From Epithemia pelagica (Eukaryota > Protista > Bacillariophyta): a stretch of DNA of 64,000 nt. The notes below the pieces were generated by a model, which saw only the letters and a program-made list of their open reading frames with translations, did not search any database and was not told where the DNA came from. Below, in pieces: positions 1 to 64,000 of the stretch. How positions within the stretch are numbered: position 1 is the stretch's first letter; the number at the start of each line of letters is the position of its first letter. The stretch is taken from positions 1,426,001-1,490,000 of the forward strand of contig OX337241.1 of NCBI GenBank assembly GCA_946965045.2, in the 5' to 3' direction. The translations under genes were made by a program, and so were the position numbers.

Positions 1-13
1 CGATTTCTCGCGA

Positions 14-3000
14 TTGCAGGATGAGCTCAATCGGCACTTTGTCAAACATGGGATGGACACGATTGTGTACTTACCTGACCCCAAGAACTCCACATCGATG
101 ATCAACATCATCACAGAGCATCCTCGTTTCACCAACGAGCGCGTCCAGGACCTGATGGCAGTGCAGATCCAAAATTACGATAAGTACGATCAGAACAACA
201 ACGCAGCGGCTCAGGACTACTTACTCGATTCTCTCGAGAAAACCTTTTGTCGCAAAGTAGAGGACCAATCCCGCTCTGCGAACTCGTTTCCCGTCCTCTT
301 TATGGTAATCGTCCGCATCATTACGGACGACTCCATCGAACATTGGGAGCTGGTAAAGGGTGAGATGCGCAGTCTGGTACCACAACAGTACTCAGGACAC
401 GACATTACCGCACTTACCACTGATTTCGCGAACAAGGCACGTCCTCTTTCGGCTGCTGGTCTTTATGACCACACCATCACCGCGAATCTCCTCAAGAACA
501 TCCTCACCGCTGAATGGCCGGAAACTCCAAAATTTGACCTCTTGATTCTCAACAAGAAAGTCAAAGACGCCGTAGAACACATCCGTTTTCTCGATCGTTC
601 CGTCGCTGACTCCTACATGAGCACCAACAAGCTCCTGTACACGCACGTCTCCGAGATCGCCAACAACCGGTACCTTGTTAGTGTCAAGCAAGGCGAATGG
701 AGTGCCAAAAGCTCCCACAAGGACAGCAAGGCCTTACCTGTTTCTTATGGCGGGAACCTGACAGTGACAAACAATCGCCGTGGCAAGACCCGTATCGGCT
801 ACCAAGCCAATGCCCTCTTCCCTCAGATGCAAACGTATGGTAAGAGCAAGAACAGTTTTCGTGAGAAGGGGAAGAGCAAGAGCAACAACAAGTTCGAAGG
901 CAAAACGGACAAGCCTTCTTCCACACCCAAAAACGACTCTACTCACCAATGGAAACGTGTTCCCCCTGCAGACGGCCAGCCGGATGAACGTACCAAAGAC
1001 GGCCAAACATATTTCTGGTGCGGCACTTGCAAGATCTGGAACACCACGCATCGTACTAGCGAGCATATTGTCGGATTCAAATCCATGGCCAAGAACAACA
1101 AGAACCAACAGAAACATAAAGCATCCGCTCATGTTCTTGAGTTTGACGCAACGGCCTGGAAAGCAGAACTCGACCTCCATTCTCGCTACTGGGACAGGGA
1201 CATTGTCAGAGAAATGGACAAGGAAGAATATGAGTTCTGTGAAGACAACTCAGAGGACGACGATTACGACCACTGTGACGACTCACCTGATGAGGAATAC
1301 GAACTTTGTGCCTTCATGGCCTCCTTTGAAGAAGACAAAGAAAGCAAAGAAGAAAGGTATGAAGAAACCAAGTCCAATGAAGATTCAAGCTCGCTCTTCT
1401 CCAACACCACTCACCAAGCTGTTACACCGGATCGTGTCACTTCAGCCAACATTAAAGAAAAACAGTTCAGTGAGAGTGATATGGAAGACTCATCAGGGAC
1501 CAGTACCATTGGAACGTTTGAGCCTACCTTTCCAGTCGTCGAGCCATCCAAGAACAACGGACCAACATACTTCGATCAATGGAATGACATGGACCTCACG
1601 ATGACAAACAACCATGATGACGATCCGCTCGATCCATTGAATGACGCTGCAACCCAACGATTTCTCGAGGACATGTACGACAAAGAAATCACAGCAGCAG
1701 CAGCAATCAATGAGAACTACGACGAAATGGAAAGTGAAGAGACAGATCTCACTTACAAAACTCCTGAAACAAGCACGGACACATCGACCGATGCAATCAA
1801 GCATCTCCAAGCTGGACAATTGGCGAGTCTGGAAAAGAAACTACCAGCCATCTCTCCAATCCATCAGGCACGACCTCTGCCACCACGGCCAAATGCTCCC
1901 TTGCCCTTTTCTCCGAACGATCCGACTCCGCCACCTCCTCCTCCAAGACGACGGCTGAGCATCCCTGCATCGACAAAATATGCAATGCAGCATATCATTC
2001 TCGAAGCAGAGCAAGCAAAAAGAGATGGGATGAGGTACGAGAGAGCAGCCAAAACCGTGTTCGCAAACGCTTGGCGAGAGCCGAGACTTACCGTGGCTGA
2101 GGCATACCAACGTGTCAAAGAAGAGGAATGGGCAATGGGATACTTCGTCGATGGAATGCCCATTCCGAATCACCCTCGACCAGCATCTTGCTTTCCTGGA
2201 ATGTCGCCCATTCCACCAGACCCGATGGTTCCTTGTTTTCAACCGATGGACACCTCCAGCTCTGGATCAGCGATGCAGTTCACTCCTGCAACAAAACTTA
2301 CAACATTCCGTGAGAACAAGAGCACGATGACAGATGACTCAACAAGCAACTCATCCTCCTCTTTCGTTCCAACCAGCACGCTAGGCGAACGATATGTTCC
2401 CTCGGAACCCGAAAACAAGACGGATGATGATGACGACTCGAACAAGACAGTGGCAGTCACCAAGTATTTTGCCCATCTCGCTTGTGTCGATTTCGACGAT
2501 GATGAAGATGAGGCTTCACAACCTGCCACTTCTCAACAAAATGAAGGAGACACTGACCCCCAAGACACTTCGGACGGATCCAACTGTACTGTGGACGAGA
2601 CAGTAGGAGGCTCAATGGTAGGAAAATGCGTAGAAGTCTACTATGCACCTTTCACCTTTGGACACGTGCGTACCCCACGACGACCGGCGCGCACGCCAGT
2701 CGAGGAGCTTTCAGACGAAACTTTCTCTCTTCAGCATCTTTTCTTGGTCGCCCTTCTACATTTTGTTGTCTTGTTACCGATCATCCTCTGGCTGATCCCA
2801 GCTGCAACCACTACCGAGGAATCTAAGGACGCCATTACAAATGGGCTAGGACACCTGTACAGTGCCGCGGTACATCTCTACTATGGTGTCTATGAAGCTT
2901 ACTGCGGATTCAAGGAAATTTCTGTTTCCTTCTTGCTGCATCCTGGCTGCATGCCTGGTATCGTTACATGGATTTCTTGTTGGGTGGCCATCTTTCTCAG

Positions 3001-3199
3001 TTTCAGCCTCTCATCCAGTCCCAAATCCAAGAACTCTAACAAAGCCAAGGGACCAAATCGCCCCAATAACACCCAAAGGACCGCCATCTCGGTCAATGCC
3101 TTTCGTGCCCAGCTAAACAACCGCCGAACCCACTTTGCCACCAACCACAACTCCCCTACAAGGTCCTTCTTCTTCTCCTTGTTCTCCACACCGATTCGG
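14..3199 (+). mobile_element. Ty1/copia (CoDi-like) gag region with a long acidic/Pro-rich extension, 5'-truncated by the window edge and cut at 3199 by an inserted LTR element
   Basis: 1062-aa ORF with a gag-like helical region and a zinc-knuckle-like YFWCGTCKIWNTTHRTSEH. The stop codon lies inside the inserted LTR. Confidence 0.8.
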
Positions 3200-3390
3200 T
3201 AGTCAATATCCGAGCGGTCGCCGATAGCGCGTGCATTGCGAGCATGCCTTGGCCAAAATTATAGGTCCGCGAGCATGCCGTCATTCTTTTCTCACTTTTA
3301 CACAAATGTCATCGGATGCCATAAAATACTAGCATCAGTCGATGTGTTGTAGATTCCACCACCACCTAGTTAAAGGTGAGAATCCTAACA
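3200..3390 (-). repeat. 3' LTR of the nested element (191 bp)
   Basis: Matches 7470-7660 except gatgtgttgt versus gatgtattgt. On the minus strand it reads TGTTAGG...TTGACTA. Confidence 0.95.
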
Positions 3391-3400
3391 CTCCCCACAA
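3391..3400 (-). promoter_or_regulatory. Polypurine tract of the nested element
   Basis: Minus strand TTGTGGGGAG directly precedes TG of the 3' LTR. Confidence 0.75.
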
Positions 3401-3628
3401 TTCGTCGAGTGAGGATTGTTATTTTCCTTGTCATGCTTCTGAACGTTTCCTCCCCAGAAGAATATGATCTTGAACGTGGTCCATACTTTCGAGAATTTCC
3501 AATGCTTACTGACAATGTATCCTGGATGCTCTCATAGGGATATCTCAGGCAATAAGTAATCAGTTCATCATTCTTCAGTTGGTAGGACTTGTCGGTGCCC
3601 TTTGAGCTATGCTCCCCAGGTGCCTTCT

Positions 3629-4927
3629 TCATCCAAACATTCGAATCTTGTTCTTGTGATACTCTTCTGAAGATGCATTTATCATTTTCCCTCTGCTGAG
3701 CTGAGTTTGACGATAATCCTTGAATGTCTTGAGAGATTGAGTCCGAGAAACCTGAGAGGGCTCAACTTCAGTAGTGTCGTGCCACTTTCCTTTACCATAT
3801 TGCTTGTCTAACAAAACAACTACTTCTTCATATTTCTGTGGAACTTCTTGATAACCAAACTTGTACTTGATGGAATGACAGACATGCTTGATTCGTGACT
3901 GCTGTTTGGCAGCTTGAACAAGGTATTTACTGGTCTTGACAAAACACTTGAGATGTTTCCATCCAAGTTCACTCAATAGATCATGTTTCTTGGCATATGC
4001 ATCGTTTACCATTAGTGACGGAGGCTCATAGATCATCTCCCCAGTCTCCCAATCAACAAGTATACGACAGTGACTTCTTTTGTAGTCAGGATTGTTGCTA
4101 ATACTTGACGGTTCTTGATCTGCAACAACGTCTCTGAACTGGAAAACGTCATCTTCAGTTGCCTGTGCTTGGTTGTCCTGTTTGATGTATTCCATATGTT
4201 GACGGTATGAAATTATCTTGTCAATGTCGGAAATGGATTTGCAGAAAGTGTACTTGATATAGTCTTCTTGCTTGAGAGCATCTTGTTCTAAATCAACGAT
4301 GCATCTGATAAGACATGGTTGTGGTTGCTCCCCATTATATGGTTGCCGTTGCTCCCCATTTTCCTCTGGATCATAAACAAGGAAAGGTTGTCCAATAGTG
4401 TTATCACATTTGATCATAGGCATTTGCGTGGATGGATCTTCACCTTTGCTACAAATGAAAATGGGTTTATTTGGAAGCGACTCCTCCCCTGAAGAGGTAT
4501 CCACACAAAGGTTGCTGGGTGGCGTGGGTGCATCATGAAGAATGGCAGAGTAACAAAGGGTTTGAGTGTCCAGAGACAAAGTATCACCAACAGGAGGGGC
4601 AAAAACAAGCCAGTAGCCAAGTGTCGTGACAAAAGAGGGAGGGTAGGGACGGTAGGGACGGTGGGAGAGGGCATATGATTCGGTAAAGTAGGGGGCCTTG
4701 TCCCAGATAAGGAAGAAAAGTGGGTGGGTAATGCCGGGTGGGCGACCATTGAGGATCTCAAGAGGGATATGGCCCGAAACGGTCACGACGTATGTTGTCC
4801 TCTTAACGGTCTGATAACGGTTCTCAGCCATGTTCTGATCTTGGAGGTATGGTTTGGAACAGTATTCTCCAAGCAGGGGTGTGAAGAAGGAAGGCGTATC
4901 AGGTCCATGATCGTAAGGTAAATCCAA
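3629..4927 (-). pseudogene. Copia pol remnant (post-integrase to start of RT region)
   Basis: ILVDWETGEMIYEP, AYAKKHDLLSELGWKHLK and KYKFGYQEVPQKYEE resemble the segment between integrase and RT in diatom copia pol. The N-terminal half is unrecognisable. Confidence 0.65.
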
Positions 4928-6420
4928 GAGAAGGTTGAGGTTACAGACAACACGATTGGTATACTTCCCAAAAGCATCATGCGGTTTGTTGCCATCATTT
5001 CAACAGTCCTTGAAGAAGGTGCCGTATCTTGCATGGGATCAAGATACCAATGATTATAGCCAGTCAATTGATTGTCACCGGAGAAAGTAGACATGCGAGA
5101 GAGCAGATTTCGAGATATCTCAACTTTCTGTTTACAGTTGTTGTTCTCGAGACAATCATTAGGGATGGATGTTGCCTTGATATCTGACACCAAATTAGCA
5201 AGATCAGATGTTGGATGATTGACATCAATATTGGTCACAACTTGTGGAACCAACCGGGTAATCAGATCAAAGAAATTATCTTGATGGTCTTGGGAATCAT
5301 CTTGAATCATGTCGTCAATCCATGCACGACCAGGGTCGGGATCAGGTTCCGGATCAATGTCAAGAGTATGCGTCTGTTCCATGCATGCAGTTGTTGATGA
5401 CGGATTCTGGGTAGACTTGTTGTACGCAATGATTACTTGACGACTATTGTCGTTGAGTTTACTCCACAGATCTCTTGGAAGACTGATCTTTGGACGAAGC
5501 GAAGATGATTTCTTGGTCTTCACGTTAGTTCTCTTAATCATGCAGTGTTTTTCTTTGGGTGATAGATCTTTGATATCAAAATCTTGATCATATTGAAAGT
5601 CGCATTGCTTGGTATGCTCAAGTCGGTTAGACTTTGGTGATCGAGTTGCTCGGTCATGATCATATGCGGCATCAAGGAGTAGACGGAAATATGATTCGTA
5701 ACAAAGTGTCTTTGCACCAGACGAGATGTTGACTTGTCGTAAATCAGGTACCTTTTCAACGGCTTTCATCAGGTAGGTCATCCTAGTGGAGTGGCCAGGA
5801 ATGTGATCAAACATTGATCCCAGATTGTCGAGAAGATGGAACTGGTGTTGAAAGTGTAGAAGAAACTGATAGGTTGTGCCATGCCATGAATCATCGAGAC
5901 GAAGATTGGAGATGTAGTTGTTAAGATGCAGCACCTCTCTTTTTGCTAAACGAAATGACGAAATGCAACCTTGGTTCAGACAAGGCTTGGTGAAGTCTGC
6001 ATTGATTCTCCAATGATCATAATTGGCCTTGGTGAGGTTCAACCAGGTAGAGCGAGGTAAATCAGACTGCTGCAGGGTTGAGGTTTGTTCTCGTGACCAA
6101 TATGCTAGGATCTTCAGTTGATGCCTTGTATATGTCTTCAGGTCCATCGTCTTGTTCCCATACTTGTATTGTCCAAGGTCCTTGATATTCTTTTCTGGAT
6201 TGACTGCAAGATAGTCGATGACATTCAGAATGTGTTCGAAACCACTACGTTTTATCCATTGATGAAGGCCTTGAGCTCGTTCTTCATCACATTCAAATAG
6301 ATTTTGGGTGATATGATTGAACACTTGTGTATCTGATATGTCAGGCGGTACTGAGTCGTCAGAAGGAAGAAAAGGTGTCTTGGGGTGTGTTGGATCCATG
6401 GTAGTATATGGTTGGTTCAT
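4783..6420 (-). CDS. gag-like ORF of the nested element (545 aa)
   Basis: FLLHFQHQFHLLD...RMTYLMKAVEKVPDLRQV resembles CoDi gag. The position fits gag downstream of the 5' LTR and PBS. Confidence 0.65.
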   Translation of the reverse strand: MNQPYTTMDPTHPKTPFLPSDDSVPPDISDTQVFNHITQNLFECDEERAQGLHQWIKRSGFEHILNVIDYLAVNPEKNIKDLGQYKYGNKTMDLKTYTRHQLKILAYWSREQTSTLQQSDLPRSTWLNLTKANYDHWRINADFTKPCLNQGCISSFRLAKREVLHLNNYISNLRLDDSWHGTTYQFLLHFQHQFHLLDNLGSMFDHIPGHSTRMTYLMKAVEKVPDLRQVNISSGAKTLCYESYFRLLLDAAYDHDRATRSPKSNRLEHTKQCDFQYDQDFDIKDLSPKEKHCMIKRTNVKTKKSSSLRPKISLPRDLWSKLNDNSRQVIIAYNKSTQNPSSTTACMEQTHTLDIDPEPDPDPGRAWIDDMIQDDSQDHQDNFFDLITRLVPQVVTNIDVNHPTSDLANLVSDIKATSIPNDCLENNNCKQKVEISRNLLSRMSTFSGDNQLTGYNHWYLDPMQDTAPSSRTVEMMATNRMMLLGSIPIVLSVTSTFSWIYLTIMDLIRLPSSHPCLENTVPNHTSKIRTWLRTVIRPLRGQHTS

Positions 6421-7457
6421 TGTTTATTTAATGTGTGGTGTGATCTGAACCCGGATGTACCACGTGTGTGCCACGTATGTGAGTACCCGGATGTGTGTTG
6501 TGCTTGGAACCCGGATGTGCGGAACTCGGTTTTGTCTCTGGTTTGTTGTGGAAACTACTTAAAGTTACTTATCCTTGGTCACTTCTGGACTCGTTGCGGT
6601 GATCGAGTTGAACCGGGGAGTCAGGAATAGTGGTAGCTTCCTCGTCTTGCTCGTAGTCCTCAACAAAGTACTGGTCAGGTGAGTATTGGGAAGGTAGTTG
6701 CACGGAGTCCTGGTCCAGCTTGAGGTTCTGGAATAGGAGAGGGTTGGTGACCCTAGCCTCAGCCAGGCTGGCCCTGTTGTTGGGTTGGGTAGTTTTGTCC
6801 TCCAACTCTTGTTTGTTGGGGTAGCTCAATCTGTAATGGGTGTAGATGGGTAAGTAAGGTATCCAATGCAACTGCAGGGCAATGAGCGATGAGACTGTTA
6901 ATCTAGCAGAACTCTCATTGAGAATTCAGAAGGGTAATAGGTAGTTGGGTAAAAGGCTCGCTGAGCCGACAATCGAATCACCAACCGATACAACAATCCT
7001 CCACGGGTCAGAGAAGAGTTGCAAGTCGAAGTCCGCCGTGGGTGGGGGCAGTTGGTCCACTGATAAGAGGTAAGTCTTAAGATGAGTGTTAAAATGGTGA
7101 TATTAATGATTGTGAGATGATTACTAACTAAGGTGTTTGATGAAGGTCGAGGTCCTGGCTCTTGTATACGGCCATGGATCTGGTGTGACAGGTCCTCAAA
7201 TGGTTGGAGTAGACCTGCATTGTTGTATTGAAAGTATATGCAGTTGTATATCATATACCAATGCCAACAGCTCTTGCTTTGTTGTGATATAGGTAGTTTT
7301 CTTGGCGCGTTGTTGATTGCATTCTTGGAATTGTGGGAATGGAAATATGGTCTCGCGTGATGGTGATTCGTGCTTTGATTACTTAGGTCGTTGAGGTAAG
7401 TCGTGGAGGTGCTCACTCGGCTCGTGATTGCGCGCGCTTGAGAATATTGGGCGCGCA

Positions 7458-7469
7458 CGTGATGGGCCA
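7458..7469 (-). promoter_or_regulatory. Primer-binding-site-like sequence
   Basis: TGGCCCATCACG immediately follows the 5' LTR on the minus strand. The tRNA was not assigned. Confidence 0.6.
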
Positions 7470-7660
7470 TAGTCAATATCCGAGCGGTCGCCGATAGCGC
7501 GTGCATTGCGAGCATGCCTTGGCCAAAATTATAGGTCCGCGAGCATGCCGTCATTCTTTTCTCACTTTTACACAAATGTCATCGGATGCCATAAAATACT
7601 AGCATCAGTCGATGTATTGTAGATTCCACCACCACCTAGTTAAAGGTGAGAATCCTAACA
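7470..7660 (-). repeat. 5' LTR of the nested element (191 bp)
   Basis: 190 of 191 bases identical to 3200-3390. Confidence 0.95.
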
Positions 7661-10101
7661 GGTCTACACGTTGCCAACTCATGGGGTTAAGTAACCGCCA
7701 TGCTAGTTCGGTCCCTCTGGTACTTAACCCTGACACCGGCTACATAACACCACAATTCCATGTAGTTTTTGACGATTGGTTCAGTACAATTGCTATGACT
7801 TATGAACAATTGCCCGACTTCTTCACTGACATGTGGTATAAACTGTTCGGAGAATCCTCCTATCAATATATAGATCTCGACAACGACGATGCTCCAAATA
7901 TTGAAGCACCTACTACTACAGATGAGGCCGCACAACAGTCCTATACACAAAGAGAATCCGATGTCGCACATGCAATTGGGACTCATCGTCCTTTTGCCGT
8001 GCTTCCATCGCCTTCCCAACCCAGTTCCACTCCTGGCACGTTTCCTTTAACTAATCCCCGTGCTACTCCCATTGGCGCACCAGCACCCAGTTCGACACCA
8101 AGCAACAGACCCGTATCGATTTCAGCTCCCAATGAGGAACCGGTGTATCAACCATCCCCTAAGCGGATGTCCTTTTCCAATACACCCCTTCCTCAGAGGG
8201 AGAAAACTGACCAGGTCGCTGAAACCTCGCCTTCGACAACCCCTCTTTTGCCTTCTCCTTCTCCCAACACTACTCCTTCCCCTGGCCCATCTCCTCAGAG
8301 GGAGATTCGGCCTCAGAGGGAGTCCCGTCCTCGCATATCCACTCAACCCACTTCCGGTTCCACTTCCCCTCTCGCACCAACCATCACCACTCGTCGCTCC
8401 GGTCGGACTGTTAAACGGCCCACTCGTCTTGTAGAAGAAATAAATGTGGCTACCGTTCATCCTACTGCTCCTCCATCTGTAGATCATAGCGACCTCCTGA
8501 CCGTCATGAAAGCATCTCTCTCTGATCCAGATACGCTTTCTTATGACGAAGCCATGCGAGATGCTGACATTGAAAAATGGAAAGTTGCAGCACACAAAGA
8601 AATTATGGAACTCGAAGGTAAAGGAACATGGGAAGAGGTCCCAAAATCTCAGGCAAAAACGCGGATTCTACCAGGAACTTGGGTATTTAAACGAAAGAGA
8701 ACTCCCGATGGTGAGATCCTCAAACACAAAGCCAGATATTGTGTGTGAGGAGACTTACAGGAAACGGAACAAGAAAACTACAGCCCAGTTGTTCACTGGA
8801 GCTCAATCCGTATTGTCCTCACTATCAGCTTAATCCTAGGATGGGAGCTTGCCTGCATTGATTTTAACAATGCATTTGTACAAGCTACGTTGGATGAACC
8901 TGTATGGATTCATTTACCTAGAGGATTTAGGTCTGGTAAACCTGGAGAGACCTGCCTGCGACTCATCAAGAGTCTATATGGCCTGTCTTCAGCTCCAAGG
9001 TTATGGTATACCCACCTACTAGAGGCTTTAAAGGAAGACGGATTCACCCTTAGTGCTCATGACGAGTGTTTGCTTTACAAAGACAACATCATCATTTTTC
9101 TGTGGGTAGACGACTGTGGTGTCTGTGCTCCTAAAATGGAACTAATAGACGATCTAATCAAACGACTACAAGAAAAAGGGTTATCTCTCAAGAAAGAAGG
9201 AAATCTAACTGACTACCTCGGAATAAACTTTATCCGTCATGAGAATAAATCTATTACCATGACCCAGAAAGGACTTATTGCGAAGATTATTAAAACTACA
9301 GGACTAGGAGATTGCAACCCTAATTGGACTCCTGCAACCCAGCTGGGATTAGGCAGCGACCCAGACGGTGAACCTATGAAGGAAAGCTGGGAATATCGCT
9401 CCGTAGTAGGAATGCTCCTATACCTGGCTACCAACACTAGACCTGACATAGCTTTCGCTGTTAGTCAGGTAGCTAGATTCAGTTCAGCACCAAAGAAATC
9501 ACACGCTACCGCCATCAAGACAATTGTGCGCTACTTAGTTCGCACAAGAGACAAAGGGACTATCTTCACCCCTACTACAGATTTCAAACTAGATTGCTAT
9601 GTAGATGCTGATTTTGCCGGTTTGCATGGACGCGAACCCCAAGACAATCCCGTTAGTGCTAAGTCTCGTACTGACTATATACTAACATTTTGTGGATGCC
9701 CACTAATATGGCGTTCGCAACTCCAATCATCGGTAGCTCTTAGTACACTCCAGGCTGAGTACCATGCCCTCTCACAAGCCATGCGTAGTGTGATAGCTAC
9801 TCGCCGAGTGATTGAAGAACTTTTAGGCAATCTCAAGCTGCCGTTCCCGAAGCCCACTATTTTCTCTGAAGTCTTTGAGGACAATAGTGGAGCCTTTTAC
9901 CTTGCAACGAAGCAGCGCCTAACTCCAAGGACCAAGCATTTTAACACCTACCTTCACTTCTTTTGGGAGCATGTAGGTGACCACCCCGGAGGCGTGAAAG
10001 TTAGCATGGTCAGCACAGCTGACCAAAAGGCTGATTACTTTACTAAATGCCAGAATCGAGAACTTTTTGAGCGCTGCCGTAAACTCAATCAAGGATGGTA
10101 A
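7661..10101 (+). pseudogene. Copia pol: end of integrase region, reverse transcriptase and RNase H, with one in-frame stop at 8746-8748
   Basis: HASSVPLVLNPDTGYITPQFHVVFDDWF; ARYCV*GDLQ; IDFNNAFVQA; LYGLSSAP; LWVDD; YVDADFAG; EDNSGA; RTKH; DQKADYFTK. ORFs 7612-8748 and 8890-10101 share one frame. Confidence 0.92.
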
Positions 10102-10145
10102 ACCATCATACCTTCCATGTCGCAATTCTAGCCCAATCACTCCAT

Positions 10146-10156
10146 GAGAGGGAGAG
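10146..10156 (+). promoter_or_regulatory. Probable polypurine tract of the outer copia element; a 3' LTR probably follows but its end is undefined
   Basis: GAGAGGGAGAG about 45 bp after the RNase H stop. No partner LTR in the window. Confidence 0.5.
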
Positions 10157-10869
10157 TTACAACATAGCACATCTAGCACCATTAGATCTAGGTGTGACAT
10201 AGCATGACATAGCTACGACATAGAGGAAAGCAGCTGTCCTGAAGTAAGACAGACGCTCGTGTTGCAGTTGAACGGACGAACAACAGATGGATTTAGCCGA
10301 ATAGTAACTTCACCCAGCAGTCCAGGAAGATTCATGTACTAATTATTCATATACATGCACAATGCAAGTCGCGAGCCTACACATCCGTTCATACGAACGC
10401 AAGTTGGACGATACCTCTAGTTGTAATATCTTCTCTCTCAAATTGAGAATTACACAAAGATAACGATCGACCTTCAGATGATGTAGCAGGCCTGTTCCAA
10501 AGGTAAGTACCTTCTAGAAAGAACATTCATAAGGCCCAAACAATCAGGAGAGGTGAATACTCTCATCTAATCATGAAGAACAAAAAGAACAAGGAAGAAC
10601 TATTCTCCAAGAGAGAAATGGAGCGGCTAAGTTCTCCTTGAGATTGGAGATCGATCAGACCTGAAAATCACTTTCATGTAGATTAATCTCACTCTTTTCT
10701 AAAACACAAAAGTTACAAGCAACTGTTGTCTACAAAAGGAGTCAACCTATATCATAGACCGAAGGTGAGGGCCCCATCGTCGATCCAACGTGATAGGTTG
10801 ACTAACATTGCTACCCAACTGAACTAACCCCGATTATCAAGTCGTTATCACACCTAGCTAGCAGATATC

Positions 10870-13800
10870 CTAAGTCGGCCCTCGGCCGGATGGAGCAGAA
10901 TCAAGCAGCGGACGAGGTAATCAAACGGGCGGTCGATCCAATGGAGGCAGAGGACGAGGAGGTCGTGGCAAAAACCAAGGCCAACAATCAAACACTCGCT
11001 TTCAGGGCCAAGAACCATCGCTGAAAGATTGCGTGTTTGATTATAGTGAAGATCCCCAGTCGAAGCGTTACCTACGCAACGTTGAGTTGTTAGTGGGCTA
11101 CGTGGGGACATCATTCGACTACTACAACCTAGAGTATCAAAAGGCGCTGGAGAAATTGGAACTTAAAGATCCAGAGAAAGCAAAGGTTCCAGATGATCCC
11201 ACGGACCCCATTCAGATGGAAGAATGGAAAATGGAGTACAAGGCGAGAAAGGATCAAGTGAAGGCCTATCGCAACTTTCGCGCTTCCTTGTTCAGTGTCA
11301 TTCTCGGGCAATGTACACCCCTCATGAAGGACAAGTTGCAAGCCAAACCTGAATATGAAGCGATCAACGATGAAAGGGACGGTGTAGCTCTACTCAAGTT
11401 GATCAAACAAACAACCTTCACGTTTGATTCCGGCCGAATCTACAAGCTGGTCGGTCGTGACAAGTTGAAAGAAGAGTTTTATGGTTTGAAACGCAGAAAC
11501 AATCAAACCCTACACAGCTATTATGAAGGGTTTAGGGCAAAAGTGAAAGTTCTCAATGAGGTCGGTGTGGTGTTGTATGATAAAGATCTCGTGGAGATGA
11601 TAGCCAAGAAAAACGGAAGGGACCCTCCATCATCCATCGATCGTGAAGAAGCACAAGAGAGATGTGTGGCAATCCGATTCATCCGAACATGTGGCCATCG
11701 CGAGTACGAGGCCCATTTGCAAAACATGTTTTTGGACGGCCACAAAGATGTGTATCCTGCCACTCTGGCGGATGCAAGGGCAATTCTTGATAACCACATG
11801 ACAGGTAAACAGAAGCAACCGAATCAAAATCAGCAGACCCCGACTGAGAATGCCACTGGTATGGCATATCATACACAAGAGTTGGACAACAGCAATGAAA
11901 GCCAAGCGGCGTCCACATTGACCGGTAACAGCCACATGACAACAAATTCGCGCCAAGCCCAGAGTCGAAATGGTAATGGCAACAATAGCCGAGGAAGAGA
12001 ACAAGCGAGCACGGGCAGCGGCCAATCACGAGGCCATGAATCAAATCAAACACAAACCAACAATAATGGTGAATGGAATGAGATCAATGAATCAACGGGC
12101 CTCCAGGATGCACATCGTGACTCACTCCAATATTCGTTTTCTGCTTCTTCTTCACAGGCTAGCATATCCCCCGAATGGCTACTCCTCGACAACCAATCGA
12201 CAGTAGACATTATCCAAGAACCCAACCTCCTCAAGAATATTCACACAGCCGAGCGACCAATCATGATCCAAAGTCACGCTGGGCGGCGTCAGATCTCCAA
12301 ACAAGGCCTACTCCCCGGCCGATCTTCAGGGCGACTCAAACACCAATTCCTGCCAAGTCAAGACGGTTTGTTCTATATGGATACGTCGAGAATGCAGAGT
12401 AGTTTCATCACTACGGTTAATGATAATGAATCTGCTTATTCTCAAGACGAAGTCTATAGGGCTAAACTGGCAAGATCATTAATGGCCAAGATAGGTCGTC
12501 CATCCACTCGTGATTTCGTACACATCATACGAAACAATCTGTTACCTAACACAACGATCACTGTGGAAGACATCAAGAGGGCCGAGAAAATATATGGACC
12601 AGACCTTGGTAGTCTCAAAGGGAAGACGACTCGTCGTAAAGCGCCTGTGGTTGACTCATCATACACCGTACCACCACGGATCAAAGAAGAACACAAGGAT
12701 GTGACCCTCACTGTTGATGTTCTCCACGTGAACAACATTCCTTTCCTAGCAACGACGTCAAGGAAGCTGCATTTTGGGACCATGGAAGCAATGGCCAATA
12801 CCACTGATGATGATGTCATGAACTCGTTGCGCAAAGTGGTTGCAATCTACCGCAGAGGTGGTTTGCGCCCGCGGATGTTACTTGCCGACGGAGCCTTCTG
12901 TTCCGACAAGATGAAGACCGAGTTGCAATTGATCGGTGTATTGTTAAATCCTACCGCAAGAGATGAACATGTGGGAGATATTAAAAGGTACATACGTACA
13001 GTAAAAGAAAGGATGAGATGTGTTTATAATACACTACCATTCAAAGAAATCCCGAAGGTCATGATAATTGAGATGGCCAAATTCGCTACTTTCTGGCTGA
13101 ATAGTTTCCCTCATCGGTTGGGGATTTCACAATCAGAAAGCCCACGACTGCTCGTCACGGGAGAACAAGTGGACTTCAACAAGCATTGTCGTTTCGAATT
13201 TGGACAGTACGTCCAATGTCATGAAGAACATGACAACACGATGGCGCCCAGGACCATAGGTGCTCTAGCATTGAGGCCTACTGGGAATCGTCAGGGTAGT
13301 TATTATTTTTTGAGTCTTGTCAGCGGACGAGTCATAACACGGAATCACGCCACAGTCCTACCGATGCCCCAAGAAGTGATCCAACGTGTGCACCAATTGG
13401 CTAGAGCCCAGAATATGCAACCAGGATTAGCCTTCGGTAATAGAGATAATCGGATTTTGTGGATGGATCAAGACAACGACATTTATAACGAAGAAGACGA
13501 TGAATCATACACCAATGAAGAAGAGGAGGACATCGAGCTACGCTATGATGAAGAGATGATCGAAGATGAGTTGGATGACGTCAACAATCCTGACTATGGT
13601 GATCCGGAAGCAGATGTCAACGGCGAACCTGCAATCAACCCGATGATTGGTCCCGATGACCAACACATGGAAATTCAAGGAGTGGCTGACCCAGTAGCCG
13701 CAGAACTTGACGACATGAACGGTTCGGAAATTGAAGGAGTGGAGGCAGATGGAGAACTGCCAAACCATCCTATCCCAGAAGATGATGTTGGTGGAGGCGC

Positions 13801-15989
13801 AGTCCCGGAGGAGGCAGTGATGGATGTGGAGGAGGATGTAGAGGAGAATGGGGGGGAGCTAGCCGATGGAAGGAATATGGAAGAGGGACAGGACACTGAT
13901 GCTAACGATCCGGTACATCAACAACAACAACAACAACAACAAGAACCACACAGATACAATCTACGGCCGAATCGTGAAAGGAGCTACGCGCACAGATACG
14001 GGCACTCGTTTGCTTGCATCGATAACCTGAAAGGCGGGCGTTATGATGGAATCCTTCGAGATGGAGTGTTGTTTCTTGTGGCCACTGAGGTGAATCAAGC
14101 CACACCGCAGATGCCTATGAAGAAAGGCATCAAACTGTTTGGGAATAAGGGAGTGGCCGCCGTGAAGGTAGAAATCCAACAATTGCATGATCGAGGAGTA
14201 CTGAGGGCAGTACACAAAACTGACCTCAGTTGGAATGAGGTACAACAAGCTCTGGGGTACCTAATGTTTTTGAAACGAAAAAGGTGTGGCAAGATAAAAG
14301 GAAGAGGATGTGCCGACGGACGCAAACAACGTGCGTACATAGAGAAGGAAGATTCAGCTTCTCCTACCGTGGCCACCGACTCTGTATTCATCACTGCCGT
14401 CATTGATGCCTTGGAACGACGTGTGGTCGCTGTGGCAGATATACCAGGTGCGTTTATGCACTCGGATATGGATCCTGGAGTGTACATGCAGCTTACTGGT
14501 CTGATGGCCGAGCTACTCCTATAAGTCGATTATGAAGCATATGCCCCTTATCTGACATACGAGAAGGGCGAGCCGGTTATATATGTGGAAATGTTGAAGG
14601 CCCTTTACGGGACGTTGCGTGCAGCTCGTCTCTTCTGGGAAAAATTGACAGCGGTGCTCAAAAGCTGGGGATTTCAAATCAATCCCTATGATTCATGCAT
14701 TGCCAACAAAACAATCAACAACAAACAATGTACGGTAACTTGGCACATTGACGATCTGAAGATATCGCATGTGGATGGTGCCGTTGTGAACAAATTTATT
14801 GACGACCTCAAAGCAGAATTCGGACAGTTGGGAGAAATCTCCGTGTCGGAAGGGAAAAGGCACGACTATTTGGGCATGTTCTTAGACTATGGAGAGGATG
14901 GGGTTGTGCAGGTGGATATGAGATCCTACCTGGACACCATTTTGATCTCGCTACCAAAAGAATGGATCGGTAAAGCACGGTCACCCGCAGCTAAGCATTT
15001 ATATCATACGGACCCGAACGCTCGAACGCTCAATGAGGAGGAAGCGGATCGCTTCCACAGTGTCACAATGCAGTTAGCTTACATGGCGCAAAGAGGACGA
15101 CCGGATATTCGCACTGCTGTGGCCTTTTTGAGCACTCGTGTCATGAATCCAGACGTTGACGATCAGAGAAAACTCGGTCGGGTTCTCAAGTACCTACAAT
15201 CAACCAAGGACTTGATCCTACGCCTAGAGGGTGATGGATCTGGAACACTCTGTTGGTGGGTGGATGCCTCCTTCGCTACTCACCCAGACATGAAAGGACA
15301 GACCGGCGGAATAATGACTATGGGCAAGGGTGCCGTCATGACTGCGTCGTCAAAACAAAAACTTGTGGCGCGAAGTTCGACCGAATGTGAGTTGATTGGC
15401 GTGCACGACGTGTTACCGTCAATGTTATGGAGCCAGAACTTTCTGAGAGCCCAAGGCCATGAAGTGAAGAACGTTGTACTTCACCAGGACAATCAAAGCA
15501 GTATCCTGCTGGAGCGAAACGGTCGGTTGTCGAGCTCGAAAAGAACCAAACACATCAATCTACGTTATTTTTATATCACAGATTGTATTCGCCGAAAGGA
15601 CGTGAGTGTGCGTTTCTGCCCGACGGACGAGATGATTGCGGATTTCTTTACAAAACCGTTACAGGGTCAAGCTTTTTATCGCCTGCGGGATATCATCATG
15701 AATGTGGTCCCGAGTAGCAAGTATCACTCCTCGGCCCAAAGGAGTGTGTTGAGGATATGTGACCAGGCGACGAGCAGTAGCGAACAAGGCGCGACTAAAG
15801 AGAGTGATTCGGAAGCAAAGGATCTAAACTTGAATGACGAAGATGCCGAAGCATGGACTTTGGTCCGTCGACGTGGCAAAAGCAACAATAGGCAAGAGGA
15901 ACAAGCAAGAGTTCATTCTAAGGAGATTACGTAGTTCGATAAGCCTATAAAGAGTTGCTTTTACGGCACGGCTTGTTTGAGTTTCAACA
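10870..15989 (+). mobile_element. Second Ty1/copia (CoDi-like) element; gag-pol with one in-frame stop at 14522-14524; no matching 5' LTR seen
   Basis: WLLLDNQSTVDII (protease); VDVLHVN / LLADGAF / EHVGDIKRYIRTVKER (integrase); KGRGCADGRKQR, ADIPGAF, WHIDD (RT); WVDASFA, QDNQS, RTKHI, MIADFFTKP (RNase H). ORFs 11033-14524 and 14585-15934 share one frame. Confidence 0.92.
15747..15989 (+). repeat. Putative 3' LTR of the second copia element (243 bp)
   Basis: Preceded by purine-rich AAAGGAG. Bounded by the inverted hexamer TGTTGA...TCAACA. Confidence 0.6.
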
Positions 15990-16341
15990 GGTGGGGTGGC
16001 GTGTGGTGTTAGCGGGATGGGTAACGGTCGTCCAGGGGTGTTAGTTTCAAAAGGCAGCAATATGATTGGGTTAGAAATGTCGTTTCACAAAAAATCACTT
16101 AGGAAACAAATGTCGTTACAAGTGTCTTACCGTGTCCCGGGAACCCATCGAATCACGGACAAAAAACATGGAGGGAAGATTCCATCAGCCGATCCAGTCG
16201 GTCCTTCACGGTCGCCCATGGCATGGCCAAGTCGACCATTGCGACAAGTCCTCTTCTGACCATCTCATGACCCTTTTGAGCATGGTCAGAAGCCTGGAAA
16301 AGAGGATACACTTCAATAAGTTAGAATAACAAATAGAGATC

Positions 16342-18428
16342 ATGAGTTCTGCAGCACAATTCACAGCGGCCAAGGCCATGGGGCCACAGTCGCAACGATA
16401 CGGAAATCAGTACTCTCGTTGGCCAAAGAAGAGTTGGAAGAAGCGATCAGGTTGGAGAAAGATGGACCTTTCGGTAATCTTTGAGTCCGACATCGACTGC
16501 CCCATCTGCAGGGCCAAGGCAAGAGGAATGGCCATCCCTCATCGCCCTCACCACCCCAGATGCAGCAAAAACACAACAACAAGGGGCAAGGGAATGAACG
16601 ATGGAAGAGGAGCAGAGGTAGTGGCCTCAGAAAAGGCCCAGGCTGCCCATGCCAAAGCAATCCGCAAGCAACTTACCAGTGCAGAGAGATTGTCCGCCTC
16701 CAATGTCACACAGGAGGCACTCAACACTTTCATGGAACATCGTCCCAATTGCTCGTCGAAAAAAGCAACGACAAGAGACGCTGAAAATGAAAAAACACAA
16801 TCAACTACGGAGACTACGGCAACAGAAAGTTCTACCGTTGGTGGCGAGGAAGGCGCGTATGTTCCAACAGCCGAAGATTTCAAGTTTGAGGTAATTACGC
16901 GTGTGACAGCAGTACCTACGGAGGTGCATGTCCCACGTGCTGTGCATGCGTTGGCGAGTTATGTGACCGACACGTGCCTTGGTTCTAAGCGTTGTGTTGA
17001 GAATTTGAAACCTTTCTTCACTAATATGACCGTTACTGTACCCCCCATTGCCGACAACACGAGTGCTTTGTACGACTCGATTGTGGGACAGGAACTCCTG
17101 GTTGTTGATTGGGAGCTGTTTTCCCCAGTAACCACTTGCGTTGTCCTCGTTGCCGGGGTAATCTCCAGCGTACGCGATCGAACTTTTCAAAAAACAAGTC
17201 CCTTTTCCCCATTTTCGCCATGTCTGGTCCCCCAAAGTATGCAATACTTATGGGATACAAGTGTGCCGGGTGCTCGGCTGCCTTCTATGCGAATGATGGA
17301 GAATTGCTCGCACGACTGCCTCCCTACATGGTTATGTGTTACCCAGCGGAACCCAAGTATGCTAGAGGAACATCGCATCTAGCTAAAGATGCTACGAGGA
17401 TAATGGAAGCATCAATGGTAACCTATGGCAATGGGGATTACATCAGTCGGATGCTATATGAAGGAATCAACACCTGCTATGAAGACAAGACAATGAGGTA
17501 CTATTCTTATTGTGCTGCTACAGGAAAAGAATCAGAAGACTACATGCAAAAGGATGTTGAGTTTCTGGTTCGCTACCCACCTTTAGGCGAGACAATCCGC
17601 CAGCTATATGACGATGGAGCAAGCTCCGAATGGCAACCCTGGATGGTGTCTGACAATGAGAGAAACACAAGAGAGATTCAAGGGGTTAGATGCCAGCACA
17701 TGTTTGCTCACGACCACACCCACCAGGTAGTGAAAAATTATCCAAGACGCCTCAATGCAGCTGCAATGTGGACCATGGCAACAGAGGCAGGAGAAATTGC
17801 TTGTGCAGTGTTAGTGCACGACACATCAGCACTCGAGTTTGCACATGCTGCGGAACAAGTGCTGAGACGTACCGGGTTTTGCCCCAAGGCCATGTACTCT
17901 GACACATGGCCTTGTGGCAAGGATTTTTGGTTGTTGTTGGTTGATGACTTGGAGGGCCGTCTTGGCCTTTTCCATTTCATACAGAGGATAACAAAGACGC
18001 TCAGACAACGGCACATTGACTTTGGGATAGCCATGAAGGATTTGTTGGATGCGATCTACGAGTACCATCCTGAAGACTTGGAGAAACTTGTTGGTTGTTT
18101 GAAAAATGGAACCATGTCAAGCTCCAAGAAACAATACACAGACGAAGAGATCAGTGAAATGATGGGAACCAAGACCTTTCGACAGAGGTACTCAAAGAAC
18201 TTACGGAAGATTATTCGGGGTGGCGATACGATTGTCCTCAAGTTGGAGGAGTGGAAGTGCAAATACAAGTGCACTTCCACTCCTGGCAAGCCACCAGCAC
18301 GAGGCCGATTGGATCCACACTCCAATCAACCTCTTTTTACGGCCGAAACACATCAAGCACTGGAAAACTGTAAAGAGAAGGCAAAGTTCCTTGCTGATCC
18401 CTTGCCCGTGGAGAAAATGTATCGTGAG
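16342..18428 (+). pseudogene. 5' part of DDE-like transposase copy A (probably DUF6729-related); frameshift near 17115-17125; interrupted at 18428
   Basis: Colinear with the 1100-aa ORF at 41968: CPIC...HHPRC, CPRC, DHTHQVVKNY, MYSDTWP, LGLFHFIQRI, LADPLPVEKMYRE. Confidence 0.85.
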
Positions 18429-18780
18429 CGTCTAAGGGCAGCGTCACGCGCCCCCAAAACGCACACCCCATACGCGCCGTCGGCATTTTTCGTACCCGGT
18501 TTTTTTATACGGATTTACACCATTTTGACTAATCCCCCCCACCACCACGCACATACAACATCATACACATTCACGGCGACCCTAGCTTCCACGCACGCAC
18601 ACTCCCATCTTCCACGCACAGAGAACTTACCTTCTAAGCAAACTGACCTTGCCCTCCACGTCCAAAACACTCTGAACACAAAGTACCAACCTCATCAGAA
18701 CAAGGCATCTATACACCCTCTCCACAGGTGCAATAACACAAGGGCAAACCCCCAATCTCTTCTATCCCATTCTCCAATGA

Positions 18781-18978
18781 CACCAGCGGAAGCCACTCAC
18801 CTTTTGCATCCCATGCTCCGAAAGCACCAGCGGAAGCCACACACCATTAGCATCCCATGCTCCGAAAGCACTGGCAGAAGCCACCCACCTTTTGCATCTC
18901 AGGCACCGAAAGCACCGGCAGAAGCCACCCACCTTTTGCATCTCAGGCTCCAAAAGCACCAGCAGAAGCCACACACTT
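18781..18978 (+). repeat. 44-bp tandem repeat, about 4.5 copies, left subterminal region
   Basis: Units of CACCAGCGGAAGCCAC...TGCATC...CCGAAAG start at 18781, 18825, 18869, 18913 and 18957. Confidence 0.9.
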
Positions 18979-19061
18979 ATGGTAACTCATTTCACAACAC
19001 AATCGATACCATCCACAGAAGAATGTGAAAACATGCACAGAAGCTAATGAAGAGATACTAT

Positions 19062-21280
19062 TTAAAAAAACCAGAGTCCGTGCTTCCTCCGCTTTTTCTG
19101 CTGCGGTTGATCTTGATCAGCACTGTCCACATATCCCATCCTCTCCCAATGTTTCTTCAGAAGATTCTCCATGAACACATTTTGTCTCTGAAACAGTCCA
19201 TCAACTGATACATATTCTCGATCATCCCTCACCTTCTGCTGCAATTCATCAAGACGATCAAGGCCAATATCACTCATACCACGTCCCTTTTTGTTTGCAC
19301 AACCTGAATACTTGTATTGTTCTACTCCATCTGTATCAATGTCCTCATTAATTTGGTGCGCTTGACACCAAGCAGGGTCTTCTTTGTACAACTTTTGTTT
19401 GAACTCTTGTCTGCTCCTCAGAGCCCATGCATCCCATGAATCTTCAAGAGCCAAGAGAATGAAAGCTTCATCACTTGTAGTAAACTTACTCATCGCTTCC
19501 TTCCATATTGCTTGCTTTTGTGCTTCTGGTGTATTAGCTGTAATATCTTGATTAATGATATCTCTCACCATTCCATCTCCATAAACCGACCCCCCAAATA
19601 CTTCAAACATGAAAACATAAGCATCATTGTCTTCATTCACTCCTCTCATTTGCATCATCTCTTCAAGACTTGGCATAGGACCTAGATTTTCATCGTCAAC
19701 CAATAACTTAGGGAATTGTTGCTGAACAATTCCACCACCATGTGTTCTCCATAGATTCATCGAGAAATGTTCTGCCAGGCAGGAAGGCTCATGTTAGAGC
19801 AAAACTTTCCACAAGAATGAGAACAAGATAGCACCAAGACAGTACCGACTTACTCATGAACCTGAACCTTAGCAATTGTAGAACATTTGATCTCTTGCGT
19901 CTGAATTCTTTCCTCAAATGGGGGGAATACCTTTCCCACCACTTTGCCTTAGCCACATCACCAATAATCTTTTCTCGTTCGAAATACGCCTTGAAGTGAT
20001 CCTTCCCCAAATGCCATAATCCATTATCATCTGCATCACAATCATCGGCAAGCGAGAAATACTTCACGTACCTCCAAGCAACATCAGGCACAAAAGTCTG
20101 GAACTCATCCGTACGACAAGCTAAGGGTAGATCCTTGTATTTGCTCCTGCTCTTTCTTTGCTGTTCTCTCTTTCTTTCCCTCTTGTCTTCTCTCCTTCTT
20201 TCCCTCTCACCAGCCGTTGCATTAGCCCCAGAACTATGACCATCACTAGTACCATAGATAGATGATGCAACCATTGAGCTATCGCCTCCGACTTCCATGG
20301 CTACAAGAGATGATGACGACCAAGAGAGATCAGAAAGTGAGGAAACATCATCCATCCAGAAGTCCACATCTTTTTCGATTGTACATTTCCAAACCCACAT
20401 CAACCCAGATTAGAGTTCCACTCTAACCAGTCAATACCGATAGGGCACAAACAAAACAAAGGAAGTACACCTTACTTACAAACGCGACTGACTCCTCCAC
20501 CACCACCACCACCACCACCCATAACCTCTTCCATAATATTTTCAACATCTTGGTGCGACATTACAGTCACACCACCATTGTCATTAGCTGCGCACTCAAT
20601 ATTATTTGTATCCATATGGTGCATCTGTGTTTGCTGTGGTTGGTGAACACCAGCGCCTCCTTGCATCAGAACGCCCCCATTGGGTGGGTATGGGACAGAC
20701 ATCATCTGCTGTTGTGGGTATCCTTGATGCACCATAATACCAGTTCCTTGTTGTGGATAAATCGTAGATGATGAGGCCGCCGGGAAATGATGATGTTGTT
20801 GCCCCCCAACAGGAGCTTGGGAATAATTGAACTGTGTATGGACCTGATGTTGTTGTTGCCCTTGAGGAAGAAATGACAACACCGATGGATTTGGTTGCTG
20901 GTGAGGATAAGGATGGGTATGATTCGGATATGGAGCAACTCCATTCGCATTATAAGGAACTCGTTGACCATGGTCGACTCCATTCATAACAGCAGTATTG
21001 TGTTCGGATTCCATAGGTGCTCCTGTATTAGTAACACCACGGGTTCTTGTACAGCTCATGGTACTACCTTGGTCCTGGGATTCGTTGGATGAAGCTCCCC
21101 GTCCTCCTCTTTCCTGAAATGTTACCTGACTCCTTTCAGATACGGATCCTGAATCCTCTTGGTTACGGTCATCATTGCTATTCTTGTTGTTGACATCTCT
21201 GATCGTTATTTCTTTGTCGTCTGTTTCATCATCGGTACTGCTTTCTCCAGCATCTTTGCCACCAGATAAACCATGGAACG
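19062..21280 (-). CDS. Accessory gene(s) of the large element, apparently spliced; function unknown
   Basis: Successive minus-strand ORFs 20472-21059 (Q/H-rich, open upstream to about 21280), 19789-20403 and 19062-19760. GTAAGT donors lie near 20478 and 19853, with a CTAAC...CAG acceptor near 19775. Motif TTSDEAFILLALEDSWDAW. The exact exon joins are unresolved. Confidence 0.55.
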
Positions 21281-21657
21281 CTGAATTCTAACTGCTTTGG
21301 TTGTCCTTTTTATCTGGCTTTGGATCACCACAGTGTTGGCTTCCTTGTTTTCTATTCTTGGTCCCCTGGTTTGTTTCAGAATGGGGCGACATGACAAGAA
21401 GAGTATACCTGATATAAGAAGTGTTGACAATGCAATGAGTTTTGGATGCAACAAGAGGAGAATGTTATGCCAATCCGTTTTCATTGAGGTCTTACCTTTC
21501 AACTATCAACTTTCAAAAGTCGAGCCGTTTGTTCCGAGTACACCCGGTTTTTTTTCATTGAACCAAATCGACAGGCGACAATTATACATTCAAACGTCCA
21601 ATGCCACATGGGCATTTGTGTTCGTTCCGATCCCATGTACTGATAGACTCATAGTTT

Positions 21658-24459
21658 ATGTGGAATAGTATGGGGGATGGGGGGGGGGGGGGGGGGGGTA
21701 AACCATATCCATCCACAACCAATGAGAAAGCGAGCCGGGCGACCATAAAATCGAAACCATTCGTGTCAGTCGTCACACTAGCAATGATTCTCATTCCACA
21801 AAGACTAAGGACCACAAAACCAATACCATGGGCCGTCCTTGTAAACTATTTAAGAAATAAACCTTCCGTCATCAAAGATCAATGGGTGGGCGAAGATCCA
21901 AATGCGAGTACAGGTGGTTCCATTCTTCCATGTCGTAAATGTAGAAATTGTCATGTATTATTCCACGTCTCCGGTATCTTCCAACATGAAAGGGTTTGTA
22001 ATACCAAGAGAGAAAACGGCACTTTGGTCTCACATGCATTGGAGCACGAATCGTCCATGATATGCCACGAAACTGTTAGAGTCGAGAACAATACCTTTCA
22101 TGATAAAGATCAGGGAAATCATTTAGAAAATGGAGGAACCGATGATAGTGCTGTAGGGATTTCAGAAAATGGAGGAACCGATGATAGTGCTGTAGGGATA
22201 CCCTGGGCGGACGATCGAGAAGATGAGGAAAGAGAGGATCTGCAACCCACTACACAAAAACAACCCATCGTGAGAAAGCCATGTCGGAATAGTACAAATA
22301 TTGCTCATTCCTTGCTGTCATCTGAGAATGAGGAAGAATCAGATGAGGACCAAGAAGAGGGACCACCAGCAGATCATGATGATGGGCTCCAACAAACTGT
22401 CGATGACAATGAGGATGTCCAAGGCAAAGGTTCATCCAGTGATGACCATGTTATCGATGAAAACTCAAAAGACAATCCTTTGGAATTTCCAGTGTATCTT
22501 GAACAAAATGGTCTCCGATTTTCCGAAGATGACAAGGCTTTATTGAGGTTGGCCATACTCCTCCGGAATGCTGGGTGTCCGAAGTTCATGTTCGATGCCA
22601 TTTTGGCATGGATTGATTCTACTAACGAGTGTTGTGGCTCACGTTTTTTCAATAAAAAACATCCACGGCGAAAGGGATTCATGGCGAAATTCGAAAAAAG
22701 AGGTTTCGATTTCCCCAAACCAAAGATTGTCACCGTCCCAATGGAAGTTACAACCAAAAAGGATATAATCGTTCCAGACAGCGAGAAGTCCGTTGATACC
22801 GTTATATTTGATTTTGTGCATCAACTTCGACGTGTCTTGCAAGATCCTGAAGCCACTTCCAAGGATAAAACAATATTATGTGATGACGACCCGTATCGCC
22901 CTTATATACCGAATAAATGTCTCGAAAACATACAAGATTGCCATGTTTTCCAACGTACCGTACGGAAATACAGACATGACAACGATACTTTCGTTGTTGG
23001 TTTATTGTCTTATATGGATAAGACACACGCGACGGGGGATGGTCGGTTTAATGCGGAACCAGTTGTTATGGTACCTTCATTTTTGACGATGTCTGAAATG
23101 CGAAAACCGAATAGACAAATCATCTAAGGGTTGATCACAGATATGGAACGGAAGTCATCTGCGGCCAAATATATCTTGGATAGGGGGTCCCCCTGTCGGA
23201 ATTATCATGCACAGCTCTCGCGAATACACCAAGCTCTTTTGAAGATACAGAATCGAGGTGGATTGTGGATGCGATTACGGATCCATGGGATCGAGAAGGT
23301 GGTGAGATAAGTATTACCCGGGATCATGATAAAGGGAGATGCGAAGTCACAAGATAACATCGCAGGAAGATATGCATCTCATCATCAAAGTGTTGGCCGG
23401 CTTGTTTGGCAGTGTGATTGCACACCTCGGGAGTCTAGATACCCATGGTCCACATGCAACTACCTCTTCAAAAACCCTATCCATTTCAGAAGCCTCCGTG
23501 TGCTTGGTTTAGAAAAACCATCAGGAAACCCAGTAGTTATCGATTCTGGACAACCCGGTATAGATGATCCAAGAAAGGATCCTTGGAGAGAACCTGTGAA
23601 CAATTCCAAGAAAATTTTACATCAGATTGGACAATACCCAGTGAACAACATCTACAACCATTTGTATTTGGGTGAGGGTGTTAATAAAACACATGGGATT
23701 TTTACCGCGGCATGTTGTGATGTATTACATACTTTGAAATCGGGGATCATGAAATATATCATGACTGATTTCTTTGCTCTGATGACAATGAGAGAAAAAG
23801 CCATGTTTGATTTCTTGTACAGCTCTTTCTTCCGAGCCAACCGGCAGTTGGTATTCTCTTATTCTTCTAGTTGGGGGTACCCCAGAACATCCTTCTCTGC
23901 AGGTATCAGTAATGTTACAAAGGTAACAGCCAATGAATGGGTTGGTATCATGTTTGTCTCAGCCGCTTTGTGTGTTTCTGTTCATGGTCATCTTATTTTC
24001 GCTTCCACTATGGCGGAGAAATGGAAAAAAGTAGTTGCAGAGTGGAAACAATGGTGCAAAGAAGAAGAAGAGAGACGAAAGAAAAAGGAAGAAGAGAAAG
24101 AACAGAAGAGAAAGAAAAAACAATCAGAAAAAAAAAAGAAAAAACGACAACGAATGGGCGCTGGACAAAACAACGTATCCTCTACCAACAATAAACGTCA
24201 ACGACAATCGAAAAAGAAACGGGTTGTACACCACAGTATCGCTGATGATTCATCCGATTCGGATGAGAATGACTCATCTGTGGATGATAGGAACGAAGAA
24301 ATAACCACAAATATCAACGACAATCTGCCCGGTCATGTACAGGAAAATGAAGATTACCAATATTGTGAACCTGACATTGAGGTACAGGTTACGAGCGAAA
24401 CAGTATTCGACGATGACCCTGTGGCATATGCATCGATCTGGGATACTCGTCTTGGTTGA
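21658..24459 (+). pseudogene. Plavaka/CACTA-like transposase with in-frame stops at 23125-23127 and 23308-23310
   Basis: N-terminal CRNC...HERVC finger; GLLSYMDKTH...EPV; IMIKGDAKSQDNIAGRY; CDVLHTLKSGIMKY. ORFs 21658-23127 and 23326-24459 are in one frame. C-terminal catalytic motifs were not found. Confidence 0.7.
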
Positions 24460-25313
24460 ATACTGTTGCAATATGGAATCTCATCTCGAATACACGATTT
24501 GATGTTGAAATTTCGTTTTGTCTTTGTAGCAGTGATAGGAATGTTGTTCTCACTGAAGACGTTGCAGCGGCAGCCGAAGGAATCAAAAACGAATTCAAGG
24601 ATCTTGTAGACAAGATTATTAATCACGAGGGACGACTTGATGTGATTTCCATTATGAATGGTAATCAAGAGGGATATACAGAAGAGCACCAGTGTCAGAT
24701 GGGCACATGGGCAGACAGACCGGAATTCCTTGACGGATCCTTCATCTGGAAACAAAACTTCCTCGAGACATGTCTTGTTTGCGGTAAATTCACCTGTAAT
24801 CAACGGGTAACAATATACACATGCAAGCATTGTTTCCGTCCTTTACAAGTACCTGGGTCGTCTTCATCTTGTGATACCACTTGTGCAAAGACTCCCTGTA
24901 CTTCATCCATGAACATGTCCTTCGTATGGGAGTTCTGTATGACTTTAAGAGAGGCATTCCAAGCGTGTTTTGACTTCCACAAGTTTGGAAAAAACAGAAA
25001 GATTCCCTTTTTTGAATATATCCCAGCCGAAACTTGTGGGATCTTGACAAAAACGGTCGGTAAAGTATGGAGAGAAAAATTGGAGCCTTATTACGACGAG
25101 GATACCAAGTGGCGTAGTCCATCTCATTTCATTCACACCGAGAAACAATGGGCATTGTGGCTGATTTCTTCACCACCTGGTTGCTCCTTTCGCAACTATA
25201 TGCCTATTTTTACTGCATGTTATCATATAGCACAGGAAAATCCAAAGAAACACGCTGCTGGTGTACCACACCAGAGTGCTCGTAAGAAGCAAAAGACGTG
25301 GAATGCTCCCTGA
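24456..25313 (+). CDS. Hypothetical Cys-containing protein (285 aa) inside the element
   Basis: ORF with CLVC, CKHC and further Cys residues. No family recognised. Confidence 0.35.
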   Translation: MNTVAIWNLISNTRFDVEISFCLCSSDRNVVLTEDVAAAAEGIKNEFKDLVDKIINHEGRLDVISIMNGNQEGYTEEHQCQMGTWADRPEFLDGSFIWKQNFLETCLVCGKFTCNQRVTIYTCKHCFRPLQVPGSSSSCDTTCAKTPCTSSMNMSFVWEFCMTLREAFQACFDFHKFGKNRKIPFFEYIPAETCGILTKTVGKVWREKLEPYYDEDTKWRSPSHFIHTEKQWALWLISSPPGCSFRNYMPIFTACYHIAQENPKKHAAGVPHQSARKKQKTWNAP

Positions 25314-25352
25314 ATTTGTTTTTCCTTGGTGATGAATGCATCCAGAAAGAAT

Positions 25353-26720
25353 TTATAATGTTCCGCTACGAATGCCTTGAACCGTCTTGGTTATACCATG
25401 GTCCTCTCTTGTTTCGTTGACAGTTGCATTCATAGACCTGGAACTTACTGCCCAAAACCAACTAATAGTGTCGTTCTTCATGTTCCCATCTTTATGTTGT
25501 TTTTGTGTGTGTATTGACGTTCCATGCCGGATCACACGTCCATCCCATAGAACCGAAACCCCATGAAATAGTTGTATACAAAGACCATGGTATGTAGTAC
25601 CATCATACTCCACAAGAATATTCGGCAAAACAAAGAACCAATTTTGGGAGTCACCTGGGATTGTCTCTGTCCAGATTGCGAATGAAACAGAACCATCGTG
25701 AACATCATAATGTGTCGTGTTCATGAGGTTCAAACTCAGGGTAATGGCTGAGGTCATACCTCCGACTCTTCCTCCGAATTCACTAGGCATTTCTTCGCCA
25801 GCTGAATCTTCTAGATACCGGAATGTTGGAATCACCCCAGGATATTCGCGTTCACAGAACCTTTTTGCCGCTGTACTTATTTTCGGCAGTATCATCGATA
25901 ATGTCTTGTCCTTTGTAAATAATTTCTCGGAAACGAAAGTAGAACCGTTTCCTCTTGCCGCAGTATTACCAACAGTAGTCATAGATCCCAAGTCTCCCTT
26001 ATTACATCTGGCATTGGCCGCCTTTCTCAGAGACCCAGTACGTGTAAATTCCCTTGCTCTGTAGTGTAATAGGTCCAACAACGTCTGGTCCTTCCGTAAC
26101 AGGGATGTCACTCGAATGTAACTAAGTGACTCTGGTCTCCCATCATTTCGGCGTGTCCGAACAAAGAAAGTTATGTTTCCCCGAATACGATGGTCGTATA
26201 CCAGTGGCCTTGGGTGTGTACCGGACGACATTTGCAACCATAGGTTTCGATGCAAAGCACCACTAACATATCTCCGACTCCCTTTCTTATTTGAGTCATT
26301 CCTGTTTATAATCAGCCTTGTTTGATATTGTTCCCGTGACATGTGATGTGTCATCGACTGTTTATTCCCTGGCTTTTCGATCTTTCCCTTGTCATCGAGG
26401 TACACGTCAGGAGGTAAAAGTGGGCTCCCATCCTCCACATCGGACCATTGGTAACATTCCTTCACAGTTTTGCCATTATTAGTAAGATGTTCACCCCAAT
26501 CTAGACTCCAACAACGATGAATCTTTTTCAAGAATGCATTACTTGCAGGTTGGCCATCTTTGTGTCGCAGACGTAACCAAGACAACGGTAGTGGGACTGA
26601 TGACGATGTGATGTTGGACGACCTTGATAGTTCTTGAAATTGACGCACACATGTATAAAAAAACCCCAGCCAAAGGGAAGAGGATAATGATATCTCTGAA
26701 GAGGTGATCATTTTCGTCAA
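25353..26720 (-). CDS. TET/JBP-like Fe(II)-dependent dioxygenase
   Basis: GDLGSMTTVG; NTTHYDVHD (HxD at 25704-25712); FVLPNI; GVSVLWDGRVIRHGTS (distal His at 25524-25526). Spacing and context match the TET/JBP double-stranded beta-helix. Confidence 0.72.
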   Translation of the reverse strand: MTKMITSSEISLSSSLWLGFFYTCVRQFQELSRSSNITSSSVPLPLSWLRLRHKDGQPASNAFLKKIHRCWSLDWGEHLTNNGKTVKECYQWSDVEDGSPLLPPDVYLDDKGKIEKPGNKQSMTHHMSREQYQTRLIINRNDSNKKGSRRYVSGALHRNLWLQMSSGTHPRPLVYDHRIRGNITFFVRTRRNDGRPESLSYIRVTSLLRKDQTLLDLLHYRAREFTRTGSLRKAANARCNKGDLGSMTTVGNTAARGNGSTFVSEKLFTKDKTLSMILPKISTAAKRFCEREYPGVIPTFRYLEDSAGEEMPSEFGGRVGGMTSAITLSLNLMNTTHYDVHDGSVSFAIWTETIPGDSQNWFFVLPNILVEYDGTTYHGLCIQLFHGVSVLWDGRVIRHGTSIHTQKQHKDGNMKNDTISWFWAVSSRSMNATVNETREDHGITKTVQGIRSGTL

Positions 26721-27342
26721 GACATAAATTTTTGTTAGTCCGAATCATCATGACAGGATCTTCGAATATAGAGGACGACACATGTGTTGTCTTTTTCCTG
26801 ATTTCTCTATATCTTGTCCTCGACAAGGTACATTCCAATATGAATGCATTGTGGATCGTTTTAGTTACAAGACCCACCGGGATTTGAGCAACAATCATAG
26901 GACAACATTCTGGTATAATGTTCGAATGACTGACAACGTCATCTCTTGTCTCCACAACATCATCCATAGCCTTGTTGTATATTTCTGGGATACGTGCAAA
27001 GACACTCGGGATATCTTTCATATCGACCTTCCGTTGTATCATATCCTTTTCGAACGACAAACCAAAACAATCTTGATCGTCGTAACTTCCAAAGTAACGC
27101 TGCAGTAGATGCGATAGCATCCTTATTCGATCGATGTCCTTGTCTAAGACAAAGTAGCACATTCTTTCATGTGCACTTTCGTTCCGATGCGACATGGCGA
27201 CCACTGTTTCACTTATACGTTGCGTTTTCTTCTTTTCGTACTTGGCATAGGTCTCCTGTGTACATGTGAGTCTCGAAATCGTCTGATCCGATGCCATATC
27301 TTCGAAAGTGGGACGAATATGTTTCTTCTTTATGGATGTCAC
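26539..27342 (-). CDS. Hypothetical ORF (267 aa), possibly the frameshifted N-terminus of the dioxygenase gene
   Basis: Same strand and overlaps 25353-26720 by about 180 bp. An A7 run near 26657-26663 is a candidate slip site. Confidence 0.4.
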   Translation of the reverse strand: MTSIKKKHIRPTFEDMASDQTISRLTCTQETYAKYEKKKTQRISETVVAMSHRNESAHERMCYFVLDKDIDRIRMLSHLLQRYFGSYDDQDCFGLSFEKDMIQRKVDMKDIPSVFARIPEIYNKAMDDVVETRDDVVSHSNIIPECCPMIVAQIPVGLVTKTIHNAFILECTLSRTRYREIRKKTTHVSSSIFEDPVMMIRTNKNLCLDENDHLFRDIIILFPLAGVFLYMCASISRTIKVVQHHIVISPTTVVLVTSATQRWPTCK

Positions 27343-27554
27343 CTCCGCTCTAGGATGTGTGCTTGTCGTTTCCGAACTTCTTGTAGTACAAAGACATAGT
27401 TAGTACGCGGATAGAAATGCCAAATACCTGAAACTAGAACGTCTCTTCTCTTGATGGAGAGTACTAATAATATAGATCAGACTTGCCTTTTCGCTTCTGT
27501 GTTACTGATCGTGACAGTAGAAGATTCAGTTTGGTCTCTCCTATTCTTCTCCCT

Positions 27555-30488
27555 TTATTGTTCTTTACTCATGAAACGGAGAGTTTCCAACGGTACACGA
27601 CCCCATGCTGTCTCTGGAAATACAGGGACCGGTCTGTAGAGACCACGATGTTCCTCTTTTGACACACCAACTTCTTCAACTGAACCATCATGTGCATTGG
27701 TGTACGTAATCGAAGCAATATCTCCGTTGCACAAGGGGCAACTCTCGTTCATTTCACGAGGTGTCGATTTCTGTTTCCCCATAGGAACTTGTTTTTCGGT
27801 GGTAAGGACATGACCAAGACACACCCGACAAAACTTGTGCCCGCATCTCTCGATCCGACAGTCGTTAGGACGCTGTCCATGGCATATGGCACAATATTGT
27901 TCGGAGTCTTCATCATATTCGTCTAGGACGATTGTCTTGTCTTTCTTCGCGATTAATTCTGTCTCATGTAGATCGTGCGGTATTAGCTCAGCATGACTAT
28001 GACCACATATGGAACAAAATCGATTCTTCACCGAATTCCGGATGAAAGTACATGTTGGACAATGATAATGAGGACAGTTGGAGGTTTCTTGCCTTGTCCA
28101 ACTCACGATAGAAAAGGTCCGACTTCTATCCAGATCCTTTTTAAGCAATGAGGTCCCACAAGTGGAACAGAGTGCCTCTTTCTGATCTTCATCGTTCAAT
28201 GTTCGTACCAGATCCAAAAATCGCCGATCTTTGCGAAGTCGTTTGAGCGCCTTGTCCGCTCCTGTAATCTCTTGTATCACTTTAATGTCCTCGAATCGTT
28301 CATCGTCGGAATCCAGCACATCTTCCATTACCTCCCCTCGATCTTTCCCTTCCATTATAAACCGGCGACTGCGTTTGATCCTTGGACGTGTATCGTCATT
28401 AACGTCCTTGAAACATACACGCAGAGTCGAATCACGTTTCGCTTTATTGATAGCCGTACTCACGATATGATTGCAGGCCTTGTGACATTCTCGCCTACAC
28501 GATGGCAATTCTTGAGCCCATTTCCCCATCATCTGATCACAGGACATATTAGGGGACGCCTTTGACAGGATCTCGTCGATCACACATATTATTGATACTT
28601 GGGGAAGCGTACACGCACTTGGTGCCACCGGATTCGGATACTTCTTATAAATGAATCTCCAGTCACATCCAACGAGCTCTTCCTTTATATCAACGCTCAA
28701 GAATGATTGGATTTTCTTATCGTCGTCCAATAGCCTTAGTTTCCGTAGACATCGAATCACTGTAGGCCTCCACGAGCGAATATCCCTTGTCGATAATGGA
28801 TCGAATATCAACACTTCTCTTTGATGTGCTTGTAAGAGGATTAAGACGGGATCAAAAGCTTCATACTTGGAAGTGACGACGACCAATGTAGTATCGGAAG
28901 ACGACGAACTCAAATCCATTGCAGTCGTTGTGTCCATTCTCAGACTATCTTCGTCGATTTGCTCAAAGGAAACGGACTTGTTGTGCCATTTATGAACCAC
29001 CAGCACAAGCATCGACCTGAAAATGAGGGGAGGGATCCCCTTAAACTTAGTCGTCTCTTGAGTATTCGTCCGTAGCAAAAGGTTTCGTCTGTACTGGCGA
29101 TGTGGGACAAAAAGGACGTCCATTTTCCCATTGTCATGTTGTAGAGAACCATTCTTGTTGGTACAGCAAGCACAGGTAAAGACAAATCGCAAAACAACTT
29201 CATGGATGCTTCCCTTACGTCTAACGGCACTTTTTTTACAGAGATCCCAAGCTTCATTGATCGCTGACATCGACTGTTTGAGGGACCAGTTAGCCATATG
29301 AATCAAACGGTCGTTAGTGAAAGATGCAAGGTCGTCTGATGGACCAGGTTTATTCTTGAGAGGAGGTGGTTTCTTTGGTATTCCTTTAGGTTTGTCGCTA
29401 CCGTGGTCAACATGTGATTTACTTTCCAACAGACCCACCTTCGATTGAGAGGAAGATTTTTTTGTCGTCGCTTGTTTTCCTTTTTGTGGTTTCTTTTTCA
29501 ATGCAAGAGTATCAAAAATGGAACTCCGATCCTCCTCGGTCGCTGACAGAGACTGAGATGGTGATTTGCTCTCGTTATTTGAAACAGTGAAAATGGTAGA
29601 ACTTGTTGCACCATCACATTTACTGTCTGACGCTCGTTTACGGCGTTTCCTGTCTTGAGATCGTTGTTCATGTCGCCCCTTCTGATACTCCTTCGTCTTT
29701 GTAGCGTATTCCCGTTCCGTCGTCTGGTAATATGAAATTAGAACCGCCAAATTGGAATAGTCGTTTGCGGGATACTTAGCAGCTCTTGGTATGTCAAAAT
29801 AAGGACAAAACCAGCAATCAGGAAGTGTAAGGGCTAATGCTTTTTCAACATCGACTCCTTCCATTTCATAGGAGTCAGATTCCAATACCCGATAGACAGC
29901 TGCCATATGTTGAACGCTCCAAACCATTTCTCGGACTGGTATTGTTCTGTCTTTCCGAAACTTTGATCTATCAGACGTCATGTAGTCCAATATTTTTGCA
30001 GCCACGACATTAAGCCGTCTCTCCATCGAATACGAGTTGAGGACAATATCAGCGAGCATAGGATGGGCTCCAAGAAACACCTTGAGGGATCGAGTAAAGC
30101 TTGCGCTCGACTTTGATCTTGTCGTGCACGGGAATTCCTTGTCCCACAGACGAAGTGCGTCTCCATATAGAGTTTGTTCGAATAGGTCGATTCCTGGTGA
30201 AATAAAACTACCAGCTCCGTCACTCTTATTTCCCTCTTGTTGTTCTTCGATCGTCTCTACAAGTCTCAGTATCTTCGGGAAACAAACAGCAGCATGCGAG
30301 GCGATATCACTGAAAATACTTGATCCACAGCGCAAGAGGGATACGAATATGGTTTCACCTCCATATGTAGTGGAGAAATCTGTCCAATTATCAGTGTTGG
30401 AATAAACAGAATGATACCACTCGATTGTATATTCATAGCATATCAAATCTGGGAAATATCGATCGAAATCTTCTACCGAATCAGCCAT
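27555..30488 (-). CDS. 977-aa protein with a C-terminal C3HC4 RING, an NZF/RanBP2-like finger and a possible degenerate Ulp1-like fold
   Basis: CAIC...CGHKFCRVC...CPLC; CPTCTFIRNSVKNRFCSICG; VLILLQAHQREVLIFDPL resembles Ulp1/SENP strands, but no catalytic His/Cys is evident. Confidence 0.75.
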   Translation of the reverse strand: MADSVEDFDRYFPDLICYEYTIEWYHSVYSNTDNWTDFSTTYGGETIFVSLLRCGSSIFSDIASHAAVCFPKILRLVETIEEQQEGNKSDGAGSFISPGIDLFEQTLYGDALRLWDKEFPCTTRSKSSASFTRSLKVFLGAHPMLADIVLNSYSMERRLNVVAAKILDYMTSDRSKFRKDRTIPVREMVWSVQHMAAVYRVLESDSYEMEGVDVEKALALTLPDCWFCPYFDIPRAAKYPANDYSNLAVLISYYQTTEREYATKTKEYQKGRHEQRSQDRKRRKRASDSKCDGATSSTIFTVSNNESKSPSQSLSATEEDRSSIFDTLALKKKPQKGKQATTKKSSSQSKVGLLESKSHVDHGSDKPKGIPKKPPPLKNKPGPSDDLASFTNDRLIHMANWSLKQSMSAINEAWDLCKKSAVRRKGSIHEVVLRFVFTCACCTNKNGSLQHDNGKMDVLFVPHRQYRRNLLLRTNTQETTKFKGIPPLIFRSMLVLVVHKWHNKSVSFEQIDEDSLRMDTTTAMDLSSSSSDTTLVVVTSKYEAFDPVLILLQAHQREVLIFDPLSTRDIRSWRPTVIRCLRKLRLLDDDKKIQSFLSVDIKEELVGCDWRFIYKKYPNPVAPSACTLPQVSIICVIDEILSKASPNMSCDQMMGKWAQELPSCRRECHKACNHIVSTAINKAKRDSTLRVCFKDVNDDTRPRIKRSRRFIMEGKDRGEVMEDVLDSDDERFEDIKVIQEITGADKALKRLRKDRRFLDLVRTLNDEDQKEALCSTCGTSLLKKDLDRSRTFSIVSWTRQETSNCPHYHCPTCTFIRNSVKNRFCSICGHSHAELIPHDLHETELIAKKDKTIVLDEYDEDSEQYCAICHGQRPNDCRIERCGHKFCRVCLGHVLTTEKQVPMGKQKSTPREMNESCPLCNGDIASITYTNAHDGSVEEVGVSKEEHRGLYRPVPVFPETAWGRVPLETLRFMSKEQ

Positions 30489-30609
30489 ATTAACGTGCGA
30501 TTCAATCAGCTTGGGGAAGAAACAAGGAGAAATTTTCTTTCGATGCAGGGTTCCGATGCAACTTGATACTACCGTTTCTCAAGCTTGCGTGATGGAAACC
30601 CTGGAGGGT

Positions 30610-32230
30610 CTTGGTCCATAGGGATGGAGGAGTGAAGGATATGGGTGTACCAACTTGATGTCTCGGTCCTTCCAGTCAAGAATCAGTAGCAAATACAACA
30701 ATCCAATAGGGTCTTGGTCGATAGAGATGGAAGAGGGAAGTATGGGGGCGCACCAACTTGGTGTCTCGGCCCTTCAACAGAACCACCAATCAAGATACAG
30801 CAATCCAATGGGGTCTTCTTGGTCAATGTAGATGAAGGAGGGAAGGAGAGGGGTGCACCAACTTGGTGTCTTGGCCCTTGTTCCAATCGGGAAGGAGTAG
30901 CAACACAGCAATCCAACAAGGTCTTGGTCGATGGAGATGGAGGAGTGAAAATTGGGTGCACCAACTTGGTGTCTTGATCCTTGTTCCAATCGAGAAGGAG
31001 TGGCAACACAGCAATCCAACAGGGTCTTGGTCGATGGAGATGGAGGAGGGAAGGAGAGGGGTGCACCAACTTGGTGTCTCGGCCCTTGTTCCAATCGGGA
31101 AGGAGTAGCAACACAGCAATCCAACAAGGTCTTGGTCGATGGAGATGGAGGGGTGAAGGAAATGGGTGCACCAACTTGGTGTCTCAGCCCTTGTTCCAAT
31201 CGGGAAGGAGTAGCAACACAGCGATCCAACAAGGTCTTGGTCGATGGAGATGGAGGGGTGAAGGAAATGGGTGCACCAACTTGGTGTCTCAGCCCTTGTT
31301 CCAATCGGGAAGGAGTAGCAACACAGCAATCCAACAGGGTCTTGGTCGATGGAGATGGAGGAGGGAAGGAGAGGGGTGCACCAACTTGGTGTCTCAGCCC
31401 TTGTTCCAATCGGGAAGGAGTAGCAACACAGCGATCCAACAAGGTCTTGGTCGATGGAGATGGAGGGGTGAAGGAAATGGGTGCACCAACTTGGTGTCTC
31501 AGCCCTTGTTCCAATCGGGAAGGAGTAGCAACACAGCAATCCAACAGGGTCTTGGTCGATGGAAATGGAGGGGTGAAGGAAATGGGTGCACCAACTTGGT
31601 GTCTAGGCCCTTGTTCCAATCGAGAAGGAGTAGCAACACAGCGATCCAACAAGGTCTTGGTCGATGGAAATGGAGGGGTGAAGGAAATGGGTGCACCAAC
31701 TTGGTGTCTCAGCCCTTGTTCCAATCGGGAAGGAGTAGCAACACAGCAATCCAACAGGGTCTTGGTCGATGGAAATGGAGGGGTGAAGGAAATGGGTGCA
31801 CCAACTTGGTGTCTCGGCCCTTGTTCCAATTGAGAAGGAGTAGCAACACAGCAATCCAACAGGGTCTTGGTCGATGGAAATGGAGGGGTGAAGGAAATGG
31901 GTGCACCAACTTGGTGTCTCGGCCCTTGTTCCAATTGAGAAGGAGTAGCAACACAGCAATCCAACAGGGTCTTGGTCGATGGAGATGGAGGGGTGAAGGA
32001 AGTGGGTGCACCAACTTGGTGTCTTTTGCCCTTTGTTCAATAGAATCCTCACCAATCCGACCGTTCAGATCGTTGAAAATGGTCTTATGGGATAATAGGA
32101 GGGAAGAAGCAGCGGCAATCCAGCAATCCAACCAGTTTTGGTTGATGGAAATTGATGGGAGAATGAAATGGGTGCACCAACTTGGTGTCTTCGCCCTTTT
32201 TCAAACAGAACCACCAATCCAGTCGTTCAG
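30610..32230. repeat. 105-bp tandem array, about 13 regular units plus degenerate flanking copies
   Basis: The CACCAACTTGGTG core recurs at 30751, 30856, 30959, 31064, 31169, 31274, 31379, 31484, 31589, 31694, 31799, 31904, 32009 and 32175. Confidence 0.95.
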
Positions 32231-32444
32231 AGCGTTGAAAATTGTCTTGTGGGATGATAGGAGGGAAGAAATAGTTGCCAAACAGCGATCACATGGTTGG
32301 GTTTTCATGGAAACAGAAGAAAATGATTAGTGGGCATATAGGAAAACGACAAAACGAACTCTCACTGTTGTCTTGTCGACTTGGCTTACCTAGCACCTTT
32401 CCAATTTGAAAAAGGAAATGATTCTCTTTGTGTTCGCCTGTTTG

Positions 32445-32512
32445 TTGTAGCTGTTGTTGTTGTTGTTGCTGTTGTGTTGTTGTTGTTGTTGTTGTTGTTG
32501 TTGCTGCTGCTG
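32445..32512 (+). repeat. (GTT)n / (GCT)n microsatellite
   Basis: Visible trinucleotide run. Confidence 0.9.
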
Positions 32513-32809
32513 TGTGTTTTTTGGGGCGTTGGGGGTTGGTGTGAGTTGGATGAGGCACTCTATGACTCTATCGTCAAAAAGTGATCACAAAAGTGGGAGA
32601 GTATATCTTTTGTGTGGTTGTTGTGTGAGGAAAATCTAATTTTCAGCGTTCTTCTGTGATTTTGTGTCCATTGTTCTTCGTATGTCACTGTGACGTGATT
32701 TGGTGGTGGAGGAGAAATTTGTGGGTCGCTTTTGGAGTTTACGTGCGACTGGAATACTAGGCGTTATATGTGTAGCTAGTAGTTAGGTATCTAGGCAAAG
32801 GTTAGGCTC

Positions 32810-33000
32810 TGTGCACGCGTTTCCACATACAATAAACATGCTCACGCGGGTGTCAACACGTTTCACGCGTTGTCTACACGTTTCACGCGCATTCACGCGC
32901 AATCTGGAGCGCCACGCGCTTCGTACGCGCCAAATGCGCGTGATCCGTGTTCTGGGGGTGCTGCACGCGCCTATTGGGCGTGTGTCACGCGCCTGTTGGT
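32810..33000. repeat. Cluster of about ten (C/T)ACGCG motifs next to the right TIR
   Basis: Repeated cacgcg / tacgcg, including ttcacgcg three times. The same motif occurs near the left TIR (about 18444 and 18471). Confidence 0.8.
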
Positions 33001-33042
33001 GGAATTCCAGTCACTTATCTTCAAAAAACCTCCTTAGACGAG

Positions 33043-34287
33043 ATACCTCCATCACCAAGATCAAGTAACCAGCTAGTGGAGTACGTACCTTTGAGAGGAG
33101 AGAGTAAGCTCGAGAGCTTTCATGATAATTTGACGCATTTTGCCAACTGTGGCATGCGAGAAACTCTCGCAGATGCTTTGAATTTGGCAGGCACGGCCCA
33201 GTATAACAGGGCAATTCGTCACAAGATGAGAATCATGACAAAGTCTCAAGAAGAACGTTCAGTGGTGCCTGCAGGATGGGAAATGGTGGTGAGTTTTGGT
33301 AACGCATGCAAAACAAACATGATCAATATACTTGCCTCGATGTCTGGAGCTTCTCGTCCTCCCTTTCCAGAGGTTGAGAAGCTTCCAGAAGATACGGGAG
33401 AAAGGTTTTTCTCCGAGTACCTGGAAACGAGAAAAGAAATCACGCAACAAGTTCCAAAGCATCCACTCAACGATCGATGCCAGTGCCGAAAATGTGCGAG
33501 CAACAAGAAGAGGTTGCCGCATGACACGTCCATTCCATTGTTGGGTTTGGCAGAGGAGGAGTCAGAGGTCGAAGATGAAATCCAACAACAGGACAGCGAG
33601 GAGAATCCAGCCAAAATACAACAACCACAGACACAGCCAGAAACACAACAACAGACACGGCAAGAAACGCAACAACAGACACAACAACAAGAAACAGCAC
33701 AAGCACAGGCAATCAGTAGCAATAAGAGAAAGGAAAGAGAGGGAGAAGAAAAAGAGAGCGACGATTTGGATGAGAACAACACCAGCAACAAAAAGCAAAA
33801 GGTTACAAACAACAGCGAAGCCTTACCAACAACAACGATGGCAGCAACAAATCAATCAGCAGCGACAGTGCAGGATCAACAACAACAACACAAAAAGCCT
33901 CAAAATGCAGCAAACAGCACACCTGCAATGGCAACAACAGCAAATGGGTTGGTGATACTGCAATCGGCAACAACAACAACGACAACAAGACAGAAAAACC
34001 AACCTGTCAACCCGTACAAGCAAAATCAGCAACGGCCAACAACACTCCCCGGTCAACAGCAATCCCCCTTTGCATTCCACAGCAATCCCCATGGCTGGGG
34101 TGGTCTTCAATCCGTCCCAACATGTATGCCCACCTTTCCTCCCTTCGGACCACCACCTCGTGTCCAAACCCAGTTCTGTTGCGTCAAGTACATGAAGTAC
34201 TGCGTAGAACGAAGGAAAGGACGTCCACCCCATGACCGACGCTGCCCCAAACGAGCCTTGAACAAGGCACCATCTTCATTCTCTTGA
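33043..34287 (+). pseudogene. 3' part of DDE-like transposase copy A
   Basis: RGESKLESFHDNLTHF, PEDTGERFFSEYL and terminal CC...GRPPHDRRC are colinear with the C-terminus of the 41968 ORF. Confidence 0.88.
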
Positions 34288-36189
34288 TTGACCTGAATAC
34301 CTGCATGACAAACAACAATAAGAAAAATTCGTAGTGAGTAACATCGTAGCCAAAAAAATTATGACAAGATCTTGTGCGAGGTGCAAGCAGTTCCGATTGT
34401 GATGCGAAGCACAGACTGGATACGCCTCATCACATGCTACGTAGAACCACGTGAAAGGTCATCGGATGGTCGGGAGGATTGTACCAGTGTAGAATGTCGT
34501 TTCAATAACAAAAAGGTGCTGAAACGACATGAAGGGCTTAATCGTTTTGGAGGGGAAGTGCCTTCTCCCCTCTGAGGGAAGTTTGGAGCTTCCTACCTAG
34601 AACATTTCATACGTCAGAGGAAACAAACGTGAGACTGCGAGCAATACGCGGATCGATTTCATGAAGGAATCTGACTTACGGAATCTCCTTCTTCTCTCCT
34701 TCTCTCTCCCCCTCCTCTCCCCCTCTCCTCTGCCTTCTCCCCCCCTATTTTCCGTCCAATGGTGCAAGTATCAGGAGGGCCTTTAAAGAATGCCAACTGG
34801 ACCTGTACATTGGAAGTGGGACTGTGCAAGAGACAACAACGGCAAAAAGATACTACTGCTATAGCGCTTCGCGTAAAAACCTTATCTTCCAACCTTTTGA
34901 CGCAGCGCCATTTCTGTCAGCCGAATGGTCGTTGTTGTTTCCCCTTGCCTTTGTTGTGTCGTCAATTCCATCAGCCAGATCGTCTGCGTTGCTGCGACGA
35001 ACACCAACTACTTTGATGAGCACTGCTGTATGAAGGTCCCCGATTGTCATCATCCCCATCTTCTTCTTCCCAACGTTGTGCCCATTCTCGTTCAACTTGC
35101 TCATCTCGTTCCCAGCGATCACCGGGCATTTGCTTCTACTCGGTGTATGTGTAGGATCCCAATTCTGAAGCACCCAATAAATAATCCTGGCTCACGTATC
35201 GTCGCCTTCCGCAGGTTGTCGTGCCTGGATCAATGTTGTCCGCACGATCTTCTCCGACGATGTGTTCTCGAGTGCGAATGACCGATTCCGCAATCATTTC
35301 CATCGCTGCCAACTCGAAATTATCGGACCGTTGGAATGGAATCGTATCTTCACCTGGCCGCGTATCGGTTCGATTGGAAACCATTTTTACGAACGCGCCT
35401 AGGTGCTGATCGTATGCGTCCGATATTGTTGTATCGAGCTTTTTAGGCGAAACTTGGACTCACCACATCGTCGCGCAAGGGAACGTTTACGCTTGATGAT
35501 TATACGAACCAATGCGCAGAAGTTGTTCGCCAGGCGAAGACTGGATTATTCATGACTCGCATCGATCATTTACTCACGAAGGACTACATGGACAAGCCCA
35601 TGCACAACGAAGCTTGGCGGACAACAAGAAATCAATGCCTCTATCACCCCGTCAGGTCCTTTCGCCCTTTCGCCTGTCATGTCCGAAACTTACCTCGTTT
35701 GGGCCCCGCTGCTACTCAAGAATTACACCTCTATGCTAATACTCCAAGATTGGCGGAGTGACAAACCACCATGTGGAACACATCAGTGCAAGTGTCAGTG
35801 TCAAGAATTCATCTGTTGTGATTGCTGTCGTCTTCTTGGTTTTTTCAGTCTATCAAGTCGTTTCTTGTTGACCCGTTTCCTTCTCAAGGTACAAAGACGA
35901 TATTCAAACACCGTCCAGGCGGATTATAAGGCCACGACCGATATCCATCGTCCTCTTCTACAAGAATAACTAATGTTGGACAACAAAACCTACGCAGTTT
36001 TCGTCAATGGAGCAACATTTGTTTTCTCCAGCGCTCTGTAACGATGCAGCTGCTTTCCAGCATGATCGCTTCGCTCTTGCCCCTTTCTGGTCGTAGTGTG
36101 ATTGACGCATCCACCGACATCGACCCTAAAGCTCTACGTTTCAGTTTCCAGCCAAGCACAGACCAAGAAAAAGACAGGCGCATGGACGA

Positions 36190-38465
36190 GAATGGTGACG
36201 AGACGAATAACGTGACTCTTTGCTAATTGATGAGTGTATGTAGAACGAGAAGGGTTCGGAGAATGCAGCTTCTTTGCTGCAAGATCGCATATCTCTTGCC
36301 CGTTTCTGTCAAGAAAATAAGAGGCTGAAAAAGATCGAAGTAGAAAACACACTTGAACATGCCGACCAGCATGATTTGGAGACGAATGTTTGCTACGATG
36401 ACGTGAATGGCGGGCAGGCAAGGTGGAACTGGTAGTCTTCCTGGTAACCGGGAGTGTCATCGTCATGCACGTTAGGCTCTTTGCAAATCATTGTAAGGAT
36501 ACGTTGGGGCGAGCAGATCGACAGGACTTCGGAGGGCAAATAATGGCGACGACCCTTACTCCATGAATGGTTTGTCTCTGTCACTGTTGGCGACCAAAAT
36601 CTCTTTTTAGCATCACCCCACGATTATCAGACATCTGTGTTCGGTTCTGTCAAACAAAACCATGGTTGTAATGCGATCCGTGCAGCAAGATTGTGGGTGT
36701 TTGATTCAGCGGCACCAGAAATTCATGATCCCTGTGGGAACGTGTTGACGGGGAATACTATGAGAAAAGCGCTGTGATTGTCGGACGATTGTTGAAATGC
36801 AATTGGTATGACGGAAATGGTGGAGGAGGCAGTTGCTTCCTGCTGAAACGAGGACTATGGAACCAGTCCAACTTTCAATATGGATGTCTGTGGAACTTCA
36901 GAACTTGGACCAAACAGTACCAAACACAATACAACAGACGCGACTGCTTATCGACCAACTCTGTCAAAATACTCCACCAATCCATTACTTTCTTCTACAT
37001 GATGGATTAGTGTTGGACATGGAAATGTATCGCAGTTTTCGTCGCATCGGAAACCCATGACCGTAGTGGGATTGTCTCGTCCACCTAAATCGCTCCGAAA
37101 GCTTTACTTTTCAGTTTCGAGTAATATGTTAACCAAGAAAAGAAGCCGAAAGCAAGGCCGAGAATTATGGTGGAGGAGACAAATAATGTGGCTCGTCGCT
37201 ACTAGATGAATTTATGTAGTACGGGAATTGTTCGAAGAATGCAGATTATTTCCAGCATGATCGCTTCTCTTTTGCCCCTTTCTGGCTGCGAAACAGCGAT
37301 CATCGGATCGGATCGGATCGCTGTTGTGGCTCCTGAAAGCCTGAAAGCCCCGCCGCCGCTACAACCCAGTCAAGAACACACCAGGCAGACACCAACATCA
37401 GAAACAAAGACTATACGAGACACGGAACAGATGCGTCGTATTGACCAAGTATGGTCACCATTGCGTTTTGAGGACGACTGTTGGGAAATGTCATTGGCCG
37501 GAGAATAGCATCAAGAAGCTACGAGATACGTGTTCATGGAGCTTCAGATCTGTCATCTTTGTTATTCTTGAGTTTCCACGGAGCTACTTCGGCTTCCGGG
37601 CTGTCCAGAGGAGGTTTTTCAATATATACACTGCGAAACTCAGCAAATACGGAATCTTCAATTTCAAGCCTTTCAAGACAACAAAAGACCGGTATCCGGG
37701 TGCGTTATCTCCATTCGCATTGGGCTTTTGCCTAATCACTCTCAGGACACCTTCGTCGACGTTTGGAGGGCAAGTAAATGCCTAGGAATTGAGACCAACC
37801 TCAATCCAAGAATGGCCTGTCACTGTCATTGTTGGTATCCATACTGGCATATCTCTAGGAGCTTTGTCAAGACACATTCTGTAAAACTCCTCCACCACCA
37901 ATGCCTTGAAACAATAACACGGCAGACGATAAGGCAGAGATCGATATCCATGACTATCTTCTACAAGATGAATGAATATTGGGCAAGGAAAGCTAACGTG
38001 ATGAAACCACAACCCGTGACCGTAGTCGTAGTTCCATTGACGCATCCACCAAAATCGCCCCCAAAGCTCCACTTTTCAGTTTCAAGCCAAGCTCAGGCCA
38101 AGAGGACTGGATCGTGGGCGAAAACGGCGGAGGAGACGAATAACGTGACTCTTTGCTACTAGACGAGTGTATGTAGAACAAGAAGGGTTCGGAGAATGGA
38201 GCTTCTTCGCTGCAAGATGGCATCTCTCTTGCCCGTTTCTGGCGGAGAAATAGCGACCATCGGATCCCAAATGCGGCTCTCGAAAGCATGCCCTGGTGCC
38301 GTCACATCCCAGTCAAGAACAGAGGAGGCAAACAACAAGATCGATCTAGAAACACACTTGAACATGTCGACCAGAATGATTTGGAGGTAAGGTAAACTGG
38401 TAGTCTTCCTCGTAGCCGCGCGTGTCATCTTCATACACGTTGGGGTCTTTGCAAATCATTCAAAG
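36190..38465 (-). pseudogene. Decayed paralogous coding segments (36190-36495, 38130-38462, weaker copy about 37180-37290)
   Basis: Shared blocks such as gacgaataacgtgactctttgcta and cacacttgaacatg. Minus-strand remnants read ICKEPNVHDDDTPGYQEDYQF and ICKDPNVYEDDTRGYEEDYQF. Confidence 0.5.
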
Positions 38466-40306
38466 GACACCTTCGCGGACGAAACGAAACGACTGCGGAG
38501 GACAAGAAATGACTGTAATTGTTAGCGTCTAAAATCTCTCTACTCTCATACTTCCTCGGACATTTTCTTCATCTCTTGAAACAAACCGTCGACTTTCCCA
38601 CGGCTCTTTTCACGGTAGATTGGCCCACAAGGCAACTTTATCGTCCGTTGACCGCCAAAGATCCCCGCCCAAACAGCGCGATACGGGACGTCGTTGGGTT
38701 GCAAGTTTCATTTCCAAATAAAGTTACCATATTCTCTACTCCTGTTCGATGCAGTAGACTTCTTAAGAGAAGATTGCTGCTGTATAGCTAGCTATACACA
38801 TCTGGTTGACAATCCGTCCGTCCATTGGACAAATAGAAAGTCATCTCTTGCAAAAATTTTTCAATACTTGCGGATGCCTCTGGAAGATAGGATAGTAACC
38901 ATGCTTGCATAAGAGCATTAACCACATATGTTCCTGGTACCCGTGAATCAACAAATAAGCCTTCCTCGGATGTAGATGCAAGCTCCAGGAGTGCCATGAC
39001 AGTCATTTGCGGATTTCCTGTGGCCGACTAGGCTTGTAAGCGAGTGATAAACGCGTCGTATCTACGTTTCATTTAGACCTGTCGACGCGGTTCGGCCGCA
39101 TTCTCATGGACCAGAGTTTCATTGCCATGTTGTTATACAAATTGCTCGATGAAACGCGTCGATCTCTCATTTGATCAAAAATACAGGCTGAAGGATTCTC
39201 AACAATCATATCTTTCAGGTTGGTTGGTATGTCGGTAGACAATTGGGCAAGGAAAAATTATACGTGTGCTAGTCTGGTTGCACGAACGAACTCTCTTCTC
39301 TTGACTGACGTAGCATTTCGTATGAGGCGCAATCTTCCACTGCTAACTGCTCTACACGTTCAAAGATAGCTGTGGCTTTCATGGTCGCCTTGTTCGATTT
39401 CGAACTGGACCAGGCCACAATGACACATTAAACTGTACTGTTGTGCCATGAGCACATTGCACTGCAGCTCTTACAAAATTTTTTCCCAATTGTTGAATAA
39501 TCTCGGCGACGGGCGGCATCTGGTTCCCCTGAAAGAAGTCAGGACACCGGTCAAATTTTTCTGGTATAGCAGCAGTTCACTTCCACTTCCATCTACCACT
39601 ATTGCTTCTATGGCTGCGACCATATGAAGAAAAATGGCTTCGGCATCCGAGTGTCATCTCCGGCTCTGGCCCAGACCCAGATAAAGGCATGGAAGCTGAC
39701 GGCATTCGATGAACATTTGGATCTGCCGTACTCTCTGCAAAATCTTTCATAATGGTAAGGAGGCCTTCGGCTTCCTCCACCCGTTCCGCACGACTATAAG
39801 CTGACAGAACGGTCGAGAAGGTATGTCACGTGGGTTTTCCGTACGCCGGTTGATGGGGCCTCAACATGTCATCGAGAATGCGCCTCGCGGCATTCAGTGC
39901 ATGCAGATGATGACACTTGTCAAGACAGACTCGAGTCAGGGCCTTAGAATCGAGCTCGGATGCACCACAGTTGTCAATCATTTCCTCGAAGAACTCTTGA
40001 ATCCGATCAGGCCATCCGATACTGCGTGGATCAGCTGTGTGTCTCCATCATGGCACAATAAACAAAGGAGGTGGGTGTGGCCAATACTCGTGCGTCCGTT
40101 TCTCGTCATACCACAGTTGCAACTGATGGAGATAGTCTTCCACTCGATATGTAGCTTCGGGGAGCTTGCTTTTGGACCAAGTATAAACCAAATGTTGAAG
40201 CGTTTGTGTGGTAGGACGCAAGATGCAACTCCGACAACAAAGGACCAGTTTCAGTGGGATTCTTCCCCCTTGCTGCTGGAGCAAGATCCGTTTTCTCCAG
40301 CACTGT

Positions 40307-40720
40307 TTAACGATGAAACCACAACCCGTGACTCCACAAATCATGCTCCGCGTCTATTTTTCCGCCAGGCATGACATTAGGGTACGAAGGGACATCTGGA
40401 TTGAATGGCAGCAGACTTTAGTGGGCATAAGACACCCTTCCAGCATCATCAAAGTCGATCAGCATAACTTGTACATCTTGCTGATGTTCGCCTTCTTGTC
40501 TTCTGATTTGCCAACCCTATAAAGAACATTCACTGCGCGAGCATCTCCATGTACATAGCCAGCTTCGTGAAGCAGGCGCAACATCTTTTTGACCTTGGCC
40601 ACAACTTTGTCTCTAAGTGATGACCCCGCTGCACCAACAGCAATTTTCCATTCGTCACCAGTCGCCTCCATGGTCGACAACGAGATGACGCGCCTTTCTT
40701 AGACTTCCACGTGGAATGCA
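40307..40720 (-). pseudogene. Decayed kinase-like (APH/Crinkler-type) gene
   Basis: LLHEAGYVHGDARAVNVL, then after a frameshift VMLIDFDDAG...*...VMPGGKIDAEHD. Confidence 0.65.
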
Positions 40721-40721
40721 T

Positions 40722-40988
40722 TCAAGGATCGTTCGTCTGAGAAGGGGTATCCCCAATCCCCAACAAGGGTGAGGCCAATCCTTTAGCTCGCAAAACCAAA
40801 TCGAGATTGCGTGCACGTCAGCATTTTGCGTCACGTTTACGTCATATATCCGGGTCAAGGATCGTTCGTCTGAGAAGGGGTATCCCCAATCCCCAACAAG
40901 GGTGAGGCCAATCCTTTAGCTCGCAAAACCAAATCGAGATTGCGTGCACGTCAGCATTTTGCGTCACGTTTACGTCATATATCCGGGT
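40722..40988. repeat. Apparently perfect 133-bp tandem duplication
   Basis: tcaaggatcgttcgtctgagaagg...atatatccggg occurs at 40722 and again at 40855. Confidence 0.93.
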
Positions 40989-41967
40989 AAAACAGCATTT
41001 CTGGATCCAGGACCCCGGATTGGTTCGAACAAATCCGGGAAATTCATTAGGGATAGTGCTTTACTTATGCTAGTGTACAGGCCAGCCTACAGTTTCGAAC
41101 ATGTTGGGCGGGCGTTCGACATGATGGGCGGGCGTTCGACTCTAACGGTATTCTTGCATAAAAGGTCGCTTCCTTTGTACCCAATAGTTTTAGTATTCAA
41201 TTTTTCTAAGTGAAGAGTTGGGGAGGATGGGGGTCAGGATGGGGGACAGGTGCGGTCTTTTGGATTTGTTTTGCGAATGCGTAAGGACGGCGTTTAGGCA
41301 CATTTTCCAAAACCAAATCCGGCCCGGCCCGCACGGATTGGTTTTGTTGAGCTAAAGGAATGTCCTGAGTCATGGAGTCAGATTTGGCTGCCTGTGACTA
41401 TTGTGTACCTATTCTCCGCTGAGGGCAGACGGACAAACAATGTCCATAGCTTCGACTTCCAGTCTCTCTACTAGTAGAGAGGCTGGAGGATACGAATGCT
41501 ACCATTACATCTGTTGTCGAAAACCAGAGATGTGGGCTGATCCTTGAGGGTTGATGACGTTCATCATCGCCACCTATCTGGGCGTGCAAATAGGCCTTGT
41601 ATCACCTCGCAACTCCCATTAGAGCAAGGCCTATGCACCTCGATAAATTCGCTATGTACCTCGGCTATGCTGGGCGGATAGCAACTACTAAGGGCAATTG
41701 AGTTACAATAGAATTGAAAAGTAGTGTTTCGAAAATTGCCCACGGATATAGTCTCAGGGGCCTCAGAAATACATAGCAGATACATGATTGGGTTAGAAAT
41801 TTCACAAGACATAGACCAGACAGCAAAATACTTAACGAAAAATCAGACCAGACATGTCTTCTCTTACCTGTAGACATCGCGCGCCACGCGCAAAAAGCCA
41901 CGGAATCCTGCCGACTTCCCCACGAAAAAGATGAAAACGACGAGGAGTTCCGCTCCAACACGATTCC

Positions 41968-44900
41968 ATGCCAATGAGACCGGTCGCGGTTTCCATGGCC
42001 CAGGACATGGACAATGGTGTCCATGTTTCTGGAAGGACAATGGACAGAGAGACGATGACTGGCACGGAGGATGACTCTCCACCACCTTTAGCACCAAGGG
42101 TGGTGCTGCACAACCCATACAAAAGGAAACCCAGTGACCAGGAGGGCATGGGTTGCCAAAGCCAACGACGAAACAACCAAACAAAACAGGCAAAATCGTT
42201 AGCACAACACCAAACAAAGTCAACAAAGAAGAAGAAGGAAGCAAGAAGACTGAACCAACTCACCCTGGAGAAGATGAAGGCATTTGAGGAAGACAGGGAC
42301 TGCAGAATCTGTTCTGCCAAGCGTCTGGGCATCAAACCCCCCAAACGATCTCACCACGAGTTTTGCACCAAGAACACAAAGACCAAGGGCATCCCTGATC
42401 ATCTGGTGGAAGCATTGAGAGAGGAAGAAAGGCTGAAGAAGGAGGCAACAAGGGAGGTGACCTTCAAGCCCATCATCATGACCCAAGAGGACTTTAACCT
42501 CTTCTTCCAACTCAACAATAAAGCAGTTTGTGATGCTTCAAACGAAGCCACAACCATAACGGCGGCGGATATTGAGATTTCAAGTAAACGGGGAGGAAGG
42601 AAGAACTGTGTTGCGCGCACAGACGCTCTCATCAATAACAAAGTTTTGTCTTCGGTTGGGTCAGCGGAGTATGTTTTTATGAAATCGGTACTCAACAAAT
42701 ATAAAGAAATCACGCCAGACAGTTCGATTACATGTCCGAAGATGATTTTTGCGCTGGCCAAGACGATCGCTGAAACTTGTTTAGAGAAGAAGCGTGACCT
42801 GTCGTCACTTAAGGCATACATGCGCAACATGGAGTTCTGTGTGCCCGACGTGCGTGACAACAACAATGCCCTGTGGGACTCAATAGTAGGGTGCAAATTA
42901 TACATTGTGGATTGGGGGCTATTTCTACCGGAAGAATTCAAAAATATTGGGCTCAAGTGCCCAAAGTGTAAGACTTGTACACTAAAAAGAGACCGCACGA
43001 ACCTGTCCAGGAGCAAGAGTTTGTTCCCGATTTTTAATCTTGGTGGTGCTCCACACTACGCCCTGGTCACCAACTACTACTGCCCGGAGTGCAAGGTGAC
43101 GCATGCCGGCAACGACGGCGCACTTCTGAACATGATGCCCTCACATTTTCAGAAATGGTACCCAGTCAAGGCAAAGTGGGCTCGAGGTGCACAGCACTTG
43201 GATGTCATCTCTACAACCATGATTGAGGAGTTGATGATCACCCATGGGAATGGGGATCTCGTCAGTGACCTCATATATGCTGCAATCAATCGTGATTATA
43301 GAGACAGGGTGACTAACTATATGTCCTTTTGTGACTCTACACAGCAGAGGGCCCACGACTATCCAGAGAAAGATGGAGAATGGTTGACCAGGTTCCCTCC
43401 ATTGGGCGAAACCATCCGAAAAGCCTATCTAGAGGCCAGCCAGAGCACCTGGAATCCGTGGAGATTGAGCGACAAAGACAGGCACACGCGCGAAATACAA
43501 GCAGTCAAATGCTCGACAAGCTTTGCTCAAGATCATACTTTCCAAGTTGTAAAAAATTATCCCAAAAGGATAGAAGCCGAGGCCCTGTTTGATTGTTGTA
43601 ATGAACATGGGGAAGTGCTCTTGGCTATTCTTGTCAAAACTACAGAAACCAAGCATTTCTCACATGCCGCAACCCAACTGGCCAAGCGACCAGGATTCCG
43701 ACCATCTATCATGTATTCGGACACCTTCCCGCACAAAAAAGGCTATTGGGAAGAATTGTTGGGTAAAGGCAAAGAAGGGAATAATGTCCAAGGTAGACTG
43801 GGCCTGTTCCATTTCATTCGCCGAATCACTAAGACCATGCGTCCGAGTCACATAGACTATGGTGATGCAATGCGTGACCTCCTCGACTGTCTATACGAGT
43901 ATGACGACGGCGACTTTGGCAGACTCGTGACAGCCCTAAAGAATGGAGAAATGTGGGCAACAGGTGAGAAGTACAGTGACAAAGGCATTGCAGAGATGCG
44001 CCAAACAAAAACCTTTCGACAAAGGTATGGAAAGTACTTACGGAAGAAGATTCGGGGGAAACAGGCCATCACAACAAAACTAGAAGAATGGAAAAACAAG
44101 TACAAGGTGAGAGCTTCCGAGGGTTCGAGTCCAGTACGAGGGAGGCTTGATCTGCGTACAAAGCAATCTCTGTTCACTGCTGAAACGCACCAGGCAATCG
44201 AAAACTGCAAAAACAAAGCGGAGTTCTTGTCGGATCCACTGCCAACGAAGAAAATGTATCGTGAGATCAAGGCCCATCCCAATTCAAAGCACGGGTTGAG
44301 TGAGTTTGCGTCTTACCGTGGTGAAAGTAAGCTCGAATCATGGCACGACAACCTTGCCCATTTTGGGAATGGAGGTATGAACGAGGCACTCAGCGATGTG
44401 CTGAATCTCTGTGGAACAGCACGATACAACAAGAAAATACGACAAAACGTCCGTTTAGCCAATCTCAATTCGCAACAACGCAACAAGAAAATGCCTGCAG
44501 CATGGGAAGGAGTTGTGAGTCACTGGAATCACTGCGAGTTGGCATTCATCAACAAGCTTGCCGTTCGCTGCGGGGCAAAGAAACCGTTCGACTACGTGGA
44601 GGACTTACCGGACGACAACGGTGAACGCTTCTTCTCGGAATATCTCTCAATCCAAACAGAGATCCAGCAACAATGGCCGCTCCAATTCTTCCACAATGAC
44701 CACTGTCCCTGCAATGGCTGTTCCAGTTATCTCCATAATAAAACACAACTTGCAATCGAAGAGATGGGAGACGATCATGAAGACAACAACGATGACAACA
44801 ACAATGGACAGCACGACAAGGAAGATGAATCAGATGAAGGGCAAGACATGAATGAAGGAAAAGAAAAAGAAAAAGAAAAGGAGAGTGACAGCGAAGATAT

Positions 44901-45270
44901 CAATATGGCAGAGGAGGAGGGTGAGACAAACAGTATGCAAGCTGAATCATCTCCAGTGGCCGCCCATTTCCAGCCTGCAAAGAATCCAAATGCAACAACA
45001 ACAACAACAAACATTACCATGCCTCCAACACAACAACAAATGATCCAGCACCAAGCGGTGCCATCCATGCAACACAACCAGACCAAGGTCTATCACTACC
45101 AGCAGCAATTGCTGCAGCAGGCAGCTTTCTTGTCCACGATCCTCTGCCAGCAAACAACGGCCGTGCCCAATCCGGCCCATCAACAAATACTGCTGCCAAA
45201 TCAACCACCACCACAATTCCCCCCGCAACTTCCAACCAACAACTGTTGCATCCGCAACATTCAGTACTGA
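41968..45270 (+). CDS. DDE-like transposase copy B (1100 aa, probably DUF6729-related), open except for a probable premature stop near the C-terminus
   Basis: CRIC...HHEFC; CPKC...CPEC; QDHTF (candidate D), MYSDTFP (candidate D), LGLFHFIRRI (H), RGESKLESWH (candidate E); acidic and Q-rich tail. Confidence 0.8.
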   Translation: MPMRPVAVSMAQDMDNGVHVSGRTMDRETMTGTEDDSPPPLAPRVVLHNPYKRKPSDQEGMGCQSQRRNNQTKQAKSLAQHQTKSTKKKKEARRLNQLTLEKMKAFEEDRDCRICSAKRLGIKPPKRSHHEFCTKNTKTKGIPDHLVEALREEERLKKEATREVTFKPIIMTQEDFNLFFQLNNKAVCDASNEATTITAADIEISSKRGGRKNCVARTDALINNKVLSSVGSAEYVFMKSVLNKYKEITPDSSITCPKMIFALAKTIAETCLEKKRDLSSLKAYMRNMEFCVPDVRDNNNALWDSIVGCKLYIVDWGLFLPEEFKNIGLKCPKCKTCTLKRDRTNLSRSKSLFPIFNLGGAPHYALVTNYYCPECKVTHAGNDGALLNMMPSHFQKWYPVKAKWARGAQHLDVISTTMIEELMITHGNGDLVSDLIYAAINRDYRDRVTNYMSFCDSTQQRAHDYPEKDGEWLTRFPPLGETIRKAYLEASQSTWNPWRLSDKDRHTREIQAVKCSTSFAQDHTFQVVKNYPKRIEAEALFDCCNEHGEVLLAILVKTTETKHFSHAATQLAKRPGFRPSIMYSDTFPHKKGYWEELLGKGKEGNNVQGRLGLFHFIRRITKTMRPSHIDYGDAMRDLLDCLYEYDDGDFGRLVTALKNGEMWATGEKYSDKGIAEMRQTKTFRQRYGKYLRKKIRGKQAITTKLEEWKNKYKVRASEGSSPVRGRLDLRTKQSLFTAETHQAIENCKNKAEFLSDPLPTKKMYREIKAHPNSKHGLSEFASYRGESKLESWHDNLAHFGNGGMNEALSDVLNLCGTARYNKKIRQNVRLANLNSQQRNKKMPAAWEGVVSHWNHCELAFINKLAVRCGAKKPFDYVEDLPDDNGERFFSEYLSIQTEIQQQWPLQFFHNDHCPCNGCSSYLHNKTQLAIEEMGDDHEDNNDDNNNGQHDKEDESDEGQDMNEGKEKEKEKESDSEDINMAEEEGETNSMQAESSPVAAHFQPAKNPNATTTTTNITMPPTQQQMIQHQAVPSMQHNQTKVYHYQQQLLQQAAFLSTILCQQTTAVPNPAHQQILLPNQPPPQFPPQLPTNNCCIRNIQY

Positions 45271-46010
45271 AATCGCCTTAATCGAAGGGGCATCCCACCG
45301 CATGACAAATCATGCCGAAACCATGCGAGCAATTGTCTGTATTGAGAAAAAATAAAAATAGTTAGTGAAATGAAAAAAGCAACATGATTCGGGCACCAGC
45401 AGTGCTTGAGCACTTACCATGGTGCTGTTACCGGAAACAGAAGAACGAAAGAAAACAGTATTGGCAAGAACACAACAACAGTAGTGAGAAAGCCATCGTT
45501 GATAAAATAATGAGAAGATCTGCAAATTTGCGTGCCGTGGAGTAGCTAGCCATTTGCAAATCTTCGCGCAGTATACGGCGTTTTAAGTATGGCTAAAAGA
45601 CACACACCGGCAATACGAACAAATGTCACAAGGCATATGTGAGGCTGACGTTGTTTTACATAGGCAAAAGACAGCTGCTCTCAGCACTTACCGTAAAAAC
45701 ACTCGTACGTTGACCGTGGGGACCTGCCAAATCCCCTCCTCTCTACTTCGTGGTCCACCACGTACTCACCACACATTGCACTTGCACACAGGGAAAGAAA
45801 CAGTGACAAAGACAACAGCCTATTAGATCACATTCTGATAGCGGCAATCGCACGTTCTCGACGAAGGGAATCTTACCATAATTTCTTCCTTCTTTTTCTT
45901 TTTTCCTTTTCTTCTTCTTTTTTTCTCCTCCTTTTTTCCCCTCCTCTTCTGTAAGATCCCCCTATATTTTCCTCTCAGGGTTTGCAGTTTGTAGGACTTC
46001 CGTTTTGCTA

Positions 46011-46754
46011 CCCCCTAGCGGGGGTGGTTTTGAGGTTGTAGTTTCTGTGAACCACCCCCATACCTTTTCCCTGGTTCCAGTCGGCCGGCGTATCTCATTC
46101 CTTCCACCGCGATAACAACACGACAATCAAACTTTGTCGTTGCTGGTGACCTCCTAGGGCCACCCCATCATGATCCGACCATCACATGCTTCATATCGGT
46201 ACCATGGCAGTGCATTGTGAGGGGCACAGTGCATGCGGGCCATTCTAGGAAATGACCAATACAGTGACGCTGTAATACGGCACAATAGGAGACCATGATG
46301 GCGTGAACATACATTAGAGTTGCTGTTTTGCTATCAATACACTGTGTAACTACTACTGTGATGTGTATTGTGTACCAATAGGTGTCCAAACAATGCAAGA
46401 TAAGAGCCATACAGTCCATTTGAGTTGCTTCGTTCGAAATGGCAAGACGTCGCTTCCGTACCTGTGCCACGAGGCATGGCGCCTATGAGTCTGATGCATA
46501 ATAGCCTTAACCTTTAAATTTTGGTGATGCAGATGCATTCTGCACTATTGGTTTGAGGTCTATGACTAGGAAGACAGGTTTCACGAGTCCAAATAGGTGC
46601 ACAACAACCTGTGCAACACCATGGCCCGTGTTGTTATCGTGGTGGAGGAAATGAGATATTGTATACCGGCCGACTGGAAACAGGTTATTTTTGGCAAATA
46701 GGTATGGGGGTGGCTCAGAGAAATTACACCCTATAAGCCACCCCCGCTAGGGGG
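46011..46754. mobile_element. MITE-like element 1 (744 bp), long imperfect TIRs, flanked by TA
   Basis: TA|CCCCCTAGCG...CGCTAGGGGG|TA. Inverted similarity extends more than 100 bp inward. No coding capacity. Confidence 0.85.
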
Positions 46755-46832
46755 TATCCGTTTTGCGCTTTCGGGAATCCAAAAGGGGGCAGACCGCTTG
46801 AGAGTAATGGATGCAAGAAGAAAAACTTATTA

Positions 46833-47571
46833 CCCCCCAGCGGGGGTGTTTTTGAGGGAGTAATTTCGTTGAAACACCCCCTTCTCTTTTCGCTGGATCT
46901 TGACGGTAGGCATATCTCATTTCCTCCACCACGATAACAACACGACAATCAAACTTTGTTGTTGCTGGTGACCTCCAATGGCCACCCCATCATGATCCGA
47001 CCATCATATGCTTCATAATGGTACCATGGCAGTGCATTGTGAGGGACACAGTGGATACGGGCCACTCTAGGAAATGACCAATACAGTGACGCGTAATACG
47101 GGCACAATACGAGACAATGATGGCATGAAAATACATGAGAGTTGATGTTTTGTTATCAATGCTGTGCGTAACTACTACTGCTATGTGTATTGTGTATCAA
47201 TAGGTGCTCAAACAATGCAAGATAAGAGCCATATTGTCCCTTTGAGTTGCTTCGTTCGAAATTGTGAGACGTCGCTTCCGTGCCTGTGCCACGAGGCATG
47301 GCGCCTACGAGTCTGACGCATAATAGCCTTAACCTTTAAATTTTGGTGATGCAGATGCATTCTACACTATTGGTTTGAGGTCTATGACTGGGAAGACAGG
47401 TTTCAAGAGTCCAAATAGGTGCACAACAACCTGTGCAACACCATGGCCCGTGTTGTTATCGTGGTGGAGGAAATGAGATATGCCTACCGTCAAGAAATAG
47501 GTTATTATTTGCTCTTAGAGATGGGGGTGGCTACACGAAATTACACCCTCAAAGCCACCTCCGCTGGGGGG
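46833..47571. mobile_element. MITE-like element 2 (739 bp), same family, flanked by TA
   Basis: TA|CCCCCCAGCG...CGCTGGGGGG|TA. Perfect 46-bp inner inverted repeat at 46899-46944 / 47449-47494. The interior is homologous to element 1. Confidence 0.88.
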
Positions 47572-47671
47572 TACAAAATTATGGTCAGATCCGACATCCA
47601 ACGCCAACGACGAGAACGCTCCATTGCGAAGTGAGTAGAAGACCAACGTAGCCCATAACGACACATGCAGC

Positions 47672-50600
47672 ATGTCAAGGTTAAGAGGAACAGAGGAAGA
47701 GCATGAACGGTTCAAGAACCGGTAGGTTTGAACAAAGACTCATGAAATAAATGTCTTTGTCTCTGGTGCACCTGTAACCGATAGTGATTTGTGCGTCCGA
47801 TGGGGTCGTACGAATCTTGGAGGTTTCGGAACCAACAAGGACTCATATTGATGGGAATGATCGCATCTCATTGTCATATTTTTTATCAGTTTGGTGGACG
47901 ATATTTTAGGCCAAGATGTGAACGACAAAGTTCCCATGGAGAAGGTTATGCTTTTACTTTGGGCATTTCGCGATGATCCAAGTGTGGTGACTTTTATGGC
48001 ACGGTTTGTGGCCAAGGTACGCATCCTCGTGCGCACGGATAGTCTATCGTTTGAGTGTTAGGGACGTAAAATCACCCAGGTCGACCTCCATTGAGTCCGT
48101 TCTTGGTTCGAAACAAACTGACGCGCTCTTACATGCTTTTCCTTTTCTTGTTTGGTGGCGATACCATAGTACTCAGATTCACGACATGTCTTTGATGGCA
48201 TTGAGTTTTACTTGCCTCAGCTTGCCCACATGATCATACATTTAGAAGTTGATTGGGATGATGCCGTTCTAGAACGATTTGCGCTTGTCATTGCGCAACA
48301 GTCCATGCACTTTGCTCTTCAACTTAACTGGATTTTACAGGGTGCAATTGAGGATTACTGTCCGGAGAATGTAGTAGATGGATCAGCCAATCCCAGTTAT
48401 TCCCCTTTATTTTACACGCGCTGTCTGACATTGAAAAAGAACATCGAACGTGTCGTTGTTTATGGAAAGCCTCGCACACAAGAGTTGCAACGTTTGTACG
48501 AACAGGGTCAGATCACAAAGGAGGAAATGAAGATAATGGAGATGGCGGATCGGAGATTCAACGCTTTGCAGATCACGTCACAAGATGCCGTTGACGAAAG
48601 TCAACATGTGGGGGCACTGGATGGTTTGCTTTCTGTTCGTATGCCTATCATTGTCCCTAAAGAGCCGGAGCAGGCGGAAAAGAAAAACAAACATGCTGGA
48701 AGCAAGGGGTCCAATGAGTGGATCTCGCGCTTCTGCGTCTTGGAAAAGACTGTTCTCGATTGTTATGTTGTTCCTGGTGGTTGCATGAGCGCCGCTGGAG
48801 CTAACGTGAAATATGACAAGTCTATTTTGAAGCTGGATCGTGCAATGTCTTTGGATAAAGCAACGATTGAAGCACCCAACGCGAAGCATGAGCTGAAAAT
48901 CGAGACACCGCTCTACTCCTTCTCCTTGAGATGCTCATCGGAACAGGAAGCTAAATTGTGGCACCGTCGACTGCAAGAAGAGTCGCGAGCTTCCGCTCTC
49001 TTTTCCAAATCCAGTGATGATACAACCATTAAACAGGATTTGACGAAACCTCAACTAAACCGCTACGAGTTTTTTCAAAACGAACGCGAGTTTGTACATG
49101 CCTTGACCCAAGTTGCGGAAGATTTGCGCATGAATGAACGATCTGAACGCAAAGTCTTGGCACCGGGTATGATGGGCTCCGTCAAAATACCACCCACCGT
49201 TTATCTTCCTTTGGTCAAATCTACGGATCTGTGGAGACGCGTAAGTGTGGCATTGGCAAAAGAAACCAAGGTGTTCAATACAAAAGAACGTTGTCCAGTC
49301 ATCATGCATTTTTGTGCGCTTCGCGGAGAACTGATCAAGAGTTTGAGGGTGGACCCTAATCTCGATGTTGCAGAATTCATGCACGCTCACTTTGAAGTAA
49401 ACGAAGAAAGTGGAACCATGGAACCGGTTCCAGAAGCTGATTTCGAAGATCCCTCAGAAGCGTTGACAACAGTCGATGCTGATCCTTCCCACGACGATGG
49501 TGTGGAAGTTGTCGCCAATGAAGATAAAGATGATGAACCGGCGGATGACGACGTGCGCTTGACACCAGCAGAGGAAAAGATTAAAGAGTCCAACAAAGAG
49601 GATGACAAGGAGGAACGTGAAATGATTGATTCAACTCATGGTAGTGTGTCCAATGTATGGGAAGGAGATGTTGCCGATGACGGTCAAACTCCCCGACCAA
49701 GAGGTACTCGAGTGAAGAACTTTCTCAACAACACAATGGTCCAAATTCCTTCAAGATTGAAAGGACGGTTGGAGCGGAATCGCAGCGTATCAGTAATTGA
49801 CCGACAAACGGCTGTCCAACCACTTGTTCCTATCTTGGAAGGAACTCGTGGAGAAAAGGCAGCTGATGAGTTTGATAATGCTTCCGTTGGGGACGGCATG
49901 GTCGTTTCCGTTGAAAGAAGCAGTATAATGGTCAAGGACAATGTTGTCCTTGGTGCTCTAGAGGAGGGTGACATTGACATTGAAAGCATTAATAGAGCAA
50001 AGCAGCATATCAGTGGTGGTATGGTATGGGCTGAGAAATCTGCCGCAATGTTGGAACAAGCTATGAAGGACTTTGTGGAGTTCCAGGAAGAAGATGTTCA
50101 GCTCGAAATTACTAGTTGCTTGGCAAAATCCAACGACGATCTTCGGCAAGAGGTGTTTATCATGCAAATGATTCACTACTACAAGTCCGTCTTTGCTCAA
50201 GCCAAACTTCCGCTGTGGCTCAAGACGTACCGCATTCTCAGTACTAGTAGCAGCACTGGATTGTTGGAATTCTTGACTGATGCAACCTCGCTTGACGGAC
50301 TGAAGAAGTCAGATGGATACCCAGTTGAAGGAGGGTTGCGAAAATACTTTGAGAAGGTTTATGGGGGACCTAAGTCGAAGGCTTTCAAAGCGGCACAGAC
50401 GAACTTCGTACAAAGCTTGGCTGGCTATGCGATTGTTTCCTATCTGTTGGGACTGAAAGATCGCCACAACGGCAATATCATGATCGATACGCGTGGCCAT
50501 CTGATTTTCATTGACTTTGGGTTTGCCTTGGGAATGGCTCCAGGTCATGAATTTAGTATGGAAAGAGCCCCCTTCAAACTGACGAAAGAATACATCGAAG

Positions 50601-50920
50601 TGATGGACGGGGTTGGATCTGAGTGCTACAAGGAGTTTGAGCGTCTTTTTGTGGCCGGTTTTGAAGAGGCTCGCAAGAACTATCAAATTGCCTTGGGACT
50701 GGTTGAAATTATGATGTTCAAGAGCAATTATCCGTGCTTCTCTGGATCTAGATATGGCAATGGTAAAGCACTGATTCGTTTCGAGAAACGACTGATGCTC
50801 AACGTGCCCGACCAACAAATTCGAAGACGTGCGTTGAAACTCATCAAAAGGTCGAAACAGCACTTTGGTACTTATCTGTATGATGTCTTCCAGAAGGCAA
50901 CCAATGGATATGCCATGTAG
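47672..50920 (+). CDS. PI4K: Phosphatidylinositol 4-kinase (type III beta-like) with an internal PH-like domain; predicted exons 47672-47721, 47890-48016, 48170-50920
   Basis: DGIEFYLPQL; AKSNDDLRQE; LKDRHNGNIMID; IDFGF; ERAPFKLT. Both GT-AG introns keep the frame when I join the exons by hand. Confidence 0.9.
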
Positions 50921-51424
50921 ACGAGTTTCGGAAAATATGTTTTCTTTGTTGTTTGTGCTGAGTGATTCAACCGTGGTTGGTTCTGTTCGAAATGATTTTG
51001 TACAGCATCGTTAGAATGCAATTGAGCAGTCCAGTAGTAGGTATTAAACTAGACAGCCTTGTCAGTTCGAACTACTCAATATATTGACTTATGTGTCTCC
51101 TAAGAATCTATCAATGAAGTTCTCGACTCGAGATTCCACAACGCTTAATCTCTTCCTCGAGCGGCTGTACTTCACCATGCTATTGAATCGAAAAGGTCAA
51201 AGCTCTTCCTGCAAGCCCCACGAGAGTGATGTACAATTTGGGATTTGGGATAAAGCTAATCCTAAGGACATGGTGAGTTTTCATACCATGTGCATCAGTG
51301 GGATGACCTAGCTCCTCAGCAGCACTCTGCCTTGCGGTTGTCGTTTATTGCTGATGGGGGAAAACGGAAAGAGATCTACCTATGGCATGAATAAAAATGA
51401 CGTTCCTACCAGTCGGTACTTCAA

Positions 51425-52273
51425 TTAAGAACGTCGCTTCAAAATCCATTCAGCAATGAGCGCGTATGTTTCGGTGCGTTTTACTTCATTGGTCATTTCG
51501 TGGTATTCTCCCTTCCGTACAACAATCGTCTTGTCTTTCTGTTCAATGTTCTTTCCCACCTCCTTTACAGCAACCGGGTCGGACACTTGATCGTCTTCCG
51601 CCTCGAGGTACAAGACGGGCATGGAAAGTGGAAGGGGAACAGCTCCACATACGCGATCCTGAGCCTGGACGCACGTGGTGTGCCATCCTAACGTAACATT
51701 CTTCAAGATGAGGGGGTCTTCATCATGTTCTCGTTGTTTTTCCTCGTCATGCGTCAATGGCAGAGGTTCCCCAGGGACAGACAAACGAGGGACGAGGCTC
51801 GACAAAAGTTTGGAAATCATGAGTTTGGCAGGTGGAATTTTCATTGCAAAGCCCACAAAGGGAGCTGAAACAATGACACCTTGAATGTCAACTTGTTTGT
51901 CGCGGGCATAATCCAAGAAAGTCAACCCCCCAAAGGAATGACAAAAGACAAAGAGCGGTGTAGTTGCCTTGTCCTTGTCTTGCTGTCTGGCGTACTCAAG
52001 CACGGCTTCGAAATCTTGGAAGTAATCGTTCATGGAGGAGCAATAGGCACGCTGCCCCGAAGATTGGCCATGCCCACGAATATCGTACACGATGGTGGAG
52101 ATGGAATGCTCGGTAGCAAAGTATTCCGCGATTTCGCGGTATCGTCCTCCATGTTCCAAAAATCCATGGTGGACAACAAGTCGAGCCACAGGCGTGGATG
52201 CCGGAAGCCATTTGCGGACGAACAGTTTGGTTCCATCCTTCGATTGAATCGTTTCTTCTGTACGGCTAGACAT
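51425..52273 (-). CDS. Alpha/beta hydrolase (monoacylglycerol lipase / lysophospholipase family)
   Basis: VHHGFLEHGGRY; YDIRGHGQSSG; nucleophile elbow CHSFGG; DQVSD; YHE. Confidence 0.9.
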   Translation of the reverse strand: MSSRTEETIQSKDGTKLFVRKWLPASTPVARLVVHHGFLEHGGRYREIAEYFATEHSISTIVYDIRGHGQSSGQRAYCSSMNDYFQDFEAVLEYARQQDKDKATTPLFVFCHSFGGLTFLDYARDKQVDIQGVIVSAPFVGFAMKIPPAKLMISKLLSSLVPRLSVPGEPLPLTHDEEKQREHDEDPLILKNVTLGWHTTCVQAQDRVCGAVPLPLSMPVLYLEAEDDQVSDPVAVKEVGKNIEQKDKTIVVRKGEYHEMTNEVKRTETYALIAEWILKRRS

Positions 52274-52553
52274 GGCATCAATTCAACTCCTACCAACAAC
52301 AACCTAGAATGGCAACTGGCAACTCATTGCGAGAAAAGAAAGATTCGTTCCTTGACGGCAATGAAGCTTTCTTGAGTCGTCATCAACAGAGATCGTCGAC
52401 GACGATCTTTGTGCACGACTGCTGAGGTGTGCAGCAGGGGGCCACCAGGTATTCGTGTGCGACCCAAACGCGGTGAAAGCCGAAACATCGATCATTCGTC
52501 ACCCTAGCGGGTGCGCGCGGCAGCGTTAAAATAGACTGTACCTTTTTTTTTTT

Positions 52554-53660
52554 TTGGTCAGAGTACATCTTTTTTCTGGGTCAACACTCATTACCACGGT
52601 ATCCTCCGTAGTCGCAACTGGCAATGTTTTGTCAGTGACAAGCAATCCTACGGCAGTTATTGCCTCGAGCGTGGCCACTCTTGGAGCAACTCCACTCCTG
52701 AACCATTGGATGGAAAGCGATCGCGTAGTAATGAGCAACCTGAGGACCGTCAAGCTCATCAATCTGTTTCTCTACTTCTTTTGTATTTTTGCGACGCAGC
52801 AGCCTGGTCGCATCGATGGAAGAGCGGGAACTGGTGTGTCGAGCGAACAAGCTATGAGGAAGAGCGACTTGAATAAGAAAGATCTCACGGTGAACGAGAT
52901 GATGTCGCTTCGTCGACAATCTCTTTTTGTTCCCTCGGGATGGGCTTTTGCGATTTGGGGCGTGATATTCTTGGGTGAACTCATATTTGTATCCTCGTCG
53001 GCTCTTCTGGTCCAAGAAGGCTCTATGATTGCGCCTTTGTATAAAAAAGTCTCGGTTGGCTTTGCGCTGGCACAAATATGCCAAACTCTTTGGACGCAAG
53101 CTTTTCGTCCACACATCTACAAAGGCAATCTCATTTATTTATCCTCCATGCTTCTATCTGGGATTGCCTACTCCCTCAACGTTGCACATGCACAATTTGC
53201 TCTGGCGTCCTCGGAACTCGTCAAGTGGTATGAGTATGTGCTCTATTTCTTTCCCATTACTCTTCATTTTGGATGGACCCTGGCAGCCTCCTTGGTGAAC
53301 TGGAACGGTAACGTTGCCTTTGTAGCAGCATCGAGTTCCCCTCGTTGGGTAGCCTTGGCGGGTCATGCCTCTACCCTTGTTGCCACGGGCCTGGGGGTCG
53401 GATTGACAGTGTCACGTCGTGCCCCAGTTCTGGGGTGTGTCGTGGCATGGGCGTTGACGGGCATTGCTTCCGAAATGAACCGTCGATTGTCGTCGTTGCA
53501 ACAACAAGACGACACACGCCCTCGCTTTGCCTGGAAGGTCGGTGAACCACAAAAACAACAACATGGCATGGTGGATGATCGAGTCCAAAAGTGGCTTAGT
53601 CGATTTGGTGCAGCTCTTTCGTTCTCCGCCTCCATCTACGTAGTCGTCACATCAACGTAG
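52554..53660 (+). CDS. Multi-pass membrane protein, TspO/MBR-like; true start uncertain
   Basis: FVPSGWAFAIWGVIF, WTQAF, ITLHFGWTLAASLVNWN and several hydrophobic helices. Confidence 0.6.
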   Translation: MVRVHLFSGSTLITTVSSVVATGNVLSVTSNPTAVIASSVATLGATPLLNHWMESDRVVMSNLRTVKLINLFLYFFCIFATQQPGRIDGRAGTGVSSEQAMRKSDLNKKDLTVNEMMSLRRQSLFVPSGWAFAIWGVIFLGELIFVSSSALLVQEGSMIAPLYKKVSVGFALAQICQTLWTQAFRPHIYKGNLIYLSSMLLSGIAYSLNVAHAQFALASSELVKWYEYVLYFFPITLHFGWTLAASLVNWNGNVAFVAASSSPRWVALAGHASTLVATGLGVGLTVSRRAPVLGCVVAWALTGIASEMNRRLSSLQQQDDTRPRFAWKVGEPQKQQHGMVDDRVQKWLSRFGAALSFSASIYVVVTST

Positions 53661-54130
53661 AGAGAGTGACAGATAATTATTTAGAGACCTGGAACCTTCT
53701 CTTGATTGACGCGGGGTATCTGTTATGGGTTAAGTTCCGATTCCACATATTCAATGAAAGTCATGTGGGATCTAGGTACTCCTACTCCTCTATGGGACAT
53801 GGACATAGGGCAGGTAGCTATCATTTCATCATGAAAAGGAACGCTTGGGAGTGTTCATTTGTCCCATACATAACGGATGAATTTTTTTAGTTTCCGTTGG
53901 TAACGGCCGCCATTCCGTTTTGCAAGAGGACATCTCAACGATCGAAGACGAAAGAAGAGGAGGCACTGACAATTGAACAAGGAGCCTCGAAGAGATTGGA
54001 AATTGGAGCCAAGGCGCAAACCATATGGTTATTAAGCTGACCTCCGCCTTTTTGTAACCTGCGGCACTTTGTTAAGAAGAGACTTTTTCCTGCTGACATT
54101 GGATATCAGAGAGATCCTTTCCGACAACAA

Positions 54131-56809
54131 TTGGATTCAACGTTCTTCATCACCATGGCATTGACACAACAACTCTTTGATCTTGAGTATGGTCGCGAAA
54201 TCCTTCAATCTACGATGGAAATACTGAATGAAGTAGGAGATACCTTGCAAATTCCTCCCTGGACAGAAGTACTTTCGGCTGGACATGCTGCAGCAACAGA
54301 CTCGTTCCAAGCTTTGCAAAGCGCCTCCTATTTGTTATATCTTGTTGGACAACCAGTGGTCCGCCTAACTGCATGGATCTTATATTGGCTATCTTGGGCT
54401 TTCTACAAATTTGTTCTGGTGGAGGGAATTTACAATCATGGCCTTTCTCAAACCAAAGAGTTGGCCGTGATGTATTGGAACTGGCAATCCAGTTTAACGC
54501 GGAAGCAACTTCTTTATGAAGCCATTGCCATTGTTCTGGTGATTGCTCTTTACAGTTTGTACAAGTTCCTGGAAAGGCGTCAATATCATCGTAGGTTTCT
54601 TGTCTGGGTGGATCGGAAGAAACGACAGATCCAAAAGGTGAGAACTCTGTGTGTTCGTGGGTGTCGCTGGGGTTTGACATGCAGACTGGCTTGCTGTTTT
54701 GACCACGCATGCCAGGCGTGATCCGTTATATTTTTCTATTTATTCATGTGCGGTTTCATCACTTTCTGGGGAGTGGAGTCGCCTGAATGCAAAAGAAAAA
54801 GGAAACGAGAGCCTGCGAGTTCATCTTCATGACTTTTGCGACACAGTTTTGACAGATTGCATCTTCATTCATGAGTGCCTCACAACACAGCATCTCTTCT
54901 TTTTGTCCCTACTACATATTGCACAATACAATACATCAACTCCGAAACCCCCCGTTCTAATCTTATTGTTCCTCGTCGTCGATTGTTTGGGCTCATTGAC
55001 TATACCTCTGGTTAGACTTATTTTGACGCAGTTCGGCGCATTGCCCGGTTCTCTCTACTGTTGGCCACCATGACATCCCATACGCTCTTTATGGTGTGTT
55101 CGGGCATGGTTCGTTTCTTCCTCCCTGGTTTGGTGTCAGCCTTCGCCAACCCCAAGGTCATTTCCCTGTTCTCGTTTTGGTGCCCCCTGTTCTTGACAGT
55201 CACAACGGTTTTCCAGTATAGAGAAGAAACGAGTGAAACGGAGCGATCGGATCAAGAGGGTGATCGCCGCTTGTCGAGAGGCTGGTCTTCGCGATGGAGA
55301 AAGAGTACTGATGGACCAAATCAACGACTAGAAAAATCGACCAGCGCATCGCGCCTCATGTCGAACGGCCCCCAGTCGCAATCTTCCAAGCGGAATCTTC
55401 ACACCACGGAAGCATCGCTGGAGAATGAGCTACGGGACTGGCTGCGGTTTTGGATGGTCAGAGCGAGCTTGGAAGCCGTCAAGGATCTGCTGGGTTGGTT
55501 CACGCCTTCGTGGGTGATTGCTGTTGCGCTGGAATGGGAGCTTCTCTTTTATGTTTGGATTTATTGTTTGCCGCTGATACAACCAGAAACGATTGCTGGA
55601 CAAAGACTACCGGAAGGCCGACCGTTGCGTGTGTTGTGCTCTGTTTTGGGACCATATTCGCAGCGGCTAGTAGACACCGTTTCTGGAGCGGTTCCAGAGC
55701 AATTTTGGCGCACGCAAGTGGTTTCCTATGCCTCACAAATAGCGGCTCTCATGAAGCTGGTCCGTTTGTTGACGCAACCAACGGCTGATTGGTTGCTTCA
55801 CATGGTGGAAGAGGGTCGAGGTCTCTTTATTCCAGCGCTGACGCTCATGACACCGGGCATGTTGACCAAATACGGCGTTGTCTATGTCCAGTTTGTCTTG
55901 CCGACCGCCAAGTCGCACAGTCGACAGCGAAACATTGATGTCACTCTATTGTGGTTGCAATATTGGGTCATCAATGCCGGTGTCGATGCGATCTTGTCCT
56001 ATTTTTCTTCCTTGTTATGGTTCGTTCCGTTTTCAACGCACGGTATCTTCTGCTTGTGGTGCTATCTGTCATTACCACGTACAATCAAGAGTTGGTATGG
56101 CGTGCTGGAGTCAGAATTGAAGCTGTTGGGCTTGTTGCCTGGCGATCATGAGGGCGATTTTGAGGGCACCAAGACGGCTCTTTTCCTAATGTGGGTCTGG
56201 GAAAATCTGCCCAAGGCCAAGGATAGCACAGACAATAACCATGTCGACACATCTATAGTCGAGGATGAGAATGAAAACGAAAACGATGACGATGGCGACA
56301 AGGACAGCCCAACCGAGGACGACCAACTTTCTCCGCTTCCAAAGCCCCGGGGTATGGAAGAAAGTTCTTTTTCGCCATCCCCCCGAGTGTTGGTGTCGGT
56401 GGACACTTGCACCACGACTACCACAGAAGACGGCGAGGACGATGAGGAAGACGAGGAGCCCCCTCCGCAAGTCCATGAAAATGTGACATCCATATATGAT
56501 GCATCAGCTTCCGAGCCGAAAGACCCCGACGGCGATGTCTTTGACTTTAGTCGTAATGTCGAGGAGAAGGATGACAATGATAAAGATGATGATGGTGATG
56601 AAAAAGAGGAGGAGGATAATAACAGTGATGGTGACGACAGCGATGTGGCAGTCATTGATTACGAGTACCAGAGAGAAGAACCAACGAGATCTTCCTCACC
56701 ACCCCTTTCCTCCGCTTCACATCCTATGATGACTCGGTCGGCACGACGACGAGCCGAAGAATCACAATCTCAACGGCGATATCGGGCCATTGGTGAGATT
56801 CGCGATTGA
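54131..56809 (+). CDS. Membrane protein with two HVA22/DP1(REEP)-like segments and an acidic tail; probable intron 54638 to about 55015
   Basis: WLRFWMV and WLQYWVI...WFVPF...LWCYLSLP. A GTGAG donor at 54638 and an in-frame TAG acceptor ending at 55015. Confidence 0.6.
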
Positions 56810-57794
56810 TATTCTACAATTTAGAAACTGTACAAATAATTCTATTCCTTGGAATATAACATTCGTGTCTCCTTGTGGAATCTGAGTTGGTTCTGGCTTC
56901 AACACAGCCACCAACAACATCTAATTTGTGATAGCGTGTTCTCCTTGTCGTAACGAACTTGACCTCCACAGTGGTTTCACACACATGCGTGCTGTTCCAA
57001 ACCGCCACCAAGAGAGTGTGGATCGATCCAGAGTTGGCAGGGATGAGTGAGGCCCCGACCAGAGAGTTTCTTGTCTCGGTAGACTACACTACTGGTCCTT
57101 CCACAGGTTTCGACTCTTGTCTCGTACCAAAACGTGTACCCTGTAGAGAACACAACCATGGGACTGACTGTGAGAGATTCCCATTGACACACACACCACA
57201 CCACACAATGGTTCGAGCCAAACTGCTCAGAGAACTTTAAAGACTTTTTGAAAACTAAAAGGAACCATGACACACTGAAACAAATCGGTGCGTGTCTTGC
57301 GCGAGAAAGGTCCTCATTGCAGTAGGTCGTACACAATCCTTCAATCACCACCACGATGCATCTCGCTCGCTTGGAGCGTGGCACTAACAAGGTGCGTGTA
57401 TCCCGAAAAATGGCTTTTGGAGGAGTTGTCGTCGTTCCGGAACGTACCTCAGGAAGGAAGAGCCGTGTCTGAAACACACACACAAGAACAAGAACAACAT
57501 CAACAACAGGGAACACCATAAGAATAACCATGAGAGAAAGAGAGACACACTCGAATGACACAACACAAAAGCCCATGTTTAGTCGTTCGATCGGCCACCC
57601 AATCGGCCACACCAAGAACAATCCCCGACTTTTTGCTTCATTGGTATCAAACCCAAATGGTTTCTCGCCATGTCTCTTTGTACGACAGGTAAACGGCATT
57701 ATGATTTGGAATCAATCACGAGCAAAATGGACCCGACCGGCACCAGTACACCCAACCAACAGAAACACAATCACAATAGAAGGAGACACTCACC

Positions 57795-59074
57795 TTACAG
57801 TGTTGTGTGGGACGATGAGATCTGATCAAGGGCTTGGGCCAAGGCTCGACTGACTGGGTACATGGGAAGTCCCATGACCTGTAGAAACACACACACAGAG
57901 AGAGAAGCAAAGCGAGAAACAGTACCATAAGAGACGACCCAGAGTCCTTGTTGTGGTGGTTGTGGTTACGTACCGTAAAAAAGTCTCCTTGAATGTTTTG
58001 TACGAATTGTCCACCCATGCCTTGAATGCCATAACTTCCTGCCTTATCCATGGGTTCTCCCGTGGCCACATAGGCTTGGATATCCGTGGATTGCAAGGTG
58101 GCAAAGGTGACCTGGGTCGTATCAACCAGGGACGAAACACGTTGGATTTGAACTTGATTCGGATTGGTCTCGTCCTGGCCCTTTGCGTGGAGAAGCGCAT
58201 AGAGGGCCACACCCGTGTGTACCAAATGGGTCCGACCCGACAATCGGGCCAGGGTTTCTTGCGCTTCGGCCACGGACGTGGGTTTTTCCAAAATGACTCC
58301 TTCCAAATCGACAATGGTATCACTGCCCAAAATCAAGAGGGGAGGCACCACGTGCGCCTGCTCTGGTTGCTGCTGCTTGTTGTTTGCTGATAATTGTTGT
58401 TGTAATTCGTGTGCCAACGCCTCGGCCTTGGCTTGCGCCAAGCGCTCGGTATAGGTACGGGGATCCACGACGGCTCCTTCTGCTTGTTGTGGTTGGTTCT
58501 TCAACTCGTGTTGAACGGCCGTTTCATTCAAGGGTGAGGGAATGGTTGTAAATCGACCCTGCAACCCCATCATGTCCAAAATTTCTCGTCGTCGGGGACT
58601 TTGACTGGCCAAAATCAATCCCACCAAAGTTTGTGGTTGCGATACGCTTGTCATGGTCGTGGTGGGTCGCAATTGATGGACCCTGGAAATCAACAACCCG
58701 CAGGAGGAGGAATCGGTCCTCGTCGTCTCTTCTTGGTGGCTAGGGTTGTCGGTGGAATCCTCCTCCATGTTGTTGTCGTTGGACCGGAGACTGGTCGTCG
58801 ACGACTTGCGGGGACGACGAGACGACCGTAGCACCACCGTCTGGTCGTCCACGACAAAGGCACCCACGCAGCCACCGCCGCCGTGACAGTTGTTGTTGGT
58901 GGTGGTCTCCCAAGGACAAGGACTCCTCCTGTGGGAGGATTCCACAACGACTACAAACCCACTACTACTCCTTGGACTACTACCAAGTACCACACACAGA
59001 AGTAACCAACAAAACGGCAACAGGTGAACCGAGACGAACGAGGAAAATGGTGGAAGGGTGGACGACCGCCGCAT
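57795..59074 (-). CDS. maf: Maf-family nucleoside triphosphate pyrophosphatase with an N-terminal extension; intron 57879-57973
   Basis: LILASQSPRRREIL; GSDTIV; LEKP; LSGRTHLVHTGV; DKAGSYGIQG. Splicing restores FFT-VMGLP. Confidence 0.9.
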
Positions 59075-59313
59075 TGGCCATTCTCAAGCAGAAGGAATTG
59101 GCCAAGGGGGAGCGAGCATAAAAAAAAGATCCAAGAGGCAACAAAAGCAACGAACAACACACGACGAACGGTCACCGGGTGTCGCCACGGACGATCGACG
59201 GACCGACCGTCGGGTAAGGGAGAACGCATGCACCGCCGCCGCGGATGCGGCGCGCTCGCAGTAGATAGGCCCCAAGCGTTGAGATCATCATCTTTTCTCT
59301 TCGGGGTTTTGGT

Positions 59314-60921
59314 TTGGAGGGGGTCTATGTTTTTGGAATATTATTGTGGACCATGATGGTCTTGCCCCGTCGTCGTCGTCGTCGTCGTCGTCCCAGCGAG
59401 AATCGACATTCGAGGTGCACTACGACGAAGGACGTCTCTCAGAATACTACTACGAGAGAATCGAGAGTGGAACGATCGTGGGGACGGAAACAAGCGTCGT
59501 TTGGGATCGTTCCCCAACCACCACCACCAAGCCAAAGATCCATGACGACGACGACGACACCTTCGTTGGAACAACACGACAATGACAACAACCACGACAA
59601 CAATCATCATCATCATGATGACAATCATCATGCGGACAATCATCATCATCCTCCAGTCATTGTGTCTCCCTATCATGCCTTTTCCGAGTCGTCCTCCCCT
59701 GTCGTGGAGTCACACAACAGTGTCCGACGACAACAACGACGTCCCAGAAGTGCCACTGGCACTGCCGTCGCGTGGCTGGAACACGCGTGTTTTGGTGTGG
59801 GTGCCCTGTTGGGTACCGTGGCCGCCCTCGTGGACTGGCACGTGGCACGGTCCAATGTGCAAGCCTACAACCACAAAAACAACCAAACGATGGAATGGAC
59901 CGTGCCACCCGTGGTGTGGGGACCGTGGGGATGGAGTCAACTCGGGTACATTGGGTCCACCACATTCTATCTCTTGGATTCCACCCTCCACTTGTGTCTT
60001 GCTTCCGAGCCACGGCAGCAGGACGACAATGACAATGGCATGGACGACGACAACGACGAATTCCAGGACGAGGAGTCCGAGACCGACGACCCGGAGGAGG
60101 ATTCCAACATGGCCAAGTTTCTGTTTGGGTTGGCCGCCTTGTGCGATTTGATTTCGTGTCTGTTGGATTGGAGTGCCCTTATCGAACAACAAGAAGAACA
60201 AGAAGATGACAACAATGACAATGACGACCATGGATTTGTGTTTTCCTCCTCCTCAGTGCTGTTGTTATTGTCCTCCTTCTTGTCCTGGTCGGAACCACTG
60301 GGAACCGTGACCATGTATCTCGCGGCCTATCTCTTTTTTCTGAGTGCCGTCGTGACGCTGTGGACGCATCGACACCGAACGCCGTCGTCCGTGTGGTTGC
60401 TGCTGTTTCAGCCCCAGTCCTTGCTGACACGGCGAACTCCTCCTTCCTGGCTGCATGGTATTTACCACGAGGATGCTTGGTGGGGAGCCGCCGCACGACC
60501 AACCACTCCGGATTTGGCCGCCGCCATTACCACCACCACCACCACGATACCCTTGTCGTCATCGTCGTCATCGTCCTTTGGGTCCAGCAGTGCCTCGGGA
60601 TTTGCCGCCATGACGTGGTTGGGAGATGTCGTTTTTTTGGTGGCCACGCTCCTGGACATTGCCGTGGCTCATGTCGATACGTGGAATCCGGATCAAGACG
60701 ACAATGACAATACTGACGACGACTACCAGGACAATAACAACGACGACGACGACCAGTGGTTGGTGCGTCGAGACTTGGTTCTGGCACAATTGGCCGTCCT
60801 GTCGGCTCTCTTGTGGTTGGCCGATTCCCTCTTGTATGTGGGGGCCCAACTCACGTGTCGTCGTCGGCAGCAGCAGCAGCAGCAAGGCTCAACCAGCACA
60901 ACCACAACTACCACACCATGA
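59314..60921 (+). CDS. Hypothetical low-complexity multi-pass membrane protein
   Basis: 535-aa ORF with hydrophobic helices separated by D/H/T-rich runs. Confidence 0.55.
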   Translation: MEGVYVFGILLWTMMVLPRRRRRRRRPSENRHSRCTTTKDVSQNTTTRESRVERSWGRKQASFGIVPQPPPPSQRSMTTTTTPSLEQHDNDNNHDNNHHHHDDNHHADNHHHPPVIVSPYHAFSESSSPVVESHNSVRRQQRRPRSATGTAVAWLEHACFGVGALLGTVAALVDWHVARSNVQAYNHKNNQTMEWTVPPVVWGPWGWSQLGYIGSTTFYLLDSTLHLCLASEPRQQDDNDNGMDDDNDEFQDEESETDDPEEDSNMAKFLFGLAALCDLISCLLDWSALIEQQEEQEDDNNDNDDHGFVFSSSSVLLLLSSFLSWSEPLGTVTMYLAAYLFFLSAVVTLWTHRHRTPSSVWLLLFQPQSLLTRRTPPSWLHGIYHEDAWWGAAARPTTPDLAAAITTTTTTIPLSSSSSSSFGSSSASGFAAMTWLGDVVFLVATLLDIAVAHVDTWNPDQDDNDNTDDDYQDNNNDDDDQWLVRRDLVLAQLAVLSALLWLADSLLYVGAQLTCRRRQQQQQQGSTSTTTTTTP

Positions 60922-61520
60922 GAACCATTTCCATGGTGAGGAGAGGACCAGCCTGTCGCACACACACCTCTCGGATGCCAGAACCATAGTGGATCGACCG
61001 GCGCTCGGTCGAGAGGGGTTGCAATGGACGTCGTTGGGGAATGACACGGCCATGGTGGTGTGTGGACCGTGTCCTGGGTGGTGCGCGCAAGATTGTAGAC
61101 AAATGGTTTGGTGTTTGATCACACAACCCAATCTTGCAGACCCACAAGACGTGACACTGTCTCGTACGTGGCTATATCCCAACCAGAAAACGTGTACGAC
61201 AGATTCCTCCTCCTCCTCCTCCTTGTCGACTTGGAATGTGAATGGTGGAGGCAAGCCTGCGGTGCCAACGGTCCACGGCACACCCGTGGAGCCTGACGGT
61301 ATTGTCTACTAGAGAGCTCACACGTTATTCTCCTCTACTAGCTATTAGAGGCGACCTATTGGATGGGAGTACAAAAGAACAAAACAGTAGAATAGATAGA
61401 CCATTCATTAACATTAACAACAACAACAACGTCACCACAGCGACATTTGATCCATTCTTGAACATGCCGTGGGCACAAATAAATGTATGAATGAAATGGA
61501 CACCAAGTCTGGTGTGTGTT

Positions 61521-62045
61521 TTACGAATCACTCGTGGCACTTCGAGTCGTCGACGACGACGACGACGCCTTGGGGGAGGAAGGTTTGGTGGACGACGGTT
61601 TGGTTGAAGATGACTTGGATGAAGACGGCTTGGATGAAGATGGTTTGGACGATGACGGTTTGGGTGACTTGGATCGCTTCTTTGGCTTCTTCTCAATGAC
61701 AGAGGGGACGCGGTTCTTTTGGATGCGAACAAGTCGCTTCAATGCTGCAATCTTTTCTTCTTCCGTAAATGTCTTTCGGGCCAACAGACTTTGATCCAAA
61801 TAATCGGCAATATCAATAACCAATTTGCCGGTTTCCTTAAAGGCAGCACAGGCCGCCATGTAAAGAAAGTACCATGCGGTCTTTTCCTCTTCCTCCTCTT
61901 TGGCCTCCGATACAGCTCCCGTGACGGTGGACTCAATAGTCTCGAGGGTCTCCAGAGTCTGCGATGTTCGGCTTTGACCAGTATGGCGCGTTCCTCGTGA
62001 TGACGTTAAACTCGAAGTCGCCGAACCCTCCATGTCGCTTGTCAT
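61521..62045 (-). CDS. Hypothetical small protein with an SSKP-repeat tail
   Basis: 174-aa ORF. No family recognised. Confidence 0.35.
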   Translation of the reverse strand: MTSDMEGSATSSLTSSRGTRHTGQSRTSQTLETLETIESTVTGAVSEAKEEEEEKTAWYFLYMAACAAFKETGKLVIDIADYLDQSLLARKTFTEEEKIAALKRLVRIQKNRVPSVIEKKPKKRSKSPKPSSSKPSSSKPSSSKSSSTKPSSTKPSSPKASSSSSTTRSATSDS

Positions 62046-62302
62046 GGTATCGTCTCCTGGTACATCGGCTGTTTCTTAACGGGTGGACCTTGGTTGTCTC
62101 ATTTCCACCTCAATTTCTTGGTTGTGAAGGACCTCGTGGATATTGGAAGGTCGCAACACGTTGTATTGATGAGATCGTTGTCGTTGCTGTTCATGTCGTC
62201 GATACAGTTGTTCTCGCTGCTTCCGACGAGAACGAGAAGACGAGGCAATAGACGCCGGCGACGACCTGGTTTTCTCCAACACTTCAGTTTGGGAATAGAT
62301 AC

Positions 62303-62491
62303 TTTTATTCGTATCCATTGTGTTGTGAGCAATCTCACCGTTATTGGGGTGCACACGTCGTTTGCTCCGAGCAATACTACTTGATGATTCCCTCTCTTTA
62401 TTCGTATCCATTGTGTTGTGAGCAATCTCACCGTTGTTGGGGTGCACACGTCGTTTGCTCCGAGCAATACTACTTGATGATTCCCTCTCTT
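62303..62491. repeat. 93-bp tandem duplication
   Basis: ttcgtatccattgtg... at 62308 and 62401. It lies in frame within minus-strand ORF 62076-62684. Confidence 0.9.
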
Positions 62492-63252
62492 CCGCCCGTT
62501 GCTGTGCGGCCTCGAGTGTTTCGAGACGTCGGGGCGAACACGACCGAGCCCGAATCAGGGTATATTCTCGTTTCTCCTTGCGGCCTCGAGTCGGCGACAC
62601 ACTCCTGCCGACTGAGCATCTTCGAGAGGAGCGTGTCCGAACCGATGCCGCGTCATTCAACTCTTCTCTCCCCCGACGAACCACCGATTTGATGGATGCG
62701 GCCGAGGAGACAACGTGTAGTTTCTTTCGGGTTCACTGGACTCGGCCAGGGGCGACGTACTGGGCAGGACAATTGTCAAGGCTGAAGCCGTTACCGCCGA
62801 CTTGTTGTCGTCAATATCGATCGACCGGCCACGCCGGACTGCTGCCTGAGAGTTGCGATTGCGCCCATTCTTTCGAGAGGAACCCCGTGTATGTGTGGTT
62901 CGTTGACTGGCAATGCTTTTGCTCGACGAGTGTTTGACTCCCGGACCCGATGATACCGATCCTTCCTCGTCGTAGGTCGTTTTGTTGTGTCTATGTTTTA
63001 ACCACATGATACTCCACCTTGTGTCCTTTTGGAATGACAGCGTCACCAACCAACGGCAATATAACTTTAAAACACGTGGTCAACAGTGTCCAGCAAGAAG
63101 AGAATGAAGGAACAATTCAACAAACTGACATGAGTGATAACGAATCGATTAACGCGAACAGTCGAGTGCCTCTTGTCATTCACCGTCCAGCGATGATTCT
63201 GAAATCAACTCTCTTTCTTCAATCGTTATCTCAGGAACCTTTGACTTGAAAG

Positions 63253-64000
63253 CAATAATAATAATAACTCATGGATTAGTTTAATAACTGCCAAAGGCTT
63301 TAACGTCGCTTGCTACCCAAAGGGAGCCGTAGCCCGCCCGGACAAGTCGACCAAACAAAAGAAAAAACACATGCAATAGAATCGTAAAAACATAAAAAGG
63401 GAAAGGAACTCCAGGGGCAGCCAAAAAACAATATCTTACTCATGGCTGCCACCGGAGCGGTAGAAGAAGGTCCGGAGACACCGTTGTTGTCGGCGCAGAG
63501 CGCGCGAAGCAGCCGAGGCAACGGGTGTAGAAAGCCGGCGAAGAAACGCCAGCTGGATGTGTTGGGGATCCTGGAGACGGGAGTCCAAAGGACGTCGGAA
63601 CAACAACCGATAAGCAGGGGAGGAACGTAGCGGCCCCGAGTACGCGTCCCGAATGGCGGCGCAGCGTTCCTCGGAGAGGCGCTGGGCCTCCTGGGAGTGG
63701 AAGACGGCGTTCCTATGCTCCCATTGATCCCACGCTGTATTCCACAATTGTTGAATAAGGAGGGACAACCAGCGCTTGCCTGAATTTCGCTTGCCTAAGA
63801 AGCGGTAGTGTGCTTCTTGGATTTCGGCCCAACGCCAGGACCAGTGGCCTAAAACTGCCGTGTTCCAACCCAACTCCTCCTGATCTGCTAGTGCGGCGCG
63901 GAGACCGGGGACCGATGTAAAAGGAGCCTCCCAAGAGACGTCGTCGACCCACGCCCGAAGTGCCTGAAGAATCATACGAGCCATCGCGGGTTGTGTATGC
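63253..64000 (-). mobile_element. 3' end of a non-LTR retrotransposon (LINE-like), continuing beyond the window
   Basis: C-terminal QEELGW...W...Q...GKRW...LWNTAWDQWEHRNAVFH pattern, as seen at the end of diatom LINE-like ORFs. A short 3' UTR ends in a (TTA)n tract near 63253-63268. Confidence 0.65.

Follow-up and report, generated by a model that had tools for sequence, protein, structure and literature searches.

A giant transposon family of likely Plavaka lineage encoding a probable TET/JBP-fold dioxygenase in a diatom-like alga

The 14.6-kb segment at positions 18429-33040 of the window, which is the whole 64-kb stretch of DNA that was analysed, is best explained (probability about 0.85) as a decayed, non-autonomous copy of a giant (21.5–23.7 kb) cut-and-paste transposon family that encodes a dioxygenase with a TET/JBP fold. 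In this explanation the family belongs to the Plavaka lineage, placed within the CACTA/EnSpm-Mirage-Chapaev-Transib (CMC-Transib) supergroup. An intact member codes for a transposase, for this Fe(II) dioxygenase (647 aa), for a RING protein (~1000 aa) and for a pair of Cys-rich paralogues, and has one more gene besides.

Boundaries and mobility of the element

The ends of the window copy, and the 2-bp duplication (TSD) outside its terminal inverted repeats (TIRs), are as follows:

18427..18428: left TSD copy, AG
18429..18437, + strand: left TIR, CGTCTAAGG, with the same start in L006, L007 and L008
33032..33040, − strand: right TIR, reading CCTTAGACG on the + strand, the reverse complement of the left 9-mer
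33041..33042: right TSD copy, AG

These confirm the 9-bp TIR and AG duplication put forward in the original prediction. The two TIRs are the only matches to the 9-mer CGTCTAAGG in the 64-kb window, where 0.21 would be expected, and at least two matches were found in 1 of 100 shuffles of the window. A 9-bp repeat with a 2-bp duplication is weak evidence if taken alone, and would also be seen if there were no mobile element and the inverted repeat and AG had fallen by chance around unrelated genes; this explanation is refuted, and its probability is close to nil, since in six other copies homology breaks off, exact to the base, at the two 9-mers, their flanks are unrelated, their TSDs differ, and the interrupted flanking ORF is restored in frame. 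In L001–L005, which were found through the dioxygenase in one public assembly, similarity to the window stops exactly at 33040. Three full-length copies of 21.5, 22.1 and 23.7 kb could be rebuilt, with 9-mer termini identical to those of the window copy and TSDs of TA, TA and TG in place of AG. The family is therefore mobile, as at least four independent insertions, at several unrelated sites, share identical termini and differ in their 2-bp TSDs.

Removal in silico of the element and one AG joins the flanks as an uninterrupted 854-aa ORF, which confirms a clean insertion; the target was the ORF of another transposase-like gene, and a search for an uninterrupted paralogue of this split gene returned just a 66.7%-identical stretch of 264 nt (44004-44267). 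Copies of the family differ by only 2–3%, and in one of them every ORF is open. The dioxygenase cluster comprises 23 distinct sequences, some of them fragments, and in a read-depth check the word depth of the element was ~6–9 times that of a neighbouring host gene in two runs, a ratio which is not a copy number.

Both ends of the element are marked by repeats:

18764..18976: left subterminal tandem array, 44 bp × 4.8, also present in full-length L006 at 2381-2593
30605..32313: right tandem array, 105 bp × 13.6 (30605-32024), then two 162-bp variant units
32814..32991: right subterminal CACGCG cluster, holding 9 of the window's 23 matches to this motif

The tandem arrays expected near both ends are thus present, and the intact member has three, with units of 44, 170 and 105 bp. 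Each unit of the right array bears the palindromic core CACCAACTTGGTG, and the ORFs listed over this array are repeat artefacts. One more CACGCG lies beside the left TIR, at 18445.

The window copy itself is defective: it has lost 6.5 kb, two stop codons interrupt its transposase gene, and its dioxygenase gene is frameshifted by +1. The position of the loss is:

24444..24445: breakpoint of the internal deletion, 6.49 kb by comparison with the full-length copies

The deleted DNA held the transposase C-terminus, the 412-aa Cys-rich gene and a 170-bp × 16 satellite array. The idea of a self-contained mobile unit consequently applies to the family, which is mobile and autonomous, but not to the window copy, a deletion derivative with a dead transposase that would be movable only if transposase were supplied in trans by an intact copy.

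The transposase and its lineage

21658..24444, + strand: pseudogene of a Plavaka-type DDE transposase, with D399 (codon 23017-23019) and D506 (23338-23340) kept

The transposase-like gene had been read as a pseudogene, rightly: its ORFs, 21658-23127 and 23326-24459, lie in the same frame, two in-frame stops (23125-23127 and 23308-23310) interrupt it, and its C-terminus is deleted. The intact family member has a transposase of 1376 aa with the DDE triad D399, D506 and E979, the last of which is absent from the window copy because the protein is cut after residue ~874 (at 24444).

Assignment to Plavaka by profile succeeded only indirectly. The intact 1376-aa transposase has no Pfam match at E ≤ 0.1, but phmmer retrieved 1309 relatives at E ≤ 1e-3, and among 40 that were aligned, each at E ≤ 2e-27 to the query, 22 match PF18759 (Plavaka), the best with an E of 4.6e-14, whereas none matches Transposase_21 at E ≤ 0.01. 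In this alignment D223 and D330 are invariant and E803 is conserved at ≥90%, these being D399, D506 and E979 of the full protein. This agrees with what is expected of Plavaka transposases, namely a DDE triad on an RNase-H-like core in which a long insertion separates the second D from the E. Homology to Plavaka transposases is thereby supported through a transitive link via these relatives. An Atlas feature search with the transposase also placed Plavaka first (0.95), and a PDB profile search with the transposase profile gave nothing meaningful.

The AlphaFold model of the transposase (pLDDT 77, pTM 0.80) finds its best, and essentially its only, solved-structure matches in the RAG1/Transib core (PDB 9jpu, 6oet, 6b40 and 6pqx); RAG1 and ProtoRAG take the first 43 places among the PDB matches, and Transib comes next. 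These alignments give a TM by target of 0.45–0.56 over ~850 columns at ~10% sequence identity, which fits the CMC-Transib supergroup. A RAG2-like partner is absent here, and the TSD of Transib is 5 bp.

The 2-bp TSDs of the family (AG, TA, TA and TG) agree with the Plavaka criterion of PMC12730594, which gives 2 bp for PlavakaA and 2–3 bp for PlavakaB. Published Plavaka termini, TGT..ACA in PlavakaA and CATCA..TGATG in PlavakaB of fungi (PMC12730594), are not matched by the family, which ends in CGTCTAAGG..CCTTAGACG, i.e. CGTCT..AGACG. A sister element carries CATCTAAGG ~2 kb upstream of its own RING gene and has only CATC in common with PlavakaB. Termini unlike those of PlavakaA and PlavakaB, that of the sister included, point to a separate sublineage.

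Such termini, together with the missing direct Pfam match of the transposase, could also be expected if the element were of another CMC lineage, be it canonical EnSpm/CACTA, Mirage or Chapaev; 2-bp TSDs are ascribed to Mirage as well, and Transposase_21 or DUF4218 occurs in some structural neighbours. We regard this placement as very unlikely, given the matches to PF18759, and none to Transposase_21, among the 40 relatives, the lead of Plavaka clusters in the Atlas feature matches, and an element that has neither CACTA termini nor a 3-bp TSD.

The TET/JBP-fold dioxygenase

25353..27297, − strand: gene for a TET/JBP-fold dioxygenase, 647 aa when intact, with a +1 frameshift at ~26658

The frameshift arises where T7 replaces T6, and the ORF is intact in five of six copies examined. 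The HxD...H dioxygenase of the original prediction is confirmed: its motif residues, H529, D531 and H591, are invariant in 12 homologues, and the triad is present in the window copy, with HYD at ~25704-25712 (within 25695-25721) and the distal His within 25515-25547.

Predicted structure supports a fold closest to TET2, NgTET1, CcTet and CMD1 rather than to other 2OG oxygenases. With a model of moderate confidence (pLDDT 58.8), Foldseek returned TET2 first (E 1.3e-7), and VIA-align gave Z scores of 16.2 for TET2, 14.3 for NgTET1, 13.7 for CcTet and 13.4 for CMD1, compared to 11.8 for ALKBH3 and 10.7 for FTO; its top 16 entries (Z 16.2–12.4) were all TET2, NgTET1, CcTet or CMD1. Fungal Tet-like 2OG-Fe(II) oxygenases lead the nearby AlphaFold DB clusters, and 66 of 100 matches in an Atlas feature search fell in the Tet_JBP set.

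At the level of sequence the kinship is not visible. Neither PF12851 (Tet_JBP) nor PF20515 (Tet-like 2OG-Fe(II) oxygenase) of Pfam was matched by the window ORF, the intact protein or the 12 homologues, even at E ≤ 1; phmmer and profile searches of PDB sequences returned nothing; and a profile search of the protein database returned solely unannotated proteins of the same assembly, and hence no sequence bridge to Tet_JBP. The description of the enzyme as TET/JBP-like is thus upheld by predicted fold but not by a Pfam Tet_JBP match. In TET/JBP enzymes a conserved Arg after the distal His binds 2-oxoglutarate. Among the 12 homologues no Arg downstream of H591 is invariant, with an Arg at +7/+8 in seven of them, and R587 and R590, just upstream of H591, are invariant and R430 nearly so.

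RING protein, Cys-rich and other accessory genes

27555..30488, − strand: gene for a RING-finger protein of 977 aa, its C3HC4 RING at 27723-27893 and another zinc module, of Cys/His type, at 27993-28169
24456..25313, + strand: Cys-rich accessory gene encoding 285 aa, against 291 aa in the full copy, and paralogous to the 412-aa gene lost in the deletion
19062..21059, − strand: accessory gene of three ORFs (19062-19760, 19789-20403 and 20472-21059), with no Pfam match

The RING gene shares the strand of the dioxygenase gene, whose start follows ~260 nt downstream of it. A RING/zinc-finger protein had been predicted, and the pattern C-x2-C...C-x-H-x2-C-x2-C...C-x2-C at 27723-27893 is in line with this; the window protein reaches 19.4 bits in Pfam (cut-off 21), and the sister-family orthologue passes the Pfam RING cut-offs with 29.5 (cut-off 21) and 28.0 (cut-off 27.3). 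Homologue searches found only its own 97%-identical cluster, and Pfam scans of all window ORFs and intact proteins gave weak RING or zinc-finger matches only. For a putative splice fusion of RING and dioxygenase, in-frame GT..AG combinations occur in all copies and are too many to be informative; one example is a conserved donor in which TGA is directly followed by GTAAA(G/A).

An Ulp1/SENP (Peptidase_C48) reading was rejected, as its Atlas feature lead was just 0.75, no Pfam match appeared even at E ≤ 10, and the candidate His of the triad is not kept in the sister-family orthologue; the SUMO-related function once suggested for the element is left without support.

Instead of the single accessory gene first recognised, there are at least two. 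That at 24456-25313 has a weak zinc-finger match in Pfam and nothing else. That at 19062-21059 is probably one gene, its three ORFs being joined by two short predicted introns with GTAAGT donors; all three are open in every full copy, the N-terminus of the product is Q-, P- and G-rich, and in L010, the sister element, a homologous piece occupies the corresponding place.

Conservation of the cargo

A search for the same gene order had been proposed, and the divergent sister L010 keeps it: RING, dioxygenase, Cys-rich gene, transposase and left gene, as in the family. Gene set and order are retained although the sister family is only 32–52% identical in protein. Differences between copies in the cargo genes are mostly synonymous, with a pooled pN/pS of 0.22 for the dioxygenase, 0.31 for the transposase, 0.36–0.39 for the Cys-rich genes and 0.40 for the RING gene, values drawn from pairs that are few, non-independent and partly chosen for intact ORFs.

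These data bear on whether the cargo might be functionless passengers, i.e. genes of the host, or another element nested inside, that were picked up a single time and then carried along in copying. Consistent with passengers, sequence searches reveal no known domain other than the RING finger, a dioxygenase paralogue of 32% identity (L009) lies without a transposase neighbour, and several genes have been lost from the window copy. Passive carriage is nevertheless improbable in the face of a gene order shared at such protein divergence and of cargo pN/pS values of 0.22–0.40, lowest in the dioxygenase; moreover, all five dioxygenase copies fetched at ≥90% identity are equally distant from the same terminus.

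Proposed mechanism and function

In the mechanism that we propose, the transposase would bind the termini and the subterminal CACGCG repeats, excise the element and reinsert it with a 2-bp stagger. The dioxygenase would oxidise a modified DNA base, most likely 5-methylcytosine, and so counteract methylation-based silencing of the element, and the product of the RING gene, its immediate upstream neighbour in the same orientation, may work with it.

CpG observed/expected is 0.77 over the element as a whole and 0.97 in host genes; the genes within the element range over 0.86–1.07, whereas the 105-bp array is at 0.33, a mixed signal as regards methylation history. A search for an RNA run containing the element found none; the three runs that contain it are DNA, given their contigs of up to 500 kb and their lack of spliced joints.

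A TET/JBP fold does not fix the substrate. JBP and dinoflagellate enzymes hydroxylate thymine to 5hmU, CMD1 adds a vitamin-C-derived group to 5mC, and the structure of CcTet was solved bound to 6mA DNA. It is possible, if rather less likely, that the dioxygenase does not remove 5mC and instead marks the element, by converting T to 5hmU, by placing a vitamin-C-derived group on 5mC, or by acting on RNA or 6mA. CMD1 and CcTet rank almost as high as TET2 in structural matches, and the unconserved Arg after the distal His would fit a different co-substrate; in dinoflagellates, thymine-hydroxylating TET/JBP enzymes silence transposons (PMC11572971). Set against this are TET2 and NgTET1 as best structural matches, the fungal transposon-type Tet-like proteins that lead the AlphaFold DB clusters, and the cytosine methylation of diatom transposons (as cited in PMC12344493).

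Beyond 5mC oxidation as such, a speculative and quite unlikely extension is that the element encodes a single anti-silencing module made up of its RING protein and its TET-fold dioxygenase, targeted by the Cys-rich zinc proteins to the palindrome-bearing arrays and using an unusual co-substrate or base modification as CMD1 does, which would make it a self-recognising epigenome editor on a diatom transposon. The two genes lie side by side in one orientation, and splicing might join them into a single protein; the unusual chemistry is suggested for a dioxygenase that seems to lack the canonical 2OG-binding Arg.

Relation to known systems

The closest known systems are TET-carrying PlavakaB elements of Agaricales fungi, e.g. 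Agaricus bisporus and Gymnopus confluens (Kojima 2025, PMC12730594), TET-carrying fungal transposons having first been noted by Iyer et al. 2014, as cited in PMC12730594. Like the family described here, they combine a Plavaka-type DDE transposase and a TET/JBP-fold dioxygenase inside one TIR-bounded element, make 2-bp (or 2–3 bp) TSDs, and have a proposed role in escape from methylation-based silencing. In contrast, the present host is a diatom-like alga, the termini are CGTCT..AGACG rather than CATCA..TGATG, the element is much larger (21–24 kb) with three tandem arrays, it has additional cargo in the RING gene, the two genes for Cys-rich paralogues and one other gene, and its dioxygenase has diverged so far that neither the Tet_JBP nor the 2OG-FeII_Oxy_6 profile of Pfam picks it up.

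Giant Plavaka elements with the accessory genes PAG1-3 occur in the red alga Bostrychia moritziana (bioRxiv 10.1101/2025.02.11.637652). They share a 17–19 kb-class or larger size, several accessory genes (one of them for a putative 2OG-dependent oxygenase), inverted-repeat units arrayed in tandem beside an accessory gene, and the idea of an element that modifies its own DNA or chromatin. However, their oxygenase, PAG3, is ParB-linked with a PhyH-type enzyme, not TET, as best HHpred match, PAG2 (an N6-adenine methylase and SET protein) has no counterpart here, and RING or Cys-rich genes are not reported there. VANDAL elements of Arabidopsis (Mutator-type), mentioned in the same preprint (bioRxiv 10.1101/2025.02.11.637652), offer a parallel in functional logic, as DNA transposons encoding a factor, VANC, that reverses methylation of their own copies; their transposases come from an unrelated superfamily, VANC does not belong to the dioxygenases, and anti-silencing was shown experimentally, whereas here it is inferred.

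Significance

No paper in the literature searched connects diatoms with TET-type enzymes or with Plavaka elements; a Plavaka element with its own TET-like enzyme is described in fungi and, as far as we found, new for diatom-like algae. To our knowledge, TET-carrying transposons have so far been regarded as peculiar to fungi. That a diatom-like alga harbours a Plavaka family in which a deeply divergent TET-fold enzyme is accompanied by a putative RING partner and further conserved cargo suggests that DNA transposons with a base-oxidising enzyme of their own are a recurrent solution among eukaryotic supergroups. Because the dioxygenase falls outside the current Pfam profiles, profile-based surveys of TET enzymes would miss it. 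Since diatoms silence transposons by cytosine methylation (as cited in PMC12344493), yet the literature searched links neither TET-type enzymes nor Plavaka elements to them, the family offers a specific candidate for where active demethylation, or else a novel DNA modification, might come from in these algae, and one that can be tested, as one copy has every ORF open and the copies are so similar.

Termini, target duplications and mobility

The original prediction described a 9-bp terminal inverted repeat with a 2-bp AG duplication, and both are present in the window, where the element lies between the two parts of a transposase-like ORF:

18429-18437, terminal inverted repeat CGTCTAAGG, AG directly outside
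33032-33040, reverse complement of CGTCTAAGG, AG directly outside
17109-18428 and 33043-34284, plus strand, interrupted transposase-like ORF with DDE-like motifs

The CGTCTAAGG 9-mer has no third site across the 64-kb window; 0.21 matches are expected by chance, and one shuffle in 100 contained two or more. The window dioxygenase ORF led to a 97%-identical 647-aa protein, the lead member of a 23-sequence cluster drawn entirely from ENA assembly ERZ21939226. Five loci of this cluster were retrieved for alignment to the window, and in all five the similarity ends at exactly 33040, with unrelated sequence beyond. Three complete copies were rebuilt by walking from the neighbouring 411/412-aa gene; all have CGTCTAAGG as first and CCTTAGACG as last bases, thus repeating the termini of the window copy, and they measure 21,484, 22,097 and 23,698 bp, with flanks of TA/TA, TA/TA and TG/TG. 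Together with AG/AG in the window, these flanks represent four independent insertions with 2-bp duplications. The search for the same terminal pair with other duplications, which had been proposed as a check, thus gave three further full copies (TA, TA and TG), contradicting the possibility that no other copy shares these ends. Copies within the family differ by ~2-3%. When the element and one AG are removed in silico, ORF 17109-18428 reads on in frame into 33043-34284, for 854 aa with no stop, and the insertion site therefore lies inside another transposase-like gene; the interrupted ORF has no meaningful Pfam match. The family is real, recently amplified and of the Plavaka lineage, with further conserved cargo beside its TET-fold dioxygenase.

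The neighbourhood of the element in the window is rich in transposons, and includes:

11033-15934, plus strand, two long ORFs with partial Copia-type reverse transcriptase (RVT_2) sequence

A 264-nt stretch (44004-44267, in an 1100-aa ORF at 41968-45270) is 66.7% identical to the left part of the interrupted ORF. In two DNA runs, word depth over a short segment between host genes (52334-52727) is ~20-30 times that of the sequence around it, and loose ends are numerous at 52497-52555; the segment is probably either a short repeat in high copy number or a transposon end. PIF1-type helicase ORFs beside two other copies (L002 1-3363, and 417-611 of the sister-family locus L010) could belong to Helitron-like neighbours. 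One of the five retrieved loci, L001, has an extra CCTTAGACG at 1976-1984, 2.4 kb outside the element terminus, which may be the leftover end of another copy.

State of the window copy

The tandem arrays reported near both ends are real, and the full-length copies contain a third:

18764-18976, left array, 44 bp x 4.8
30605-32024, right array, 105 bp x 13.6, with palindrome CACCAACTTGGTG in the unit
11252-13998 of the full-length copy L006, internal satellite, 170-bp units x 16, with palindrome TCCATGGACATGGA, absent from the window

Comparison with the full-length copies shows an internal deletion of 6.49 kb in the window copy, at 24444/24445, which removes the last ~500 transposase residues, a 412-aa Cys-rich gene and the 170-bp x 16 satellite array. 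The unit number of this satellite is higher in copies other than L006, which accounts for the copy lengths of 21.5, 22.1 and 23.7 kb. The transposase remnant in the window is interrupted by stop codons (23125-23127 and 23308-23310) which, with the deleted C-terminus, bear out its description as a pseudogene. The window dioxygenase carries a +1 frameshift, its T run being 7 rather than the 6 of five other copies, although this could instead be a homopolymer error of the assembly. The window copy is a dead, internally deleted member of the family and not the self-contained mobile unit proposed; in the copy on ctg1347l all eight ORFs are open.

Transposase and assignment to Plavaka

The intact 1376-aa transposase has no Pfam match of its own, so the proposed Plavaka profile check gave nothing directly; its relatives do carry the signal. 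Exhaustive searching with phmmer gave 1309 relatives at E<=1e-3, and among 40 that were aligned, 22 matched PF18759 Plavaka (best E 4.6e-14), with no other transposase family in the Pfam scan of these sequences. All aligned sequences share D223 and D330, and at least 90% have E803; these residues correspond to D399, D506 and E979 of the full transposase. A good AlphaFold model (pLDDT 77, pTM 0.80) was compared with the PDB, and the first 43 matches were all RAG1 or amphioxus RAG-like proteins, followed by Transib; no other member of the CMC-Transib supergroup is known to have a solved structure. Plavaka was also ranked first, at 0.95, in the Atlas feature search. CACTA-type elements have subterminal repeats, and a CACGCG cluster at 32814-32991, which holds 9 of the 23 matches in the window, looks similar. 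In the account of Kojima (PMC12730594), PlavakaA has termini TGT..ACA and target duplications of 2 bp, and PlavakaB has termini CATCA..TGATG and duplications of 2-3 bp; the 2-bp duplication of the present family agrees with this description, whereas its termini do not.

A dioxygenase with a TET-like fold

Sequence methods (Pfam, including 12 homologues, PDB sequences and profile search) gave no tie between the dioxygenase and any known family. Across the 12 homologues the motif NxxHYD...WDGRxxRH is invariant, with H529, D531, H591, R587 and R590. The model built from their alignment is more confident in its core (pLDDT 70-85) than as a whole (58.8), and Foldseek ranked TET2 first (E 1.3e-7). 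VIA-align Z scores were 16.2 for TET2 (~275-293 aligned residues), 14.3 for NgTET1, 13.7 for CcTet and 13.4 for CMD1, and clearly lower outside this group (ALKBH3 11.8, FTO 10.7). Fungal Tet-like 2OG-Fe(II) oxygenases head the matched AlphaFold DB clusters, and the Tet_JBP set makes up 66 of 100 matches in the Atlas feature search. A diatom host is indicated indirectly, by an Atlas cluster that is labelled mostly Bacillariophyta and by the occurrence of related sequence in marine metagenomes. The predicted TET/JBP-like enzyme is thus upheld by the nearest fold, TET2, and by an invariant iron triad, but not by any match to the Tet_JBP profile.

A mechanism can be proposed for a family with this structure and mobility, a DDE triad, a TET-like fold with its iron triad and conserved cargo linkage. 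The transposase would carry out cut-and-paste transposition with a 2-bp stagger, and the dioxygenase may oxidise 5mC on element DNA, opposing methylation-based silencing, a reading by analogy to which we give a probability of about 0.45. No arginine after the distal histidine is invariant in the 12 homologues, Arg being found at +7 or +8 in seven. The enzyme could instead act by another chemistry, making 5hmU or a CMD1-like adduct or working on 6mA or RNA, which we consider the less likely alternative. Anti-silencing by 5mC oxidation was proposed earlier for fungal elements (PMC12730594).

Cargo genes and their conservation

The ORFs originally listed were all found in the sequence, those beside the dioxygenase and transposase being:

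19062-21059, minus strand, left gene, three ORFs whose short gaps start with GTAAGT
24456-25313, Cys-rich gene, paralogue of the deleted 412-aa gene, with a common Cys-rich region and conserved C-terminal half
27555-30488, minus strand, RING protein gene with a clear C3HC4 pattern

The three left ORFs are probably one gene with two introns. The window RING protein scores just under the Pfam cut-off and its sister-element orthologue above it; of the ubiquitin/SUMO-related function suggested for the cargo, the RING pattern stands, while a weak hint of an Ulp1-type protease domain in the Atlas feature search had no backing in Pfam or orthologue checks. On the minus strand the gap between RING stop and dioxygenase start (27298-27554) is ~260 nt in the window, where the RING ORF stops earlier, against ~180 nt in two copies. 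A 340-nt insertion in this gap in L001 leaves both ORFs unharmed, and the gap is therefore non-coding (intergenic or intronic); each of the four copies examined keeps a donor-like TGA|GTAAA(G/A) immediately ahead of the RING stop.

A sister Plavaka family, with proteins just 32-52% identical, is found at L010 (ERZ21939226 ctg1279l, 1342-19357), where the proposed gene-order search recovered RING, dioxygenase, Cys-rich gene, transposase and left gene in unchanged order and relative orientation. This family has two or three RING fingers. The opposite end of this element was not found within the locus; one possible terminus is:

1342-1350 of L010, CATCTAAGG, ~2 kb upstream of the RING gene

The linkage of the cargo is thus conserved between the two families. 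A more distant, 32%-identical dioxygenase paralogue (600 aa) lies at 10001-11803 of L009 (ctg1176l) with no Plavaka transposase found nearby. The neighbours of this paralogue are Kelch-repeat genes and an ORF of 796 aa that weakly resembles an integrase (rve); domestication, or carriage by some other element, could explain its presence there. As the position of the RING gene directly upstream of the dioxygenase is fixed, the two putatively work together.

Pooled over copies of the present family, pN/pS is 0.22 for the dioxygenase, 0.31 for the transposase, 0.36-0.39 for the Cys-rich genes, 0.40 for RING and ~1.4 for the first, low-complexity exon of the left gene; the pairs are few and non-independent, and the values suggest that copy differences arose in lineages under selection for working proteins.

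Relation to known elements

TET-carrying Plavaka elements have been described in Agaricales fungi (PMC12730594), and giant Plavaka elements with accessory genes and tandem arrays in red algae (bioRxiv 10.1101/2025.02.11.637652). The red-algal oxygenase is non-TET, in contrast to the TET-fold enzyme described here. The palindrome-bearing 105- and 170-bp units recall the inverted-repeat arrays beside the red-algal oxygenase gene. Our literature search found no paper tying Plavaka or transposon-borne TET to diatoms; to the known elements the present analysis adds the full-length CGTCTAAGG family, with four target duplications, an internal-deletion structure, synteny with a sister family and estimates of selection.
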